This document shows, one piece after another, positions 1 to 64,000 of a DNA stretch of 64,000 nt. The notes under the pieces were generated by a model. That model did not search any database and was not told the origin of the DNA. It saw only the letters and a list, made by a program, of their open reading frames with translations. The position numbers were made by a program, and so were the translations under genes. Source of the stretch: an uncultured candidate division Zixibacteria bacterium. Lineage in GTDB: Bacteria; Zixibacteria; MSB-5A5; GN15; FEB-12. Position 1 is the stretch's first letter. Each line of letters opens with the position of its first letter. The stretch covers positions 227,737 to 291,736 of the forward strand of contig CAWDXE010000005.1 in NCBI GenBank assembly GCA_963806185.1, in the 5' to 3' direction.

Positions 1-87
1 GTTCGGCACACATCTTGCCGGTCGACTCTGAGCACATCCGTTACTACGAGACAGTTGAACCGCATCCTTCCCCTTCGGGAGTGAATT

Positions 88-1320
88 ATGTCTACCGCTA
101 CGATCGACCATCGTTCGCTGTATCGGCTCCCCTGGTCGCTTCCGGACAATGCCATATGCTGGCTGGAACCAACCAGCCTGTGCAATTTGCACTGCGATGG
201 CTGCTACCGGGAAAGCGACGAAGGACACAAACCGCTCTCTGCCGTGCTCCGCGAGTTGGATATCTTTCAGAATCTGCGAACAACCGATTGCATCTCCATC
301 GCGGGCGGCGACCCGCTCATCTATCCGGACATCATCCCGCTCGTGGCCGAGATAAAGCGGCGCGGCATCAAGCCAATTCTCAATACGAATGGCGTGGCCC
401 TCACGCCTGAGCTGCTGCGGGAATTGAAGACGGCGGGATTGTTCGGCATCACGTTCCACGTCGACGGCAATCAGGGTCGGTCGGGCCATTGGCTCGGGAA
501 GAACGAGATCGAACTGAATGAATTGCGCCTGAAGTACGCCGAGATGGTCGCGTCAGCAGGTGGCGTCGCGTGCGGCTTTAATGCCACCGTTTACGATGAA
601 AACAAACACCATCTCCCCGGAATGCTTCAGTGGGCGCGCGAGCATATCGATATCGTGCAGACGATGGTATTCATCTGCTTCCGGAACATTGCCCCTGACA
701 ACACGTTTGAATGGCTCGCGGGCGGCAGAAGGATCGATTTTCAGTCGCTCTGGTATCACTCTCAGGAAAAGCGCCGTATCGACATCGGCTCGAAGGAATG
801 CACGGCCCTGGCGCGCGAGCATGATCCGAACTTTGCCCCGGCGGCCTATTTGAACGGTACCGAAGATCCAACGGCACTAAAATGGCTTCTGTCGGCCCGG
901 ATCGGCACTCGCAAGCGAACATACGGGTATGTGGGGCCTAAATTCATCGAACTGCTCATGGGCAGCTATCATTTCACCAACGGGAAGTATCTCTCCTACG
1001 CGTCGCGGTCAGCAACTCGCCAGGGGCGCGCGGCGATCCTGCTGCTATGGCCGTTTGACCGCGGCATGCGCCGTATTACCAAAGCCTATTTCGGAGCTGT
1101 AGCGCGCAACCCCCTCCGGATTTTCCAGCGGGCGCACGTACAGACGATCATGTTCATTCAGCCGGTCGATTGCATGGTCGACGGCCGGCAGAGCATGTGC
1201 GATTCGTGTCCTGATCTGACCGTGTGGGAAGACCGGCTGGTTTGGTCCTGCCGATTGGAGGAGATGAAGCGATTCGGTACGTTTCTACAGACCGTGCCGA
1301 GATCCGAAAAACCCGTATGA
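88..1320 (+). CDS. Radical SAM protein
   Basis: 410 aa ORF with CxxxCxxC (CNLHCDGC), a GGDP motif and an NTNG motif; extra C-terminal Cys cluster (CDSC...C). Confidence 0.85.
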   Translation: MSTATIDHRSLYRLPWSLPDNAICWLEPTSLCNLHCDGCYRESDEGHKPLSAVLRELDIFQNLRTTDCISIAGGDPLIYPDIIPLVAEIKRRGIKPILNTNGVALTPELLRELKTAGLFGITFHVDGNQGRSGHWLGKNEIELNELRLKYAEMVASAGGVACGFNATVYDENKHHLPGMLQWAREHIDIVQTMVFICFRNIAPDNTFEWLAGGRRIDFQSLWYHSQEKRRIDIGSKECTALAREHDPNFAPAAYLNGTEDPTALKWLLSARIGTRKRTYGYVGPKFIELLMGSYHFTNGKYLSYASRSATRQGRAAILLLWPFDRGMRRITKAYFGAVARNPLRIFQRAHVQTIMFIQPVDCMVDGRQSMCDSCPDLTVWEDRLVWSCRLEEMKRFGTFLQTVPRSEKPV

Positions 1321-1341
1321 CTGCCTTGGGCATGCGCGGAA

Positions 1342-1788
1342 TTACGTCGATTCCTCCGCCAGCCGCTTGAGTGTCACCGTCAGGTTGCGCGCTTCCTTAA
1401 GGGTGATCTGCGAGGCGAAGTATTTCTCTATGGCCGCGGCGTAGGCCGGCCAGGACTTGCGAAGTGTTTCGAATCCCTGATCCGTGAGCACGGCGTTCCA
1501 GCCACGTCGGTCGCTGGGGCACCGCTCACGACGTACCAGCCCGGCCTTCTCCAGCTTGTCCAGATGACGGGTCAGCCCGCTCCGGCTCAGCACGATAGCG
1601 TCAGCCAGCTCATGCATTCGCAAACGACGTCCGGGGGCGCGGCTCAACTCCAGAACGACGTCGTACCAGTCGACCGGGATGAACCCGGCCGCCGTGACTT
1701 CGGCATCTATCTTCTTGATCAACCGACCGTTAGCGGTAATCAACCAACGCCAGGCGTCGATCTTAATCGGATCTATCAGGACTTTCAT
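1342..1788 (-). CDS. MarR-family transcriptional regulator
   Basis: Winged-HTH signature LRMHELADAIVLSRSGLTRHLDKLEKAGLVRR and the DRRG motif. Confidence 0.9.
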   Translation of the reverse strand: MKVLIDPIKIDAWRWLITANGRLIKKIDAEVTAAGFIPVDWYDVVLELSRAPGRRLRMHELADAIVLSRSGLTRHLDKLEKAGLVRRERCPSDRRGWNAVLTDQGFETLRKSWPAYAAAIEKYFASQITLKEARNLTVTLKRLAEEST

Positions 1789-1808
1789 GAGACTATTTTA
1801 CACCGAAA

Positions 1809-1854
1809 TGATTGCAAATGCAACTTTTATTTAGAATAGTTGTTACTGCAACTA
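1809..1854. promoter_or_regulatory. Two palindromic operators in the divergent marR/doxX promoter
   Basis: TAGTTG-N6-CAACTA (1837-1854, perfect arms) and the related TGATTG-N6-CAACTT (1809-1826) in an AT-rich spacer. Confidence 0.6.
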
Positions 1855-1907
1855 ACGTAAGTATAGATTTCTAATCCGGGCCGTCAGCGGCCACAACTGG
1901 AGGATGT

Positions 1908-2408
1908 ATGTTTCGACGATTGTTGGCAACCAACAGCGATACAGCGCAGTTGATCCTGCGCCTGGTTCTGGGATTGGTGATTCTGCCCCACGGCATGCAG
2001 AAAATGTTCGGCGCGTTCGGCGGCTACGGATTTTCCAACACCATGGACTACTTCACCAACCAGGCCGGCATCCCGGCCCTCTTTGCTTTTCTCGCCATCA
2101 CGGCGGAGTTCTTCGGCGCACTCGGTCTGATTACCGGACTGTTGTCGCGCATAGCCGCATTCGGCATCAGTGTGGTGATGGTGGTGGCGACCTTGACCGT
2201 CCATTGGTCGAATGGCTTTTTCATGAACTGGAACGGCAACCAGCCGGGTGAGGGGTTTGAGTATCATCTCCTGGCGGTCGGACTGGCTCTGGCCGTGATG
2301 ATCAACGGCGGCGGGAAGTGGTCGCTGGATGGGTTGATAGCCCGAAAGATTGCGGCGGGACGCGGAGTGCGGGTCGCGACCTCACCTCATATTGCCGCCG
2401 TCAAGTGA
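1908..2408 (+). CDS. DoxX-family membrane protein
   Basis: LILRLVLG...HGMQK, GFFMNW...GEGFEYHLL and GGGKWSLD motifs; four hydrophobic segments; GGAGG SD upstream. Confidence 0.9.
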   Translation: MFRRLLATNSDTAQLILRLVLGLVILPHGMQKMFGAFGGYGFSNTMDYFTNQAGIPALFAFLAITAEFFGALGLITGLLSRIAAFGISVVMVVATLTVHWSNGFFMNWNGNQPGEGFEYHLLAVGLALAVMINGGGKWSLDGLIARKIAAGRGVRVATSPHIAAVK

Positions 2409-2443
2409 ATATGGCGGAAGAACACGTCACGTGATGATGATAG

Positions 2444-2475
2444 TGCGGCGGGAGATCGTCCCGCCGTTTCTTTTT
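2444..2475. terminator. Intrinsic terminator between convergent genes
   Basis: CGGCGGGA-gatcg-TCCCGCCG hairpin followed by TTTCTTTT. Confidence 0.6.
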
Positions 2476-4769
2476 CAGAAACGAAATTCGAAACCGACCA
2501 TCGGCAGGATGCCGGCGTCGTAGATATACCCGGAGGACGAATTGACGATCGGGTTGGCGCGGTTGGTCACGTTGCTTATCGAAACATACACGGCGCCACC
2601 GGGATAGCTATAGCCGGCGTGCAAATTCACAAAGGCGCTGGTCGGAAAGCGCAGTGAGTTTTCGTTGGCCAACTGCGTTTCGTAATAGGCGGGCGAGTAG
2701 TACTCGGAGAACCTGACTCGCCGCGCCTCGCGAGTGGGGGTGTACGGGTAGCCGGAACGAATCTGCAACTCGCCGCCGACAAGCCAGCGCTTCGTCGCAT
2801 GCCAGTCCAGCGATCCTCCGAAGCGGTGCGGCGCATTTAGTTCATAGGGAGTTGAAATCCCATTTTCGACTTTCCGGGCCAGAGTGTAGCCATACCAGAG
2901 GCGCGTGTCAAATTCCTTCGACGGGAACTGTTTCCTATCCCAGTTGATCGACCCGCCCGTAAACGTTGCACTGCCGCTCGACTGTACAGTCAGAAATGAC
3001 GGGCTGACGATGAATCTGGCGTAATCGACCTGGCTGTAGTCCGGCGTCACGACCGGTCGGTCCGTGATCTGCTTATGGAACAGCGAAAGATTCCAATCGC
3101 GGTGGTTGACGTCGAGCGACCACATATCAGTCTTAAGGGCCGACAGGTTACCGCGATCGGCGGTAATCAGAACCTGGTACGGCTCGAGGATATTGTCCGC
3201 CGGCGACTCGGCGAAAGTCCCGTGAAACAGAGTGAAATCGGTGCGGCTGTCCGGTTGGTAAGAGAGTGATGCCCGATTAACCAGCACGCTCTTCTGCCGC
3301 AGGGCCGCGAAATACTCCGTCCGCAGGCCGCCGCGCATAGTCAACCGACCGACGTTTCGCTCAGCCGTCAAATAGACCGCCTGCTGGAATTCGGCCGCAC
3401 TCCCATGGTGCTGCCCCCAGGCACCATTGAGTGCTTCCTGATAGATATAGGCGTTGTTGCTGTTGGCGAACGGCGGCAGAAAGTTCCAGCCGTTCTGTTC
3501 CACCGCAATGTCACGACGAGACCTGATCAGTCCCTGGGTACCCAGTTCCAGGCTGGTCCCCCAGGATGTCCATTCAGCGGAGAGATTGAACGTATTGTCG
3601 CACGATTCTTCACGCAGATCGAGACTGAAGTGATTTGACCCCTCTGTCTGGGGATGAGCCGAATATGCCTTGTTTGACCCTTGAATGCCGAACGAACCAC
3701 GAAGCAGTACCCCCGGATATAGCGCCTTGACCCGCAGGCCGGCATACGATCCGGTGGTCTTCTGATAGGTGTCCACTCCGTCGTTGCCATCGGTGGCTCC
3801 GGACGTATTGAATCTGAGGTGGTCGCGGACATGATATTGATCAAGGGTGACAGTGTATACGCTGGACAGTCTCCAACCCGCGGACACGAACAGATCGAGA
3901 AAACTGGTTGGCGGAATCGTCTGTCGATCAGAGCTGGCGTCGATGTTGGTCACGATCTCATCGAGCACCGACTTGCGCACGGAGCCGAGCAGGGAAAACG
4001 AGCCGGTCCCCATCGACTGCCGGGCCGTGACATCGATTGTCGATACCTGCACTTCGCTCGTCCGGTGTTTGCTGAAATCTTCCGTGGTCGCAAGTTCAAC
4101 GGCTGACGGTGCGCCGAAGTTGGCCTGGGTTCCGTGCGAATAAAAACGCATCTGACTGATGACCGACATCGGGATAATCGCAAAGGCGCCGTAATGACTC
4201 GGATCAGTGCCGATCGTCAATGAGTTAAGGAAGTACTTCGGATTAGTGCCGTCAACGCGCACCTGCGCCGAGTGACTTGAACCCTGACGGGCCGCCGCCG
4301 GACCGTCAAGCGAACTTATCGGATCGGACGGCACCAGTGCCCGTCGGGCGTGTTCACGCAACGCAACGGCCGTGGTCACTTGCGCCCGGGTTGGTTGTTC
4401 CTGGGGAGTCACGCGAATCGTACCCATGTCGGGTGGCGCGGACAGGAGCTGAATTTCAGCAAGTGTCACGTCGCCGCGTGGCGCGACCGGAATGACCACT
4501 GGTGAAAAACCGACCGCAGAGATCCTAAGTTCGGCAGTCGTTGTGTCACCGCCGGTCGTCAATGTATACCTGCCGCTGCCATCGGTGGCTCGACCGGCAA
4601 TGGCCAAACCATCCCGCACCAACAGGACTGACGCTCCCACAATGGGGCAGCCGGTGTCGTCGACGACGATACCTGAGATGGCCATTGCCGATACGGCTCC
4701 GGCATGGGCAAAGACCAGCACAAGGGCACTGAGGAAGATGATGAACCGAAGACGTTTTGACAGGCACAT
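2475..4769 (-). CDS. TonB-dependent receptor with N-terminal carboxypeptidase-regulatory-like domain
   Basis: Signal peptide; ISGIVVDDTG..IVGASV N-domain; plug-like region; C-terminal beta-strand ending in F (GFEFRF). Confidence 0.8.
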   Translation of the reverse strand: MCLSKRLRFIIFLSALVLVFAHAGAVSAMAISGIVVDDTGCPIVGASVLLVRDGLAIAGRATDGSGRYTLTTGGDTTTAELRISAVGFSPVVIPVAPRGDVTLAEIQLLSAPPDMGTIRVTPQEQPTRAQVTTAVALREHARRALVPSDPISSLDGPAAARQGSSHSAQVRVDGTNPKYFLNSLTIGTDPSHYGAFAIIPMSVISQMRFYSHGTQANFGAPSAVELATTEDFSKHRTSEVQVSTIDVTARQSMGTGSFSLLGSVRKSVLDEIVTNIDASSDRQTIPPTSFLDLFVSAGWRLSSVYTVTLDQYHVRDHLRFNTSGATDGNDGVDTYQKTTGSYAGLRVKALYPGVLLRGSFGIQGSNKAYSAHPQTEGSNHFSLDLREESCDNTFNLSAEWTSWGTSLELGTQGLIRSRRDIAVEQNGWNFLPPFANSNNAYIYQEALNGAWGQHHGSAAEFQQAVYLTAERNVGRLTMRGGLRTEYFAALRQKSVLVNRASLSYQPDSRTDFTLFHGTFAESPADNILEPYQVLITADRGNLSALKTDMWSLDVNHRDWNLSLFHKQITDRPVVTPDYSQVDYARFIVSPSFLTVQSSGSATFTGGSINWDRKQFPSKEFDTRLWYGYTLARKVENGISTPYELNAPHRFGGSLDWHATKRWLVGGELQIRSGYPYTPTREARRVRFSEYYSPAYYETQLANENSLRFPTSAFVNLHAGYSYPGGAVYVSISNVTNRANPIVNSSSGYIYDAGILPMVGFEFRF

Positions 4770-5041
4770 AAGTCCGCCTCGGGAGGGTCAAATGGCGTGC
4801 CTGATTGCAAGTACGACGATGCACTGGGTATGTCGCTATCAGAACGCCGGTTAGCCGCTGGTGGAAACTTGCACAGACGCAAAGGTTAGCAGTCGATATG
4901 CACTGCGACGACAATAGACCGTCGAATCCTCTGCGAACACGGAGGCTTGTTGCTCCGTCGACGATCGGCGACTATATTCCGTCCTTCTTGAAGCGACACA
5001 TGCCGCAGCTTTCGGCGAAAGGTGATTGAGGGAGCGGATAC

Positions 5042-5971
5042 GTGGGACACATAGGCGAACTGGCGGCGCTGTCAACCGCCCTGCTCTGGTCATTCACGGC
5101 GATCTTCTTCTCCGAGGCAGGTCGGCGAATTGGGTCGTTTCGTGTCAACAAGATCCGACTCATCTTCGCCGTACTGATCTACGGCGCCATCACGCTGGTC
5201 ACTACCGGCTGGTTCTTTCCCCAAGGGCTCAACACCGAACAAATCTTCTGGCTGTCAATCTCGGGTCTCATCGGGCTCGTATTAGGCGATGGCTGTGGGT
5301 TCAAGGCTCTGGTGATGATCGGTCCTCGTCTGACCACTCTGGTCCTGTCCACGGCGCCGATCGTTGCCACCATCATCGCCTGGATTTTCCTCGGCGAACG
5401 ACTTGGCTGGCTCGATCTGGCCGGTATCGTCGTCACCCTTGCCGGTGTGAGCTGGGTGGTGCTGGAACGTCGCTACAACAATGGTAATCAGTTTGGCTTG
5501 AAATCAGATCATCCGGATAGCGGTACGTTGGCGAAGGGAATCTTGTTGGCCATCGGCGCGTCGATCGGCCAGGCGGTCGGGCTGGTGCTCTCAAAGCAAG
5601 GGATGCTCTTTTCCGGCGGGGCCATTGATCCGCTGCAGGCCTCATTCGTCAGAATGCTGGCGGCGACTGCTATCATCTGGATTTACGCGGTTATTCGCCG
5701 CGAGGTGAAGGAGACGGTCAAGACATCGACCAACGCCAAGGCGATGGGACTGACCGCGGCGGGTGCAGTGTTTGGCCCGTTTCTGGGCGTGTGGATGTCG
5801 CTGGTCGCTCTCAATTACATTTCAGCCGGCATCGCGGCAACCCTGAACGCCACGACGCCAATTCTTATCCTGCCGACCGTGCTAATCGTCTACAAAGAGA
5901 AGATGTCTCCGCGCGCTATCATCGGGGCCGTCCTCGCGGTCGCCGGCGTGGCGATGATTTTCCTGGCTTAG
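5042..5971 (+). CDS. DMT/EamA-family transporter
   Basis: About 10 TM segments in two EamA repeats; FLGERL and YKEKMS motifs. Confidence 0.9.
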   Translation: MGHIGELAALSTALLWSFTAIFFSEAGRRIGSFRVNKIRLIFAVLIYGAITLVTTGWFFPQGLNTEQIFWLSISGLIGLVLGDGCGFKALVMIGPRLTTLVLSTAPIVATIIAWIFLGERLGWLDLAGIVVTLAGVSWVVLERRYNNGNQFGLKSDHPDSGTLAKGILLAIGASIGQAVGLVLSKQGMLFSGGAIDPLQASFVRMLAATAIIWIYAVIRREVKETVKTSTNAKAMGLTAAGAVFGPFLGVWMSLVALNYISAGIAATLNATTPILILPTVLIVYKEKMSPRAIIGAVLAVAGVAMIFLA

Positions 5972-5972
5972 T

Positions 5973-6932
5973 ATGCAGTATCTCGATTACAGCAAACTCG
6001 CGCCGTTTCTCCAGACGCATTTTGCCGACGGCCAAGCCGATCGGTTGGTCGGGCGTGGACGACATTTTGATTCCGGGTATTTTGACATCCACCGCTTCTT
6101 CGGCTCCGACGGGATTCGGCCGGAGATCGTGAAAATTGACTATGCGCAGGGACAGTTCGCTTTCAGCGACGAGCGAATCGAGCAGTTCGCGTCGGAGATA
6201 GCCCGGCATATGGCGGCTGAGGGTCGCTTGTACGAAGGCCCTACTGTCGTGAGAGCGGTGACCGACGATTGGCGTTCCCTGACGCCATCACTTCTGGTAC
6301 AGGAGGCGACTTACGGGCAGCAGGCCGGCAGTTGCTTTGCGCTCGACGCTCCGCACCCGCTTTTCCAATCCTGTGGCGGCACGCTTCGCGACTATTATCC
6401 CACACTCATGGCTGACCATGCGCTGGCGTCCAACCCTATTGCCATCTGTTACGGCGCGTGCGGGATTGTGCGCGTTACCGAGGGAAGTCAGGGCTTTCTA
6501 CTGCGCGTGATGAGAGGGAAAAAACTGGCGTCGCTGGAATCCTCTTACGGTCCGTCGGTAGCCGGTTCGGTCGAATGGGCAACGGATTACAAGACGCTCT
6601 GGGACATGACGGTCCGTACTATGATACAGGAGGCGGCCGAAGAACTGGCTTTGCGCCCGGCCGAATACCGAATCGTGCCGCTGGCCTATGCCCGGGAGAT
6701 TTTCCGGGGTGAGAAGCCGCAAATCTTCTGTCTGGTCGAGTGCCGCCTTTCGCGCACCGAACTGGAGCACCGCCTGCTGAGTATCCCCGACGACCGGAGA
6801 GAATTTTCGTCCTACGATTTCCAGCCGCTCTCCGTTAGCGGCGGACTAGCCGCCGAGATGGTCGCCTCGCTCAATCATGAAGCGAAGATGAACTATCACC
6901 TCCTCGAAGAGTACCTTGCCGTCCAGGCATAA
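5973..6932 (+). CDS. Hypothetical protein, possibly NUDIX-like fold
   Basis: 319 aa ORF starting 1 nt after the EamA stop; degenerate NUDIX-box-like segment AGSVE...IQEAAEELAL. Confidence 0.55.
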   Translation: MQYLDYSKLAPFLQTHFADGQADRLVGRGRHFDSGYFDIHRFFGSDGIRPEIVKIDYAQGQFAFSDERIEQFASEIARHMAAEGRLYEGPTVVRAVTDDWRSLTPSLLVQEATYGQQAGSCFALDAPHPLFQSCGGTLRDYYPTLMADHALASNPIAICYGACGIVRVTEGSQGFLLRVMRGKKLASLESSYGPSVAGSVEWATDYKTLWDMTVRTMIQEAAEELALRPAEYRIVPLAYAREIFRGEKPQIFCLVECRLSRTELEHRLLSIPDDRREFSSYDFQPLSVSGGLAAEMVASLNHEAKMNYHLLEEYLAVQA

Positions 6933-6964
6933 GAAAACCGGAAGCGTGGGCACTTCCGGTTCTT
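6933..6964. terminator. Bidirectional terminator-like hairpin
   Basis: AACCGGAAG-cgtgggca-CTTCCGGTT between convergent genes. Confidence 0.55.
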
Positions 6965-6985
6965 CGTTCAATTGTCAGAGCATCC

Positions 6986-7345
6986 TCACACGTCAACTTC
7001 GTCGACATCGGTCTTCGGACGGGTCAGCTTCTCCTGGGTCGTGGTGACAACGTCGGGCCGCTTATCTTTGAGTTTGCCCTTATACTTACGCAGTTGAGTC
7101 TTGGCGTGGTCGACCGCCATGTCAATGGAGTTGATCATCTCGTCGGTGTCGCCGGTGCCGGTAATGGTATTGCCATAGACATTCACCACCAGTTCCGCAA
7201 TACGACGATGTCGTTCGGTACTGAGGACAAACTCAGCCGAGACGATATTGTCGAAGAAACGGGTCAGGGAATCGAATTCGGCTTCGCATCTGGTTTTCAT
7301 CTCTGGCGTCAGATCGAAGTGCCGGGCAGTTACCTTCTTCAGCAT
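6986..7345 (-). CDS. hpf: Ribosome hibernation promoting factor (HPF/RaiA)
   Basis: TARHFDLT...SIDMAVD..KTQLRKYKGK signature; canonical position after rpoN; AAGGAG SD before ATG at 7345. Confidence 0.9.
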   Translation of the reverse strand: MLKKVTARHFDLTPEMKTRCEAEFDSLTRFFDNIVSAEFVLSTERHRRIAELVVNVYGNTITGTGDTDEMINSIDMAVDHAKTQLRKYKGKLKDKRPDVVTTTQEKLTRPKTDVDEVDV

Positions 7346-7390
7346 GGCTGATTCTCCTTTCCATGCGTTCACGGAATATAATGATTACAC

Positions 7391-7548
7391 ACCGACTTTG
7401 GTCGCCGTCGCGCATGCTACACTCGGGCGCGCGACAGGATAGTTGTGGATGAAAGGCGGGAGACCGGACGGCTGAGTGTCCAGCCGGGTGAGGCGGAACG
7501 GCCTCACGTCGATGTCTGCGCACAGGTTCATCCGATGACCAAAAGCGT
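7391..7548. ncRNA. Candidate multi-branched structured RNA in the rpoN-hpf spacer
   Basis: Five nested perfect 6-7 bp helices (see findings); no convincing ORF. Family and strand not established. Confidence 0.45.
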
Positions 7549-7594
7549 CAGGTTTACTATGTATACGGTGGGGCCGGCGGGCCGGCCACACAAT

Positions 7595-8995
7595 TTATAC
7601 CGCACCCTTACGGAAACGGGCCGGTTTGATGCCTGATTCCTCGCGATATTTGGTAACCGTGCGTCGGGCCAGTTGAATGCCCTCTTTGTGGAGCATTTTG
7701 AAAATCTCCTGATCTGACAACGGCTTATCCGGGTTTTCGGCGCGGATAATATCCTCGATCCGCTGCTTGACCGACCGCTTGGACACGTCCTCGCCGTCGT
7801 CTTTCGCAATCCCGGTATTAAAGTAGTATTTGATTTCGTAAATGCCCAAAGGGGTCTGCACGTATTTGTCGCTCGAGACGCGGCTGATAGTAGCGACATT
7901 CATGTCTACCTTGCGGGCAATGTCCTCCATGATGAGCGGCTTTAAGAACGCCGGCCCTTTCAGAAAGAATTCCTTCTGTTCTTCGATGATCGCTTCCATC
8001 ACCCGGATCATGGTTGACCGGCGCTGATTGATGGCGTTCAGCAGCCAACGGGCCTGTTCCAGTTTTTGCCGGACATAGTCCTTGGTGTCTTTGCTGGTCG
8101 TATTCCCCCGCTTAACCAGGTCCTTGTAGCCGGCGTTGATACGGAGCCGCGGAACGTGCCGATCGTTGTGGAACACGACGAACTCGTCACCAAACCGCTC
8201 AATAATCAGATCCGGCACCACCGGCATGGCGCCCACGTCAAACCTTCCCTGCGCCGGCGTGGGGGCCAGCCCGCGAATGACATCCAGTGCCTTCTGCACT
8301 CGTTCGAACGGGACGCCCAGCATCTTGGAAAGCTGCAGCGGCGACTTTTTCTCCAGGTCGTGTATGTGCTCGTCGACAATGCGCCAGGCCAGGGTGTTTT
8401 CCAGCCCCTTTTCGCGCAACTGGATCAGCAGCGATTCGCGCAGGTCGCGCGCCCCAACTCCGGTGGGATCGAATTTCTGAATCAGCAACAGAGTGTGGGT
8501 GATCGCTTCTTCTTCTATTTGCAGCTCGGCCGCCATTTCCGCTACGCTGATGGCCAGGTATCCGTCGGAACGAATATTTCCGATGACATACTCGCCGATC
8601 ATATGCTCCTGTTCGGACAATTTCAAAAACGACAACTGTTCAAGCAGATGGGTGTACAGGCTCTCACCTGCCGCCGCCGTGCCCTCAAATCGTTCTTCGT
8701 CCGACTCCCGCTGCTCGCGAACTTTGTATCCTTCGTCGTCATTGGAGAGGTAATCATCCCAGTCTATCTTCTCTTTTTCCTGGGTTTGTTCGTTCATCCC
8801 CAGATCTTCTTCCGGGGCGGTCTCCGGAGTCTCGTCGGTCAGGTCGACCTCTTCGAGCAACGGATTGATGACCAATTCGTGCCGGAGCGTCTGCTCGAGC
8901 TTCAAAATGGGCATCTGCAGCATCTTCAGCGACTGAATAAGCTGCGGCGCGAGGGTCTGCTTGAGAGATTGACGTAAACTAATGCCGAATTTCAT
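7595..8995 (-). CDS. rpoN: RNA polymerase sigma-54 factor
   Basis: N-terminal Q/L-rich region I, ATISRV HTH and the RpoN box ARRTVTKYRE. Confidence 0.97.
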   Translation of the reverse strand: MKFGISLRQSLKQTLAPQLIQSLKMLQMPILKLEQTLRHELVINPLLEEVDLTDETPETAPEEDLGMNEQTQEKEKIDWDDYLSNDDEGYKVREQRESDEERFEGTAAAGESLYTHLLEQLSFLKLSEQEHMIGEYVIGNIRSDGYLAISVAEMAAELQIEEEAITHTLLLIQKFDPTGVGARDLRESLLIQLREKGLENTLAWRIVDEHIHDLEKKSPLQLSKMLGVPFERVQKALDVIRGLAPTPAQGRFDVGAMPVVPDLIIERFGDEFVVFHNDRHVPRLRINAGYKDLVKRGNTTSKDTKDYVRQKLEQARWLLNAINQRRSTMIRVMEAIIEEQKEFFLKGPAFLKPLIMEDIARKVDMNVATISRVSSDKYVQTPLGIYEIKYYFNTGIAKDDGEDVSKRSVKQRIEDIIRAENPDKPLSDQEIFKMLHKEGIQLARRTVTKYREESGIKPARFRKGAV

Positions 8996-9139
8996 ACTTA
9001 GCGATTCCTGTTGCCGGGCCCGACGGCGCGCGGACTGGTTAATCCTCTGTTCTTCCTCAGGTATCGGAAGCGTGCACGAGAGGGTTCACCGGACCGGTCA
9101 ACATCGTTCAATTATTACGCAGTCCCCAGGGGTCATCCG

Positions 9140-9865
9140 TCAATTGAGTCTGAACTTCTCTCCCAGATAGATTTTACGCGATTCGGGATCATTGGCCAGA
9201 TATTCGGATGTCCCCGCTTTTAGTATAGCCCCATCGCACATAATGTACGCTCGATTACAGATGGAAAGTGTTTCGCGAACGTTATGATCGGTGATCAGGA
9301 CACCCAGGCCACGCTCCACCAGCCGGTTGATGTTCTTCTGAATATCCTCGACCGCGATCGGATCGATACCGGCAAACGGCTCATCGAGCAACATGAACTT
9401 GGGTTCGTTGACGAGGGCCCGGGTAATCTCAACGCGGCGCCGTTCGCCGCCCGACAACGTATAAGCTTTGTTCTTTCGAAGATGGGCGATATCCAGTTCC
9501 CGAAGCAGATCTTCGAGTCTCGTCTTTCGTTCCTTTCGCGAGAGGTGCCTGAATTGCAGAACGGCCATAATATTCTGTTCCACCGACAGTTTGCGAAAAA
9601 CGGAGGCTTCCTGCGCCAGGTAGCCGATCCCCCCGCCCGCTCGCCGGAACATCGGCCATCGGCTGATATCCTGTTCACCGAGATAGACACGCCCGGCATC
9701 GGGCCTGATAAACCCAATGATCATGTAAAAGGTCGTGGTTTTGCCGGCTCCGTTTGGACCGAGCAAGCCGACCACTTCGCCCGGATTGACCTGCAGCGAG
9801 ACATCGCTGACCACGGCTCGCCGCCGGTAATATTTCACCAGATTTTTGGATTCCAGTATCGCCAT
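9140..9865 (-). CDS. lptB: LPS export ABC transporter ATP-binding protein
   Basis: [36 protein letters not shown] and [10 protein letters not shown] motifs; YLGEKFRL C-terminus; upstream of rpoN. Confidence 0.95.
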
Positions 9866-9909
9866 ACTTTCAATATATTCCGCTTCGTCATGCGAACCAA
9901 AAACAATTT

Positions 9910-9925
9910 TGGCACACTATCCGCT
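9910..9925 (+). promoter_or_regulatory. Putative sigma-54 (-24/-12) promoter
   Basis: TGGCACACTATCCGCT has GG-N10-GC spacing and a perfect TGGCAC, 100 nt upstream of ATG 10025. Confidence 0.5.
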
Positions 9926-10024
9926 TCGAGACCTGAACCCGAGCGATCAGCCGGCAAATGTGATAGTCACACAGCCGAGGACACTCCCCGGGGCGATCGG
10001 ATCTCAACTCACCTGAGGATCAAC

Positions 10025-12205
10025 ATGCATCGTTTACTTCAAATCTGTCTCTACCTCGGTCTTCTGACCATCGCTTGCAGCAAGGCTCCCGAGGACAAGT
10101 TCAAGGCATCGTTGGGCAAAGGGTACCAACTACTTGAGAACTATCAGATCGCTCAGGCCGATACGGCTTTCGGCGAAATGACGTCCGCCGATCCATCAAG
10201 TCCCATAGGGTTATACGGCAAGGGGTTGGTCCACGAACGGAGATTTGAGTATTACGATGCACTCGAAAAATACATGGCTCTCCTCCAGTTGAGACCTGAT
10301 TTCTCCCCGGCCAATGCGGCCACGGCGCGGATATTCCGCCGACTCGACGAACCGGAGCTGGCCGCTCAATACGCGGCGGTCTATGCCAGACAAAGCGAGA
10401 ACCCGGCCATGGCCTATATCTCGCTGGCCGCCATAGAGCTGGACGGGAGATCCTTCGCCGACGCCCAGGCGGCGATTGCCCATGCCGACGACGCCAAGGT
10501 AGGCGCTACCTGGAAGGACCTCGTGCTAGCCCGCCTGTATGCCCAGCAATTTCGGTTTGATTCTGCCTCACAGGCCTTCTCCCGGGCTTCTGCCGGATTG
10601 CAGAAAACCCCCCAATGGTACGAATTGGCTGCCGACTATTACGAGGCCCGCGGCCTGAGCGATTCTGCGGTGCTGATGAGCCGGATGGCAAGCGAGGCCT
10701 CGGGAGCTGATCAGGATGACCTGTACGCTTACTTCCATCGATGCCTCAGACTTCGGTATGACTATGAGGCCGGACAGATTGCCGGCACCATCGCCGAGCG
10801 GGCAAAGAACGATTTCGCCGGCCCGGCAGCCCAGATGCTCTACTACAGGGCTATCGGCGATCGTTTTGCTGCCGACCGCGCTACCAACAAGGTAACTCGA
10901 CGCAAGGAGCTGATGTATTCCCCCCTGATCTATGACGCCCGAGTGCGCTGGGCCCTGGCCGATTTCCAAACGGCTTACATGAATATGGAGAATATTGCCA
11001 GAATCTCGAATGACGAAACGGTGCCGGAGGATTTCAAAGATTACATCCGCGGCGTCGTCGTGCTCACCGAGAACGAAATTGGCGAAGATGACATGGTGTA
11101 CAAGCGAATACAGTCGGTGGGGGGATTCCGCAATGACCGGCTCGCTTTTCGCATGGCTCAAGCAGAAATGTTCAAACGGAACGGGGTCGACTCGCTTTTC
11201 ACGCTGGCCACTCAGGTGCTCGAGTCCAGTCATGGCAATCAGGCAGACTGGCTTACCGGCTTGGGCAAGTTGTATTGGGGACGAGTCGCTCATGATTCGG
11301 CGATGGCGGGTCAGTATTTCGCTCGGGCACTGGAAAAGGACCCGTCATATCAACCGGCCATGGAACAACTGATTGACATGTATACCTTCAACTCGAATTT
11401 CCTTCATGCCCTTGAGCTGTTTCAACGATATCCCCAGTTCGAATCGATTCCCGGCATGTTGGCGCGCAAGGCGTACTGTCAAGTGCGGGCCGGTCAGCCC
11501 GACGCCGGAGTGGCCACGTTCCTGCAAGCCATGGCCGCGTTTGTCGGCAACGTAAGTAGCCACCGGGATTTCTACACCTTCTTGGTGAATCGGGGCTTAG
11601 CTGAGCAGGCGGTCCAAGTCTCGCAGCGGGCTCTTGAGGCCAATCCGAAAAACCCTTGGGCGTATGCACTGGCGGCTCAGGCGGCTTCGGATCGCCAAGA
11701 CTATCAGAAAGCACTTGAACTTGCCCAGCAAGGGTTGGCCCTGGATGGCGATAACGCCAATCTGGGGGCTCAGAAGGCGCGGGCGCTCTACCTGTCCGGC
11801 CGGAAGGCAGATGGAGTCAAGGAGTTTGATGCCTTGATGAAACGACTGCAGATGAACTTGGAGGTTCTGCACTACTACTCGCGCTGCCTCGCTTCCGATC
11901 ACTCCGAATTGCCACGAGCCGGTGATCTGGCGCGACAGGGGCAGTTTGTCGAAGCCGGCTCGTACCGGGCTAGTCTCAATCTCTCCTACGTTTACTATCA
12001 AACCGGCCTGGCGGCGGAGGCACGGGCCGAGGCGGACCGAGTCGCAAGCTTCTGTCCGTATGAACCGGAGCCCGCGTACATGCTTGCGCTCGCCCTGAAA
12101 TTGGAGGGTCGACCGGAAGCCAAGGCCTTCTTCGAGCGGGCAATTGCTCTGGGCTTGGCCGGAGCCATGCGCGAGAAAGCAGAGCAAGCAAAAGCATCGC
12201 TCTGA
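10025..12205 (+). CDS. Tetratricopeptide-repeat lipoprotein
   Basis: Likely start ATG 10025 (GAGG SD); lipobox LTIA-C; many TPR-like helical repeats (e.g. ALEKDPSY, ALEANPKN). The ORF-track extension back to 9284 is antisense to lptB. Confidence 0.8.
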   Translation: MHRLLQICLYLGLLTIACSKAPEDKFKASLGKGYQLLENYQIAQADTAFGEMTSADPSSPIGLYGKGLVHERRFEYYDALEKYMALLQLRPDFSPANAATARIFRRLDEPELAAQYAAVYARQSENPAMAYISLAAIELDGRSFADAQAAIAHADDAKVGATWKDLVLARLYAQQFRFDSASQAFSRASAGLQKTPQWYELAADYYEARGLSDSAVLMSRMASEASGADQDDLYAYFHRCLRLRYDYEAGQIAGTIAERAKNDFAGPAAQMLYYRAIGDRFAADRATNKVTRRKELMYSPLIYDARVRWALADFQTAYMNMENIARISNDETVPEDFKDYIRGVVVLTENEIGEDDMVYKRIQSVGGFRNDRLAFRMAQAEMFKRNGVDSLFTLATQVLESSHGNQADWLTGLGKLYWGRVAHDSAMAGQYFARALEKDPSYQPAMEQLIDMYTFNSNFLHALELFQRYPQFESIPGMLARKAYCQVRAGQPDAGVATFLQAMAAFVGNVSSHRDFYTFLVNRGLAEQAVQVSQRALEANPKNPWAYALAAQAASDRQDYQKALELAQQGLALDGDNANLGAQKARALYLSGRKADGVKEFDALMKRLQMNLEVLHYYSRCLASDHSELPRAGDLARQGQFVEAGSYRASLNLSYVYYQTGLAAEARAEADRVASFCPYEPEPAYMLALALKLEGRPEAKAFFERAIALGLAGAMREKAEQAKASL

Positions 12206-12250
12206 TTGGGGCGACCAGTGGCTGCCTTGACTTATGGGAATCGTCAATTT

Positions 12251-13240
12251 ATGACTCCGTCGTTACACTTGGTGCTCGTAACCGGCGGAGCCGGGTACAT
12301 CGGATCGGTTGTTACGGAACAGCTCCTGCGCGCCGGCCACCGCGTGCGTGTTCTCGACCGATTCTCCTTCGGGGGCGGAGCACTTCTGCCGCTGCTGCAT
12401 CATCCCGACCTCGACATTCGCACCGGTGACATCCGCGATCAGGCTGCCGTAACGACCGCAATGATCGACGTCGACACCGTCGTGCATCTGGCCGCTATCG
12501 TCGGCGATCCCGCGTGCGCCAAATTCCCGGACGAGGCGATGACGGTCAACCGCGCCGGCTCGGAGCTGCTCTGCCTGGCAGCGATGGACGCGGGCGTGCG
12601 ACGCTTCATCTTCGCCTCGACCTGCAGTAACTACGGCAAAATGAGTGATCACGACGGCTACGTTGACGAACAGTCCCCCCTGGGTCCGATTTCGCTATAC
12701 GCCGAACTCAAGGTCGGGTTCGAGCAGTTCCTGATGGCGCAGAGCAAGTCCGGCTTTGAGCCGGTTTGTTTGCGGTTTGCGACGGCTTACGGGATGTCGG
12801 GACGCCCTCGCTTTGACCTGACCGTCAATGAATTCACGCGGGAATTGCTCCTGGGACGTACGCTCCAGATATTCGGTCAGCAGTTCTGGCGACCGTATTG
12901 CCATGTGGTGGATATCGCAAGCGCCTGCCGGCTGGCGGTGGAGGCGTCGACAGAGACAGTCGCGCGGCAGGCCATCAACGTCGGCGTTACTTCCGAGAAT
13001 TACCAGAAGAAGCGATTGGTCGAACTAATATCCGATCAGATTGGCGACCGTGCGGGCAAAATTGAATTCGTAGCGCGACAAGAAGATCCCCGGGATTACC
13101 GTGTGAATTTTGACAAGATCGAGCGGCTCCTGAGCTTCTCCGCCCAGTGGCGAGTACCCGATGGCATCCGCGAGATTATCGCTGCCATTTCCGGCGGACT
13201 TGTGCCTGACCCCGATCTGCCGGCGTATCGAAATGTGTAA
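12251..13240 (+). CDS. NAD-dependent epimerase/dehydratase (extended SDR)
   Basis: VTGGAGYIGS, HLAAIVG, FASTCSNYG and YAELK (YxxxK) motifs. Confidence 0.92.
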   Translation: MTPSLHLVLVTGGAGYIGSVVTEQLLRAGHRVRVLDRFSFGGGALLPLLHHPDLDIRTGDIRDQAAVTTAMIDVDTVVHLAAIVGDPACAKFPDEAMTVNRAGSELLCLAAMDAGVRRFIFASTCSNYGKMSDHDGYVDEQSPLGPISLYAELKVGFEQFLMAQSKSGFEPVCLRFATAYGMSGRPRFDLTVNEFTRELLLGRTLQIFGQQFWRPYCHVVDIASACRLAVEASTETVARQAINVGVTSENYQKKRLVELISDQIGDRAGKIEFVARQEDPRDYRVNFDKIERLLSFSAQWRVPDGIREIIAAISGGLVPDPDLPAYRNV

Positions 13241-13249
13241 GGGACGGCT

Positions 13250-13978
13250 GTGACGGAAAAGACTGGAAACATCGGTCCTCTCGAAGCGGTCATCCTGGCC
13301 GGCGGCAAGGGGACGCGCCTCTATCCCTACACTTCCGACATTCCCAAGCCGTTGGTACCGATAGCCGGGCGTCCGGTCATTGAGTTTCTCCTCGATCGTC
13401 TGGCGCAGAGCGGCGTCACCAGAGTGCATCTGGCAGTGAATCATCTCTCGAGTATGATTTCCGCCGCCTTGGGCGACGGCGCCAGGTGGGGGATGAAGAT
13501 TGAATACGTGGCCGAGAACCGCCCACTCTCAACGATTGGACCACTGGCCTTGATTCAGGATCTGCCGGACCACTTTGTCGTCGCCAATGGCGACATTATC
13601 ACTGATCTGGACGTGCGCCAGTTGATGGAGGCTCATCGAGCCAATGGAGCGGAGTTGACGGTTGCGACGCATCATCGGGTGGAACGTGTCGACTTCGGTG
13701 TGATAGAGACTGATGCGAAGGGAAATGTCGTCGGTTTTCGGGAAAAGCCTTCGTACGAATTTGCCGTTTCCATGGGCATCTATGCCTTGTCCAAAAAGGT
13801 GCTGAATGTCATTCCTTCCGGAACGCCATTCGGCTTTGACGAACTAATCCTGAATCTCCTTCAGAGTAAAGCCAAAGTCTGCGCATTTCCGTATAGCGGA
13901 TACTGGCTCGATGTGGGACGACCGGATGATTATGAGCGCGCCTGCCGCGAAGTGAATCTATTCGGCGAAAAACGATGA
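13250..13978 (+). CDS. Sugar-phosphate nucleotidyltransferase
   Basis: ILAGGKGTRLYPYT..IPKPL, NGDI and WLDVG motifs. Confidence 0.92.
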   Translation: MTEKTGNIGPLEAVILAGGKGTRLYPYTSDIPKPLVPIAGRPVIEFLLDRLAQSGVTRVHLAVNHLSSMISAALGDGARWGMKIEYVAENRPLSTIGPLALIQDLPDHFVVANGDIITDLDVRQLMEAHRANGAELTVATHHRVERVDFGVIETDAKGNVVGFREKPSYEFAVSMGIYALSKKVLNVIPSGTPFGFDELILNLLQSKAKVCAFPYSGYWLDVGRPDDYERACREVNLFGEKR

Positions 13979-14817
13979 AAACTCGACTGACGCGCTCACA
14001 GTCAAAGAGGTCGCCATATTCACCCAAACGCGCCGGCCGGTTTTGGAATCGTCGTGTCTCCTCCACCGATCCCCTCTCCGCCGTGCTGACATACGACGCG
14101 CCGCCCATAATCAACAAAGCCTATGACCGATGGGAGCGCGGAGCAGTTTCGCTTACCCTCGGCACTTCGCTGCGCCGCATCCGAGCCCTCGACCTGGGAG
14201 CAGGAACCGGGCGGATTTCGCTTCTCCTGGCGTCGAAAGGGGCAACAGTCACCTCGATCGACGTTTCCGAAAAGATGCTGAGCCAACTCACAAAGGCCGC
14301 CCGCACGTCCGGATTGAGTTCAAAGATTCGCCCCATTCTCTCAAGCGCCACGAGGCTGCCGATACCAGACGACTCCATCGATTTGATCACCTGCTGTGGA
14401 TTGCTGGAACATCTTCCAGCCAGAGAGCGACGTTCCGCTATGGGCGAAGCTCTTCGGGTATTGACTCCCTCCGGCCGAATGATTGTAGTGATTAACAACA
14501 CGGACTGTGTTTTTCTCCGGCGCCGGTACCCGATGAAGACTCAACGACCCGACGGTTACTTCGTCGGTCTGGTCGGTTTGTCGTGGCTCCGGCGATGGAC
14601 AGAAGCTCGCGGGTTGATCGTGACGATTCGCGCAGCGAATCCGTGGTATGCATGCGCCTACTATCTGGCATCGTCCGGCGACAGAAGGGACACGACCCTC
14701 TCGCCGCTGACCGCCGCCTTTCGCGGACTGGCGGACATTGACTTGAACATCGACCTCGACTCGCCACTCGTGACAAAACTGGCCTCCCATCTGGTTGTCG
14801 AAATCGCTTATTCCTGA
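13975..14817 (+). CDS. Class I SAM-dependent methyltransferase
   Basis: LDLGAGTG motif I, IDVSEKML and VLTPSG motifs; ATGA overlap with the upstream stop. Confidence 0.88.
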   Translation: MKTRLTRSQSKRSPYSPKRAGRFWNRRVSSTDPLSAVLTYDAPPIINKAYDRWERGAVSLTLGTSLRRIRALDLGAGTGRISLLLASKGATVTSIDVSEKMLSQLTKAARTSGLSSKIRPILSSATRLPIPDDSIDLITCCGLLEHLPARERRSAMGEALRVLTPSGRMIVVINNTDCVFLRRRYPMKTQRPDGYFVGLVGLSWLRRWTEARGLIVTIRAANPWYACAYYLASSGDRRDTTLSPLTAAFRGLADIDLNIDLDSPLVTKLASHLVVEIAYS

Positions 14818-15293
14818 GCTTGGTTACCTCGTCACATGGCGTCCGACCGATTGACTCCCGTCAAAGCGCCCATTCTCCTACTACTGCGTATGGATTCCGT
14901 GGTCCGCGTTCGCATTTGACGGTTCGGATGCGAACTCACCATGAAAATCGCCGGCTCTCGAACGATTTTTGACTGCCGGAAGCCAGTTTTTTCGTTCCAG
15001 AACCTCCCAAAACGGGCCGCACGCAAAATCTGGCCTTTAATGGATTATTTGCACACCAAGAGCACTTTTTCCGTCACCACAGTAAGGGAAACGAATGGAG
15101 GAACCGATATAGTTATTGTTGACAGATAATTGCTTAAACAGATTTCTAAAGTGTGGACAGATACCAGTCACACAGTATTAGTGCACCCTCGCCCATGGCC
15201 GTTCCGGCCAATTACCTTCCCTTGGTCTGGAATGAGCAGTCATGGATAACCCCGATAACAACTGGTATGGAAACATATGGTGAGGAGTAAACA

Positions 15294-18214
15294 ATGAAAC
15301 GTAACATGCTACTGCCAGGCTTGCTGGTCTTGCTCTTGCTGCCAGCGTGGCTTTCGGCCGCTACCGTCGGCCGAATTACTGGAGTGGTGACTGACGCATC
15401 CACGAAGGAGCCGCTGGTCGGCGTCTCCGTGCAGGTGGTCGGTACCAACATGGGAAGCATGACGGATGAGAACGGGCGTTACAACATTCAGAACGTCCCC
15501 GTCGGCACCTACACGATCCGCTACTCGTCGGTCGGTTTCGGGAATGTCGAAATCAGCAACGTTGAAGTGTCGGCCGATCTGGTCAGCTACTCCAACGCCG
15601 GGCTGAGTTCGCAGGCCACCGACATCGGCAAAACGATCACGGTCCAGGCGGAAACCCCGCTGGTCATCAAAGACCGCACGTCGCAGATCAACGTCATGAA
15701 GCGGGACGAGATTCTCGCGTTACCGACGCGCGGCTTTGAACAGGTGGTGGGCATACAGACGGGCGTGGTGAAAGTCACGCCAAACCCGACCAACCGCCTG
15801 CGCGGCGCGCGCGAATCGACGACTACCGGCGAGTTAAACGTCCGCGGCGGCCGGCCGTCGGAAGTCGCCTACTACGTCGATGGATTCTCACAGCAGGATC
15901 CGCTCTCGGGTAACTCGACCGCGAACATCAACAACAACGCCATTCAGGAAGTATCACTCTTGTCGGGCGGTTTCCCGGCGGAATACGGCAACGTCGGATC
16001 GGCGATCGTCAATACGATCACCAATTCCGGCTCGCAGGTATTCCACGGCAACGTCGAAGCCGTCACCGACAACGTGACGTCCCGCAATTTCGATCAGAAC
16101 TACTATTCCGCCGATCTGGGCGGACCGATTCCGGGATTGGAGAAGGCGACCTTCTTTGGTTCCGCCGAACGGCGCTGGCTGGGCGACCGCCAACCGTCGT
16201 CGACGACGCATGATTTCCTGCCGGGTTCACCCGACGGGCTGCCGCACAACTCTCTCGATGGCTGGTCGTGGCAGGGCAAGATCGATTACAGCCTGACGCA
16301 GAACGCCAAGCTGCAATTGTCCACCAACGGTTCAAACGACAAGTGGAGCGAATACCGGCACGAATATCTGCTGGACGCCGGCCACATGCCGTGGTATCAC
16401 GATCAGAATATGGGCCTCAACGGCAAGCTGACCCATACGCTGAACGCGAAGACGTTTTACAACCTGAGCGCCTCCTGGTTCAAGACGGAGCGGTTCCGCG
16501 GCGACGGTATGCTCCGAGAAGATCTCTGGGCCTATGGTCGGCCGACCGGCAAACCCGCGTCTTGACCTGACGTCGCTGTTCTGGAACCCCGATGATCCTG
16601 TCAACCGCCCGACGCGAATCGACATGGTGGTCGACGGCGTCTCCGCAGCATTCTCGATCATGGATACGATCGGCGACGGCCACGGTGACGAAGGCTCGGT
16701 CTGGGATGACTATCTCAAGCGCAAGTCTCGCTACATCGGCTTCAAGGGTGACATCACCAGCGAAGTCTCCGACGTGCACACGGTGCAAGGCCGGTTTCGA
16801 ATTCCAGCGCCATACGCTCCGGTTCTACCAGCACCTGTTCCCGTCGCTGGTTTCGGCAGGACATCGGCGGCAAGGGATTTCAGGATGCCAACCGCTACGG
16901 CTATGACGATATACGGCAATCGAATCGGATAATGAGTCGTTCGAAAACGAGACCAAGCACCCGGTCAATGCGGCCGGCTATGCATCAGGATCGCGTTGAA
17001 TGGCGCGGTTTGATTATCAACGCCGGTCTGCGCTTTGACTATTTCGACTACAAGCAGAAACGGCTCAAAAGCCTGACCAATCCATTCGATCCGGATGGCG
17101 AGGGCGCGTCCAATCCGACTCTCGACCGTGCTCGACGCCAGCGACTTTGAGCCTTCGAAGAAATTCACCGCGCTTGTCGCCCGCGTCTGGGTATCGGCTT
17201 CCCGGTGTCGGACAAGACGCAGCTGCACCTGAATTACGGCAAATTCTACCAGCGCCCGGACCTTATTCGCCTATATGTCGGATATGACTTCTTCGCATAC
17301 AAGGTGCAAGACGGGCGGCTACTTCTTCCCGATCGGGAATCCGAATCTCGAGCCGGAAAGATTACCCAGTACGAAATCGGTTTCTCGCACCAACTGGGCG
17401 AGAACACGTCGCTCGACGTCAACGCCTTCTACAAGGATATGATCGGCCTCGTGCAGGTATATAACCAGTCGGCCGACGCCGCGGTCGTATTCGTTGTATC
17501 GCAACTCCGACTACGGCACGTCGAAGGGCCTGGAATTCAATCTCCACATGCGGCGTACCAACAACATCGAATTGGATGTCAAGTACACGCTGGCGTATGC
17601 CACCGGCACCGGTTCGTACGCCAACACGCAGCAGAATATTGCCTGGACCAACTCCCAGGTCCCCAAGCAGGCCGCACCGCTCGATTACGACCAGCGCCAC
17701 AATCTGATCGGCGTAGTCGATTATCGACTCGGCCGCCAGCAGGGACCACGCATCGGCGATAAGTATCCGCTGGAGAACTTCGGTATCAACATTGTTTCCC
17801 AGGTTGGCAGCGGTCTGCCGTATTCGCCGCAGAATCTCTACAACGAAGTGACCCTGGCGGCGGTTACGCCGACACCTTCGGCGGCGCGCAACAGCGCCTA
17901 CGGCCCATGGACGATCAATATCGATCTCAAGGCGGAGAAGATCATTCAACTTCAAGGCTACAAGATCACTCCGTACCTGTGGGTCAAGAACCTGCTCGAT
18001 CGGGACAACGTGACTTACGTCTATGAAGGCACTGGTCGCCCGAACACCACCGGCTGGCTGGCTACATCCGAGGGTCAAGCAGTTCGTAGTCGATCAAGCC
18101 GGACCGGATTATACTGGCTTGAACGGCGAACAGAAATACAAACTGAAAGAACAGAACCCGACGAACTACTCCAACCCGCGGATGTTCATGTTCGGCGTTC
18201 GGTTCTCGTTCTGA
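15294..18214 (+). CDS. TonB-dependent receptor (several frameshifts, probably sequencing errors)
   Basis: Signal peptide, GRITGVVTD N-domain and plug (NVRGGR..EVAYYVDG, GGFPAEYG). Barrel fragments continue across frames (NAGLRFDYFD, LNYGKFYQ, YEIGF, KNLLD) and end in GVRFSF at 18214. Confidence 0.85.
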
Positions 18215-18258
18215 TCGAGAGAAAAATAGGAATTCGTATGGATACGAGGACAGATTTC

Positions 18259-21200
18259 ATGAAACAAAAATTATGGATAGGCGTGATCCTGTCGCTTTTG
18301 GCCGTAGCGGCTCTGGCTGCACCGCCCCAACAGCGGGGCAAAGCGCCCAAGAGTGCAGCCTCTTTGGACACCGACACGTGGATCGATGCCAATCGTCTTC
18401 TCATGTTTGTGACCAACGACGGCTCGTTCGCGTCAGATCTGGGAGGAATCCTGGGTAAGACTGACGGTCTGTATTATCCCTTCACTTCTTTGGCCGACAT
18501 CCGGTTCAAGAAGAACGACAACTCGGTGGTTTACGCATCTGGCCTCTGGCTGGGCGCAAAGGATTCGGTCACCGGTGACATATTGATCACCGTCGCCGAA
18601 TACTCCGAGGAAAATGTGCCGGGCCCGATGGTTGACGGTGAGGCCAGCCCGGATGATCCGTTCTACTACGTGTACAAAATCAGGTCCGACAGCACAGGTG
18701 ACAACGCCAACCGAGATTACCGAGACTGGCCGGACACACTCGGAGCTCCGGTCGACATCGACCGGAAAGCCGGCGCTGATTGGTAACCAGATGCTCTGGG
18801 CGGTATACAACGACGCCGATCCGGCCAACACACCAACAAAGCCGGTTCGACCGAACCGCTCGGTGTCGAAATCCAGCAAACCGACCATCGGCTTCAGCCC
18901 GCCAAGGTGCGTTCGGCGACATTTTGTTCGTCAAGTTCAAGATCAAGAACAAAGGCTCTAAGACCCTGGACAGTATGTTCGTGTCGCTCTGGGCGGATCC
19001 TGATCTGGGCGACGCTTCCGACGATTTGGTCGGTTGCGATACACTCCTGTCGCTCGGATACTGCTACAACGGAGATGCGGTTGACGGCCAATACGGTTCG
19101 CGTCCACCCGCGGTCGGTTACGACTTCTTCCAGGGGCCGATGGATTCAACCGGCATCGAGACTGACACAGCGCTCATGTGGGGACAGAAGTGGCCGGGAA
19201 ATCGTAAACCTGCCGATGTCGTCATTCAACAAGTACATCAACGGAACCGATCCGCAGAACTTCAACCAGACCTACAATTATATGCGGGGTCTGCGGACGG
19301 CAAGCGGTGATCCTGGCGACCAACGGACGAAATTCGCCGTGCCGGGCGATCCGGTTACCGGCGGGTGATCTGGACGCCAATCCTGCTGACCGTCGCTTTA
19401 TGTTGACCACTGGACCGTTCAAGTTCCGTCCGGGTGACAGCACTGAAATCGTGGCCGGCATCATGGCTCAGCAGGGCGCCGAACCGCCTCCAGTCTCTGA
19501 CTGCCTTGAAAGAGTTGGATGACATTGCTCAGAAGACCTACAACAATAACTTCGTCGTCGTGAAACCGCCGGCGATCCGGTGGTAACGGTGACCAACCAG
19601 AACGAGGAGATCGTCCTGTCCTGGACGGACACTTCGGAAATCGAACACGGCGACTTCCCGTTTGAAGGATACACGGTTCTTCAGGGAAAACGAGTCGGTT
19701 CTACGATCGAATACACCGAAATCCCGCAACAGACGTATGACCTAGTCAACGGGTACAAGATCATTCTGGATTCCATTCCGGACACCGACGCGCAGCAGCC
19801 GCTCTTGAAAGTGCAGAAGAAGGGAAACGACCGCGGGGTCAAGAGGTATTTTTCCACGCGCACCGACTACAATACCGGCGAGCCGCTTTCCAATTTGAGC
19901 GAATACTTCTATCGGATCGAAGCCTATTCGTACAATCCTTCCGCACCGGCCGGGGACAGAATTCAGCCGTCGAAAGGCAAGAATGTAACGGCCGTGCCAC
20001 AGGGACCACCGGCTAACTATGATCCGAGCTATGTAGGTACTGACGTGTTCCCGGTCACGCACGTCGGCAATTCCGACGGGACAATTGTGCCAACCGTCAT
20101 GGATCCCACTCTCCTGACCGGGCACGACTACCAGATCAGAATAGACACCATCCCTGAATTCGACACGGCAATCGTCGACGTCGAGGATTCTGTCATAACA
20201 ATTGCAGATTCGACAGTCCGAGGTGACACGGTCCTTTACTTCAACCGTGACAGCTCGGTAACACATCCCGAAACCACAATTACCACCACTACGGTATGGG
20301 AACTTCGGGACATGACTCTGGACTCAGCATTATTTGATACGATGCTGAATCAGAGCGGTGACGATGAGTATCCAATCGTCGACGGGTTCCTCATGAAGGT
20401 TCTGGGTCCGCCACCGGGATTGAAGGGCGGCGAGCCGGGCGATGCCAATGAGGGATGGGCAGTATCAAGCGGCGCTCGTCGATTCACGCAGATCGGCGGA
20501 GACGGCCTCGCTATGGAAGGATTCCGCGCAACTGTTGGCTGGGCCAACGAACCGTCGTCTTTCTTTGGTTCTCGCGGTCTATCGTCGGTTGGTGCGGACA
20601 GGCTTCGCAATATTGAGCTGCGACTGGCAGTGACTGATTCAACCGGCGTGTTTGATCCCGGCGATCCGAATGTATCCTATGCCTATCGCTGGGGCCGTAA
20701 CTTCCAGGCCGCCGCCGCCAAGCCGGAGTTCGCGCCATTTATCATCAATACCGGTGCCAGCTACGATTACCAGGACTATGTACAGAGTATGCCGCTGGCT
20801 GTGTATGACATTGAAGCTGACCCGCCGCGCCGGCTGGCCGTTGGCTTCCTCGAAAACAACGTTGCCGACGGTGAAGTGAACGGCAGATACTGGCCACCGT
20901 ACAACGCCGCTGCCAACGGCGACAACGTTGACGCGGGCGGGCCTCGCGAATGGCTGTTCATATTCGACGCCGATTATACCGGCGCGACGCCTGATGCGGG
21001 CCTGCAGGTGAACGTCCTCGGTGCTGTCACTCCTATAATGTATCACGCCACGTGGACGCGGCGCGATGACGTCGGCTGGTCCCCGGGCGGAGTGGTCGAT
21101 GGCTTCGAGCTCTTTGCCAACCATGTCCTGCTGCCCGCTGATACGTTCTCGTTTACGGCTGCGCCGTGGACGAAAACAAACGCCGGCGGCAGCGTGAGAT

Positions 21201-21514
21201 TGGATGATGTCCGGGCCGTACCTAACCCGTACTACCTCTACTCCTCCTACGACAACAGCACCAACTCGCGGCAGATTCGCTTCTCGAATCTTCCGGAGAG
21301 GTGCACCATCAGTATCTACACGATCACTGGTGATCTGGTCTCCAAGGTGGAGAAGAACTCGACCGATTCGTGGGCGTACTGGGATGTCCAGACCGATAAT
21401 GGGATCCCCGTGGCGTCAGGTATATATATCTGGGTGGTCGACGCTCCCGGAATTGGACAGAAAATCGGCAAGATGGCTGTGTTCACCGAAGTGGAACAGC
21501 TTCCGCAGTACTAG
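18259..21514 (+). CDS. Large exported protein with T9SS/FlgD-type C-terminal sorting domain (frameshifted near 18.8-19.6 kb)
   Basis: Signal peptide MKQKLW...ALA; WADPDLGDASDDLVGCD and GYDFFQGP segments; C-terminal VPNPY...IRFSNLP..CTISIYTITGDLV...WD...VASGIYIW domain. Confidence 0.75.
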
Positions 21515-21534
21515 AAAGCGCAGAGGATAAGATC

Positions 21535-22533
21535 ATGAAATATAAATCGTTTGTAATCTGGCTTGGGCTGCTCATCCTCGGTGCAGCGTCGGTGCAGGCC
21601 GGCAGCGAGCTGAAGATCGGCACCTCGGGCGGCGCGGAACTGCTGATTCCAGTCGGTTCGCGCGGCACGTCCATGGGCGGTTCGGTAGTTGCCAATAGCT
21701 TTGGCATCGAGGCGATCTACTGGAACCCCGCCGGTTTGGCCACTCTTGAAGGAACCGAGGCAATGTTCAGCCATCAACCGTGGCTTGCTGACATCGACGT
21801 CAACTTCGCCGGGGTCGGCACCACTATCGAAGGCTTTGGCACTCTCGGTGTCTCCGCCAAAGTCGTTTCCATCGGCAAGATGGAACAGACGACCGAAGCG
21901 GAACCGGAAGGAACCGGGAAGATCTACGAACCGACGATGACGGTGATCGGCGTGACGTACGCCCGTTCGTTGACCGCCAACGTCAACTTCGGCGTGACCG
22001 GGATGCTCATCAACGAGCGCATTTTCGAAGTGAGCGCCAACGGTATGGCGTTCGACTTCGGCGTGACGTATGATCCCCGGTGGCACGGTATGACATTGGG
22101 CATCGTGTTGAAAAACTACGGCCCGGATATGAGATTCAAGGGGCCGGGGTTTGAGCGCACGTACGAAGAGGCGGGGCAACGGCAGGTGGCGTCCGAAGGG
22201 GCGTCATTCCAGATACCCAGCTATTTCAGTATCGGACTCGCTTACAATTTCTATGAAAAGGAAATGCATTCAGCCACGCTCACCGGAGATTTCCGGGCCA
22301 ACAACTTCCAGGAAGATTTCTGGCAGGGCGGTTTTGAGTATGCGTACAACGACCGGTATTTCGTCCGGGCGGGGTACAACTACTCGACGCAGGGTGACTG
22401 GATTCACGGCGCCGCGCTCGGACTGGGACTGAATCTCCCGTTCGGCGAGAACAAACTGTCTTTCGAATACTCCTGGAATCAGACCGACGTATTCGACGAC
22501 AGTCAGTTCTTCACCGTCAAGGCTGACTTCTAG
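21535..22533 (+). CDS. PorV/PorQ-family outer-membrane beta-barrel
   Basis: ELLIPVGSRGTSMG and AIYWNPAGLA signature; FDFG, KNYG and RAGY strands; terminal F. Confidence 0.85.
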   Translation: MKYKSFVIWLGLLILGAASVQAGSELKIGTSGGAELLIPVGSRGTSMGGSVVANSFGIEAIYWNPAGLATLEGTEAMFSHQPWLADIDVNFAGVGTTIEGFGTLGVSAKVVSIGKMEQTTEAEPEGTGKIYEPTMTVIGVTYARSLTANVNFGVTGMLINERIFEVSANGMAFDFGVTYDPRWHGMTLGIVLKNYGPDMRFKGPGFERTYEEAGQRQVASEGASFQIPSYFSIGLAYNFYEKEMHSATLTGDFRANNFQEDFWQGGFEYAYNDRYFVRAGYNYSTQGDWIHGAALGLGLNLPFGENKLSFEYSWNQTDVFDDSQFFTVKADF

Positions 22534-22556
22534 GCCGACTGATTCCGCAGAAAAGA

Positions 22557-22589
22557 AACGGATCGCGCCGCTAGGTGCGATCCGTTTTT
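22557..22589. terminator. Bidirectional intrinsic terminator
   Basis: AACGGATCGC...GCGATCCGTT hairpin with A and T tails between convergent genes. Confidence 0.7.
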
Positions 22590-22606
22590 CGTTGATGATA
22601 TCCGGC

Positions 22607-25600
22607 TCAAATCTCAGCTGCCGATTTCTTGCCGAAGAGCGAATACAGGACCGGCAGGATAATCAGCGTCAGGGCGGTCGACGTGAGAATGCCGCCAACG
22701 ACTACGGTGGCCAGCGGCCTCTGAACCTCCGCGCCGAAGCCACCGGAGAACGCCATCGGGCAGAATCCAATGGCCGCCACCAGGGCCGTCATGAGAACGG
22801 GACGAAGCCTCACCATCGCTGCCTCGGAAATGGCCGAGTCCAAGTCACGGCCGTCGGAACGACTGCGTTTGATCTGCGATACCAGGACCAGGCCGTTGAG
22901 GACGGCAAGCCCGGAAAGCGTGATGAAGCCGACTCCGGCGGAGATGGAAAATGGCAGCCCGCGCGCCATGAGAGCAGCCATGCCGCCGATGGCGGCAAGC
23001 GGAACGCCGCTGAAGATGAGCAGCGCGTCCCGCAATGAACCATAGGTCATGTACAGTAGCCCCATAATCAGAACCAGCGCCAGTGGCACAACTATTGCCA
23101 GCCGCAACTGGGCTCGTTCCATGTTTTGGAATTGCCCGCCGAATTGCACGTAGTAACCGGGCTCAAATTTGACGTCGCGGTCGATCCGCCCGCGCAGTTC
23201 GTCGACAAACGACCCGACGTCGCGCCCACGGACATTGCACTGTACCACGGCCCGTCGTTTCCCCCACTCCCGCGTAATGGTAGCGTACCCTTCCGTGAGC
23301 TGCGGCTGAGCGATCCGATCGAGCGTGACTATGGCTCCGTCATTCCCACGGAGCGGTATCAATTCAATGTCCTCGGGCGACGAGGCCCAGGCGCTGTCTA
23401 ATTTCAGCACGAGGTCAAACCGTCGCTGCCCTTCAAATACTTCACCGACCGTCGTACCCCCCAGCGCCTGGATATACGATAGCACTTCGTTGGCCGGAAT
23501 GCCGAATCGCGCCGATTCGACCCGATCCACCGCCAGCCGTAATTGCGGCTGGCCGGTCATCTGCTCCACTGAGACGTCGGCACTGCCTCGGACCTGCGAG
23601 GCAAGCTGGGCGATCTCGTCGGCCTTTACGCGAAGCATTTCAAGATCATCCCCGAACACTTTGATGCCCACGTCGGAGCGAATCCCGGCGATCATCTCGT
23701 TCACGCGCATCTCAATCGGCTGAATGTACAGCTTGTTCATACCGGGCAGGTCGACCAACTCCCGATCGATAGCCGCCACCAGTTCATCCTGGCTCCGGGC
23801 TTTCTTCCACGCCTCGCGCGGGGTAAGGGTGATGAACATATCGGTCAGTTCGATTCCCATCGGGTCGGTCGAGAGCTCGGCCGTCCCCGTGCGCGACCAG
23901 ATGTCGGCTATTTCATCCGGGAATTGCTTCAGCAGCAGTTGTTCCACCCTGGTGCTGTAGTCCACTGATTGCGGCAGTGACACGCCCGCCAGCCGAACCG
24001 TGTTGATGACGATGGTTCCTTCATTCAGCCGGGGAATGAACTCCTTGCCGATTCGCGAGAACATTACAGCGCCAATCAGCATGAGTACGATCGAAGCAAT
24101 GCTTATCGCCGCCCGGTTGCGGAGCGCCCAGTGCAAAGCCGGCCGGTAGGCGCGCTGTGCCAAGCGAACCAGAAACGGCTCACGGTCCGAGCTAGGTTTC
24201 TTTAGGAATGTGGCCACGAGAGCAGGAATGACCGTAAACGACAGAATCAGTGCTCCGATGAGCACGAAAACGACGGTCAGCGCCATCGGGCGGAACATCT
24301 TCCCTTCCACGCCTTCAAGCGTCAGGATCGGGAGATAAACGAGGATGATGATCAACTCACCGAACAACGTCGGTTTGCGTACCTCCAGGATAGCATCGCG
24401 AATGATCTCCAGTCGATTGCGCCCGGATTTGTCGTGCGAGAGGTGCCTCAGGGAATTCTCCACCTGAATGACGGCGTTGTCGACCGCCAGACCGAAGTCG
24501 ATCGCCCCCAGGCTCATCAGACTACCGACAATCCCTACCCTCGTCATGGCGTCGAAAGCGAAGAGCATTGACAGCGGAATGGAAGAGGCCGCGATAAGCC
24601 CGGCGCGAAAATTCCCCATGAAGAGGAACAGAATCGCCACTACCAGAGCGGCACCGTACAGCAGGTTATCACGGACGGTATGCAGGATCCTGTCCACCAA
24701 TTCGGTGCGTACGTAAACCGGGCGCAACTCAACATTCTCGGGCAGGGATTTCTTCACCTCTTCGAGTCTGGCCGCCAGCCTCGCGGCTACGTCATGCGAA
24801 TTCTCCCCGGTGATCATGAAACCAAGTCCCAGCACAACCTCGCCCAAACCGCCGGCGGTCGAGGCGCCGCGACGGATTTCGTGACCGACGACCACCTCGG
24901 CGACATCTCTCACCTGAAGGGGCAATCCGCCGCGAGTACCGATTACCAGGGCCTCAATCTCATCGCGCGTCGTGACCTGTCCCAATCCCTGAACCACCGT
25001 CTGTTCGCCGCCGCGCACCATGGTCCCGCCGGAAACGTTTCCCAGACTCTCGCGCAAGGATTCGGCGACGTCATGGAGACTCAGATTGAATTGCACAAGC
25101 CGGTTTGGATCGACGAGAATCTGAAATTGCTTTTCGAAGCCGCCCCAGGTGTTGATCTCGGCCACACCCGCCACGGCCTGCAATTGCGGTTTGATGATCC
25201 ATTCCTGCACGGTTCGCGCTTCGGTCGGATCGGCTGATCTGGCGATGACCAGGTAATGGAAGATTTCGCCGAGTCCGGTCGAAACCGGCCCCAGTTCCGG
25301 TCGAGGCAGACCGTCGGGCAATTGCACGCTGACAAGCCGCTCCGTCACCTGCTGGCGAGCCTGATAGACGTCGATCTTATCATCGAATATGAGCGTGACG
25401 TTGCTCAGCCCGAATTTCGAGATGGACCGAACTTCCTGAAGTCCGGTGAGACCGGACAATTCACGCTCAATCGGGTAGGTGATTTGGCGTTCGATTTCCT
25501 CGGGGGCCCATCCGACCGCCTCGGCGTTGACCTGAACCATGACGGGTGTCGTATCGGGAAAGGCGTCAAACGGCAGGCGCAGGAACGCCAGCGTGCCGAC

Positions 25601-25675
25601 AACGACCAGCAATCCGGCCAGCGTCAATACGAAATACCTTCGCCGGATGGCGAATTCGACAATGAATGTTAACAT
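22607..25675 (-). CDS. CusA/CzcA-family heavy-metal RND permease
   Basis: DAFPD, GPVSTGLGEI, MSLGAIDFG, FRPMA, RLRPVLMTA and EVQRPLATVVVGG motifs. Confidence 0.95.
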   Translation of the reverse strand: MLTFIVEFAIRRRYFVLTLAGLLVVVGTLAFLRLPFDAFPDTTPVMVQVNAEAVGWAPEEIERQITYPIERELSGLTGLQEVRSISKFGLSNVTLIFDDKIDVYQARQQVTERLVSVQLPDGLPRPELGPVSTGLGEIFHYLVIARSADPTEARTVQEWIIKPQLQAVAGVAEINTWGGFEKQFQILVDPNRLVQFNLSLHDVAESLRESLGNVSGGTMVRGGEQTVVQGLGQVTTRDEIEALVIGTRGGLPLQVRDVAEVVVGHEIRRGASTAGGLGEVVLGLGFMITGENSHDVAARLAARLEEVKKSLPENVELRPVYVRTELVDRILHTVRDNLLYGAALVVAILFLFMGNFRAGLIAASSIPLSMLFAFDAMTRVGIVGSLMSLGAIDFGLAVDNAVIQVENSLRHLSHDKSGRNRLEIIRDAILEVRKPTLFGELIIILVYLPILTLEGVEGKMFRPMALTVVFVLIGALILSFTVIPALVATFLKKPSSDREPFLVRLAQRAYRPALHWALRNRAAISIASIVLMLIGAVMFSRIGKEFIPRLNEGTIVINTVRLAGVSLPQSVDYSTRVEQLLLKQFPDEIADIWSRTGTAELSTDPMGIELTDMFITLTPREAWKKARSQDELVAAIDRELVDLPGMNKLYIQPIEMRVNEMIAGIRSDVGIKVFGDDLEMLRVKADEIAQLASQVRGSADVSVEQMTGQPQLRLAVDRVESARFGIPANEVLSYIQALGGTTVGEVFEGQRRFDLVLKLDSAWASSPEDIELIPLRGNDGAIVTLDRIAQPQLTEGYATITREWGKRRAVVQCNVRGRDVGSFVDELRGRIDRDVKFEPGYYVQFGGQFQNMERAQLRLAIVVPLALVLIMGLLYMTYGSLRDALLIFSGVPLAAIGGMAALMARGLPFSISAGVGFITLSGLAVLNGLVLVSQIKRSRSDGRDLDSAISEAAMVRLRPVLMTALVAAIGFCPMAFSGGFGAEVQRPLATVVVGGILTSTALTLIILPVLYSLFGKKSAAEI

Positions 25676-25685
25676 GCTCCCCCGC

Positions 25686-27158
25686 CTACTTCGCATCAAC
25701 TTCGCAACAACCGGCGCCAAGGCTCGACTTGCGAAGTTCCGTTTTCAGCAGATAGCTGCCGTTGACCACGATCGATTCGCCGACTTCGACTCCGCTCACC
25801 ACCTGATAATACCGGTTATCACCGCGTGCCAAGGTGACCTTGCGCGGGCGAAACCGGTCGGCCGCTTCCTGCACGAAGACGACATTGCAGCACCCCTCCC
25901 ATTGCACGGCATCTTTCGGCACAAGTACCGGCGTAAAGGATGGATTGACCTCGATGGTCATGCGCCCGAAATTGTTGGCGCGAAGATTGCGCGATGGCTG
26001 GGCGAGGCGGGCACGGACGACCCCGGTGCGGGTGGCCTCGTCGAGATACTGAGCGACCCAGATCACTTCGCCGGCCACGTTGCCGAGCGTGCCGTCACTG
26101 GAAAACGACACCGATTGCCCGACATGTATATCACTCAATTCGTGCTCTCGCATGTGGGCTTCGAGCCAGAGTGCCTTCGGATCACCTGTCAGGGCAAGGG
26201 TAGCACCGGCTTCAAGCTGTTCCCCCAGAGGGGCGCGGCGTTCCAACAGAGAGCCGGTGACTGACGAACGCACAATCCAGCGCGGCGATACATCATTCGT
26301 CTCGGCCAGCCGATTGATGTCCTCGCGAGTCATGCCGGCCGAGCGCAGCAACCCTTCGCTATTAAGCACTCTTGATCGGGATACGTCCGCGACTGCTGCC
26401 AATGATTCATATTCGGCCCGACTGATATGACCGCGTGCGACCAGCGAGTCGGCTCGACGGCGATTGTTTTCCGCCACGACGCCGTCGGCGCGTGCTTCAA
26501 GAAAATTGGCCTGCAGAGTGGCCATCTCCGGCGATTGGAGTTCGGCGATTGCTTGTCCTTCGGCAAGAAGGTCTCCCGGTTCGGCGAGCCAGTGCATGAC
26601 GGTGGCGTCAATGGTGCTCGAGATGATGACCAGTTTGGTTTCGTCAAAACGTGTTTCGGCCGGAGCGGAGATCATGGTCGCAGCCGACCCGCGAATCGCC
26701 GCTTCAACAGTCAAGCCGGCGCGGGAAGATGTTTCTACCGAGGCAAATTGAATCGTAGCATTGTTCGTGGCGCAATCTTCGGCATTGGGATGCAGAAAGA
26801 TGCTGGTCACAATCGGCTTCGCCTCGATGACGATCTCCGGTTCCTGCATGAAACGAAGGCGCGGATTACAGACACGGCAATGCGATTCCGGCAGGTTGTG
26901 CTCCCCGCACCAGTCGTCTCGATCCTGAAAAGCCGTCACCAGTTCCGGATGACAGCGCGTACATTGCGATTCCGGTACGCGATGTTCGGCGCACCAGTCG
27001 TTCATATCCATCGGAACGGTCTGCGAGGCGTGTTCGGCGTCTATGCCCGGCTGCTCGAGCGCCTTGCGGGCGTCGCCGGTCAGGCTGATGATGCCGATGC
27101 CCAGCAGGACACCGACGATGAGCATCAAGAGCAACGGAATGTAATTTCGTTTGTTCAC
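25686..27158 (-). CDS. RND periplasmic adaptor (CzcB-like) with N-terminal Cys/His repeats
   Basis: MFP motifs (LQSPE, TRT..VRA, VPKDAV, VVNGSYLL); two WCxEHxxPESxCxxCxP repeats; likely GTG start at 27158 after GGGAG. Confidence 0.88.
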   Translation of the reverse strand: MNKRNYIPLLLMLIVGVLLGIGIISLTGDARKALEQPGIDAEHASQTVPMDMNDWCAEHRVPESQCTRCHPELVTAFQDRDDWCGEHNLPESHCRVCNPRLRFMQEPEIVIEAKPIVTSIFLHPNAEDCATNNATIQFASVETSSRAGLTVEAAIRGSAATMISAPAETRFDETKLVIISSTIDATVMHWLAEPGDLLAEGQAIAELQSPEMATLQANFLEARADGVVAENNRRRADSLVARGHISRAEYESLAAVADVSRSRVLNSEGLLRSAGMTREDINRLAETNDVSPRWIVRSSVTGSLLERRAPLGEQLEAGATLALTGDPKALWLEAHMREHELSDIHVGQSVSFSSDGTLGNVAGEVIWVAQYLDEATRTGVVRARLAQPSRNLRANNFGRMTIEVNPSFTPVLVPKDAVQWEGCCNVVFVQEAADRFRPRKVTLARGDNRYYQVVSGVEVGESIVVNGSYLLKTELRKSSLGAGCCEVDAK

Positions 27159-27272
27159 AGTATTCTCCCGACCGGACGTACCGGCCATCAATTTGGCAAG
27201 TCAGCCTCGCGGAATGAGGCAACTTGAATTCTTCTGACGTTGATTAGGCGCGCCTTGACGTGGCGCTGGAAT

Positions 27273-27575
27273 TCAACAGGAGACGGTTTTGGGAGGACGA
27301 TCGAGGGAACGTTCGAGGTCGGCGAAGATGACGAATTGCGAAAGCAAGTCGGTTGTCCCGACAATCGGATCCTCGGCCTGAAGAATGGATTGCACACCGG
27401 CCCAACTGACAAGTTGTACGCCATGACAGCAGACAAAGTCGGTGCAACAGCTACCGTCCGCGTCGGGGCACCCGGCACAACAGGACCCCGGTTCATCCTG
27501 CAACGGAGCAGCCATAGCCACCGCGCCGGCTATCAGCAGGAGGGCGGTAATAAGTATGGTGGCAGCTCTTTTCAT
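27273..27575 (-). CDS. Small secreted Cys-rich leader protein ending in DRPPK
   Basis: Signal peptide, CCAGC/CC/CC cluster and C-terminal LDRPPK; first gene of the metal-efflux operon. Confidence 0.65.
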   Translation of the reverse strand: MKRAATILITALLLIAGAVAMAAPLQDEPGSCCAGCPDADGSCCTDFVCCHGVQLVSWAGVQSILQAEDPIVGTTDLLSQFVIFADLERSLDRPPKTVSC

Positions 27576-27679
27576 AGGTTTGTCTGGTTTCCGTGATAAT
27601 ATACGCGATTAGTCCAACATGGCAAGAGGTGATTTGTTGCAGCCGACAGCACGGTCATAAGCGGTTGAAAGTTTGACGG

Positions 27680-28531
27680 TTACCCCGCTTTGGGGACGGC
27701 CGGGCGGCGAATCTGATGAACCAGTATTCCCTTTGGCTGAAGCTTGAGAAACTTCGCAATCACCCCGTAAACTTGCTCGGCGTGAGTGACCGGGCCCATA
27801 TGCCCTGCGCCGAGCAGGCCACGGACCTCAATCCTGGGCAGTGATTCCCAGAGACATTGAGCGATGGCCCGTGTCGAGGCGGGCGACCTGACACCATATA
27901 GCAGCAGAGTGGGAATATCCAAGGTGCGGTATGTCGAGATTCCGACCGTGTGTCCCATGACCGCGTCGAAGTCGGCCACTACTTTTGGCATCCGCCGGGC
28001 CACTGCCTCGCGCTGCCAGTCCTCCATTTTGTCCCAGGCATGCCCGCCCGACCAGTAATCGACAAATCTGCGACCTGCGTCGTGACAATCGTTTCGTTCG
28101 ACCGACAGCCGAACGTCGTCGCGCACCGCCCGAATCTCGCGGGCCGGCGGACTCTCAGAATCAGCTTCAAGCAGGAGATTGAAGAGCACCGGTTCGTAGA
28201 GCACGAGGCTCCGGATTCGATTGGGATATGTGAAGGCGGCGGCCAGAGCGACCGCCGCACCATACGAATGACCAATCAGATGAAACGGGCCGCCGATGCC
28301 GTCGAAGACCGGCCTGAGTAATTCGAGTTCATCGCTCAGGCTGAGGGTCTGCTCCACCGACCAGTGCGGGCTGTCGCCGTACCCGTACAGGTCGGGCGCG
28401 ATGACCTGATACTCACCGGAAAGCAGGTCGACGAATTTCTTCCATTGCCGCGAACTACTCGTGCTGGAGTGCAGGCAGACGATAGCCGGTCCGGTGCCGG
28501 CTTTCAAGACTGTCGGCGACTTGCAGGTCAT
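27680..28531 (-). CDS. Alpha/beta-fold hydrolase
   Basis: PDLYGYG, GHSYG nucleophile elbow and AGHMGP catalytic His. Confidence 0.9.
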   Translation of the reverse strand: MTCKSPTVLKAGTGPAIVCLHSSTSSSRQWKKFVDLLSGEYQVIAPDLYGYGDSPHWSVEQTLSLSDELELLRPVFDGIGGPFHLIGHSYGAAVALAAAFTYPNRIRSLVLYEPVLFNLLLEADSESPPAREIRAVRDDVRLSVERNDCHDAGRRFVDYWSGGHAWDKMEDWQREAVARRMPKVVADFDAVMGHTVGISTYRTLDIPTLLLYGVRSPASTRAIAQCLWESLPRIEVRGLLGAGHMGPVTHAEQVYGVIAKFLKLQPKGILVHQIRRPAVPKAG

Positions 28532-28559
28532 ACACTACCGTCGGGACACTCCAAAGAGA

Positions 28560-29306
28560 TTACGGCTTCTGCCCGCCGTCGAGCATTTTCAGCATCTGAG
28601 TTGCGGGGCGAAATTCCGGATTCACTTTGAGGCAGGTCTGCAGAGCCTCTTTGGCTTTCGCCTTGTCACCGGAGTCAGCGTAGACGCGGGCAAGAGAAAA
28701 CCAGACGCCGGCCGAATTCGGATACTGCTTTGTATTGAATTCCAGGATTTTCAGCGCCCCGGCATTGTCCTTGGCGGCGATATCGGAACCGACACCGGAC
28801 AGGACATAGTCGGCGAAGTCAAACGTATGCCGCCCGTAGTATTTTTCGTGCAACGTATTGTAGGTGCTGAGGACGGAGTCCGCTCCACCGTCGGTATACG
28901 CCTCCATCAGGACATCCTGGATCAGTTTCGGCACGGGCTGGCCGCGATGGCAGGTCACGCACTCGACGCGGGTCATGTGGGCGGTGTCGCCGACGGCTTT
29001 GGGCAGTGCCTCACCGTTAATGAACTGCACCATTTTCATCATTTCGCGCGCGACTTTCTTCATGCTGTTCGAGTCGGAGGCGAAATCGTCTTGTTCCTCA
29101 CCGTTGGGACCCTTGGTCTGGGCGTGGCAGTAATCGCAGTGGACGCCGAGTCCGCCGGAGAAGCTGCGCATGATGCCGATGAGCTGTTGTTTGGCGATCG
29201 TGCTGTCGAGTATTTTCAGATTGGTGAATTTCTCAGGCGGCTGTGCCACCGATAGTGCGGCTGCCCAGACAACCGCGACCAGGGTGAGCATGAGAATTTT
29301 GCGCAT
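28560..29306 (-). CDS. Diheme c-type cytochrome (reaction-centre-cytochrome-like family) with C-terminal TPR
   Basis: Signal peptide; NLKIL; two CxxCH motifs (CDYCH, CVTCH); K.VAREMMKM; TPR-like tail. Confidence 0.85.
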   Translation of the reverse strand: MRKILMLTLVAVVWAAALSVAQPPEKFTNLKILDSTIAKQQLIGIMRSFSGGLGVHCDYCHAQTKGPNGEEQDDFASDSNSMKKVAREMMKMVQFINGEALPKAVGDTAHMTRVECVTCHRGQPVPKLIQDVLMEAYTDGGADSVLSTYNTLHEKYYGRHTFDFADYVLSGVGSDIAAKDNAGALKILEFNTKQYPNSAGVWFSLARVYADSGDKAKAKEALQTCLKVNPEFRPATQMLKMLDGGQKP

Positions 29307-29859
29307 GGAAGCCTCATTCGTGAAGATGGTTAGAAGTTGATTGACATTTTCCTTGTACTCTTGGCAAGAAACATCGGCCAATTTAATTCTCGATTCGGTC
29401 GTTGCCAAGCCCATTCTTCAGCATTGAAATCACCCTCCGCGCCGAAGTCTGGACTACCAGGTTGAGTGCATTTTGCGAAGAATCGACCTCAGGTTCAGCC
29501 CGAACTTCGTATCCAGCCACCAGGAATGATTTGCTGATTGCCGACCGGTGGGCCACAGGCAGAGAGCAAAGACAATGACGTGGGCCAATTTCATCTTGTT
29601 GTCCTCCGGAAAAATGACTCTAGACGCATTCAGGGAGAATTTGTTTAGGCCAAAGAAAGTATATTTTCGCCCCCAAAATTTTTGCAGAACAAAGTCAACC
29701 GGTCGTCCGTATCAAATCTGCAACGATTGATTAGCCGCCAATCACACTGGAGGATCACACCTCGTCTGCGTTGAGCAGGCGGCCGGAGGTATGCCCGGCG
29801 CTACGGTGAATCCTGTTCGGAATTGGGCAACGGAGTACGTGTGAGAAGGAGACTGATTA

Positions 29860-32139
29860 ATGCAGTTGAATCTATTGTACCGACTGGCCGGCTGCGTCGG
29901 GGCGGCCGCAATACTGCTTGTCACCGGTGCTCTGGCGACGCCTGACGAGCCATTTACGCCGACATTCAATCCCACCCTGTCCATCACCCGATCGAGCGGT
30001 CACATCAATATTGACGGCCAGCTCGATGACGCGGGCTGGCGGACGGCGGCCCATGTAGACAAATTCCATGAACGGCAGCCCGGCGACAATACCCGACCAT
30101 CGGTGGGCACCGACGTATTCGTGACCTACGACGAAGACAACCTGTATGTCGCTTTCGACTGCAAGGACGACCCTTCGAGCATTCGCGCGACCATGTGTCA
30201 GCGCGATCAGTTCTCCGGCGATGACAATGTCGTCCTGCTCCTCAACACCTTTGATGATCCGTCCTGGGCGTACGAACTCTTTGTCAATCCGTACGGTATT
30301 CAGCGCGACATGCTCTGGAACAATCTCGGCTATTCGGACTACGGCTTCGATCTGATCTGGCGGTCGGCCGCTCAACGGACTGCCACCGGGTACACGGTGG
30401 AAATCGCGGTGCCGTTTGCCAGCCTGCGCTTTCCGGATCGTGACAGTCAGGAGTGGCGGGTCGACTTCTGGCGCAATCGCCCTCGCGAAACGAACTTCCA
30501 GTACTCCTGGGCAGCCAACAATCGAAGCGAGCAGTGCTTTCCGTGTAAATGGGGCAAACTGACCGGCCTCAGCGGTACTCATCCGAGCAAGGGGATTGAG
30601 ATTCTCCCCTCAATGCTGGCCCACCAGACCGGCGGCCTGGTGAATCTGAATGATCCGCGTTCCAGCTTCCACAACCAGGATCCAAAGGGGGACTTCTCCC
30701 TGGGCGGGAAGTATGCGCTCACCTCCGACATTACCATGGAAGCCTCGGTAAACCCCGACTTCAGCCAGATCGAGGCCGATGCGGCGCAGATTGAGGCCAA
30801 TTCAACCATCTCCCTCTTCTATCCGGAGCGACGGCCCTTCTTCCAGGAGGGAAGCGATATCTTCCGCACTCCGTTCAATTCATTTTATACGCGGACTATC
30901 AACGATCCGCAGTTCGCCGCCAAGCTGACCGGCCGGACGGGACGGATGCGCATCGGCTTCCTCGCCGCCTATGATGAAAACAGCCCATACATCATGCCGC
31001 TCGACGCCAGCAACTACCTGGTCAATCCGGGCAAATCCACTTCGACAGTACTTCGAGCTTCTCAGCAAGTCGGTCAAGGCAGCCAGTACGGGTTCATTAT
31101 CACCGATCGCCGCTTCGAGGGCGGCGGCTCCGGAACGGTAGCTTCGGTTGACGGCATGTTTCGGCTGTCACCCCTCTACACGCTCGTGGGTCAGTTCATA
31201 GAAACCCACACTACGGAGCCGACGTTTGGCTCGACTCTGGATGGACAGACATTTGACGCCGGCAAGCATACCGTCGCGTTGGACGGCGAATCCTTTTCCG
31301 GCTGGGCATTCATCACTCAATTCCTGCGCAACGGCCCCCACTACGGTTTCAATATCGGCTACAACCAGATTGAGCCGACCTATCGCACCCAGAACGGTTT
31401 TGATCCGGTCGCCAATCACCGGACCGTGGATATATCCCATTACTTCGCCATCACACCGAAATCAGGGCCGATCGTACGAATCAGTCCGCAGGTGTATGTC
31501 TCACGGCGATGGGATTTTCTGACGGGTCAGCGCCGCTACGACATCATAAATCTCCATGTGGAATCGCAGACGAAGGTTGCCCAGTTCAGCCCGTATGTGA
31601 ACTACTCCTGGCAACGGGAGAATTTCGAGGGAATCGAATTTGACCGCCTCTGGGAAGTCAATTCCGGCTTTGACGCACAGCCGACCAGCAAGCTCGGCTT
31701 CGGCGTGGGCACAGCTTTCGGGCACAACCTGGCCAGGTTCGCCTTGCAGCGGGGCAACGAAACGCAATTCAATATCTACTGCACCTACAAGCCAGTTGAT
31801 CGGCTGACGATTGAGCCGAACGTTTCCTACGCCCGGATGACCAGCTTGATCGACGGACAGCGATTCTATTCCGGCTACATCATGAGAACACGAGTTCAAA
31901 TGCAGGCCACCAAGGCGATGTCGTTCCGGCTGGTCACTCAGTACAACGATTTCGGCAAAGTCTGGGATGTTGATCCACTGCTCACCTATCGGGTCAGTCC
32001 GTTCTCGGTCCTCTACGTCGGCTCCACAATGAATTATGGTCAGGTGGCGACCTATCCCGAGGATCCGCACAATCCGCCGCAGTGGCGCAATACGTCGCGG
32101 CAGATTTTCATGAAGCTGCAGTACCTCTTCCAAACCTGA
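29860..32139 (+). CDS. CBM9-like + DUF5916 outer-membrane protein
   Basis: IDGQLDDAGW, YDEDNLYVAF, EIAVPFASLRF, NPDFSQIEAD, ERRPFFQEG motifs; ends FMKLQYLFQT. Confidence 0.85.
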   Translation: MQLNLLYRLAGCVGAAAILLVTGALATPDEPFTPTFNPTLSITRSSGHINIDGQLDDAGWRTAAHVDKFHERQPGDNTRPSVGTDVFVTYDEDNLYVAFDCKDDPSSIRATMCQRDQFSGDDNVVLLLNTFDDPSWAYELFVNPYGIQRDMLWNNLGYSDYGFDLIWRSAAQRTATGYTVEIAVPFASLRFPDRDSQEWRVDFWRNRPRETNFQYSWAANNRSEQCFPCKWGKLTGLSGTHPSKGIEILPSMLAHQTGGLVNLNDPRSSFHNQDPKGDFSLGGKYALTSDITMEASVNPDFSQIEADAAQIEANSTISLFYPERRPFFQEGSDIFRTPFNSFYTRTINDPQFAAKLTGRTGRMRIGFLAAYDENSPYIMPLDASNYLVNPGKSTSTVLRASQQVGQGSQYGFIITDRRFEGGGSGTVASVDGMFRLSPLYTLVGQFIETHTTEPTFGSTLDGQTFDAGKHTVALDGESFSGWAFITQFLRNGPHYGFNIGYNQIEPTYRTQNGFDPVANHRTVDISHYFAITPKSGPIVRISPQVYVSRRWDFLTGQRRYDIINLHVESQTKVAQFSPYVNYSWQRENFEGIEFDRLWEVNSGFDAQPTSKLGFGVGTAFGHNLARFALQRGNETQFNIYCTYKPVDRLTIEPNVSYARMTSLIDGQRFYSGYIMRTRVQMQATKAMSFRLVTQYNDFGKVWDVDPLLTYRVSPFSVLYVGSTMNYGQVATYPEDPHNPPQWRNTSRQIFMKLQYLFQT

Positions 32140-32168
32140 GTAGCTCCCGTCGCTCAGGTCGCTAACAG

Positions 32169-32200
32169 AAAATGGGAGGTGGCAATCCACCTCCCATTTT
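32169..32200. terminator. Bidirectional intrinsic terminator
   Basis: AAAATGGGAGGTGG-caat-CCACCTCCCATTTT perfect hairpin. Confidence 0.8.
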
Positions 32201-32237
32201 GCGTCTCGGTCTCTTTCGACAATTTCAGGTGTTGAAG

Positions 32238-32513
32238 CTACTTATGAGCCTCAGCCATGGCACAGCCGCCGGCTGGACACGGTTTGCCGCAGTCGGAGGT
32301 TTTCGCGGCGGTCGTGGCGGTTGCTGTCGTGCCGGTTTGTCCGTTCTTCATTTCGCACTGGCCCGGATTGGTGCACGGATGCGGGCACTTGTCGCATTGA
32401 TCGGGCGATACGCAGGTGCAGTCTTCCGGCATCGCCGTAGACGCTGACTGAACAGAGACAGTCCAGATGATGGCGCTGAGCGCCACAAGGGCAATCAAAA
32501 GAGTCTTTCGCAT
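32238..32513 (-). CDS. Small secreted Cys-rich (metallothionein-like) protein
   Basis: 91 aa; signal peptide MRKTLLIALVALSAIIW..QSA; nine Cys (CTC, CDKC, CGKPC and others); AGAGGA SD; terminator follows. Confidence 0.7.
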   Translation of the reverse strand: MRKTLLIALVALSAIIWTVSVQSASTAMPEDCTCVSPDQCDKCPHPCTNPGQCEMKNGQTGTTATATTAAKTSDCGKPCPAGGCAMAEAHK

Positions 32514-32592
32514 AAGGCAATTCCTCTACCGTTAGGCGTTACTTGATTGTCTGCGATCGATATTTCGATCGCACGTGAATTCTTCGGAGTAA

Positions 32593-33069
32593 CTATCCCA
32601 GCGGCGGAGCGCGAGATGGCGGAGGGCTTTTCGAAAGCGAACCGAGAGGCAACAGCGCACGATCTTCAACCGTGCAAAGAATTTGAGGAGTATCGATAGT
32701 TGGTGAGGCCGGCTGGATCGCGAACGACCCGCGAGCACCGTCATCCAGCGAAAGACGCGATCCTTCTACTCCGGGCTGCGTCGAGACCAAAGAACAGCAC
32801 CGGGGACTCGACGGCTGCCCCGGCTTTGACTTGACTGGACAATTTGTGTGCGCGACCGCCAGGCAGGGGACTGTGGCGCAGCCGGTGGGAATCTCATGGC
32901 CATTGGCGGCGCAAACATTGGCGCAAGCCTCGATCCGGGAGAGACACTGCTCTATCTGCGCATCGGATTTCGGTACAACGAGATAGAGCGGCTGGGTAGC
33001 TCCGGAATAGACCGCCGCCAGGACGATAATAAGTTTCATCGATTGGACGGCTGATTTCAAGACACGCAT
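32593..33069 (-). CDS. Cys-rich leader protein with C-terminal RAPP motif
   Basis: Hydrophobic N-terminus, multiple Cys, C-terminus SPPPSRAPPLG; GGAG SD upstream. Confidence 0.6.
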   Translation of the reverse strand: MRVLKSAVQSMKLIIVLAAVYSGATQPLYLVVPKSDAQIEQCLSRIEACANVCAANGHEIPTGCATVPCLAVAHTNCPVKSKPGQPSSPRCCSLVSTQPGVEGSRLSLDDGARGSFAIQPASPTIDTPQILCTVEDRALLPLGSLSKSPPPSRAPPLG

Positions 33070-33218
33070 TACCGGCTACTCCGACATCTATCATTTTGGA
33101 TCTGAAGTGTGTTTGGACTCAGATTATACATAAAGCTCGTTCGCCGGTTCCGTATGGATACCACGACCACCGGTCAGTTTCGGGCTTGCGGTGGTCAGAG
33201 TCGCGAGCAATCGCTTGT

Positions 33219-36200
33219 TCAGGATTCGGCGACGACCGGTTCAGTGACCGGCGATTCGACCACCACTTTCTGAGTCGACAGATAGGTATACAGTGCCGGA
33301 ATGACGAACAGCGTAAGGCCAAGTGAAAAGAGCAGGCCACCGATAATCACGATACCCATCGAAATGCGGCTTTGTGCCGCCGCACCCAGAGCCAGGGCAA
33401 TCGGCAGTACGCCGAAAACGGTGGCCAGGCTGGTCATGACAATGGGGCGAAATCGTTGAATCGCGGCGTCGAGCACCGCCTCACGAAGCGCCAAACCCTG
33501 CGCTTTCCGCTGGTTGGCGAATTCGACGATCAGAATGCCGTTCTTGGTGACAATGCCCACCAGCGCAATGATGCCAATCTGGCTGAAGATGTTCATCGTC
33601 TGTCCAAAAATCCAGAGCGACAGAATCGCTCCCGCCAGCGCCAGCGGCACGGTGAACATGATGATCAGCGGGTCGCGGAAACTCTCGAACTGGGCGGACA
33701 AAATCAGGTACACCAGAATAAGCGCCAGCACAAAAGCAAACAGCAGTGTATTGGAGCTCTCAGCATACTCCTTGGACGTTCCGGCCAGACTGGTCGTGAA
33801 TGATTCGTCGAGCACTGTCCCGGCGATCCTGTCCATTTCTTCGATTCCCTGTCCCAGCGTGAAGCCGGGCGCGGGCTGTGCCGCCACGGTCGCGGCGACG
33901 TAACGATTGTACCGGTACAGTTGCTGCGGGCTGCTCCGATATGACAGATTCACGACGTTGTCGAGCTGAATCAGTTCATCGCGATTATTGCGCACATAGA
34001 TGGAACTCAGGTCGAGCGGTTCGTCGCGATTGGCCCGGTTGGCCTGCGCGATGACCGAGTATTGCTTCCGTCGAAGATGAAATAGCCGTACCGCTGTCCG
34101 CTGAAATAGAGCTGAAGCGTCTCGGCGATATCGCGCACCGTGATACCGAGCGCGCGCGCCCGGTCGCGATCTATCTGCACGGTCAGTTCCGGCTTATTGA
34201 ACTTAAGATCCAGGTCGACGGTCGAAAAGACCGGGCTGTTCTGCGCTTCGTCCATGAACGGCGGGATAACGTCTTTGAGTCGTTCGAAGGTGGGGGCCTG
34301 CACGACATACTGCACCGGCAGACCGCGCCCGCGCTGGCCGCCGATGGTCTGCTCCTGAGTGACAAAGGCGCGGGCAAAGGAGTACTTGCCGCAGGGTCGC
34401 CGTAAGCGCATTGGCAATCTCCTGCTGCGTGCGCCGGCGTTCATCAGGCGGAACCAGCGTGATCCGAACAAAACCGTTATTCACGCCGCCCGACGAGCCG
34501 AACCCCGACGCCGTCACCGACATGATGTTGTCCCGCTCCGGAAGGGAATCGGCCATCGCAATCAGCTTGCCCATGTAGTCATTCATCGCCTCATACGATG
34601 TTCCCTCCGGGGCCGTGGCCTGGATGACCAGGCGGCTCCGATCTTCCATAGGCGCCAGTTCCGATGGAATCAGCTTGCCGATACCGAGAATGATCGCGAC
34701 CGACACGGCCATGACGACCAGCGCCAGCCAGCGCCGCTGCAGGAAGAAGACCAGCCAGCCGTTGATACGCGCCGATAATCCGATTGAACGTTCGTTCGCT
34801 CCACATGAACAACTTGTTCTCATGCGTGCTCTTGTGGAGCATGTGAGCGCTCATCATCGGCGTCAGCGTCAGCGAAACGAACGCTGAGATGAGGACTGCC
34901 CCGGCTACAACAATGCCGAATTCACGGAACAGCCGCCCGGTCAGTCCCTGGAGAAAGATGATCGGCAGAAAGACCGCGGCCAGCGTGATCGTGGTGGACA
35001 CGATGGCGAAGAAGATTTCCTTGGCGCCTCGGTGTCCCGCGTCGATCGGACGCATGCCCCCTTCAATCTTCGCGTAGATATTCTCCAGCACCACAATGGC
35101 GTCGTCGACGACAATGCCGGTGGACAGCACGATTCCCAGCAAGGTCAGGATATTGATCGTGAAATTCGACACGTACATGATGAAAAACGCGCCGATAAGC
35201 GAAATCGGAATGGCCACCATCGGAATGATGGTCGTCCGCCAGTGGCGCAGGAAAAGGAAAATCACCAGGAGGACAAGCAGAAACGCGATGGCCAGCGTCT
35301 CGACCACCTCGACAATCGCCCGACGGATATTGGCGGTGGTGTCCATCGCGATGCTGTATTGCAGATCCTTCGGAAGATCACGCTTGATCTGTTCGAGGCG
35401 CTGGTAGAACTCGATCGGCTATGGCGATGTGATTGGAGCCCGGCTGAGGAATGACCACCACGCCGACCATGGGCACGTTGCCGTTGCCGCGCAGAATGGT
35501 GCGCTCATTTTCCGGCGCCAGCACCGCCTGACCGATATCGCGGAGCTTGACCACTGATCCTTCAGATTCGTTGATGATCAAATCGTTGAATTCCTCGGCG
35601 GTGGTGAGACGCCCGAATGTCCGGATGGAGAGCTCGGTGGCATACCCTTCAATACGCCCCGACGGCAGCTCCACATTTTCGCGATTCAAAGCATCGCGCA
35701 CGTCGAGTGGTGTAAGTCCGTACGCGGCCAGCTTGCCGGGATCGATCTGCAGCTTCATGGCGTATTTCTTTTCGCCCCAGATGCGAATCTCGCTAATTCC
35801 CGGAATGGTCTGGAGTCGCTCTTTGAAAACGTCATTGGCCAGCGCCGACAGCTCGAGCAACGACAAGCGATCGCTGCGAATCGTGACCGACAAAATCGGA
35901 TTGGCGTCGGCATCCGCTTTGGAGACCACCGGCGGATCGACGTCGGCCGGCAGACTGCGGATGGAACGGGAGACGCGATCGCGCACGTCGTTTGCCGCAT
36001 TCTCCATATCGACACCCAGCTCAAACTCGACCGTGATGTTACTCCGCCCGTCACTGCTGATGGAAGTCAGGGAGCGAATCCCCGCGATGCCATTGATTGA
36101 TTCTTCGAGCGGTTCGGTAATCTGCGATTCGATGACGTCGGCGTTGGCGCCGGTGTAATTGACCGATACGGTCACCACCGGCGGGTCGACGCTGGGGTAT

Positions 36201-36307
36201 TCGCGAACCCCGAGAAAAATGAAGCCAATCGCACCGAACAGAAGGATAAGGAGTGAAAGGACGATAGAGAGGACCGGGCGATTTATGAAAATCGACGAAA
36301 TATTCAC
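33219..36307 (-). CDS. HAE1-type RND permease (frameshifted; fragments 35378-36307, 34591-35346, 34203-34823, 34007-34471, 33219-33995)
   Basis: FINRPV, REYPSVDPP, GIVVDDAIVVLEN, LTLTPM, AQFESF, KNGILIVEFAN and RFRPIVMT appear in order across frames. Confidence 0.88.
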
Positions 36308-36319
36308 GGGGGATTTCCC

Positions 36320-37387
36320 TTACTTAGCCGCGGCCGGTGAGATTTGAATCGCCTTACCGTCACTGAGCTGCAAAAGGCCGGTGACTATGAGAGTGTCGAA
36401 GGCCCGTAATCCGTCGGTCACCTGAATGCTGGATTCGGTCCGGATGCCGGTCTGGATCGGCACCGCCTGCGCCTTTCCATTCCGGGCCACAAATACTTTG
36501 TTACCGTTCAACTCGGGAATGACCGCGGCACCGGGCACCACCAGCGCGTCGCCAATTCGCTCCAGCGTCACTTCGACCTTGGCGAACGATCCGGGAATGA
36601 GAGTCCCGTTGGGATTTGGTATCGTGGCGCGGGCCTTAATGGTCCGCGTGTTGGGATCGATTTTTGCCTCGATGGCGTAAATCACGCCCGTCTGGGCGGC
36701 GATCGCATCGCCAATCATTACTCCGACCTTAGTGCCGTCAGTCAGCAGACCGGCATACTTCTCCGGCACGGCAAACTCAACTTTGATCGGGTCGATATCC
36801 TGCATCGCGGCCACCAGCGTATTCGCATCGACATATTGACCCTCGCTCACCGATCGCAGACCCACGACGCCGTCGAAGGGGGCGGCAATGACGGTCTCGG
36901 CCAGCTGCGACTCGATCACCTCGCGCTCGGCCTGGATCATCTTGAGGGCGTTCAGCACCTTGTCGTAATCTTCCTGACTGATCGCCGCGACGTCCAGGAG
37001 TCGCTTGCTGCGGTGTTCCTGGTCGGCGGCCAGTTTTTCTTCGAGCGATTTGCGCTCCAACTGGGCACGCAGCTCGCGGTCATTGATCCGGAGAAGAACC
37101 TCACCCTTCTTCACCCGCTTTCCTTCGGCAAAGGAAACGCTCGTTATTCGGCCGGCGATTTCCGGACGCAGCTCCACTTCCTCGTTGGCCAGCAATGTAC
37201 CGGTGGTCGATATCTTGTTTTCGAGCGGCTGCGGCGTCACGATGTAGACTTCAACGGGAATAGCACTCCCTCCCTTGCCGCCGCCGGCTCTGTCCGATTG
37301 TTTGGTGTTGCCATTACTGCACGAACTGGCAACCACGCCTGCAATGATCAGTAATAAGAGTAGAATCGAAAAAGCGGTCTTTGTCAT
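36320..37387 (-). CDS. RND periplasmic adaptor (MFP), probable lipoprotein
   Basis: VASSC lipobox-like site; IAAPFDGVVG, VPEKY, TRTIKARA and LIPGSF motifs. Confidence 0.9.
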   Translation of the reverse strand: MTKTAFSILLLLLIIAGVVASSCSNGNTKQSDRAGGGKGGSAIPVEVYIVTPQPLENKISTTGTLLANEEVELRPEIAGRITSVSFAEGKRVKKGEVLLRINDRELRAQLERKSLEEKLAADQEHRSKRLLDVAAISQEDYDKVLNALKMIQAEREVIESQLAETVIAAPFDGVVGLRSVSEGQYVDANTLVAAMQDIDPIKVEFAVPEKYAGLLTDGTKVGVMIGDAIAAQTGVIYAIEAKIDPNTRTIKARATIPNPNGTLIPGSFAKVEVTLERIGDALVVPGAAVIPELNGNKVFVARNGKAQAVPIQTGIRTESSIQVTDGLRAFDTLIVTGLLQLSDGKAIQISPAAAK

Positions 37388-37445
37388 ATAGCCATGGCCT
37401 TGATCTATTGTAACGGGGGCAATTAAGCCGGGTTCCAACCAACTG

Positions 37446-38195
37446 TCAACGAATCAGTATGCCCTTGGTCTTTTCCCTGGTCTGGGGCAGATACCAAATA
37501 TTTAGCCAGTTGCCGATGGATTCGTTTTCGCGTTTCATCCAGCGATCGACCATCGGACGCCGGATCAAGTATTTGGAATTCGTGTAGGCGGGGCCTCCGT
37601 GGCGAGCCATTTCAGCGGCTTTGTTCAGCGCCGTGATCTGGAGATCGACCGTAGCGGTCAATTCGTCGACCAAATGTATATCCAACGACTCATGCGCGGC
37701 GAACATCTGCCCCGACAAGAGCACCCGTTCCGCGATCCGATTGCCGACGGCGTAACGAAGCATTTCCACGGCGCCGGCGAACAGTGTCGAGCCGAACGTA
37801 ACTTCATTGAGCGACAGCTTCGCACCCTCGCTCACGAGTATGCGGTAGTCGCAGGCGAGGGCGAGAACACACCCGCCGGCGATCGTATGGCCGTTGAGCG
37901 CCGCCACAACCGGCTTGGGGAAGAGGAAGAGTTCACGATACAATGAACAGAACGAACGGATGAACTTGCCAAACTGTTCTGATGGCTGATCGTACATCTC
38001 GGGAATGTCAAACCCGAATGAGAAAAACCTCCCCTGGCCGGTGAGCACAACCGCCGACACAGAATTGTCCGCAGCCAATTCTGCACACGTGGCCGCCAAC
38101 GCCGTTACCATCTCTGGATTGACGGCATTCACTTTCCCCCGCGCCATCGTAATTGTGGCGATCTCATCTTGGCGTGAAACGAGAACACTTCCCAT
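37446..38195 (-). CDS. Enoyl-CoA hydratase/isomerase family protein
   Basis: FSFGFDI, PKPVVAALNGHTIAGG..LALACDYRI and LNEV motifs. Confidence 0.92.
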   Translation of the reverse strand: MGSVLVSRQDEIATITMARGKVNAVNPEMVTALAATCAELAADNSVSAVVLTGQGRFFSFGFDIPEMYDQPSEQFGKFIRSFCSLYRELFLFPKPVVAALNGHTIAGGCVLALACDYRILVSEGAKLSLNEVTFGSTLFAGAVEMLRYAVGNRIAERVLLSGQMFAAHESLDIHLVDELTATVDLQITALNKAAEMARHGGPAYTNSKYLIRRPMVDRWMKRENESIGNWLNIWYLPQTREKTKGILIR

Positions 38196-38385
38196 GGGCC
38201 CTCCTGGAAATCATTAAGGGAGTATACTCGTTTTTGAGGAGAGCCGAAACTCGTTCCGAATGAAATTCACCGTATGAAAGCGGAACCGGGTGTTGAATAA
38301 GAATCGGGCCAACCCGCCATACGGGAGGCGAGCGGCCCGATTTGGTGAGAAGACGAAGCCTGAATCTGGCCGTCCGGTTCAGCCA

Positions 38386-39303
38386 CTAATTTCCGTTAGC
38401 CGCCTTTCCGGTGTCGGTGTCGTGTGTCACCTTCGCTTTCAGCCAGATCTCCTGCTTCGAGGGCACATTCGATTTTGCGCCGCCGGGTCCCCCCGGTCCG
38501 CCCGGGCCACCCATCGGCGGGCCTCCCATGCTACCAGGCGGCATGCCACCACCGCCTTTATCCATGTCGCCACCGCGCGGGTCTCCCCCTTCTCCTCCGG
38601 GTCGCCGCCCGCCTCCCCTCGGGGCACCACCCAAGTCGCCCCATACCAGACCGACCCCCAACGGACGGCTCGGGTCGATTTTCAAACCGTAGGCATGCTC
38701 CTGAACTCCCTGAAACGGAATGCGGAATTCGTAGACGTAGAATCCCTTGTCAATGCCACACGCGGCTGACGGTCCCTCGGAGCCGTCCAGTCTTACTACG
38801 GTCTCGTCTGTCACATCTTTGTGATAGATCGAAAGGCGGTTTTCCATTCTTCCCGGTGGTCGGGTCTGACCAAACGGCGATCCATCGACATTGCTTTCTT
38901 CCCGCTCCCGAGATTCGTCTCTGACGATCGAGGCAGAATCTTCGATCATGTCGGCAGGTCCACCGGTAAACGTGGCCCTGAAATCCTTGTTTTTCTTTCC
39001 TCTCGGATCGAGCCAGACGGTGAGCCCGCCCATGCGAATGGCGCGGGCGTAATCTTTGTTGGTGAAGCGAACGAGCACAAACAGGTTGGCCGAATCCCGA
39101 CCGAGCCCCACCACTACCTTCTGTTCCGTGAGCAGCGTCGTACTTGTGCCGGGCCAATCCAGCATCCGACCGTCGACCGTAATCGCATTTGTCAAGGCAA
39201 TCGGAAATGGCTCTTCCGCACAGCCTGGCTGGTACCAGGCGATTGAGGTGAATATGAGAAGCATTGTGGTGGTGACAATCGAGGAAATTCGCGTGCTCGA
39301 CAT
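38386..39303 (-). CDS. Exported hypothetical protein, DOMON/CBM9-like, with Gly/Pro/Met-rich tail
   Basis: Signal peptide; ITVDG..DW and YEFRIPF segments; GGPGGPGG low-complexity region; GGAGG SD. Confidence 0.7.
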   Translation of the reverse strand: MSSTRISSIVTTTMLLIFTSIAWYQPGCAEEPFPIALTNAITVDGRMLDWPGTSTTLLTEQKVVVGLGRDSANLFVLVRFTNKDYARAIRMGGLTVWLDPRGKKNKDFRATFTGGPADMIEDSASIVRDESREREESNVDGSPFGQTRPPGRMENRLSIYHKDVTDETVVRLDGSEGPSAACGIDKGFYVYEFRIPFQGVQEHAYGLKIDPSRPLGVGLVWGDLGGAPRGGGRRPGGEGGDPRGGDMDKGGGGMPPGSMGGPPMGGPGGPGGPGGAKSNVPSKQEIWLKAKVTHDTDTGKAANGN

Positions 39304-39406
39304 TTACGCCTCCGAGGTCAATTACCGCCGAATCGTGCAGACGCACATCAGGTGCGTCGCTCGTAGTCATTATAGCCCGAAACGGTTGACCGGCAGCTTC
39401 GGGCGA

Positions 39407-39420
39407 TACCATTTGTTACA
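39407..39420. promoter_or_regulatory. RstA-box-like direct repeat
   Basis: TACCATTTGTTACA resembles TACA-N4-GTTACA; lies in the divergent promoter region. Confidence 0.45.
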
Positions 39421-39563
39421 CATTACCCCGGTCAATCGACTTAATTCCGCGCGGCGGGCGTCGACGAATTAAGCAAGGCGCACCCTCCACAAAGTCACCT
39501 CGGTGTGACGAATGCAGGATGCAATCAGAAAAACCTCAACCTCTGATGAAAGGAGGTGACGAG

Positions 39564-40028
39564 ATGGTAAGCAGCATCAACGGCGGAGTGAACAGGACGT
39601 TCGCGGAATTTAGTCGTCCCACCGAAGCCGAAATGAAACAGCACCGACAGGAAATGTTCACGCAAATGGACACCAACGGTGACGGTACGGTGGACAAGGC
39701 CGAATTCAGTGCCTTCGGGAAGCAAATGGCCGAGGCCACCGGCAGACCGGATCAATCTGACGAGATCTTCTCGGCGATTGATACCGATGGTGACGGCGTG
39801 ATTACCCAAGCCGAAGCGGATGCGTTTGAGCCGCCGGCTCCCCCAACAGGAGACATGCCGGCCGGCCCGGCCGCCATTCAGAGCCTTTCCAGTGAGTCGC
39901 TGGCGACTCTCCTGGAATCGCTCCAGAAGGACGATTCCTCCGAAAGCTGGACGCTCCAGAACGCAATCCAGCAGTATCTGGACGCCAATTGCGCGGGTTC
40001 TCAGTCAACTCTCAACCTGCTCGGGTGA
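39564..40028 (+). CDS. EF-hand calcium-binding protein
   Basis: Two EF loops, DTNGDGTVDKAE and DTDGDGVITQAE; perfect AAAGGAGGTGA SD. Confidence 0.88.
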   Translation: MVSSINGGVNRTFAEFSRPTEAEMKQHRQEMFTQMDTNGDGTVDKAEFSAFGKQMAEATGRPDQSDEIFSAIDTDGDGVITQAEADAFEPPAPPTGDMPAGPAAIQSLSSESLATLLESLQKDDSSESWTLQNAIQQYLDANCAGSQSTLNLLG

Positions 40029-40126
40029 GAGCGTCAGCCGGCCGGAGCCTTCACTCCCCGGCCGGCTCTCAAGATTTGGCCCGGATGACGGGGAAACAGG
40101 AGGAGTCACTGGTCAGGTGAATTAAT

Positions 40127-40140
40127 TACAAACTGTTACA
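40127..40140 (+). promoter_or_regulatory. RstA-box-like direct repeat upstream of the response regulator
   Basis: TACAAACTGTTACA, two TACA half-sites 10 bp apart. Confidence 0.55.
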
Positions 40141-40234
40141 ATCTTTTCCACCGCTCGGTTGTCACTAGTAGAAACAAAGTTGCTTCTTTGTGGAAAGAAG
40201 GGGAGATTGTCCTCAAGGGCGAAAGGATGTAACG

Positions 40235-40930
40235 ATGACGGTTGCAAATGACCGCATACTCCTGATCGAAGACGATACAAAGCTGGCACGCCTTATCACT
40301 GAATTTCTCGAGTCGCACAGTTTTCTGGTCACGAGCGAAACGCGGGGAGATCTGGCTATCGATCGAATTCTTCACGAAATTCCCGACCTGGTCATCCTTG
40401 ACCTTATGCTCCCGGGCCTCGACGGCCTGTCAGTCTGCAAGGCGGTTCGCAGTCAGTATCAGCACCCCATTCTGATGCTGACCGCTCGAGGCGATGAAGC
40501 CGATGAACTCATCGGGCTCGAAGTTGGGGCTGATGACTACCTGGCAAAACCGGTGCGACCGCAGCTCCTGCTCGCCCGCATACGTACGTTATTGCGCCGC
40601 TCGCGTCGTTTCGACACAACCTGCCAGCATATCACACTCGGACCGGTGGAAATCGACGCGGCTCGACGGGCAGTGCAGATCAGCACACGGCCGATCGAAG
40701 TCACGACCACCGAATTCGAACTGCTTTGGTTTTTGGCCCGCCACGCCGGTGAGGTGGTCACCCGCGACCAGATCAGCCACGCCCTTCGCGGACATGAATG
40801 GGACGGATTGGATCGATCGATTGACCTGGCGATTTCCCGACTTCGCAAAAAACTGGGCGACCACGGCCGTAACCCTGAATTGATTTTGTCCGTGCGCGGC
40901 ATCGGCTACCAGTGGATTCTCGAACAATGA
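40235..40930 (+). CDS. OmpR-family response regulator (RstA-like)
   Basis: IEDD, ILDLMLPG, GADDYLAKP, DRSIDLAISRLRKKLGD and SVRGIGY motifs. Confidence 0.93.
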   Translation: MTVANDRILLIEDDTKLARLITEFLESHSFLVTSETRGDLAIDRILHEIPDLVILDLMLPGLDGLSVCKAVRSQYQHPILMLTARGDEADELIGLEVGADDYLAKPVRPQLLLARIRTLLRRSRRFDTTCQHITLGPVEIDAARRAVQISTRPIEVTTTEFELLWFLARHAGEVVTRDQISHALRGHEWDGLDRSIDLAISRLRKKLGDHGRNPELILSVRGIGYQWILEQ

Positions 40931-42237
40931 AACGACTTTATTTTCGGATATCCTTCGGCGTTTTTGTCGTTCTCGGCATTTCCTTCTTTCTTCCGGGCGT
41001 AGTGCTCCGCGTATTTGAATCGCCCGAAAACCGTAAAGCGGCGCCGCAAGTGTCTCAGGCCACGCTCGAGATGCTAAAAAATCGGCTCGACGGCATCCCG
41101 GCCGATCAACTGTCTCAACAAATCGATTCCCTCTCCCTGCTCCTCGGCTATCCGCTGGCCATCGAGGATGCCGATCGCCCCATGGTGCCGGATCGCGAGT
41201 TTGACCGCGCGGATCCCAATGGACCGGGCTCGCATTCCCGTCCCGGACCTCCGATGATGATCAAACTGGAGAAGAGCAATAAGTTGCTGATCGTACATCC
41301 GAATGACCGTTTTCGCCGGCCGGCCGTCGCCGCACTCGCCGTCCTGGTGACTATCATGCTCCTGATCACGAGCGTGGCCGGCTTCATCATGGTAGCGCCG
41401 TTGATGAAGAATCTGCGCCGGCTGGAGACGGCCGCGACCCGATTCGGGGAGGGAGATTTGGCGGCTCGTGCCGGCGTGTCTTCTGGAAGTGCGGTCGGCG
41501 ACGTGGCGAAGCAATTCAATGTCATGGCCGACGGCATTCAGCAGATGATCGAACGGGAACGCCAACTGCTTCAGGCTGTGTCCCATGAATTGCGTACGCC
41601 GATCGCCCGACTTCGCTTCAGCCTGGACCTCCTGCGGAATTCCAACACGCAGCCCGAGTCGAACCGGCACATGCTGGAAATTGACGATGAAATTGAAGAG
41701 ATCGACTCGATGGTCTCGGAATTGATTGACTACAACAGGCTCAACTCAACGCAGGCCCAGTTGCATATTGAGCGCATCGACGCTGCGCAGCTCATCGACG
41801 AGGTTATCGAGCGGCTCCGGCAGTTTCACTCGGGCATTGCCGTGGAAGTCAAAACGACCGGTGAGCGACCCTATGTACTTCTGGCCGATCCCATCAAATG
41901 CCGGAGCGCGATTCAGAATTTGCTGCTCAATGCATTGCGCTATGCCCACAGCCGCGTGGTGGTGCATTGCGAGCGTTGCGACGGGGCCCTGTGCATCGCC
42001 GTCTCCGACGACGGCTCCGGAATCCCCGATGCCGAGCGTGAGCGAATCTTCCAGCCGTTCGTCAGGGTCGACGACAGCCGCAGCAAAGAATCGGGCGGCG
42101 TCGGGCTGGGACTGGCTATCGTGCACCGCATCATGCAACTTCACGGCGGATCGGTGACGGTCGAACCGGCCGAAATCGGCGGCGCGAAGTTTGTGACGAT
42201 CTGGCCTGATACCACCACGCCGGCAGCAGGAAACTAG
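40927..42237 (+). CDS. Sensor histidine kinase (RstB-like)
   Basis: Two TM segments, HAMP, AVSHELRTPIARLRF H-box, NALRYA, DDGSGI and GGVGLGL motifs. Confidence 0.93.
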   Translation: MKRLYFRISFGVFVVLGISFFLPGVVLRVFESPENRKAAPQVSQATLEMLKNRLDGIPADQLSQQIDSLSLLLGYPLAIEDADRPMVPDREFDRADPNGPGSHSRPGPPMMIKLEKSNKLLIVHPNDRFRRPAVAALAVLVTIMLLITSVAGFIMVAPLMKNLRRLETAATRFGEGDLAARAGVSSGSAVGDVAKQFNVMADGIQQMIERERQLLQAVSHELRTPIARLRFSLDLLRNSNTQPESNRHMLEIDDEIEEIDSMVSELIDYNRLNSTQAQLHIERIDAAQLIDEVIERLRQFHSGIAVEVKTTGERPYVLLADPIKCRSAIQNLLLNALRYAHSRVVVHCERCDGALCIAVSDDGSGIPDAERERIFQPFVRVDDSRSKESGGVGLGLAIVHRIMQLHGGSVTVEPAEIGGAKFVTIWPDTTTPAAGN

Positions 42238-42412
42238 CCGGTTGCGCCTTCCGCCCAACTCCGGTTGACTCACTCATTTTTTCCAACACAGATCTCGACC
42301 GCGCGAGCATGTGGATATATATTCCGGAAGCAGGTGTGCGCAGAAATATCCGAACAACCATCGGACTCGTTACGTACACAGGTGTTTACTAAAACAATTG
42401 AAGGAATAGCCC

Positions 42413-44851
42413 ATGAGCGCACTGACATTATCGAGCCGTCGGACACTTCTTGCGATATTTTTCATCCTGATTTCATGCATAACAATTGCGTCGGCCCAGA
42501 CCCCTGTCACCCTGCCTCCACGCGTGACGATCAGCGGAACGGTGTACGACATCGAAACGCACGAGCCGGTACCGTTTGCGACCGTTCACCTGCTGAACAC
42601 GGGACGCACCGCTACCGCCAATGACCGCGGGCAATTCCGCCTGGTGACGGCGCCGGGAGATTCGTGTCAGCTCAAGTTCAGCCATGTGGCCTATTACTCC
42701 GACCAACTCACGCTCATCGCGCCCGATACCAATGTCGTTCAGGACATTTCCCTCCGCCCCACCATGGTCGTACTCAACACGATCCGTGTGACCGCAGGGA
42801 ATAACGATCCGGGCGAGGCGATCATTCTCGAGGCCATCAAGCGCAAGCAGGAGATCCTGAATCGGCTGCACGATTACCGCTTCGACGCCTATACGAAACT
42901 GGTGGTGCGGGATAAAAAGAAACCCGACTCGGCCAGTATCATCCTGATCACGGAGTCACAGGTCTCCAGTTTCTGGGAGAGACCGGACCATTACAAGGAA
43001 ACCATTACGCTTCGCCGGCAGACAAAAAATCTCCCACCCGACGCCAATCTCGTGGCCGTCGGCGATATCCTGAATTTCAACAAGGATCGCATTGACCTGG
43101 GCGACGAGCAGGTGGTTTCCCCCACCGCGCACGACGCACTCGATCACTATCGTTACTATTTGCTGGATACCCTGTTCATAGACAGCGCACGCGTCTTTGT
43201 CCTGGACGTGGAGCCGCGATCCGACGTCAACCCGCTCTTCGTGGGACGGATTCAGATTGTCGATTCTACGTTCGACGTCGTCGGTGTGGACTTCGGCTTC
43301 AACGCGGCGTTCCATCCGCCGATGGCTTCGAATCTGCGCTATGCTCAGCGCTTCGCGCTGTTCCACGAAAAGTACTGGATGCCGGTCGAAATCCACTTCT
43401 CCGGTGAAGTCGACCTGCCCTTCCCGATACCCGGCGTCCCCCGCGAAATGACGTTCGCCCATGTAGCTTCGCTCAACAGCTACCGGTTTGAAGAAGGAAC
43501 ACCGAAGGGGACCTTTGGTGAGGTAGCGGCGGAGGTCGCACCGCAGGCCGATCGCATTGATACCACTGCGTGGGCGGTGGGACAGACGATTCCCCTGACG
43601 GATAATGAGAAGCAGGGGTATACGCGCATTGATTCAATTGAAAGCCGGCCGAAGCCGCTGGCCAAGCAGCTCATTCGCCTCCTTTTCGCGATTCCTTTGA
43701 TCGCCTCGACACAGGATCAGTTCTTCCACTTCAATCGGGTTGAAGGAACCTACGTCGGGCTGGGCGGGACACTACGACCGAATCCGAGACTCAGTATCGG
43801 CCTGCGCGGCGGATATGCCTTTGAAACGGACCGGGGGCAATATGAGGGTAGTCTGTCGTACCTGCTGTGGAAGCCGCAAGCGGTGCAGATACAGATGACG
43901 TATCACCAGCGCGTCGTGCACCGACCCGCGCTCTATTACAGCGGAAACGAAAGCATGACGCTACCCGCGCTGATCGACGGGTCCGATCCGTTTGATTACT
44001 ACAACGAGCGCGGCTATCACTTTCAGGTGTCGGGAAAACTGGTCAACCACACCCGACTGGTGCTGGGCTATCATCATTATCGCCAGACATCGTTGGAACG
44101 AAAAACCGACTACACCCTGTTCGATCCGACCTACCCGATCCGGGACAACCCGCCAATCGCCGACGGCAGTTTGCGTGCCGTGTCGGCGGAGTTTCGGTAC
44201 GACACGCGACCGATGTTCCGCCTGAAGGGACGCGACGTCTATGCCAATGCGTTCGTGTACACGCAATTCAGCGTTGGCGTGGAGCGGTCGTCACCGGATC
44301 TGCTCGACAGCGATTTCAGCTACACCCGGTTCAGTGCTCGCTTGTATCGCCGTCAGAACACGCTCGGACTCGGTCAGACCTCGTTTCTGGCGAACGCCGG
44401 CGTAGGCACTCGTTTCCTGCCGCCGCAGCGGTATTTCGGCATCACGTTCAGCCCGATGAGCAACTATCAGAGAGACGGTTTCCAGACGCTCGACGGCCGC
44501 AATTTCGGCGGAAGCACGGCGCTCTCGATGGCGATGGAACACGATTTCGGAACCCGCCTGTTTCGGTGGAGCGGCCTGCCGTTGATCAAGCGACTACCGT
44601 TCGAGCTGAGTATTCACGGCGGCGTCTTCTGGACTGATTTCGGTTTGCTCTGGGGTGACTTCAATCGCCACGAATATTTTCCGGGTGACGAGAACGTCCG
44701 AACGGCGCGCACAGCGTACAGCGAAATCGGCTTTGGCCTGGCGCGACTGGCCCCCTTCCTGGGACCGTTCAATCTTCAGTTTCTCGCCACATGGCAACTG
44801 TCGGTGTATGACACCAACAGGTTTGCCATCTCGTGGGAATTGGGGCTATAG
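42413..44851 (+). CDS. Carboxypeptidase-regulatory-domain + DUF5686 outer-membrane protein
   Basis: Signal peptide; ISGTVYD..PVPFATV N-domain; SP...ALDHYRY and FNRVEG motifs; beta-strand C-terminus. Confidence 0.8.
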   Translation: MSALTLSSRRTLLAIFFILISCITIASAQTPVTLPPRVTISGTVYDIETHEPVPFATVHLLNTGRTATANDRGQFRLVTAPGDSCQLKFSHVAYYSDQLTLIAPDTNVVQDISLRPTMVVLNTIRVTAGNNDPGEAIILEAIKRKQEILNRLHDYRFDAYTKLVVRDKKKPDSASIILITESQVSSFWERPDHYKETITLRRQTKNLPPDANLVAVGDILNFNKDRIDLGDEQVVSPTAHDALDHYRYYLLDTLFIDSARVFVLDVEPRSDVNPLFVGRIQIVDSTFDVVGVDFGFNAAFHPPMASNLRYAQRFALFHEKYWMPVEIHFSGEVDLPFPIPGVPREMTFAHVASLNSYRFEEGTPKGTFGEVAAEVAPQADRIDTTAWAVGQTIPLTDNEKQGYTRIDSIESRPKPLAKQLIRLLFAIPLIASTQDQFFHFNRVEGTYVGLGGTLRPNPRLSIGLRGGYAFETDRGQYEGSLSYLLWKPQAVQIQMTYHQRVVHRPALYYSGNESMTLPALIDGSDPFDYYNERGYHFQVSGKLVNHTRLVLGYHHYRQTSLERKTDYTLFDPTYPIRDNPPIADGSLRAVSAEFRYDTRPMFRLKGRDVYANAFVYTQFSVGVERSSPDLLDSDFSYTRFSARLYRRQNTLGLGQTSFLANAGVGTRFLPPQRYFGITFSPMSNYQRDGFQTLDGRNFGGSTALSMAMEHDFGTRLFRWSGLPLIKRLPFELSIHGGVFWTDFGLLWGDFNRHEYFPGDENVRTARTAYSEIGFGLARLAPFLGPFNLQFLATWQLSVYDTNRFAISWELGL

Positions 44852-44859
44852 ATCTAAAT

Positions 44860-44970
44860 CAAGGGAAGAGAGTGGGAATAGCAGCCTTAGTGGACGGATG
44901 CCGGCAAATTTGTATTCCCACCCCCGTGGCCTTGAGTGTGCTCGTGTGCTCGTGTGTGCTCGAAGTCTAT
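44860..44970 (-). ncRNA. Candidate small RNA downstream of the PAS-LuxR gene
   Basis: Minus-strand TTGTCC-16-TACACT promoter; three GAGCACAC repeats; long closing hairpin whose G-U pairs favour the minus strand. Confidence 0.35.
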
Positions 44971-45106
44971 CGGCAGTGTAACTTATCATTGTAACCGGAC
45001 AAGGGGGTATGAAGGGGGGTCTTAAGGGTATGAACTATACCCCTATTTCACGAACCTAAGCAGACTTTTCAGGACAATGAAAGATAACGAGTTACGACGG
45101 ACTAAA

Positions 45107-47119
45107 TCAGTTACTGTTCGTCGGCCCGGCTTCCAGCTTGGCCAAAAAGTTGGCGAGACTCACCTTCTCGCTGTCAATTCCCAGCTTCCGTCGAATGATC
45201 TTGCGTTGCTTCACCACCGTCTGGACTGAGCTGTGGCGAAGTTCCGCGATCTGCTTACTGCCATACCCGCGACGGATCAGATTGCAGATTTCGATTTCTA
45301 CCGGCGTCAGTTGACGATATGCTGAATCAAGCGTCGCCGCAAACGGTGCGGTGATCTCACCAAGCGTCTGTTTGAGCAGCGTGACATAACGATTGGCGCG
45401 CGCGTCGAGCCGGCCCTCGAGATGGCTGATGATCGGCAGGACCACGCGCTCGATATTGGCCAGAATCTGCATAGCGGCATGATGGCGGCTTTCCTCGATC
45501 TGGGCGATCAATTCCTGCAAGACCAGATTTTTGCGTTCCAACGTCTCCCGCTCTATCTGCAATTGTTCGTTGGCGCGGGCCAGTTCCTCAGTGCGTTCTT
45601 CGACGCGCGCTTCGAGTTCGTGATGCGCCAGGCGCAGCTGTTCTTCGGCCGCCTTGCGTGTCGCAATATCAACGAGCACGCCGCGCAGTCCAACCGGGCC
45701 GTTGGGCCCGACAATCGGCTGGCTCGACGACTGCACCCAGCATAGTTCGCCCGATTTCGACTTCAAACGATATTCGCTGGGGTACAGGACACCGGCGAGG
45801 ACGTCCTTAAACGACTGGGTGAGCAATGGGATATCCTCGGAATGAAACAGCGGCCAGATCGGATGACCGATCACCTCCAGCGGGTCGTAGCCGAGAATGC
45901 GCTTGATCGCCGGGCTGACATACGTGAGGATACCGTCGCGGTCGACGCTGAAGAGTACGTCGTTTACATTCTCAACCAGGTCGCGATACGCCTCCCGCGA
46001 CTCGCGTAACTGGGCTTCGATCTGTTTCTGTTCGGTCATGTCGATCGTATGCACGAGCACGCGATTGGGCGGCAAGGGAACATAGTAGACCCGTAAGTGA
46101 GTTAGCACCGGCGACAGACGAAACTGGTAGGGCATCTCCCGTTCGATAATCACCTGTTGCGTGGCGCAGGTAAAGAGTTCCTCGATAATTTTCGGATCGC
46201 TCCGGTGCATCTCGATCGCCGGTTTGCCCATGAAGTGGGCGACGCCGCCGCCCGTAAAGGCGTAGGCGGCCGGGTTGTAGTCAACCAGCACCATCTGATC
46301 GCCCTGCAATTCCCATACATAGGTAGGCACCGGAATCGACTCGAACTGCACCCGAAATCGCTCTTCGCTCTGACTGATCCTCTCGAGAGCCTGCGCCTCC
46401 TGAGTGATGTCGCTCGCGAAGATAGCGAAGCTCTCCACGCAGTCGTCGTCGCCGATCACCGGCAGGAGACTGGTGTCGAGGATCCGTTCACCGCTCTTGA
46501 ACTGGAAGCGGGCAGGTTTTTGCGTGAAGAGTACTTCCACGAAGTATGGTGTTACCGTCGCGACCCAGTCGGGCGGGGCTATGTCCTGACCGGGCTTCCC
46601 GATCACGTCGTTGCGGGGACGTCCAAACCAGGCGGCGGCAGGTTCATTCAAATCGTGAATGATGCCGGAGGTATCGGCAAGGATCATGATGCTGGTCGAC
46701 GAACTCATGATGGCGCTGGCGATCTGCTGGCTATGGCGGACGGCATCCGCGAGGGACCGCGCATCGGTGACGTCGCGAAGAATAGCGGCCGCATGGGTGA
46801 TGACGTCGCCGTCGCGAATCGGGAAGAAATGCGCTTCGATCTCGACCGACCGGCCGCCGCTGTCAATCGTGTTCACTTTGGAGTGAGGCTCGCCGGTGTC
46901 GAAGACCTGCTGAAAGTAGTTGCCGGCAAAGTCCCTGATGACGGGGATAACTTCGAGCAACGGTCGGCCGATCGGGTCATCGACCTTGATACCGCCAGCC
47001 GCGATCAATTTATGATAGGCCTTATTCGCAAGGGCAAAGCGGAGGTCGCGATCGACAACACAGAGGGGAATATCGATAGCATCCAGGGCAAGGGCGGCGA
47101 TTTTTGAGTCAATGCTCAT
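45107..47119 (-). CDS. Multi-PAS, LuxR-type HTH transcriptional regulator
   Basis: About four PAS domains, a coiled coil (LEARVEERTEEL) and C-terminal LTPVEIEICNLIRRGYGSKQIA...RKIIRRKLGI. Confidence 0.9.
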   Translation of the reverse strand: MSIDSKIAALALDAIDIPLCVVDRDLRFALANKAYHKLIAAGGIKVDDPIGRPLLEVIPVIRDFAGNYFQQVFDTGEPHSKVNTIDSGGRSVEIEAHFFPIRDGDVITHAAAILRDVTDARSLADAVRHSQQIASAIMSSSTSIMILADTSGIIHDLNEPAAAWFGRPRNDVIGKPGQDIAPPDWVATVTPYFVEVLFTQKPARFQFKSGERILDTSLLPVIGDDDCVESFAIFASDITQEAQALERISQSEERFRVQFESIPVPTYVWELQGDQMVLVDYNPAAYAFTGGGVAHFMGKPAIEMHRSDPKIIEELFTCATQQVIIEREMPYQFRLSPVLTHLRVYYVPLPPNRVLVHTIDMTEQKQIEAQLRESREAYRDLVENVNDVLFSVDRDGILTYVSPAIKRILGYDPLEVIGHPIWPLFHSEDIPLLTQSFKDVLAGVLYPSEYRLKSKSGELCWVQSSSQPIVGPNGPVGLRGVLVDIATRKAAEEQLRLAHHELEARVEERTEELARANEQLQIERETLERKNLVLQELIAQIEESRHHAAMQILANIERVVLPIISHLEGRLDARANRYVTLLKQTLGEITAPFAATLDSAYRQLTPVEIEICNLIRRGYGSKQIAELRHSSVQTVVKQRKIIRRKLGIDSEKVSLANFLAKLEAGPTNSN

Positions 47120-47227
47120 AAAATTCGACAGTCATCCGACCCACGGCCGGACGATGGCACACACTTGGGGGTAAGGAGCGCAATTTTGCCGGTTTCGGCA
47201 AGGGGGATCGTTGTGTCAGCGAATGCC

Positions 47228-47267
47228 CTACCGGCCCTCACCCCAACCCACTCCCAGAGGGAGAGGG
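47228..47267. repeat. CCCTCACCC-type palindromic repeat
   Basis: CCCTCACCCCAACCCACTCCC-aga-GGGAGAGGG; relatives at 51524-51558 and (inverted) 52085-52119. Confidence 0.7.
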
Positions 47268-47274
47268 AGTTGAA

Positions 47275-47375
47275 GTAGGGCGGAACTCTCTTGCGGCGAT
47301 CACAGCCTCTGGTGATCGAGATCGTATTTGCCCAATCAGCATTCCTTTAATAAACGAAAGGGAGTTCCGCCCTAC
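47275..47375. repeat. Isolated REPIN-like unit (GTAGGGCGGAACTC inverted termini)
   Basis: 101 bp with 14-bp perfect terminal inverted repeats; the interior resembles the reverse complement of the units at 55680-56033. Confidence 0.85.
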
Positions 47376-47632
47376 GTTCTGACAGACGGCACAGGGCGAT
47401 TCGTGGGTGCAGGGTGTATGTCAAGATTCTCAAAGTGTATGTCGGGCCACCCGCGCGACAGCAACGCCGAAAGCGTCGATACCCGAGTCTGAAAAAACGA
47501 CAGGGTACAACGCGAGAGGATTCCGGTGCGAAAAAAAACGGCTCTTCGGGGGAACGGGGCGAAGGGTCAGGAGGTTGGTGACGGCGGGTCCATAGGTGTG
47601 TGGGGTGTGGGGTGGGTTTTAAACAGTGTGTC

Positions 47633-48182
47633 CTATATATAGGGCCCCGATCCGCATTTTGTAGCGAAGTGGTAGTGCAAAACTTTGCGACTGACAGAGA
47701 TTGACAGGGAAATGCGGTCTAGTCGGACGGGTCGAGCCAGTGGCCTGGCTTTGCCGGTTTTCTGATTGAATTCCCATATCTCCACGTCAGATGGAATGAG
47801 ATGTCGGTGAGTGCGGACGTAGTATTCGCCCAGCGTTTCTTTAGTGACGGTATTAATATCCAAAAGGACAAAAAGCAGTTTTCGGTACCCCGACGGCGCG
47901 GCATGGAAGAGAAACATCGCCTGATCCCAGGTTGTCATCTTAGCGCTGGGCATGCGACCGGATTTCGGTCCAGGTGTGGCTCTTGCATTCGACGAGTATG
48001 CGCTTGTGAGCGTCGCCCAAATCGAACTTATGGGGTTTCTTGATCTTGCCGACGCCGATAGACAGGGACAGATTTGGGGTCAACTTCACGCCGAGTCGTG
48101 CGCAGTAGCGCATGATTCGGGATTCGAAGTCGCGCCCGACGTGTGAGTTGCTGATTGCGCCATTTCGCTGGAAATTTGCCAT
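47633..48182 (-). CDS. Putative PD-(D/E)XK nuclease-fold protein (one frameshift near 47950)
   Basis: GRDFE...HKFDLG...ILVECKS motif order; continues in another frame as PSAKMTTWDQAM...EIWEF. Confidence 0.6.
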
Positions 48183-48383
48183 AGCCGCCGTCCTTTCGTC
48201 GGTTGTGCATAGTATCGGCAGGAGGGGGAAAGAACGAGACACAGGGTCGACGGCGATGCGGGAGGGTGCGGGGTTTGCGATATGCTGCCGGCTAAAAGGA
48301 CTTGCTAAGCCCGGCACCAAATCTATACTTGTGTCATACATAAGATGCAATTTGTTACCCTACTCTTATCGAAGATGTAACCA

Positions 48384-50531
48384 ATGCCGACAGACAGTGG
48401 CACCCCTCAAGCGAATCCAGAACCCAAGCTCCCTAGCCAAGTGTTCTTAGAACGGGTACTCCCTGGAATTCGACGACTACTTGGCGAAAAACTGTATTAC
48501 ATCATTGGTTGTCTCGTTGTCCTTTATGGTCTGCTTTTCTGGCTGTTGCCACCACTTTGGAATGCAACCGCAGATTTCCGGTATGAACTCATAAACAGAA
48601 TTCCCCAAGCCAATCCCAAGCATTTCACCGTTGCAATATCAGAGCTTGTGAGCGATACGGCGAACGTCATGCAGAAGCAGATCCGCTATGGATTAAATGC
48701 AATTGAAAGTATGGATGGAGTCGACTTGATCCTGATTCCACGCAAGGTGCAAGATGATTCGAGGATTCAGTCGGAGCATTTCGAGAATTGTAAGAAGAAG
48801 GCACAAGAGCTGCTCACACAATGTAACGCGGACATGTTGATATACGGAGATCGATTGAGCGCATCAACAGCCCAATTGACGCTGTGTGCAAGTACCGCTC
48901 TAGAAGTTAAGACTGGCAAATTTACTCTGAGCAGTGAACTTGATTTGCCGCCGATGATGGTGTCCGACCTTAACGAAGTTCTTCAAGCGTCAATCTATGC
49001 GCGTCTTTCAGAGTTTGCGGATGAGGACGCGTTCGTGGCGGACAAATTGATTCCGGTAGTAGACAAATTTCGTCAACTACTGGAATCTTCTAAGTTCGTC
49101 CGAGTTGAGGCTGCTCCTGCGCTGCATTTTGCGTATGCCAACTGCCTCGTGACAATTGGCGATCAAACCGGAAACTTCAGTCCGCTTCGCGAAGGCATAG
49201 CTGCATACAAATCGCTCATTGACAGTGTTGGTGCGGAGCTTCCGATATATCTCTGGTCAGATCTTCAACAGTCCTACGGAGTCGCCTTATTACTATTGGG
49301 ACAAAGAGAAACGAATAATTCAACCATCGACTCCGCCATAGCTACACTTCGTCGATCCCTACAAACGTATTCGCGTGATCGTCAGCCAGTTGATTGGCGG
49401 GAACCCTACCGTCTTGGCTGGGCTCTACAGGTAGCGGGGGAACGCGAAATCCACAATGACAAGTTGTTTGAGTCGATCAACGTGTTTTCCGGTGCCGAAC
49501 AAGTGTTCGGAGGGTTGGGAATGAACGATGCACTTGCGACGATCGAAAACAGCAAGGGAAATGCGCTGATGAGTATCTGCGAGCGCCAAGTAGAGAAGGA
49601 AGGTGTCCTGCGAGCCATAGAAACGTACAAGAGAGCGTTGACCCGACTGAGAAGATCCGAGGTTCCACTGTTTTGGGCTCAGGTGAGGAGCAACTTGGGG
49701 AACGGCTATCTGCGTTTAGCAGAGCGCACGGGCGATTCAGCTCATCTCCGTACTGCAATTACATGCTATGAAGATGCACTCCAGGAGTGGCATCGTTCGA
49801 CCGTACCACTCAAGTGGGCTATGGCGAAATGCAACTTGGGATACGCGTACTGGCGTCTTTCCGAGAGGAAGTCCGATTCAACATATTTGAGAAGAGCGCA
49901 TACTTATTTGGAAGAATCGCTCACCGAGGCCAGATTGGAGAGAGATTCATCTCTTTGGGCGAAAGCGGAAATGATGCTTGCCACTGTTACCGATTGCTTT
50001 GGAAACTACGATACGACCACTCAATATCAAGAGCGCGCCATAGGAATCTATCGGGCAGCTCTAGATGTGATCTCTAGACAGAGCATGAGCTATTATTGGG
50101 CGACCGCGAAGAAGGGTCTGGGCTGCGCTTTGCAACAACAAGGAGAGCACAATCGAGATACAGTGCTCCTGTTTGAATCGATAGATGCTTTTCATGAGGC
50201 CTTATCGGAGATGTCCTTGGAACGTGCACCTCTCTATTGGGCCACAGTGCAGAATGATCTTGGTACGTCATACAAGTCCCTCGCATGGATAACAAATAGG
50301 AGAGATTATTCCTTCGAAAGCCTCGCAGCATGTCTGCGGGCTTGGGGTGTGCTTGTCGCTGGGGATAACTATATGTCGCAAACGGCCTGTTACAATATTG
50401 AGTCGATCTCAGACTACTTCAACCTCAGTCTAGATGAAGCAGCAACGTATTTCAATCCTGAAGATGCAAAAGTGCTTGCGAAATATCGCGAATGGAGAAG
50501 TCAGAGCAACGTTAACTGTGATTCTGTCTGA
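48384..50531 (+). CDS. Membrane-anchored TPR-repeat protein
   Basis: One N-terminal TM; repeats of the type PLxWAxxxxNLGxxY...AIxxYxxAL; visibly more AT-rich than its neighbours. Confidence 0.8.
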   Translation: MPTDSGTPQANPEPKLPSQVFLERVLPGIRRLLGEKLYYIIGCLVVLYGLLFWLLPPLWNATADFRYELINRIPQANPKHFTVAISELVSDTANVMQKQIRYGLNAIESMDGVDLILIPRKVQDDSRIQSEHFENCKKKAQELLTQCNADMLIYGDRLSASTAQLTLCASTALEVKTGKFTLSSELDLPPMMVSDLNEVLQASIYARLSEFADEDAFVADKLIPVVDKFRQLLESSKFVRVEAAPALHFAYANCLVTIGDQTGNFSPLREGIAAYKSLIDSVGAELPIYLWSDLQQSYGVALLLLGQRETNNSTIDSAIATLRRSLQTYSRDRQPVDWREPYRLGWALQVAGEREIHNDKLFESINVFSGAEQVFGGLGMNDALATIENSKGNALMSICERQVEKEGVLRAIETYKRALTRLRRSEVPLFWAQVRSNLGNGYLRLAERTGDSAHLRTAITCYEDALQEWHRSTVPLKWAMAKCNLGYAYWRLSERKSDSTYLRRAHTYLEESLTEARLERDSSLWAKAEMMLATVTDCFGNYDTTTQYQERAIGIYRAALDVISRQSMSYYWATAKKGLGCALQQQGEHNRDTVLLFESIDAFHEALSEMSLERAPLYWATVQNDLGTSYKSLAWITNRRDYSFESLAACLRAWGVLVAGDNYMSQTACYNIESISDYFNLSLDEAATYFNPEDAKVLAKYREWRSQSNVNCDSV

Positions 50532-50592
50532 CGCGCCCTCGCGAACGCAGAATGTGAACCCAACCAGTATCGAGCCCCCCTATCTTCCCCCC

Positions 50593-51345
50593 ATGTCCCG
50601 CATTGCATGGACCCACTCCACCTGGAACCCCGTCACCGGATGTTCCAAAGTCTCGCCCGGGTGTGAACACTGCTATGCCGAGCGGATGGCCCGGCGACTC
50701 CATGCCATCGGCGTCGCCAAATACCGCAACGGGTTCGAGGTCACCCTCCACGACGACGTCCTGTCCGCCCCCCTGCGCTGGCGCAAACCGCAAATCATTT
50801 TCGTCAACTCGATGTCGGACCTCTTTCACGACCGGGTGCCGTTTGAGTTTGTCGAAAAGATTTTCGACGTCATGCGGCGGTCGCCCCAGCACGTCTTTCA
50901 GATTCTCACCAAGCGGTCCAAAAAACTGGTGCGCGTCGCGCCCAAACTGGTCTGGCCGGAAAATGTCTGGATGGGGGTGACCGTCGAGAGCGCCACCTAC
51001 CGGTTCCGCATCGATGATCTTCGCAAAGTAGGCGCGAACGTCCGGTTCCTGTCGCTGGAGCCGCTGTTGGGGCCGCTGGGCGATATCGATCTGAGCGGGA
51101 TCGACTGGGCGATTGTCGGCGGCGAGTCGGGGCCGGGAGCGCGGCCGATGAAGCGCGAGTGGGTGGTGGATATTCGTCGGCAGTGTCGCGAACAGAAAAC
51201 GCATTTCTTTTTCAAGCAGTGGGGAGGCGTGAACAAGAAGCGGGCGGGGCGGGTGCTCGATGGTCGCATCTACGACGCCATGCCGCCGTTGCGTGCGGCC
51301 GGCGAAGGATTGGGGGAACTGGAGTTGCCGCTGGTGGAGGGGTGA
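50593..51345 (+). CDS. DUF5131 / phage Gp37-Gp68 family protein
   Basis: WNPVTGCSKVSPGCEHCYA, FVNSMSDLFH, LTKR, FLSLEPLLG, VGGESG and FFFKQWGG motifs. Confidence 0.92.
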   Translation: MSRIAWTHSTWNPVTGCSKVSPGCEHCYAERMARRLHAIGVAKYRNGFEVTLHDDVLSAPLRWRKPQIIFVNSMSDLFHDRVPFEFVEKIFDVMRRSPQHVFQILTKRSKKLVRVAPKLVWPENVWMGVTVESATYRFRIDDLRKVGANVRFLSLEPLLGPLGDIDLSGIDWAIVGGESGPGARPMKREWVVDIRRQCREQKTHFFFKQWGGVNKKRAGRVLDGRIYDAMPPLRAAGEGLGELELPLVEG

Positions 51346-51359
51346 GAAGGGTCTTACTC

Positions 51360-52119
51360 GTCAGGCTTCTTCATGAATTGGAAATAGAAGCCTGACCTAC
51401 TCGCTCAGCTGTAGGGCAAACCCCATTGTCCATTTATCAAGGGGTTTGCCATCTTCTCTTCTCGACTTTACGCTTGGCGGACCCCCTGGTGAATTGAAAA
51501 TGGGGTCCGCCCTACTCGTTCTACTACCGGCCCTCACCCCAACCCGGTGGGAGAGGGGAAAGAGAAGAGCGTCAGGTCACACGCCGCGATGACGCGGCGA
51601 AGGATCTGCCGTAACGAACCATAGGCCCCATGGATTCCGGACCGATGGTCCGGAATGACAAATTCAGGATGACTCTCTGTCTTTTTCGCAGGAAGCCTGA
51701 GCTGCGTTTTCACCCCGTTTTTGAGTGTGATTTCGGAGAAAAATGTGGAATGCCGCACAGGGACATCGGCGAGATCGTGTCTCCCTCCTAACTTGTTGTG
51801 ATACAATGCGTTAAATCGTCACATTCAGACCGTTTTCGGGGTGCTTTTTGTTGCTATTAATTGTAACCTATAGTAGATTTGGTTCCGCTGTCAGGCTCAC
51901 CGGGAGCCTGACCTACGGAAGATGAACTGAGAGATTGCCACGGCTCGAAGCGAGCCTCGCAATGACGAAAACGAAGGATCTGAGCACTCTGAGATCCTGA
52001 ACCCTGCGGGTTCAGGATGACAATGAATGAGATATGCGCCGCACAACGATCAGGTGTACACATGATGATCTGCCGCCACTCTTGTTCCCTTCCCCTCCGG
52101 GAGAGGGTTAGGGTGAGGG
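51360..52119. repeat. Cluster of several families of short palindromic repeats
   Basis: GTAG-type hairpins (51360-51400, 51411-51450, 51476-51515, 51890-51916), ATGAC-ending hairpins (51631-51659, 51931-51966, 51991-52021) and CCCTCACCC type (51524-51558, 52085-52119). Confidence 0.75.
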
Positions 52120-52224
52120 CTTCGTAGGGTGACAAAGAGTATCGCGGCGCACGGGACGTACGCCACGCACAACGATACGAAAAACGTAAGTCAACGATTG
52201 CCATAGGAAGGAGCCACGCTCCCG

Positions 52225-54670
52225 ATGTCTTTGGAACGACAGAAAATCGAAACCGTCTATCTCGAAGAGGAGATGAAGTCGTCCTACCTCGATTACTCCA
52301 TGTCGGTCATCACCAACCGCGCGCTGCCGGATATTCGCGACGGCATGAAGCCGTCGAACCGGCGCATCATGGTCGCGATGAACGACCTGAATCTTCAGCC
52401 GGGACGGCCACATCGTAAGTGCGCGAAGATCTGCGGCGATACGTCGGGTAACTACCACCCGCACGGCGAGCAGGTGGTCTACCCGACGCTCGTGCGCATG
52501 GCGCAGGATTTCAACATGCGGTATCCGCTGGTCGACGGCCAGGGGAACTTCGGCAGCATCGACGGCGACGACGCCGCGGCGATGCGATACACCGAAGCGC
52601 GCCTCACGCCGATCGCGGTGGAAATGCTCGCCGATCTCGATAAAGAGACGGTCGACTTCATGGCGAACTACGACGGCACGCTGCAGGAGCCGAGAGTGCT
52701 TGCCGGGAAAATTCCCGAATCTGCTCTGCAACGGATCCTCGGGTATCGCGGTCGGTATGGCGACCAATATTCCGCCGCACAATCTGAATGAAATCGGCAA
52801 AGCGATCCTGAAAGTGATCGACACACCCGACTGCACCAACGACGATCTGATTCGGCTGGTGCCGGGGCCGGATTTTCCGACCGGCGGCATTATCAACGGT
52901 CGCGAAGGGATTCGCGAAGCGTACCGCACGGGCAAGGGGCACATTCAGGTTCGCGCCAAAGCGGTGGTCGAGCACATGCGCAACGGCAAGGAAGCGATTG
53001 TCGTCAACGAAATCCCCTATCAGGTGAACAAGTCGAATCTGCTGGAGAAGATCGCCGACCTGGTGCGCGACAAGAAGATCGAGGGTATCACGCGATCTTG
53101 CGCGACGAATCCGACCGCGACGGGATGCGGATTGTCATCGAACTGCAAGCGCGACGTACCAGACCGATATCGTGCTCAACCAGCTCTTCCAGCACACGAC
53201 GATGCAGACGACCTTCTCGGTGATCATGCTCGGTCTGGACAACGGCGTGCCGAAACTCGCTGACGCTGAAGCAGCTGATCGAGGCGTTTGTCGAGCACCG
53301 TCATGAAGTAGTGACGCGCCGGACGCAGTACGATCTGCGCAAGGCCGAAGAGCGGGCGCACATTCTCGAAGGGTACAAGATCGCGCTGGACAATATCGAC
53401 GCGGTGATCGCGCTGATCAGGAAGTCGAAAGATGTTCCGACCGCGCGCGAAGGGTTGATGAAGCAGTTTCAAGCTGTCCGAGATTCAGGCCAACGCCATT
53501 CTCGAGATGCGGCTGCAGCGCCTGACCGGGCTGGAACGTCAGAAGATCGAAGACGAATACCGGGAGCTGCTCAAGAAGATTGAGGAGTATCGGGCGATCC
53601 TGGCGTCGCGCGCAGCTGCGCATGCAGATCATCAAGGACGAAACGCTGGAACTGATGAAGAAGTACGGCGACGAGCGCCGGACGCAGATTCAGGACGCGG
53701 CGGAGGAACTGACGGTCGAGGATCTGATCGCCGAAGAGGAGATGGTGATCACGATTTCGCACGCCGGATATGTCAAGCGGCTCGCCGATTTCGCAGTACC
53801 GCAAGCAGCAGCGGGGCGGGCGAGGGCGTGATCGGCATCGAAACGAAGGAAGATGATTTCGCCGAGCACCTGTTCATTGCGTCGACGCACGACTACATCC
53901 TGTTCTTCTCGATCGCGCGGCCGATGCTACTGGGTGAAGGTGCACGAGATCCCGGTCGGCGGCAAGATGGCCAAGGGGAAACCGATCGTCAATATGGTGC
54001 TCAGATGGGCAAAGAGGAGACCGATTGCGTCGTTCTGCCGCGTGCGCGAGTTCTCGGCCGAGAAATTCATCGTGATGGCGACCCGCAACGGAATGATCAA
54101 GAAGACCACGCTCGACGCGTTCGCCAACCCGCGCAAGGCGGGCGTGAACGCGATGGATATCTCCGACAAGGATGACGCGCTGATCGGCGCGGGGGTTACC
54201 GACGGCACGTTTGAAATCGTGTTGGCGACCCGCCAGGGGATGGCGATTCGCTTCCCCGAGGAAAAAGTGCGCGCCATGGGCCGCACTGCCTACGGCGTGC
54301 AGCGGGATCGATCTGGCCGAGGGCGACTATTGCATCGGCATGGTGGTCGTGAAGCGCGACTCGTCGCTGCTGGTCGTGACCGAGAACGGGTACGGCAAGC
54401 GGACATCGATCGATGATTACCGGATCACCAACCGTGGCGGCAAGGGGGTCATCAACGTGAAGACCTCGGAGCGCAACGGCGAGGTGGTGACGATCAAGGA
54501 AGTGCTCGATCAGGACGAGTTGATTCTGATCACGAAGAAGGGCATCGCCAACCGTCAGGCGGTGAAGCCAGATCAAGGTGATCGGCCGCAACACGCAGGG
54601 TGTGCGGTTGATTAACCTGAGCGACGGCGACCTGGTGACGGATGTCGCGCGGGTGGTGTCGGAAGAGTAG
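52225..54670 (+). CDS. gyrA: DNA gyrase subunit A (many apparent frameshifts)
   Basis: [47 protein letters not shown] and GPDFPTG motifs; GyrA-box-like QQRGGRG; pinwheel repeats (MGR, RGGKG); stop at 54670. Confidence 0.93.
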
Positions 54671-54700
54671 ACTACAGTTTCAGTTTATAGTGTGAATGAC

Positions 54701-54733
54701 AGCCGCGGCCCTCGGAAGGGGGCCGCGGTTTTT
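54701..54733 (+). terminator. Intrinsic terminator after gyrA
   Basis: CCGCGGCCC-tcggaag-GGGCCGCGG followed by TTTTT. Confidence 0.75.
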
Positions 54734-54737
54734 GATT

Positions 54738-55574
54738 CTAGTGTTTCGGCCAGTTTTCGGGTTTCCAGTCTTGACGGACCCAAGGTAGATTGGTCGCCCC
54801 GAGGGATCGCCCATTACGTGAATCAAAAAAGTTTGTGCAGACACTGAGTTCCCACGGATCGGATCGCCGACGGTACTTCTGCATACCGCCGAATTCGTAA
54901 GGCTCATATCCTTTCAGTGTCACTACCCATAAGGGAATACTATCGAATCGAGGTCCGTCCTTGGCCAGCACGTAGCGGGCGATTAGCTCCTTTGAGCCAG
55001 AGGGCGAAGCGTAAAGATAATGGGTAAATAGGATCTGGCCGAACTTCACGTCGGGTGTATCAACTGCCAAGCTGTAGAAGATGGTTCCTCCGGAGCGGAA
55101 ATTCGAAGCAGCCGCGGAGTCCACTGGTTCAGGTGAGACAAGAGGGTCAAAGCCTGCGTGACGATGCTCAATGCGCAAGAGACGGCCGTCGCGAGCCGCA
55201 AGCAGGACGTCAAAATCCCAGAACATGGTTGCCCCGGTTATCGAATCCGTCGGGCAACGATCTATACTAATACCCTCATAGTGCACGCGCCATGCCGGTT
55301 GCGAATCGAGTTGAGCGGAAAGGAAGGGCGTCGTACTGTCGCGGTAGAGAAACTCGCTGGCCGAGACAGGAGCTGCATCTGCGCGCCGGTGCAGCGTGCT
55401 GAAGCCGGAATAGGCTTCGGCGCGGGCGACGGCGGCGGTCGCACTCGTGAGTACTGTGGGCCGTTCCTCGACGGTTTGTGCAACGGCACGTGAAACAGCC
55501 AAGGAAACACCGGTGGTTACTGACAGTACGACAGCGGTGATGAATGAGCACTTTGTGTGATGCTGATCAAACAT
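54738..55574 (-). CDS. Exported hypothetical protein
   Basis: ATG 55574 after GGAGGGGAG; hydrophobic signal-like N-terminus; no recognised family. Confidence 0.6.
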   Translation of the reverse strand: MFDQHHTKCSFITAVVLSVTTGVSLAVSRAVAQTVEERPTVLTSATAAVARAEAYSGFSTLHRRADAAPVSASEFLYRDSTTPFLSAQLDSQPAWRVHYEGISIDRCPTDSITGATMFWDFDVLLAARDGRLLRIEHRHAGFDPLVSPEPVDSAAASNFRSGGTIFYSLAVDTPDVKFGQILFTHYLYASPSGSKELIARYVLAKDGPRFDSIPLWVVTLKGYEPYEFGGMQKYRRRSDPWELSVCTNFFDSRNGRSLGATNLPWVRQDWKPENWPKH

Positions 55575-55679
55575 GAATTCTCCCCTCCGGGCCGCAGAGA
55601 CGACCCATCTGATGGACGGGCTGTTGCGGGGTTCTGAGTAACACAAATGAAAGATAAGGCAAGATCTGCGATAAGGAAA

Positions 55680-56158
55680 GTAGGGCGGAACTCCCTTTCA
55701 TTTATCAAGATGGCCGCCGTTCGAGCACACACTATCGCGATCACCAGAGGCCGAGATCACCGCAAAAGAGTTCCGCCCTACAACGTGATTTGTCACGTGC
55801 TGTGAAGTAGGGCGGAACTCCCTTGCGTTTATCATGATAGCGGCCGTTCGGCACACACTATCGCGATCACCAGAGGCCGTGATCGCCGCAAAAGAGTTCC
55901 GCCCTACGGCGAGATATGTCACGTGTAGTGAAGAAGGGCGGAACTCCCTTGCGTTTATCATGATAGCGGCCGTTCGGCACACACTATCGCGATCACCAGA
56001 GGCCGTGATCGCCGCAAAAGAGTTCCGCCCTACGGCGAGATATGTCACGTGTAGTGAAGAGGGGCGGAACTCCAGCGCGTCTCCAAAACACTCAGCCCTC
56101 ATCAGGCATGGTGCCGATTAGCAAATTCTCCGAAAATCGCAAGAGAGTTCCGCCCTAC
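55680..56158. repeat. Tandem array of four REPIN-like units (period 126-127 bp)
   Basis: Units 55680-55781, 55807-55907, 55933-56033 and 56059-56158, each bounded by (GTA)GGGCGGAACTC...GAGTTCCGCCCTAC. Confidence 0.92.
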
Positions 56159-56225
56159 TTCATTCTGACTGACGGCAGGTGTCAGTGCCTGGCCATAATA
56201 TACTCCGAAGAGGAGAATCAAAGTC

Positions 56226-56738
56226 ATGTCCAAGTTGCTTCGATATTATGCGCCGGGCCACACCTACTTTCTTACTGTCGTTACCCACAAGCGACAACCG
56301 ATACTGTTGAGTTACCCAAAACTGTTACTGTGGGCGTGGGCCGCAGTTCGTCCCGGTCTCCCTCATACTTTGCACGCGTGGGTTCTCATGCCTGACCATT
56401 TTCATATTATCATATCTTCACCCAATCACTATCCGGATGTCCTCGTGAAGCGATTCAAGCTGAAATACCGGTCACTCTATCAGTCACGGACCGGCTACTC
56501 GGATCGACTCTGGCAGCACAGATTCTGGGATCATATCATTCGGAATGAAGAAGACTTGCAGAGGCGCTTCGATTATATCCACTACAACCCGGTGAAGCAC
56601 GGGTTATCCGGAAAGACAGTCGCCTGGAAATGGTCATCGTTTGGAGATTTTGTGAGACGCGGGCTTTACTCATCAGACTGGGGAGATTCTGTCCAGGAAG
56701 GGTCGGATGGCGACTATGGGGATGCGAATGACCAGTAG
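56226..56738 (+). mobile_element. REP-associated tyrosine transposase (RAYT; HUH/Y1, IS200-like)
   Basis: TYFLTVVT, VLMPDHFH (HUH), LWQHRFWDHIIR, YIHYNPVKHG (catalytic Tyr) and WKWSSF motifs; flanked on both sides by GTAG REPs. Confidence 0.93.
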
Positions 56739-56963
56739 GGCGGAACTCTCTTTCGACATGTCAAGGAATCAGCTTCACCGAGCACGGCTTGCAGTCTGCG
56801 GAGCACGTTGTGACCGCAAATGAGTTCCGCCCTACGTCAACGTGTCCCGTGCTGCGGCGGTGTCTGGGCGGAACTCTCTTTCGACATGTCAAGGAATCTA
56901 CTTCACCGAGCGCGGCTTGTAGTCTGCGGAGCACGTTGTAACCGCAAGCGAGTTCCGCCCTAC
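56735..56963. repeat. Two REPIN-like units downstream of the RAYT
   Basis: 56735-56835 and 56863-56963 have the same termini but a different interior; the first supplies the RAYT TAG stop. Confidence 0.9.
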
Positions 56964-56972
56964 GTCAACATA

Positions 56973-57140
56973 CAGGTCGAAACCGCAGTGGTTTCGACCT
57001 ACAAAGAGAACCGAAAGATCGTCACGGCTCGAAACGAGCCTCGCGATGACGCGTAGGTAAGTTCTGTGGACACTGAGATCCTGAATCATAAGAATGATTC
57101 AGGATGACGAGATGGGCGGAATGATTCAGGATGACGAGAT
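56973..57140. repeat. Further palindromic repeats
   Basis: AGGTCGAAACC...GGTTTCGACCTAC; CACGGCTCGAA.CGAGCCTCGC.ATGAC (also near 51939); GAGATCCTGAA...TTCAGGATGAC (also 51991); 22-bp direct repeat 57092-57113/57119-57140. Confidence 0.75.
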
Positions 57141-57180
57141 AGAGGATCGTGCGTTGCGAGAATTCGTCTTCGAGAATTAA

Positions 57181-58194
57181 CTACGTCCGCGCCTTGATCT
57201 CTTTAATCAACTCGTCCGTGAATTCGGTCGTCGAGCAGGTGCCGCCGAGATCCTTTGTCAAATGATGGCCTATCGCCAGATTTAACACCATCGCCTTCCA
57301 GATCCGGTCGGCCGCTTCGTTCTCACCAAGATGACGAAGCATTAAGAGCGCGGAGAAGATCACCGCTGTCGGATTCGCCAGGTTCTTCCCTGCGATGTCC
57401 GGCGCCGAACCGTGCACCGCCTCGAAGACGGCATACTCATCCCCAAGATTCGCACCCGGCACCACACCCAGTCCGCCCACCAGACCGGCGGCAAGATCGG
57501 AAACGATATCACCAAACAGATTGCCGAGCAAAAGCATGTCGAAACGGGTCGGGTCCATCACCAACTGCATGCAGAGGGCGTCGACTATCCGATCCTCGGC
57601 CTTGATGTCCGGAAAGTCCTTCGCCACCTCCTCGAACGACCTCAGAAACAGACCGTCGGAAATCTTCATGATATTCGCCTTGTGCACGAGCGTGATCTTC
57701 TTGCGGCCATGTTTGCGGGCGTACTCAAACGCCCACCGGGCGATACGCAGCGAGGCTTTCTCGGTCACGACCTTGATCGCGTTGACCACGCCGGGAGAAA
57801 TGACACTCTCGATGCCGGTGTAGAGGTCCTCGGTGTTCTCGCGAACGATGATCAGGTCGACCTTGTCGAATCGGGTCGGCACACCGCCGATTGACTTCAC
57901 CGGTCGCAGGTTGGCGTACAAATCCAACTTCTGGCGCAGGGTGACGTTGGCCGACTTGAACCCCTTCCCCACCAGTGTGGTGAGCGGCCCTTTGAGCGCC
58001 ACCTTGTTTTGTTTGACCGAATCCATCAGGGCGTCGGGAACGGAAACGCCCTCTTTCTCTATTGAGGCCATGCCGGCCTCGTGGCGGTCCCATTGAATAT
58101 CAACTCCGGCGGCCTCGATGACCCGGACGGCCGCCTCGGTAACTTCCGGGCCAATCCCGTCGCCGGGAATGAGTGTCACGCGATGTTTTGCCAT
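57181..58194 (-). CDS. Isocitrate/isopropylmalate dehydrogenase family protein (NAD-IDH-like)
   Basis: LIPGDGIGPEV, ALKGPLTT, RENTEDLY, VHKANIMK, NLFGDIVSD and FEAVHGSAPDIAG motifs. Confidence 0.92.
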   Translation of the reverse strand: MAKHRVTLIPGDGIGPEVTEAAVRVIEAAGVDIQWDRHEAGMASIEKEGVSVPDALMDSVKQNKVALKGPLTTLVGKGFKSANVTLRQKLDLYANLRPVKSIGGVPTRFDKVDLIIVRENTEDLYTGIESVISPGVVNAIKVVTEKASLRIARWAFEYARKHGRKKITLVHKANIMKISDGLFLRSFEEVAKDFPDIKAEDRIVDALCMQLVMDPTRFDMLLLGNLFGDIVSDLAAGLVGGLGVVPGANLGDEYAVFEAVHGSAPDIAGKNLANPTAVIFSALLMLRHLGENEAADRIWKAMVLNLAIGHHLTKDLGGTCSTTEFTDELIKEIKART

Positions 58195-58360
58195 ATGTCC
58201 ACTGTCAATTCGTTGTGCGGAGACGCCGACCATTGTGGGCGGGTACCCTCGGAAAATCCGCCGGAAGATACCGGCGGGGCATCGGTCTGTCAATGCGAAT
58301 ACCGCAATTGCGGTCCGGATCAATCCACCATGCGAGGGGGGGACCGCAGGCCAAATTATC

Positions 58361-58389
58361 TTGACAGTTTCTCGAAAGCCCGGTATACT
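58361..58389 (+). promoter_or_regulatory. Near-consensus sigma-70 promoter
   Basis: TTGACA-17 bp-TATACT. Confidence 0.75.
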
Positions 58390-58395
58390 CTCCGC

Positions 58396-58600
58396 AGCTT
58401 TAGAGCCCCCTAAATAACTTTAGCACACGAGTTTAATCAAGGGTTAGGGCAGAGACTGTTTGACCGCAGATGTTCTGTGGCCCGAGCAATTGAAATCCCC
58501 GAACGCAGCTTGAGTTGCGCTCGCCAAAAACGCCCCCTCCTCACCATGCACAGTATGGCGGAAAGATTCGTGTGCGTCTTTCCGGGGAGGGGGTTTTTCA
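58396..58600 (+). ncRNA. Candidate ~200-nt structured RNA (sRNA or attenuator leader)
   Basis: Lies between the strong promoter and a GC-rich stem with a U-tract; several hairpins and a potential 8-bp long-range pairing. Confidence 0.5.
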
Positions 58601-58711
58601 TAGAATTGGCTTCATCTCGTTCCCGTTGCCGCATAAGGCCAATTTATCATTTGCCCCCGAGTCTATGAGCGGGATATATTTCTGCGTCGGCTATAACTGC
58701 CGGGAGGAAAT

Positions 58712-59599
58712 ATGGACTACAGCGGAATCGTAGAACGGTCATTCCGATTGGCGTGGCGGTACAAGTCACTCTGGATACTGGGTTTGTTCGCCGGGTCGGG
58801 GACAACCGGTTTTTCGTACGGCGATCAACGGCTCAATTTTGCCAAAGGCGGCGCCCCCATGGATCCGAGCGTAATCTTCTCGGAAATCGCTCCGTTTCTG
58901 GGCGTGCTGCTCTGGTTGGGGCTAATATTGCTGGTGGCGTATTGCCTGGCCAAGCCGGCGCTGATCGACGGGGTCAATCGGCTTACCCGCGGCGGCGTGT
59001 ATACCCTGGCTGATTCGTTTTCAACCGGCGTCTCCATGTTCTTCCGATTTCTCGGAATCACCATCCTCGGCGGCATACTGATGGTGGCGGCAATTCTTCT
59101 GATGGTCATGATATTCGTCGCCCTGTTCGCCATCCACCCGATCATCGGAATTGTCATGCTGCTTCCCGGCATTCCGGCATTTTTCGCCTTGATCTGGGTG
59201 TATCTATCGGTCTTCCAGTTGGCGGAGCGGGCGATCGTCGTACGCAACACGAACATCGCCGATGCCATCAGCGAGGGATGGCAGTTGTTCCGAAACCATC
59301 TGGCGGAATCGGGAATTATTGTCCTCATTATTATCGGACTGAGTATTGGCCTGGCCATTGTCTCGGGAATCATCATGTTCATCGTTGGTGCGCCAATCGC
59401 CGCCGCTATTCTGGCACTTGACCTGCCTCTGTTGCCGGCGCTGGTCGCCGGGTTTCTTATGGCACTGCCGGTGTCGATCATCATCGGCGGCTTCGTAGGG
59501 GCGGCGATGACGACGTTGTACACATTGTTCTACTTTGAGTTGGTTGAACCGGGCGGCGTGCACTCCGATCTGCTTCCGGAATCAACACCGCCGGTTTAA
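58712..59599 (+). CDS. Integral membrane protein
   Basis: About six TM segments; AWRYKSLWILGLFAG N-terminus; GGGAGG SD. Confidence 0.8.
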   Translation: MDYSGIVERSFRLAWRYKSLWILGLFAGSGTTGFSYGDQRLNFAKGGAPMDPSVIFSEIAPFLGVLLWLGLILLVAYCLAKPALIDGVNRLTRGGVYTLADSFSTGVSMFFRFLGITILGGILMVAAILLMVMIFVALFAIHPIIGIVMLLPGIPAFFALIWVYLSVFQLAERAIVVRNTNIADAISEGWQLFRNHLAESGIIVLIIIGLSIGLAIVSGIIMFIVGAPIAAAILALDLPLLPALVAGFLMALPVSIIIGGFVGAAMTTLYTLFYFELVEPGGVHSDLLPESTPPV

Positions 59600-59611
59600 G
59601 AGGACATTTCG

Positions 59612-60685
59612 TTGTTACTGAAATTCAGGGCTATTCTTGCAGGGGTGTTGTTTTCCACGGTGCTGTTGACCGGGACCGGCGCCGCCGTGCCCACCGTCAA
59701 AATCAACCAGCAGACCGCGTCGCTGCAGGCCACGCTTTACCCCGATTATTATGCCGTGAACGCCGTGGGCGACGACATCCGCTGGGTCTTTCGTAACAGC
59801 GATCCGGTGCAGAGCTTCTGGCAGGCTAACCGGGACAGTATTCTTTCGTCACTCGCCAATCTTTCGGGAATCACGTGGACAGAGACGGAATTCGAAATCT
59901 ATCTGGTACGGTTCTATCCGTCGGTCGGCGAGGGTCAGCCCACCATTATTCCCATCGGCGGCATTCGCACCGGTGTGCTGACCGAAGCCGTACCGTCCGG
60001 TGTCGAGATGCAGTTCAATATCATTTATCAGCTCGCGGTCCGGATGCTGGCGCAGACTGATCAGGCGGGCAACGCGGCGGCGCCGATTGCGGATCATCCA
60101 CTTATGGACCCCACGCCGTTTCGCCGCGACAATCTGGCCATGTGTCTGGCGACCGCCGTGGCCGGGCATATCCTCGGTGCGGTTCCGACGGATTCAGTGT
60201 ACCGTTCGGCTTTCTGGACTCGCCATCATGTCGGTCGCATCATTTACGAGGAACTCTTCCAGAAAAACTGGGTGCTAACGCGGGAGCGACCACTCTTGAA
60301 TTGGATCGGCGCGGAGCCGCCCCGGTCGTCACTGGTCATTTCGACAGAGCCGCCGGGCATGAGCGATTTCCAGGGAGTGTCGATTGGCGGCGTGCCGCTC
60401 AAAGGGCAATTAGGGTTCTCAACCAAGCTGACGACGGCGGGACGACTTGAAATCGACAGGATCGACGGGGCCCGTTTAGGGTACGCCGCCGGACTCCGAC
60501 AGGGGGATGTGATTAATCTCGTTGATGGGGCTCGCGTCCGATCGACCAGGGAGATGGTGGAAGCGGTTCTGGCGGGCCTGGCTCGTGGCGGGTCGTCGCT
60601 GCAGGTCCTTCGCGACGGCAAGACACAGACAATTGTCTTACAGCCGCGACGGTCGGGGGTCGGATCGCCAACGGGAAAGTTGTAA
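59612..60685 (+). CDS. Exported protein with C-terminal PDZ domain
   Basis: Signal peptide; LGFS...AAGLRQGDVINLVDG...VLRDGK PDZ signature. Confidence 0.75.
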   Translation: MLLKFRAILAGVLFSTVLLTGTGAAVPTVKINQQTASLQATLYPDYYAVNAVGDDIRWVFRNSDPVQSFWQANRDSILSSLANLSGITWTETEFEIYLVRFYPSVGEGQPTIIPIGGIRTGVLTEAVPSGVEMQFNIIYQLAVRMLAQTDQAGNAAAPIADHPLMDPTPFRRDNLAMCLATAVAGHILGAVPTDSVYRSAFWTRHHVGRIIYEELFQKNWVLTRERPLLNWIGAEPPRSSLVISTEPPGMSDFQGVSIGGVPLKGQLGFSTKLTTAGRLEIDRIDGARLGYAAGLRQGDVINLVDGARVRSTREMVEAVLAGLARGGSSLQVLRDGKTQTIVLQPRRSGVGSPTGKL

Positions 60686-60692
60686 TTCTTCT

Positions 60693-61745
60693 TCAGCTTT
60701 CGATGAGTACGGTTTCGGACGAGAATCCGGGGCCGAGTGCCGAGATCAGTCCCAGCTCTCCCTTCTTCCTGTCATTTGATTCCAGAAATTTCGCGAGGAC
60801 GAAGAGTACCGTTACCGACGACATATTACCGTAGTCACGCAACACACGGCAACTGATCTCGAATTCGCCGTTCCGTCGGCCGAGCGCCTCCTGATACGCC
60901 TGTATCACTTTCGTGCCGCCGGGGTGGAACAGGTAATGATCGATGTCATCAAGCGTCAGTTGATGTCCGCGCAGGAATTCGCTCAAGTCCTCGCGTGAAT
61001 GTTCTGCCACGATATCAGGAATCCGCTGGGCGAAGACCACCTGCAGCCCGTGCGCGACAACATTCCATCCCATGACATCGAGCGAATCGGGATACAGCCG
61101 ACTGCATGTGTCGACAACGCGGACACCTTCCTGCGCGACATCGTCGCCGGTGATCAGCACGGCCGCGGCCCCTTCACCAAAGAGGGCGGTCGCCACCAGA
61201 TTGCTCTTGGAAAAATCATTGGGCAGGAAGGTCAGCCCGCACAGCTCGGCGGCCACCAGCAGGATTCGTTGCTTCGGATGACCGAGCGCATGGTGGTAAG
61301 CGTGGGAGAGTCCGGCAACGCCGCCGGCACAGCCCAACCCCCAGATCGGTGTGCGGCGCACATTGTGGCGGAGGCCCAGGACGTTGATCAGGCGGGCATC
61401 GATCGACGGTGTGGCTAAGCCGGTCGTGTTGACGAACATGATATAGTCAATCTGATCAGGGCGAGTGCCGGTTCGCGCAAAAAGCGACCGGCAGGCGTCG
61501 GCGGCCAGTGTGGTGGCGTTTTCGATATAGGCGGTGTTGCGCTCTTCAAGTGTATGAGGACTCACCAGCCAGTCCAGGGGCTTTGAGAAGTAGCGGTGGT
61601 CGATTCCGGAATTGGCGAAGATGCCGAGCAACCGGTCCACGTCGCGCACCTTGGCGCCGAAATGGCGGCGGGCAAACTCGCGCCCCTGCTCCTGATCAAT
61701 CTTGTGCGGCGGGACGGTCGTTTCGACATGGGCAATATACGGCAC
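60693..61745 (-). CDS. Type III polyketide synthase (chalcone-synthase-like)
   Basis: GLGCAGG (catalytic Cys), ALFGEG, HPGG (His), YGNMSS (Asn) and LGPGF motifs. Confidence 0.92.
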   Translation of the reverse strand: MPYIAHVETTVPPHKIDQEQGREFARRHFGAKVRDVDRLLGIFANSGIDHRYFSKPLDWLVSPHTLEERNTAYIENATTLAADACRSLFARTGTRPDQIDYIMFVNTTGLATPSIDARLINVLGLRHNVRRTPIWGLGCAGGVAGLSHAYHHALGHPKQRILLVAAELCGLTFLPNDFSKSNLVATALFGEGAAAVLITGDDVAQEGVRVVDTCSRLYPDSLDVMGWNVVAHGLQVVFAQRIPDIVAEHSREDLSEFLRGHQLTLDDIDHYLFHPGGTKVIQAYQEALGRRNGEFEISCRVLRDYGNMSSVTVLFVLAKFLESNDRKKGELGLISALGPGFSSETVLIES

Positions 61746-61879
61746 CGGGTACGATTCCCTTCTGGGTTTCAGGTATAGTAGTTGAACCTGAAGCAGGCGG
61801 TATTAGTTTCGGTTTGAATTGGCCGTTACGACCTATATTTCACGGAGAACATCGATAGCGGAGCCGCCAATAGCAAGTG

Positions 61880-61913
61880 AAAAGGCCCGCGTCGATCCTT
61901 TGACACGGGCCTT
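61880..61913 (-). terminator. Intrinsic terminator after the Arg-rich gene
   Basis: AAGGCCCG...CGGGCCTT inverted repeat, with a U-tract on the minus strand. Confidence 0.6.
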
Positions 61914-61957
61914 AGACTGTAAAGGCTCACGTCGTGTGAGCCGGAGAGTTCGAATGA

Positions 61958-62320
61958 CTAGCGGCGAGTCCGCGAGTTGCCGCGGCGGAAGCCGTAGCGG
62001 GTGTTCTTGCGCCACGGGGCAGCGTTTTTCGAACGGCTGGCGGTCGGGCGGAAGGAGCCCTTGGTCTGACCGGTATTGCCACGCCACACGGACGGATTGG
62101 CCTTCTTGATGCTCAGGTCGGAAGCTTTGTACCGAACGGCATAGGCGGTGCGGCCAAGCTGACGAGCTACCCACGAGGTCTCGTTGATGCGATAGTACTT
62201 GCGCAGGAAGGCGATTTCTTTCGAGCTCCACGGACGGCCACCATTGGCGCGACGGGTGGTGCGAGTGGTGCGGCGCGAAGCAGCGCGACGATAAGTGTTA
62301 CGGTTTTTGCGAATAGCCAT
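61958..62320 (-). CDS. Small very basic protein with a Myb/SANT-like HTH core
   Basis: AAAGGAG SD; Arg-rich tails around PWSSKEIAFLRKYY...VARQLGRTAYAVRYKA..L. Confidence 0.75.
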   Translation of the reverse strand: MAIRKNRNTYRRAASRRTTRTTRRANGGRPWSSKEIAFLRKYYRINETSWVARQLGRTAYAVRYKASDLSIKKANPSVWRGNTGQTKGSFRPTASRSKNAAPWRKNTRYGFRRGNSRTRR

Positions 62321-62705
62321 TGTCAACTCCTTTGTAGAGCAGTGAACGTATGCGATCCGAAACCTGGCTTAGCTCGGCCGCGTTTTTTATCAGTGTTTCT
62401 AATCAATGCATCGGACGTTCTTTAAGATTCTTTACCCCAATCGTTTACATTTTTCGTTCCACACGCGGGCTTGAAACGGCGCGTAGAGACTAGTTTGCCA
62501 CTTCGACGATTACGTGTGCGGTGATCAATAATTAAACATGGACCGGAAGATTGACTTCTCGATCGCAAGCCTGTATGTGGTGCAACACATTGCCGTTCCA
62601 TCACTTACTGAATACATGCCCGCCCCCCTCGACCGTCGTGACGGCAGTCTCACGCCACTTGCCCCACAACGTGTCCAGGGTTAGATTGTATGCGGAAGAC
62701 CAGCC

Positions 62706-63788
62706 ATGTCCGTTACGAAAGATTACCTCCTTCAGGCACTTGTCCTGGCGCTCGCCGCAGGGGCAGTCTTCCTATTCTATAAAATCATGGTGCCGTTCTT
62801 CGTCCCGATCATCTGGGCCGGCATTTTCGCCATCATGTTTCACTCACTGTTCGAACGGCTGGCTGTGATCGTGAAGAACCGCAGTGTGGCCTCGCTCTGC
62901 ATCACGCTCCTGATCATCGTTATCATCATCGGCCCGGTCGCCTTCGTGTCGGTTCAGCTCATTCAACAGGCGATCGACGCCGTCAATTCGGTGAAGCGAT
63001 TATATGACAGCGGGGAACTTGATCGTTTGCTGACGCTCGATATCCCCTGGCTGGCGGCCATTCGCGAACAGATGGCGAGCCGGTTCAATATCCAGAGTCT
63101 CAGTGTTGATCAAATGGTGCCGCAAATTCTCGACAAGGCTTCCGGTTTCATTGTCGGGCAGGCCTCGAACCTTCTTGCCAATAGCGCAAAGGTGATGCTG
63201 AATTTTGTGCTGATGCTTGTGGCCACCTATTACCTGGTAAGAGATGGACATCTGTTGGTTTCCCGGGTCAAGTCGATCATACCACTGCCGGCCGATCAGG
63301 TAAACAAGCTCGTCCACGACCTCCGCGGGTTGATTTCCGTCACCATGTACAGCGGCGTGGCTGTCGCCGCCTTGCAAGGAGTACTCGGCTGGCTGCTCTT
63401 TACGATCATGGGGATTGAATCGGCCGTTTTCTGGGGGGCGGTGATGGGCTTCCTTTCGCTGCTTCCGTTATTCGGCGCATTCCTGATTTACATCCCGGCC
63501 GGACTGTTTCTCATGGTCAGCGGATCACCGATCAAAGGAATTATCACCATTGCCATTGGCACAGTCGTGGTCAGCCAGGTGGACAATCTGATCAGACCCT
63601 GGATTATCAGCGGTAAGGTGCAGATGCACCCCCTGCTGACCTTCTTCTCAATGTTGGGCGGCATAGCTGTCTTCGGCTTCGTGGGTGTGGTTGTCGGCCC
63701 GGTGGTGGCGGCCCTATTTGTTGTGCTTTTGGACATCATCGCCGTTCGCAAGGCGTCCATCGGCAAAGTTTTCGATTCCCCCTCCTGA
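62706..63788 (+). CDS. AI-2E family transporter
   Basis: YYLVRDG, LQG, DNLIRP, MHPL and GVVVGPV motifs. Confidence 0.92.
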   Translation: MSVTKDYLLQALVLALAAGAVFLFYKIMVPFFVPIIWAGIFAIMFHSLFERLAVIVKNRSVASLCITLLIIVIIIGPVAFVSVQLIQQAIDAVNSVKRLYDSGELDRLLTLDIPWLAAIREQMASRFNIQSLSVDQMVPQILDKASGFIVGQASNLLANSAKVMLNFVLMLVATYYLVRDGHLLVSRVKSIIPLPADQVNKLVHDLRGLISVTMYSGVAVAALQGVLGWLLFTIMGIESAVFWGAVMGFLSLLPLFGAFLIYIPAGLFLMVSGSPIKGIITIAIGTVVVSQVDNLIRPWIISGKVQMHPLLTFFSMLGGIAVFGFVGVVVGPVVAALFVVLLDIIAVRKASIGKVFDSPS

Positions 63789-63878
63789 TCCTCCCTCTTG
63801 CGCCACGCGCGCCTCCAATTGTATACTGACGTAGAGCATCGGGTCCACAACACCACGCTAATGCCCCGGAGGGTTACT

Positions 63879-64000
63879 GTGAGCATTCGCCGCCTACTCT
63901 TCTGCACTGCGATCTTGCTTCTCCTCTTCCTGCCGGTTCAGGCACAAACCGATACCAGCCTCGTAGATTCACTGCTGGCCGACGCACCGCGAGTTTTCGT
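63879..64000 (+). CDS. Exported protein, truncated by the window end
   Basis: GGAGG SD; GTG start; signal peptide MSIRRLLFCTAILLLLFLPVQA. Confidence 0.55.
   Translation, partial: MSIRRLLFCTAILLLLFLPVQAQTDTSLVDSLLADAPRVF

Follow-up and report, generated by a model that had tools for sequence, protein, structure and literature searches.

Two short open reading frames (ORFs) on the minus strand make up a compact unit in the DNA analysed here, the order being gene 1, a 79-nt gap, gene 2 and a 14-bp terminator stem. Gene 1 ends in the motif RAPP, followed by two further residues and the stop codon, gene 2 encodes a small cysteine-rich peptide with a signal-like start, and the codons of the predicted arrest site in gene 1 are complementary to the 5' region of gene 2. 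The interpretation of this arrangement that we prefer, with a confidence that falls a little short of even, is that it represents a translational switch similar to those of CutF and CruR, in which metal-prolonged arrest of a ribosome on gene 1 would free the Shine-Dalgarno (SD) sequence of gene 2 and so give rise to an exported thiol chelator. Gene 1 itself is likely, by analogy, to work as CutF and CruR do.

In this scheme gene 1 would encode a cis-acting sensor that is exported co-translationally, and the ribosome translating it would arrest with two proline codons in its P and A sites. A cluster of cysteines (residues 42-92) would then lie outside the exit tunnel, probably across the membrane, where binding of metal would lengthen the arrest. 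Melting of a predicted helix of 17 bp by the stalled ribosome would place the SD core within a weak hairpin's loop, whereupon gene 2 would be translated and its product exported to the periplasm, there to sequester soft metal ions (Cu(I), Zn or Cd, for example) by means of nine Cys together with Met and His residues arranged in two clusters. Sensor, switch and output would fit in about 900 nt.

The two genes and their setting

The window (by which is meant the whole stretch of DNA that was analysed, 64,000 nt) corresponds to positions 227737-291736 on contig C5 of a 3.6-Mb genome, assembled in eight contigs and 82% complete. Both of the ORFs that an earlier, sequence-only reading of this DNA had picked out are present on the minus strand (Table 1), where they are flanked by an AcrB-type RND permease gene, ending at 33219, and a DUF5916 gene that converges on them and ends at 32139. 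A perfect TATAAT ahead of gene 1, a hexamer found genome-wide at 0.07 per kb and strand, is possibly the -10 element of a promoter of its own, without a good sigma-70 -35 element; a promoter scan listed no site for the unit. Immediately after the stop codon of the permease there is a GC-rich inverted repeat lacking a T tract (33165-33195, minus strand), which may separate the unit from the operon upstream. At the other end, the strong terminator claimed in the sequence-only reading stands up well to comparison with shuffled sequences (Table 1), and is likely to be bidirectional, serving gene 2 as well as the DUF5916 gene that faces it. A scan for consensus terminators did not list this stem (32200-32169), and the sole match in an Rfam search was a spurious microRNA on the terminator.

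Table 1 Positions of the features discussed in the text, numbered within the window unless a contig is given.
Feature	Position	Strand	Remarks
Gene 1 (P0001), 158-aa leader ORF	32593..33069	-	Hydrophobic N-terminus, 9 Cys, 2 His, C-terminal PPPS-RAPP-LG
RAPP codons, predicted arrest site	32602..32613	-	CruR toeprints taken as the model for the arrest position (PMC12992588)
Possible -10 element, perfect TATAAT	33123..33128	-	54 nt upstream of gene 1
Long helix, 5' arm (anti-SD side), predicted	32588..32612	-	RAPP-LG codons, stop and 5 nt beyond
Long helix, 3' arm, predicted	32524..32543	-	Ends in GAG of the gene 2 SD
Perfect 9-bp hairpin	32552..32573	-	Sits inside the long-helix loop; pair probabilities 0.83-1.0
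Gene 2 SD-like AGAGGA	32522..32527	-	8 nt before ATG
Gene 2 (P0002), 91-aa peptide	32238..32513	-	Signal-like residues 1-24/27, 9 Cys
14-bp perfect stem, T-rich flanks on both sides	32169..32200	.	z = -4.63; 0/200 shuffles as stable
Second leader, 100 aa, signal-like, 8 Cys, ends DRPP-KTVSC	27273-27575	-	Ahead of 25686-27191 and 22607-25720
Third leader, CxxC, His, ends RSPP	C6:200446-200775		Before 402-aa protein, ZnuA and ABC-3 permease

Elsewhere in the window several long genes are spread over more than one reading frame, namely the RND permease (33219-36307, minus strand, in five pieces), a gyrA-like gene (52225-54416, plus strand) and a TonB-like gene with its neighbour (15294-21514, plus strand); these split frames are probably indel errors of a long-read assembly. 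The gene at 28560-29414 (minus strand) encodes an exported protein in which two CxxCH haem motifs are combined with TPR repeats.

The anatomy first described for gene 1 (a hydrophobic N-terminus, many cysteines and a PPPS-RAPP-LG end) is borne out. Its hydrophobic stretch reaches a Kyte-Doolittle peak of 2.4 near residues 10-23, with a basic start before it, its cysteines lie at positions 42, 49, 53, 64, 69, 77, 91, 92 and 132 (giving CxxxC at 49-53, CC at 91-92 and no CxxC), and RAPP occupies residues 153-156. The full length applies if translation begins at the ATG that has GGAG 9 nt ahead of it; from Met11, which has no SD, the product would be 148 aa long. The signal peptides of both genes are putative, being judged signal-like from hydrophobicity and by inspection.

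As to how unusual such an ending is, gene 1 is the only one of 311 ORFs with a hydrophobic start (80-200 aa, outside long ORFs) to end in R[AG]PP, and without the hydrophobicity filter, the limits of length and position being the same, the count is three among 3439. Within the 2774 called genes of the genome RAPP occurs twice against 12.7 expected and RGPP twice against 10.9, while AAPP is found 30 times (18.9 expected); since AGPP (5, with 16.3 expected) and APPR (5, with 12.7 expected) are also under-represented, the depletion of RAPP and RGPP is not unique. The codon scores of the two ORFs are -0.009 and 0.024, as against 0.065 +/- 0.057 for long genes, and a simple gene caller chose neither of them; both are present as called proteins, with the same lengths, in a public protein collection. 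No Pfam or NCBIfam profile matched either gene. In a comparison of ESM features (recognition 2676) gene 1 came closest to unnamed Bacteroidota proteins 132-158 aa in length (similarity 0.95) and to DUF6769 (0.94), both to be taken as leads only, and the DUF6769 profile (PF20558) did not match gene 1 at E <= 1.

Turning to gene 2, its signal-like start has a hydrophobicity of 3.06 and forms a helix (residues 4-19) in a single-sequence model, and the mature part of 64-67 residues would contain nine Cys (13-14%), three Met, two His and no aromatic residue. The sequence-only reading had reported nine Cys in CxC and CxxC spacing, of which the number is correct and the spacing only partly so: the cysteines (at 32, 34, 40, 43, 47, 53, 75, 79 and 84) form one CxC, one CxxC and two CxxxC. 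They are laid out as a six-Cys cluster with a CxxPxQC repeat, followed by a Thr/Ala linker, a three-Cys cluster and terminal Met and His. Metallothioneins have about 15-30% Cys and few or no aromatic residues, and a metallothionein-like metal-thiolate chelator is a possible description of the gene 2 product, going by its composition and layout; the profile for prokaryotic metallothioneins (PF02069) did not match it. Single-sequence AlphaFold models, with pLDDT values of 51 (gene 2) and 39, were too poor to be used for a fold search, and an ESM search with gene 2 gave a best similarity of 0.85, again a lead only. Two other identities for gene 2 were considered and rejected: it is not a fragment of a long gene, given the terminator 37 nt past its stop codon and the convergent gene at 32139, nor a precursor of a modified peptide (RiPP), an enzyme gene being absent within the unit.

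The RNA between the two genes

The perfect 9-bp hairpin to which the sequence-only reading drew attention does exist (there are 754 such 9-bp perfect inverted repeats in the genome, or 0.21 per kb), but it is rejected as the switch itself, as the SD of gene 2 lies outside it and is left uncovered. The hairpin is only the inner loop of a longer, imperfect helix of 17 bp (predicted between 32612-32588 and 32543-32524), the final pairs of which occupy the GAG of that SD. For the duplex between arrest codons and SD a value of -21.0 kcal/mol was obtained, which was equalled by 37 of 2000 shuffles, by 33 of 1000 in a second run, and by 16 of 2000 when the shuffles kept the SD. The helix is thus modestly non-random, exceeding chance to a modest extent as does the rarity of RAPP. 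Two results count against any special tuning of the helix: four of the 457 windows along gene 1 form a better pairing than the window over RAPP does, and of 27,648 synonymous codings 19.6% equal the actual one.

The effect of stalling was modelled by blocking those bases that the stalled ribosome would cover. In all 20 of the 20 window settings the predicted cost of opening the SD was either unchanged or lower (by 0-2.8 kcal/mol), and the cost of opening the 30S footprint was lower by 0.2-3.2 kcal/mol, again in 20 of 20. For the stretch from SD to AUG the predicted cost was 5.3-7.0 free versus 5.6-7.1 stalled (5.5 versus 7.1 in another run), being raised or unchanged on stalling because a second, weak structure forms with the coding region of gene 2. 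Pairings with that region also outcompete the long helix when 161 nt are folded, leaving it only about half populated. The gain that stalling is predicted to bring is therefore small, at 0-3 kcal/mol, and negative for SD to AUG. On these models a CutF-type anti-SD upstream of gene 2 is plausible.

Other leaders, rival readings and homologue searches

The genome contains two more proline-ended leaders, one before CzcA-type efflux genes and the other before ZnuAB uptake genes (Table 1). Downstream of the first, the DRPP leader, are genes for a CusB-like adaptor, whose N-terminus carries CxEH/CxxC motifs, and for a CusA/CzcA pump, and a homologue of this leader heads the same operon in a relative (G102); the RNA test applied at ATG 27188 gave no stalling gain, and an alternative GTG at 27158 has a better SD. 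Behind the RSPP leader, the 402-aa protein belongs to no Pfam family. In another relative (G106) a similar gene, of 383 aa, is preceded by a His/Cys leader that has the same SRAPPLG end as gene 1 and no similarity to it beyond this. For these two zinc-type leaders (RSPP and that of G106) the predicted stalling gain is 5-9 kcal/mol, clearly above that for gene 1. The lineage thus seems to employ proline-ended leaders where metal genes are concerned, and the prior for gene 1 is raised accordingly. The genome also encodes a heavy-metal P-type ATPase, as well as rho and a VKOR fusion.

A broader proposition, to be held more tentatively than the switch, is that a Sec-exported, two-cluster metallothionein-like peptide, its synthesis turned on by a metal-sensing arrest leader, would here make up with that leader a two-gene periplasmic metal buffer that operates without a transcription factor, so that three arrest leaders would serve efflux, uptake and chelation respectively.

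It is possible, though in our view unlikely, that the same arrest switch responds to the redox state of the periplasm or to export and folding, disulfides formed in the Cys cluster of the leader pulling the chain and releasing the arrest, and that gene 2 encodes a disulfide-knotted or thiol-buffer peptide. Disulfides are made possible by the VKOR fusion, a protein of 600 aa with a VKOR match over the cut-off and further thioredoxin-like CxxC motifs (L274:1420-3222, on contig C1), the presence of a disulfide pathway having been judged from VKOR alone. Cysteine richness is common among exported proteins of this genome, 60 of the 360 exported-like ones having at least ten Cys; the one other protein matched by gene 2 in a phmmer search was matched in a CxC-containing stretch; and PMC12992588 reports an enrichment of RAPP leaders ahead of DsbA/thioredoxin and sec genes. 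Set against this, the nine Cys of gene 2 cannot all pair within one chain, an odd number that argues against an all-disulfide fold, and a comparison of even Cys counts, which is a crude test, revealed no clear disulfide bias (55% of 360 exported-like versus 53% of 1005 cytoplasmic-like proteins). Gene 2 is, moreover, neither a Sec nor a Dsb component, and the two other leaders of the genome precede metal transporters. As a side observation, the neighbour of the VKOR fusion is a protein that ends in a dockerin-like segment and has numerous cysteine repeats of the GACC type.

The sequence-only reading had suggested looking for homologues in related genomes, and none was returned for gene 1 or gene 2. 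For both genes the query alone came back from a word-indexed search that covered 5.8 billion proteins, within the length ranges 50-160 and 86-277 aa; a metagenome scan with gene 2 had the same outcome. A phmmer search with gene 2 among 1.84 billion representatives gave, as its sole other match, a dockerin-repeat protein (residues 19-56), which was set aside as a mere local CxC/Pro likeness. Gene 2 had no homologue in 101 relatives, and in the phylum set (285 genomes of one class) it had 63 matches at E <= 0.1, of which 28 loci were screened and none contained such a unit. With gene 1, the 201 relatives gave six weak matches, all in unrelated frames, and five named genomes gave no homologue. 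In 196 genomes of another class there were one and four weak matches, of which four had internal stops and the fifth was a shadow frame, while the DNA of the unit had no match longer than 45 nt in 108 genomes of the family.

Pattern searches gave a similar picture. The six-Cys spacing of gene 2 matched nearly always antisense poly-Gln in the 285 genomes, the one candidate being a shadow frame, and a Cys/Pro pattern run against GTDB contigs yielded no small exported ORF among the 80 loci read out of at least 119. A pattern combining RAPP with downstream cysteines, which fixes RAPP two codons before the stop and so misses other arrangements, found only the locus itself and one false match due to TGG in the 285 genomes, and the pairing was absent among the 120 matches listed from metagenomes. 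These 120 do include two typical CxxC/RAPP leaders, on metagenome contigs L337 and L355. Nor was the unit present in the flanking 1.5 kb at the 29 loci of the family with the best DUF5916 orthologues.

A further reading is that there is no working switch for gene 2, the leader being orphaned or decaying, the pairing recent or accidental, or one ORF distorted by assembly errors, with gene 2 an ordinary small secreted protein. We consider this, too, unlikely. In its favour are that both genes are singletons, that the unit is missing at those 29 loci, that the codon scores of both ORFs are weak, that frames are broken nearby (in the RND permease and the gyrA-like gene) and that there is no sequencing run on record against which the bases of the assembly could be checked. 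However, both ORFs are intact and have well-spaced SD-like sites, the hydrophobic start and the RAPP of gene 1 share one frame, a strong terminator closes the unit, and the rarity of RAPP and the helix are both modestly above chance; furthermore, the genome studied is the sole member of its genus among those compared, so that missing homologues are to be expected for fast-evolving leaders.

Comparison with known systems

RAPP and RGPP are avoided in proteomes, with an enrichment at the C-terminal end of small exported proteins, and all seven of the Streptomyces lividans proteins with C-terminal RAPP or RGPP and a same-strand downstream gene that were examined in vitro caused arrest, as did CruR (PMC12992588). 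On E. coli ribosomes six of these seven peptides caused no arrest. The same survey, which is the largest, excluded downstream genes annotated as 'unknown' (PMC12992588). The earlier reading of gene 1 as a RAPP arrest leader is accordingly well supported by analogy, given these seven arrests, the rarity of the motif, the sister leaders and the predicted helix. With ApdA/ApdP and the S. lividans leaders gene 1 has in common that it is a small protein with a putative localisation signal, a terminal RAPP and a same-strand downstream gene; unlike theirs, that downstream gene is neither sec/yidC nor of an annotated class.

In CutF, which has a CxxxC motif, copper prolongs stalling and thereby opens a stem-loop that shields the SD, and 5334 CutF-like proteins are known, with efflux, TonB and PCuAC genes as neighbours (PMC9973294; bioRxiv 10.1101/2025.02.05.636593); the intergenic gaps are mostly under 100 nt (PMC9973294). 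The rules used for such proteins were a length below 150 aa, PP in the last 15 residues, a same-strand gene within 1000 nt and a Sec signal (PMC9973294); gene 1 has both PPP and RAPP in its last 15 residues and a same-strand gene 79 nt away. Like CutF of Rhodobacter capsulatus (cutFOG), it is a small uORF with cysteines and a putative export signal, has CxxxC and a C-terminus rich in proline, and is followed by a short intergenic region with a predicted structure over the SD of the next gene. It differs from CutF in having no detectable homology to it, in its length (158 aa, or 148 from Met11) and nine Cys, and in that its predicted anti-SD falls in the arrest codons themselves, while the targets of CutF (multicopper oxidase, RND pump, TonB receptor, PCuAC chaperone) contrast with a 91-aa Cys-rich peptide here.

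CruR of Bordetella pertussis (Bp2923, DUF2946/PF11162) combines CxxC with RAPP and acts in a Rho-dependent manner, copper switching expression off (PMC9426467). Gene 1 resembles it in that two to three residues separate the C-terminal RAPP from the stop, in its putative export signal and in being first in its unit. Unlike CruR, it has no CxxC, its CxxxC lies 100 residues from RAPP (46 residues for the CxxC of CruR), the gap to the next gene is 79 nt (162 nt at cruR), and gene 2 is not a transporter; the PF11162 profile did not match it at E <= 0.1, and by profile or motif spacing gene 1 is not a DUF2946 member. A CruR-type mode, in which default arrest would shield the transcript from Rho and metal would release the arrest and turn gene 2 off, gene 2 then encoding a peptide for scavenging or storage that is produced when metal is short, strikes us as improbable, the least probable of the readings weighed here: the motif is identical to the RAPP of CruR, rho is present, gene 1 shows a mild excess of C over its final 120 nt (20/15 and 22/14 for C/G per 60 nt), the 9-bp hairpin could act as a polymerase pause and the predicted SD gain is small, but the shorter gap, the lack of CxxC, the occurrence of C>G windows elsewhere in the unit and the existence of the anti-SD helix all speak against it.

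Returning to the preferred reading of a CutF/CruR-like switch that frees the SD of gene 2, arrest-peptide control of metal genes is itself known (CutF, CruR), the targets named being enzymes, chaperones and transporters (PMC9973294, PMC9426467), and none of PMC9426467, PMC12992588 and PMC9973294 uses the word 'metallothionein' in its main text. The claim that an arrest leader paired with an exported metallothionein-like peptide had not been described held in the literature searched, which consisted mostly of open-access main texts. What is new here is that the RAPP codons and stop can, in the models, pair into a helix reaching the SD of the gene downstream. If the reading is true, a metallothionein-like target bearing a signal peptide would belong to an undescribed class of periplasmic chelator, and the unit would offer the smallest system for testing how a nascent chain senses metal across the membrane; it must be remembered that as a singleton the locus makes a weaker test case than conserved examples would.

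Bacterial metallothioneins include MymT as well as the SmtA/BmtA family (PF02069) and PmtA. In Pseudomonas aeruginosa PmtA is found at the cell surface and has no signal peptide (PMC11237414). Like these proteins, the gene 2 product is small and Cys-rich, with a mature part lacking aromatic residues and cysteines clustered in CxC and CxxC motifs. It differs from them in having no match to PF02069, a lower fraction of Cys, a signal-like N-terminus, in contrast to PmtA, and two clusters joined by a Thr/Ala linker.

Follow-up and report, generated by a model that had tools for sequence, protein, structure and literature searches.

The RNA locus and its predicted fold

The window, by which we mean the whole 64,000-nt stretch of DNA analysed here, comes from an uncultured Zixibacteria bacterium. 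Between a dehydrogenase gene on the minus strand and a putative membrane protein gene on the plus strand it holds a near-consensus promoter followed by a predicted small RNA (sRNA). The features of the locus are as follows:

57181-58194, minus strand: isocitrate/isopropylmalate dehydrogenase gene (idh, PF00180), the divergent neighbour, found beside 10 of 17 family loci
58361-58389, plus strand: sigma-70-type promoter TTGACA-17-TATACT (-35 box TTGACA 58361-58366, -10 box TATACT 58384-58389), 11 of 12 consensus positions, 17-nt spacer
58396-58598, plus strand: predicted sRNA of ~203 nt, ends inferred rather than mapped
58402-58411, plus strand: 5' C-run AGAGCCCCCT, which can pair over 10 bp with the 3' G-run in an alternative fold
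58423-58430, plus strand: 5' strand of P1, GCACACGA, a long-range helix or pseudoknot
58446-58501, plus strand: P2, a long irregular hairpin, variable in sequence among homologues, capped by CCGCAGA (58464-58470) and TCTGTGG (58474-58480)
58504-58519, plus strand: P3 hairpin, CGCAGC (58504-58509) with GTTGCG (58514-58519), variable among homologues
58533-58540, plus strand: 5' strand of P4, C-run CCCCCTCC, anti-Shine-Dalgarno-like, with CCCCCTC invariant in all five close homologues
58544-58558, plus strand: P5 hairpin, CCATGC (58544-58549) with GTATGG (58553-58558), six of six pairs kept in all five
58559-58584, plus strand: P6 hairpin, CGGAAAGA (58559-58566) with TCTTTCCG (58577-58584), whose loop bears the family motif GUGUGC
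58568-58575, plus strand: 3' strand of P1, TCGTGTGC, in the P6 loop, complementary to GCACACGA
58586-58598, plus strand: 3' G-run GGAGGGGG (58586-58593, 3' strand of P4), then five T to 58598; predicted terminator
58712-59599, plus strand: DUF7544-like membrane protein gene downstream (E 3e-5, below the cut-off), unlinked to the RNA in relatives

The 5' end of the RNA was set 7 nt past the -10 box and the 3' end at the U-tract. A preliminary description of this DNA had pointed to the promoter, the hairpins, the closing stem with its U-tract and the 8-bp complement between the 5' and 3' parts of the RNA, and all of these are present. It had also placed the next coding sequence about 110 nt on, and the distance from the end of the sRNA to the start of the DUF7544-like gene is 113 nt. 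Between 57000 and 60000 a scan gave five promoter-like sites, compared with 1.7 +/- 1.2 in shuffled sequence. Both neighbours have promoter-like sites of their own, idh at 58293-58265 and the DUF7544-like gene at 58651-58680. The closest relatives of the dehydrogenase are mostly from Candidatus Zixiibacteriota. Four DNA sequencing runs gave no cover over 58226-58795, which has no bearing on expression. In a search with a covariance model of the 3' domain the RNA is single copy in its own genome, which is 82% complete. Among the 89 units of that genome made up of a promoter and 165 nt without a long ORF it ranks second by folding z, in a rough ranking (12 shuffles per unit) whose first place is taken by a repeat array. 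Two further structured non-coding stretches behind promoters, with low folding z and no Rfam match, were noticed in the genome (G000:C5:44333 and C5:126545, both minus strand; L277, L278).

The 221-nt stretch has a folding z of -2.94, and one of 200 shuffles was as stable. The 3' stem is absent from the list of a simple terminator scan because it closes a three-way junction and not a small loop. The complement between TCGTGTGC and GCACACGA extends to 12 bp with two G-U pairs. The P1 8-mer arose by chance in 63 of 20,000 shuffles of the first 140 nt, and any 8-bp inverted repeat more than 100 nt apart in 121 of 2,000 shuffled 205-mers; on the window sequence alone the match is modestly unlikely. 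The pairing is convincing because homologues keep it. The fold of the window RNA has a predicted energy of -72.6 kcal/mol when P1 is forced and -74.9 kcal/mol when P4 is forced; the corresponding differences in the other four close homologues are 1.6, 2.0, 3.4 and 10.7 kcal/mol, so that two nested folds lie within 3.5 kcal/mol in four of the five. Since the two energies are near-equal in most close homologues, both helices were kept. According to these predicted folds P1 and P4 could be present together, in a large pseudoknot with the strands in the order P1a, P4a, P1b, P4b, or could alternate. Of the pseudoknot suggested in the preliminary description, the conserved long-range helix with covariation stands, while pseudoknot and alternative fold are not distinguished.

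Relative to its homologues, the window RNA lacks one base around the G-run. At 52225-54615 (plus strand) a gene that we take from its translation to be GyrA-like is spread over at least six overlapping ORFs with changing frames. Assembly indel errors are the probable cause, and caution is therefore needed with single-base claims in the window. The window also carries an IS200-like/RAYT-type transposase gene (56226-56738; PF01797, E 1e-5) with arrays of short inverted repeats on both sides (55690-57130); one 14-nt core of these repeats is present 11 times in the window and 23 times in the whole genome. On the minus strand there are a type III polyketide synthase gene with chalcone synthase domains (60693-61745) and a very Arg/Lys-rich ORF of 122 aa with no Pfam match (61958-62326).

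Homologues, covariation and the extent of the family

A BLAST-like DNA search, which the preliminary description had put forward, found no homologue among 41 relatives; it returned chance pieces of 16-43 nt only, and those inspected were coding DNA. The first homologue (L053, identical with L084) was spotted upstream of dehydrogenase orthologues. Searching 160 genomes of the order for the pattern yielded four matches, the window among them, and a covariance model run over 150 genomes gave five strong matches, namely the window and four of the five genomes of another genus, g23, the latter at E 1e-30 or better. The same five were found with a 3'-domain model in 108 family genomes. Across the three covariance models (R1, R2, R3) the sole member added beyond the training sets was L096, the one match that lay outside them, and the family gained nothing else from the remaining genomes searched. 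Weak matches (R1, E 7e-5 to 0.03; R2, E 5e-4 to 0.05; R3, E 0.1 to 0.5) were rejected as ordinary terminators or coding DNA. R1 run without filters on 22 idh loci gave nothing below E 0.05, and a pattern scan of metagenomes gave five matches, each without the rest of the motif. In all four g23 homologues the divergent neighbour is again the isocitrate/isopropylmalate dehydrogenase gene, and in the fifth g23 genome (G099) there is no room for an RNA beside idh. In six relatives (L059, L061, L062, L073, L074 and L076) idh is divergent to a gene that is presumably selD-like, again with no room for an RNA; this gene has an in-frame TGA near its start in the relatives (selenocysteine likely), and the genome of the window has a tRNA-Sec.

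The close homologues are ~178-188 nt long. Common to all five are the TTGACA-17 promoter and GCACAC near the 5' end, followed in order by a long and then a short variable hairpin, CCCCCTC, P5, P6 with GUGUGC, the G-run and the U-tract. The long-range helix occurs as GCACACGA/UCGUGUGC, as GCACACGG/CCGUGUGC (in three genomes) and as GCACACAG/CUGUGUGC. The 8-bp pairing, which the preliminary description had singled out as the place to look for covariation, keeps all eight pairs in all five sequences, with compensatory changes at two pairs and the other six invariant. P5 has one compensatory and one G-U change across the close homologues. In a model of 27 pairs with P1 as a pseudoknot 97% of 135 cells are paired, compared with 33-58% in slid registers, and changes on both sides are seen at five pairs, which none of 500 shuffles reaches; for P1 and P5 alone the figure is six of 500 shuffles. 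These counts have as their basis five sequences, four of them of one genus, in an alignment fitted by the model to P1 and P5. The G-U changes, read on the plus strand, fit an RNA transcribed from that strand. A conserved AUG/GUG in P5 stands in three different frames among the five homologues and therefore codes for nothing; a small protein or leader peptide gene was rejected for want of a conserved frame, in line with the earlier remark that no credible ORF lies inside the element.

More divergent elements were sought by position. In one genome (G022) the gene that converges on the 3' end of the RNA encodes a short-chain dehydrogenase (SDR). This gene was matched in 33 of 108 genomes, 30 SDR loci were analysed, and 13 of the 30 have a promoter-like site aimed at the end of the SDR gene. 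Twelve of the 13 were counted, one of which is L084 again; L238 was left out, having a TTGCCC-type site and looking like another gene's leader. Together with L079, from the dehydrogenase set, the SDR loci make up a divergent set of 12 elements from eight further genera. They are roughly 170-280 nt long with several hairpins, and most have a G-run and a hairpin resembling a terminator. GUGUGC is present in seven of the 12 (shuffle mean 0.85; 0 of 1,000 shuffles), and GAGGGGG, the 3' G-run, in six of the 12 (0.29 in shuffles; 0 of 1,000). As L079 was first noticed through its GCACAC/GTGTGC, the motif test was repeated without it, with GUGUGC then in six of 11 (0 of 1,000 shuffles). GCACAC is not enriched, being present in three of the 12 (66 of 1,000 shuffles). 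In L079, L247, L252 and L254 the motif sits in a hairpin loop of which the stem sequence has changed. The 5' C-run of the window RNA is found in most divergent relatives and is absent from the four close homologues. The full-length model R1 detects none of the 12, and when 150 genomes were searched with a model built on the P6 region nothing was added to the family. Support for the putative homology of the 12 divergent elements thus consists of two short motifs and a shared position, and only the genera g1, g23 and g42 have the long-range helix in the form seen in the window. The idh orthologue beside L079 (G046:C70:93157-94164) has one in-frame TAG.

In total the family comprises 17 loci (17 genomes) in 10 of 47 genera, 10 of them divergent to the dehydrogenase. 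A TTGAC-16/18-TAnnnT promoter precedes all 17, a pattern that was partly a selection criterion for the divergent loci. The 17 of 30 SDR loci without a promoter-like site were left out of the count, as were idh loci whose promoter leads straight into a gene and L060, which is structured, runs into selD and does not match the promoter pattern. At L060 (1165-1364, minus strand) a multihairpin stretch of ~200 nt lies between a promoter-like site divergent to idh and the start of the selD-like gene, and may be either a folded leader or a member of the family that has diverged very far.

The gene that follows the RNA is DUF7544-like in the window, a histidine kinase gene in L083 and L096, and a convergent BMC-domain, HPr kinase or SDR gene in 14 of the 17 loci, 11 of these 14 having been picked through the end of the SDR gene. 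A downstream gene that varies, and that points towards the RNA in 14 of 17 loci, makes an attenuator or riboswitch improbable and indicates a stand-alone sRNA. An attenuator, in which P1 and the 5' C-run would oppose the 3' stem as an antiterminator and so regulate the gene that follows, would draw on the near-equal folds of the window RNA, which may instead coexist as a pseudoknot, and on the co-oriented downstream gene in three of the five close homologues (window, L083, L096). However, these co-oriented genes are unrelated, and the DUF7544-like gene has its own promoter-like site. DUF7544 orthologues occur in 48 of 60 family genomes, those in the loci examined have no such RNA upstream, and no paired GCACACG/CGTGTGC motifs were found upstream of them in 29 loci. 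We therefore consider the switchable attenuator of the preliminary description highly improbable. That the locus is a real stand-alone non-coding RNA gene is, in our judgement, very probable, and it belongs to a new family of Zixibacteria whose predicted folded RNA, of ~200 nt, would likely act in trans.

Known RNA classes and the 6S question

A search against Rfam (Rfam 15) gave nothing at gathering level in the window, and the three matches returned on 601 nt, at E 2-6, are irrelevant. In 15 related loci there was no match at the element; two matches at E 0.16 are a partial viral element inside L249 and one elsewhere. The preliminary description could not place the RNA among tmRNA, RNase P, SRP or known riboswitches, and the Rfam search likewise finds none of these here; tmRNA, RNase P and SRP RNA were rejected, each being found elsewhere in the genome with no model match at this locus. 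With no Rfam match, homologues that show covariation in P1 and no conserved frame, the earlier suggestion of a novel sRNA is supported.

The 6S RNA deserves separate consideration. The window RNA is unmatched by the covariance models RF00013 and 6S-Flavo (which we take to be RF01685), and RF00013 gave no score even at E 10 on 601 nt. RF00013 had no match in 61 family and 41 phylum genomes, a silence that is weak because the model matches only five of 14 control genomes. In length the window RNA (predicted ~203 nt, ends inferred) is close to 6S (about 180-200 nt). It is not predicted to form the 6S rod: in predicted folds its axis has 20 pairs and it has five hairpins, versus an axis of 55 pairs for E. 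coli ssrS, and the longest axis over the 17 loci has 19-39 pairs with three to eight hairpins. In E. coli the gene order is zapA-ssrS-fau. In the genome of the window zapA and rny are neighbours on a different contig, 101 nt apart, and the gap is 28-168 nt in the 16 of 31 loci that were measured and short by eye in the other 15. The zapA-rny gap, the 6S site of other bacteria, is empty across the class and too short for 6S. The direct succession of zapA and rny is itself class-wide (G000:C7:650376-650526 and L189-L218), the short gap often holding one hairpin. PF01812 (fau/ygfA) was not found in the 82%-complete genome of the window.

A genuine 6S RNA, strongly diverged and rod-shaped in vivo, would fit the length of ~200 nt and the P1 state, in which there is a closing stem together with a long hairpin and a single-stranded A-rich stretch. 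There is also no other 6S candidate among the promoter-anchored units of the genome; the most 6S-like of these (G000:C4:246042) was rejected because it extends into the 5' end of a protein gene and is unmatched in Rfam. Against this reading stand the RF00013 result and the failed rod comparison, the closing arm of only ~22 nt in the close homologues, and a position that adjoins neither zapA nor rny. We regard it as very unlikely.

Proposed function and likeness to known systems

We tentatively favour, with somewhat less than even confidence, a protein-binding RNA, most likely associated with RNA polymerase, in the role of 6S, Ms1 or CoRP. The protein partner is guessed from the size of the RNA, the strength of its promoter, its position and the lack of a detectable 6S RNA. 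Under this proposal sigma-70 RNA polymerase would start near 58396, and the 3' three-way junction (P4-P5-P6) with the U-tract would end transcription. Next, the GUGUGC loop of P6 would pair with GCACAC in the 5' part. It would do so with the junction still in place, as a pseudoknot, or the RNA would refold to a closed form with several branches; the product would be compact, with its ends protected. Such an RNA would likely exert its effect in trans through a bound protein, possibly RNA polymerase. The single copy, the near-consensus promoter and the conserved position with drifting sequence argue for a polymerase role. Against it are the predicted fold, which is multibranched with no promoter-like rod, the lack of GUGUGC in five of the 12 divergent elements, and the patchy spread (10 of 47 genera), since a housekeeping polymerase-binding RNA should be expected everywhere. 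We speculate further that the RNA might be a fourth structural class of polymerase-binding RNA, a pseudoknotted, multibranched molecule of ~200 nt that would replace 6S in Zixibacteria and in which the GUGUGC loop would switch between terminator and closed folds; this more specific model we consider unlikely.

Alternatively, the RNA could be an Hfq-independent base-pairing sRNA in which the GUGUGC loop, the C-run or both serve as mRNA seeds, hidden or exposed by the internal pairings P1 and P4. In favour of this, the looped GUGUGC is constant although both the stem beneath it and the strand it pairs with internally vary. The cores of the two helices, too, are invariant and show no covariation, a hint at a second partner; Hfq was found in none of 40 family genomes, and the C-run is anti-Shine-Dalgarno-like. 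However, four segments compared with 2,803 crude start regions did no better than five shuffled seeds each, in a weak test on one genome. The loop is locked in a helix of 10-12 bp (-17 to -19 kcal/mol) in the close homologues, and here too the five divergent elements without the motif count against the idea. We take base pairing as the main rival, possible and somewhat less likely than the polymerase-associated role.

A short conserved loop motif on a variable multihairpin scaffold, together with a strong promoter, would likewise suit a decoy or scaffold for an RNA-binding protein or nuclease other than polymerase, with GUGUGC as the binding site. A decoy of the CsrB/RsmZ type was rejected, as there are two GGA in the first 230 nt of the window RNA and 2-7 in relatives, with no loop repeats, and csrA sits in a flagellar gene cluster. 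A Y RNA was also rejected, with TROVE/Ro60 not found in the 82%-complete genome and no Rfam match. These points make a decoy or scaffold of this kind distinctly unlikely. At L263 (G000:C7:628700) csrA lies between hook-associated-like genes, which we take to be flagellar.

In the literature that we searched no description of an sRNA or 6S RNA from Zixibacteria/Zixiibacteriota was found, and subscription journals or supplementary motif catalogues could hold the family. The RNA family described here is structured, is not represented in Rfam and comes from an uncultured phylum; its architecture, a long-range helix beside a terminator-like junction, is unmatched among known families. It is a concrete and easily synthesised candidate, in a phylum with no detectable 6S, for testing the proposal on polymerase-binding RNAs made in PMC11077062. 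If it is an ordinary base-pairing sRNA it is still a new family, of moderate interest.

Several known systems resemble the window RNA in part. HDV-like ribozymes have an outer pseudoknot and a catalytic strand, J4/2. The strand order P1a-P4a-hairpin-P1b-P4b resembles their outer pseudoknot, but the linkers, the inner hairpin and the J4/2 catalytic strand misfit by inspection and there is no Rfam match. In the ZMP/ZTP riboswitch a 3' hairpin loop is paired to a 5' strand in a pseudoknot. The window RNA shares this long-range pairing of a loop with a 5' strand beside a terminator-like stem, but it has no Rfam match and no constant co-oriented downstream gene. RsaE/RoxS and FsrA are C-rich, Hfq-independent sRNAs of Firmicutes that direct a C-run against the Shine-Dalgarno sequence. 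The C-run of the window RNA could pair in the same way, and no Hfq was found in the lineage; unlike in those sRNAs, the C-run pairs with the RNA's own G-run, no target stands above background and there is no Rfam match.

With 6S RNA the window RNA shares a length of about 180-200 nt, a stand-alone, single-copy gene and 5' and 3' parts that can pair. It differs in having no covariance model match, in being branched with a conserved long-range helix where 6S forms a centrally bubbled rod, and in its place outside the zapA/rny/fau neighbourhood with a terminator-like 3' junction of its own. The primary sequence of 6S RNA is poorly conserved, and some polymerase-binding RNAs are proposed to have escaped detection through their differing appearance (PMC11077062). 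The same source describes CoRP RNA in Corynebacterium and proposes one abundant polymerase-binding RNA per species (PMC11077062), and homologues of Ms1 were found by gene neighbourhood where sequence search had failed (PMC9130861). Ms1, of Actinobacteria, and CoRP are, like the window RNA, lineage-specific structured RNAs with homologues too divergent for sequence search, and they occur in groups that have no detectable 6S (PMC9130861, PMC11077062). Ms1 is ~220-300 nt long with a central bubble and CoRP ~516 nt, and polymerase binding has been shown for both, whereas here it is a prediction. The host of the window RNA belongs to another phylum, Zixiibacteriota, and there is no sequence, covariance model or Rfam match to either. 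Ms1 and CoRP offer a precedent for polymerase-binding RNAs that are not 6S and that are conserved in synteny while diverging in sequence.
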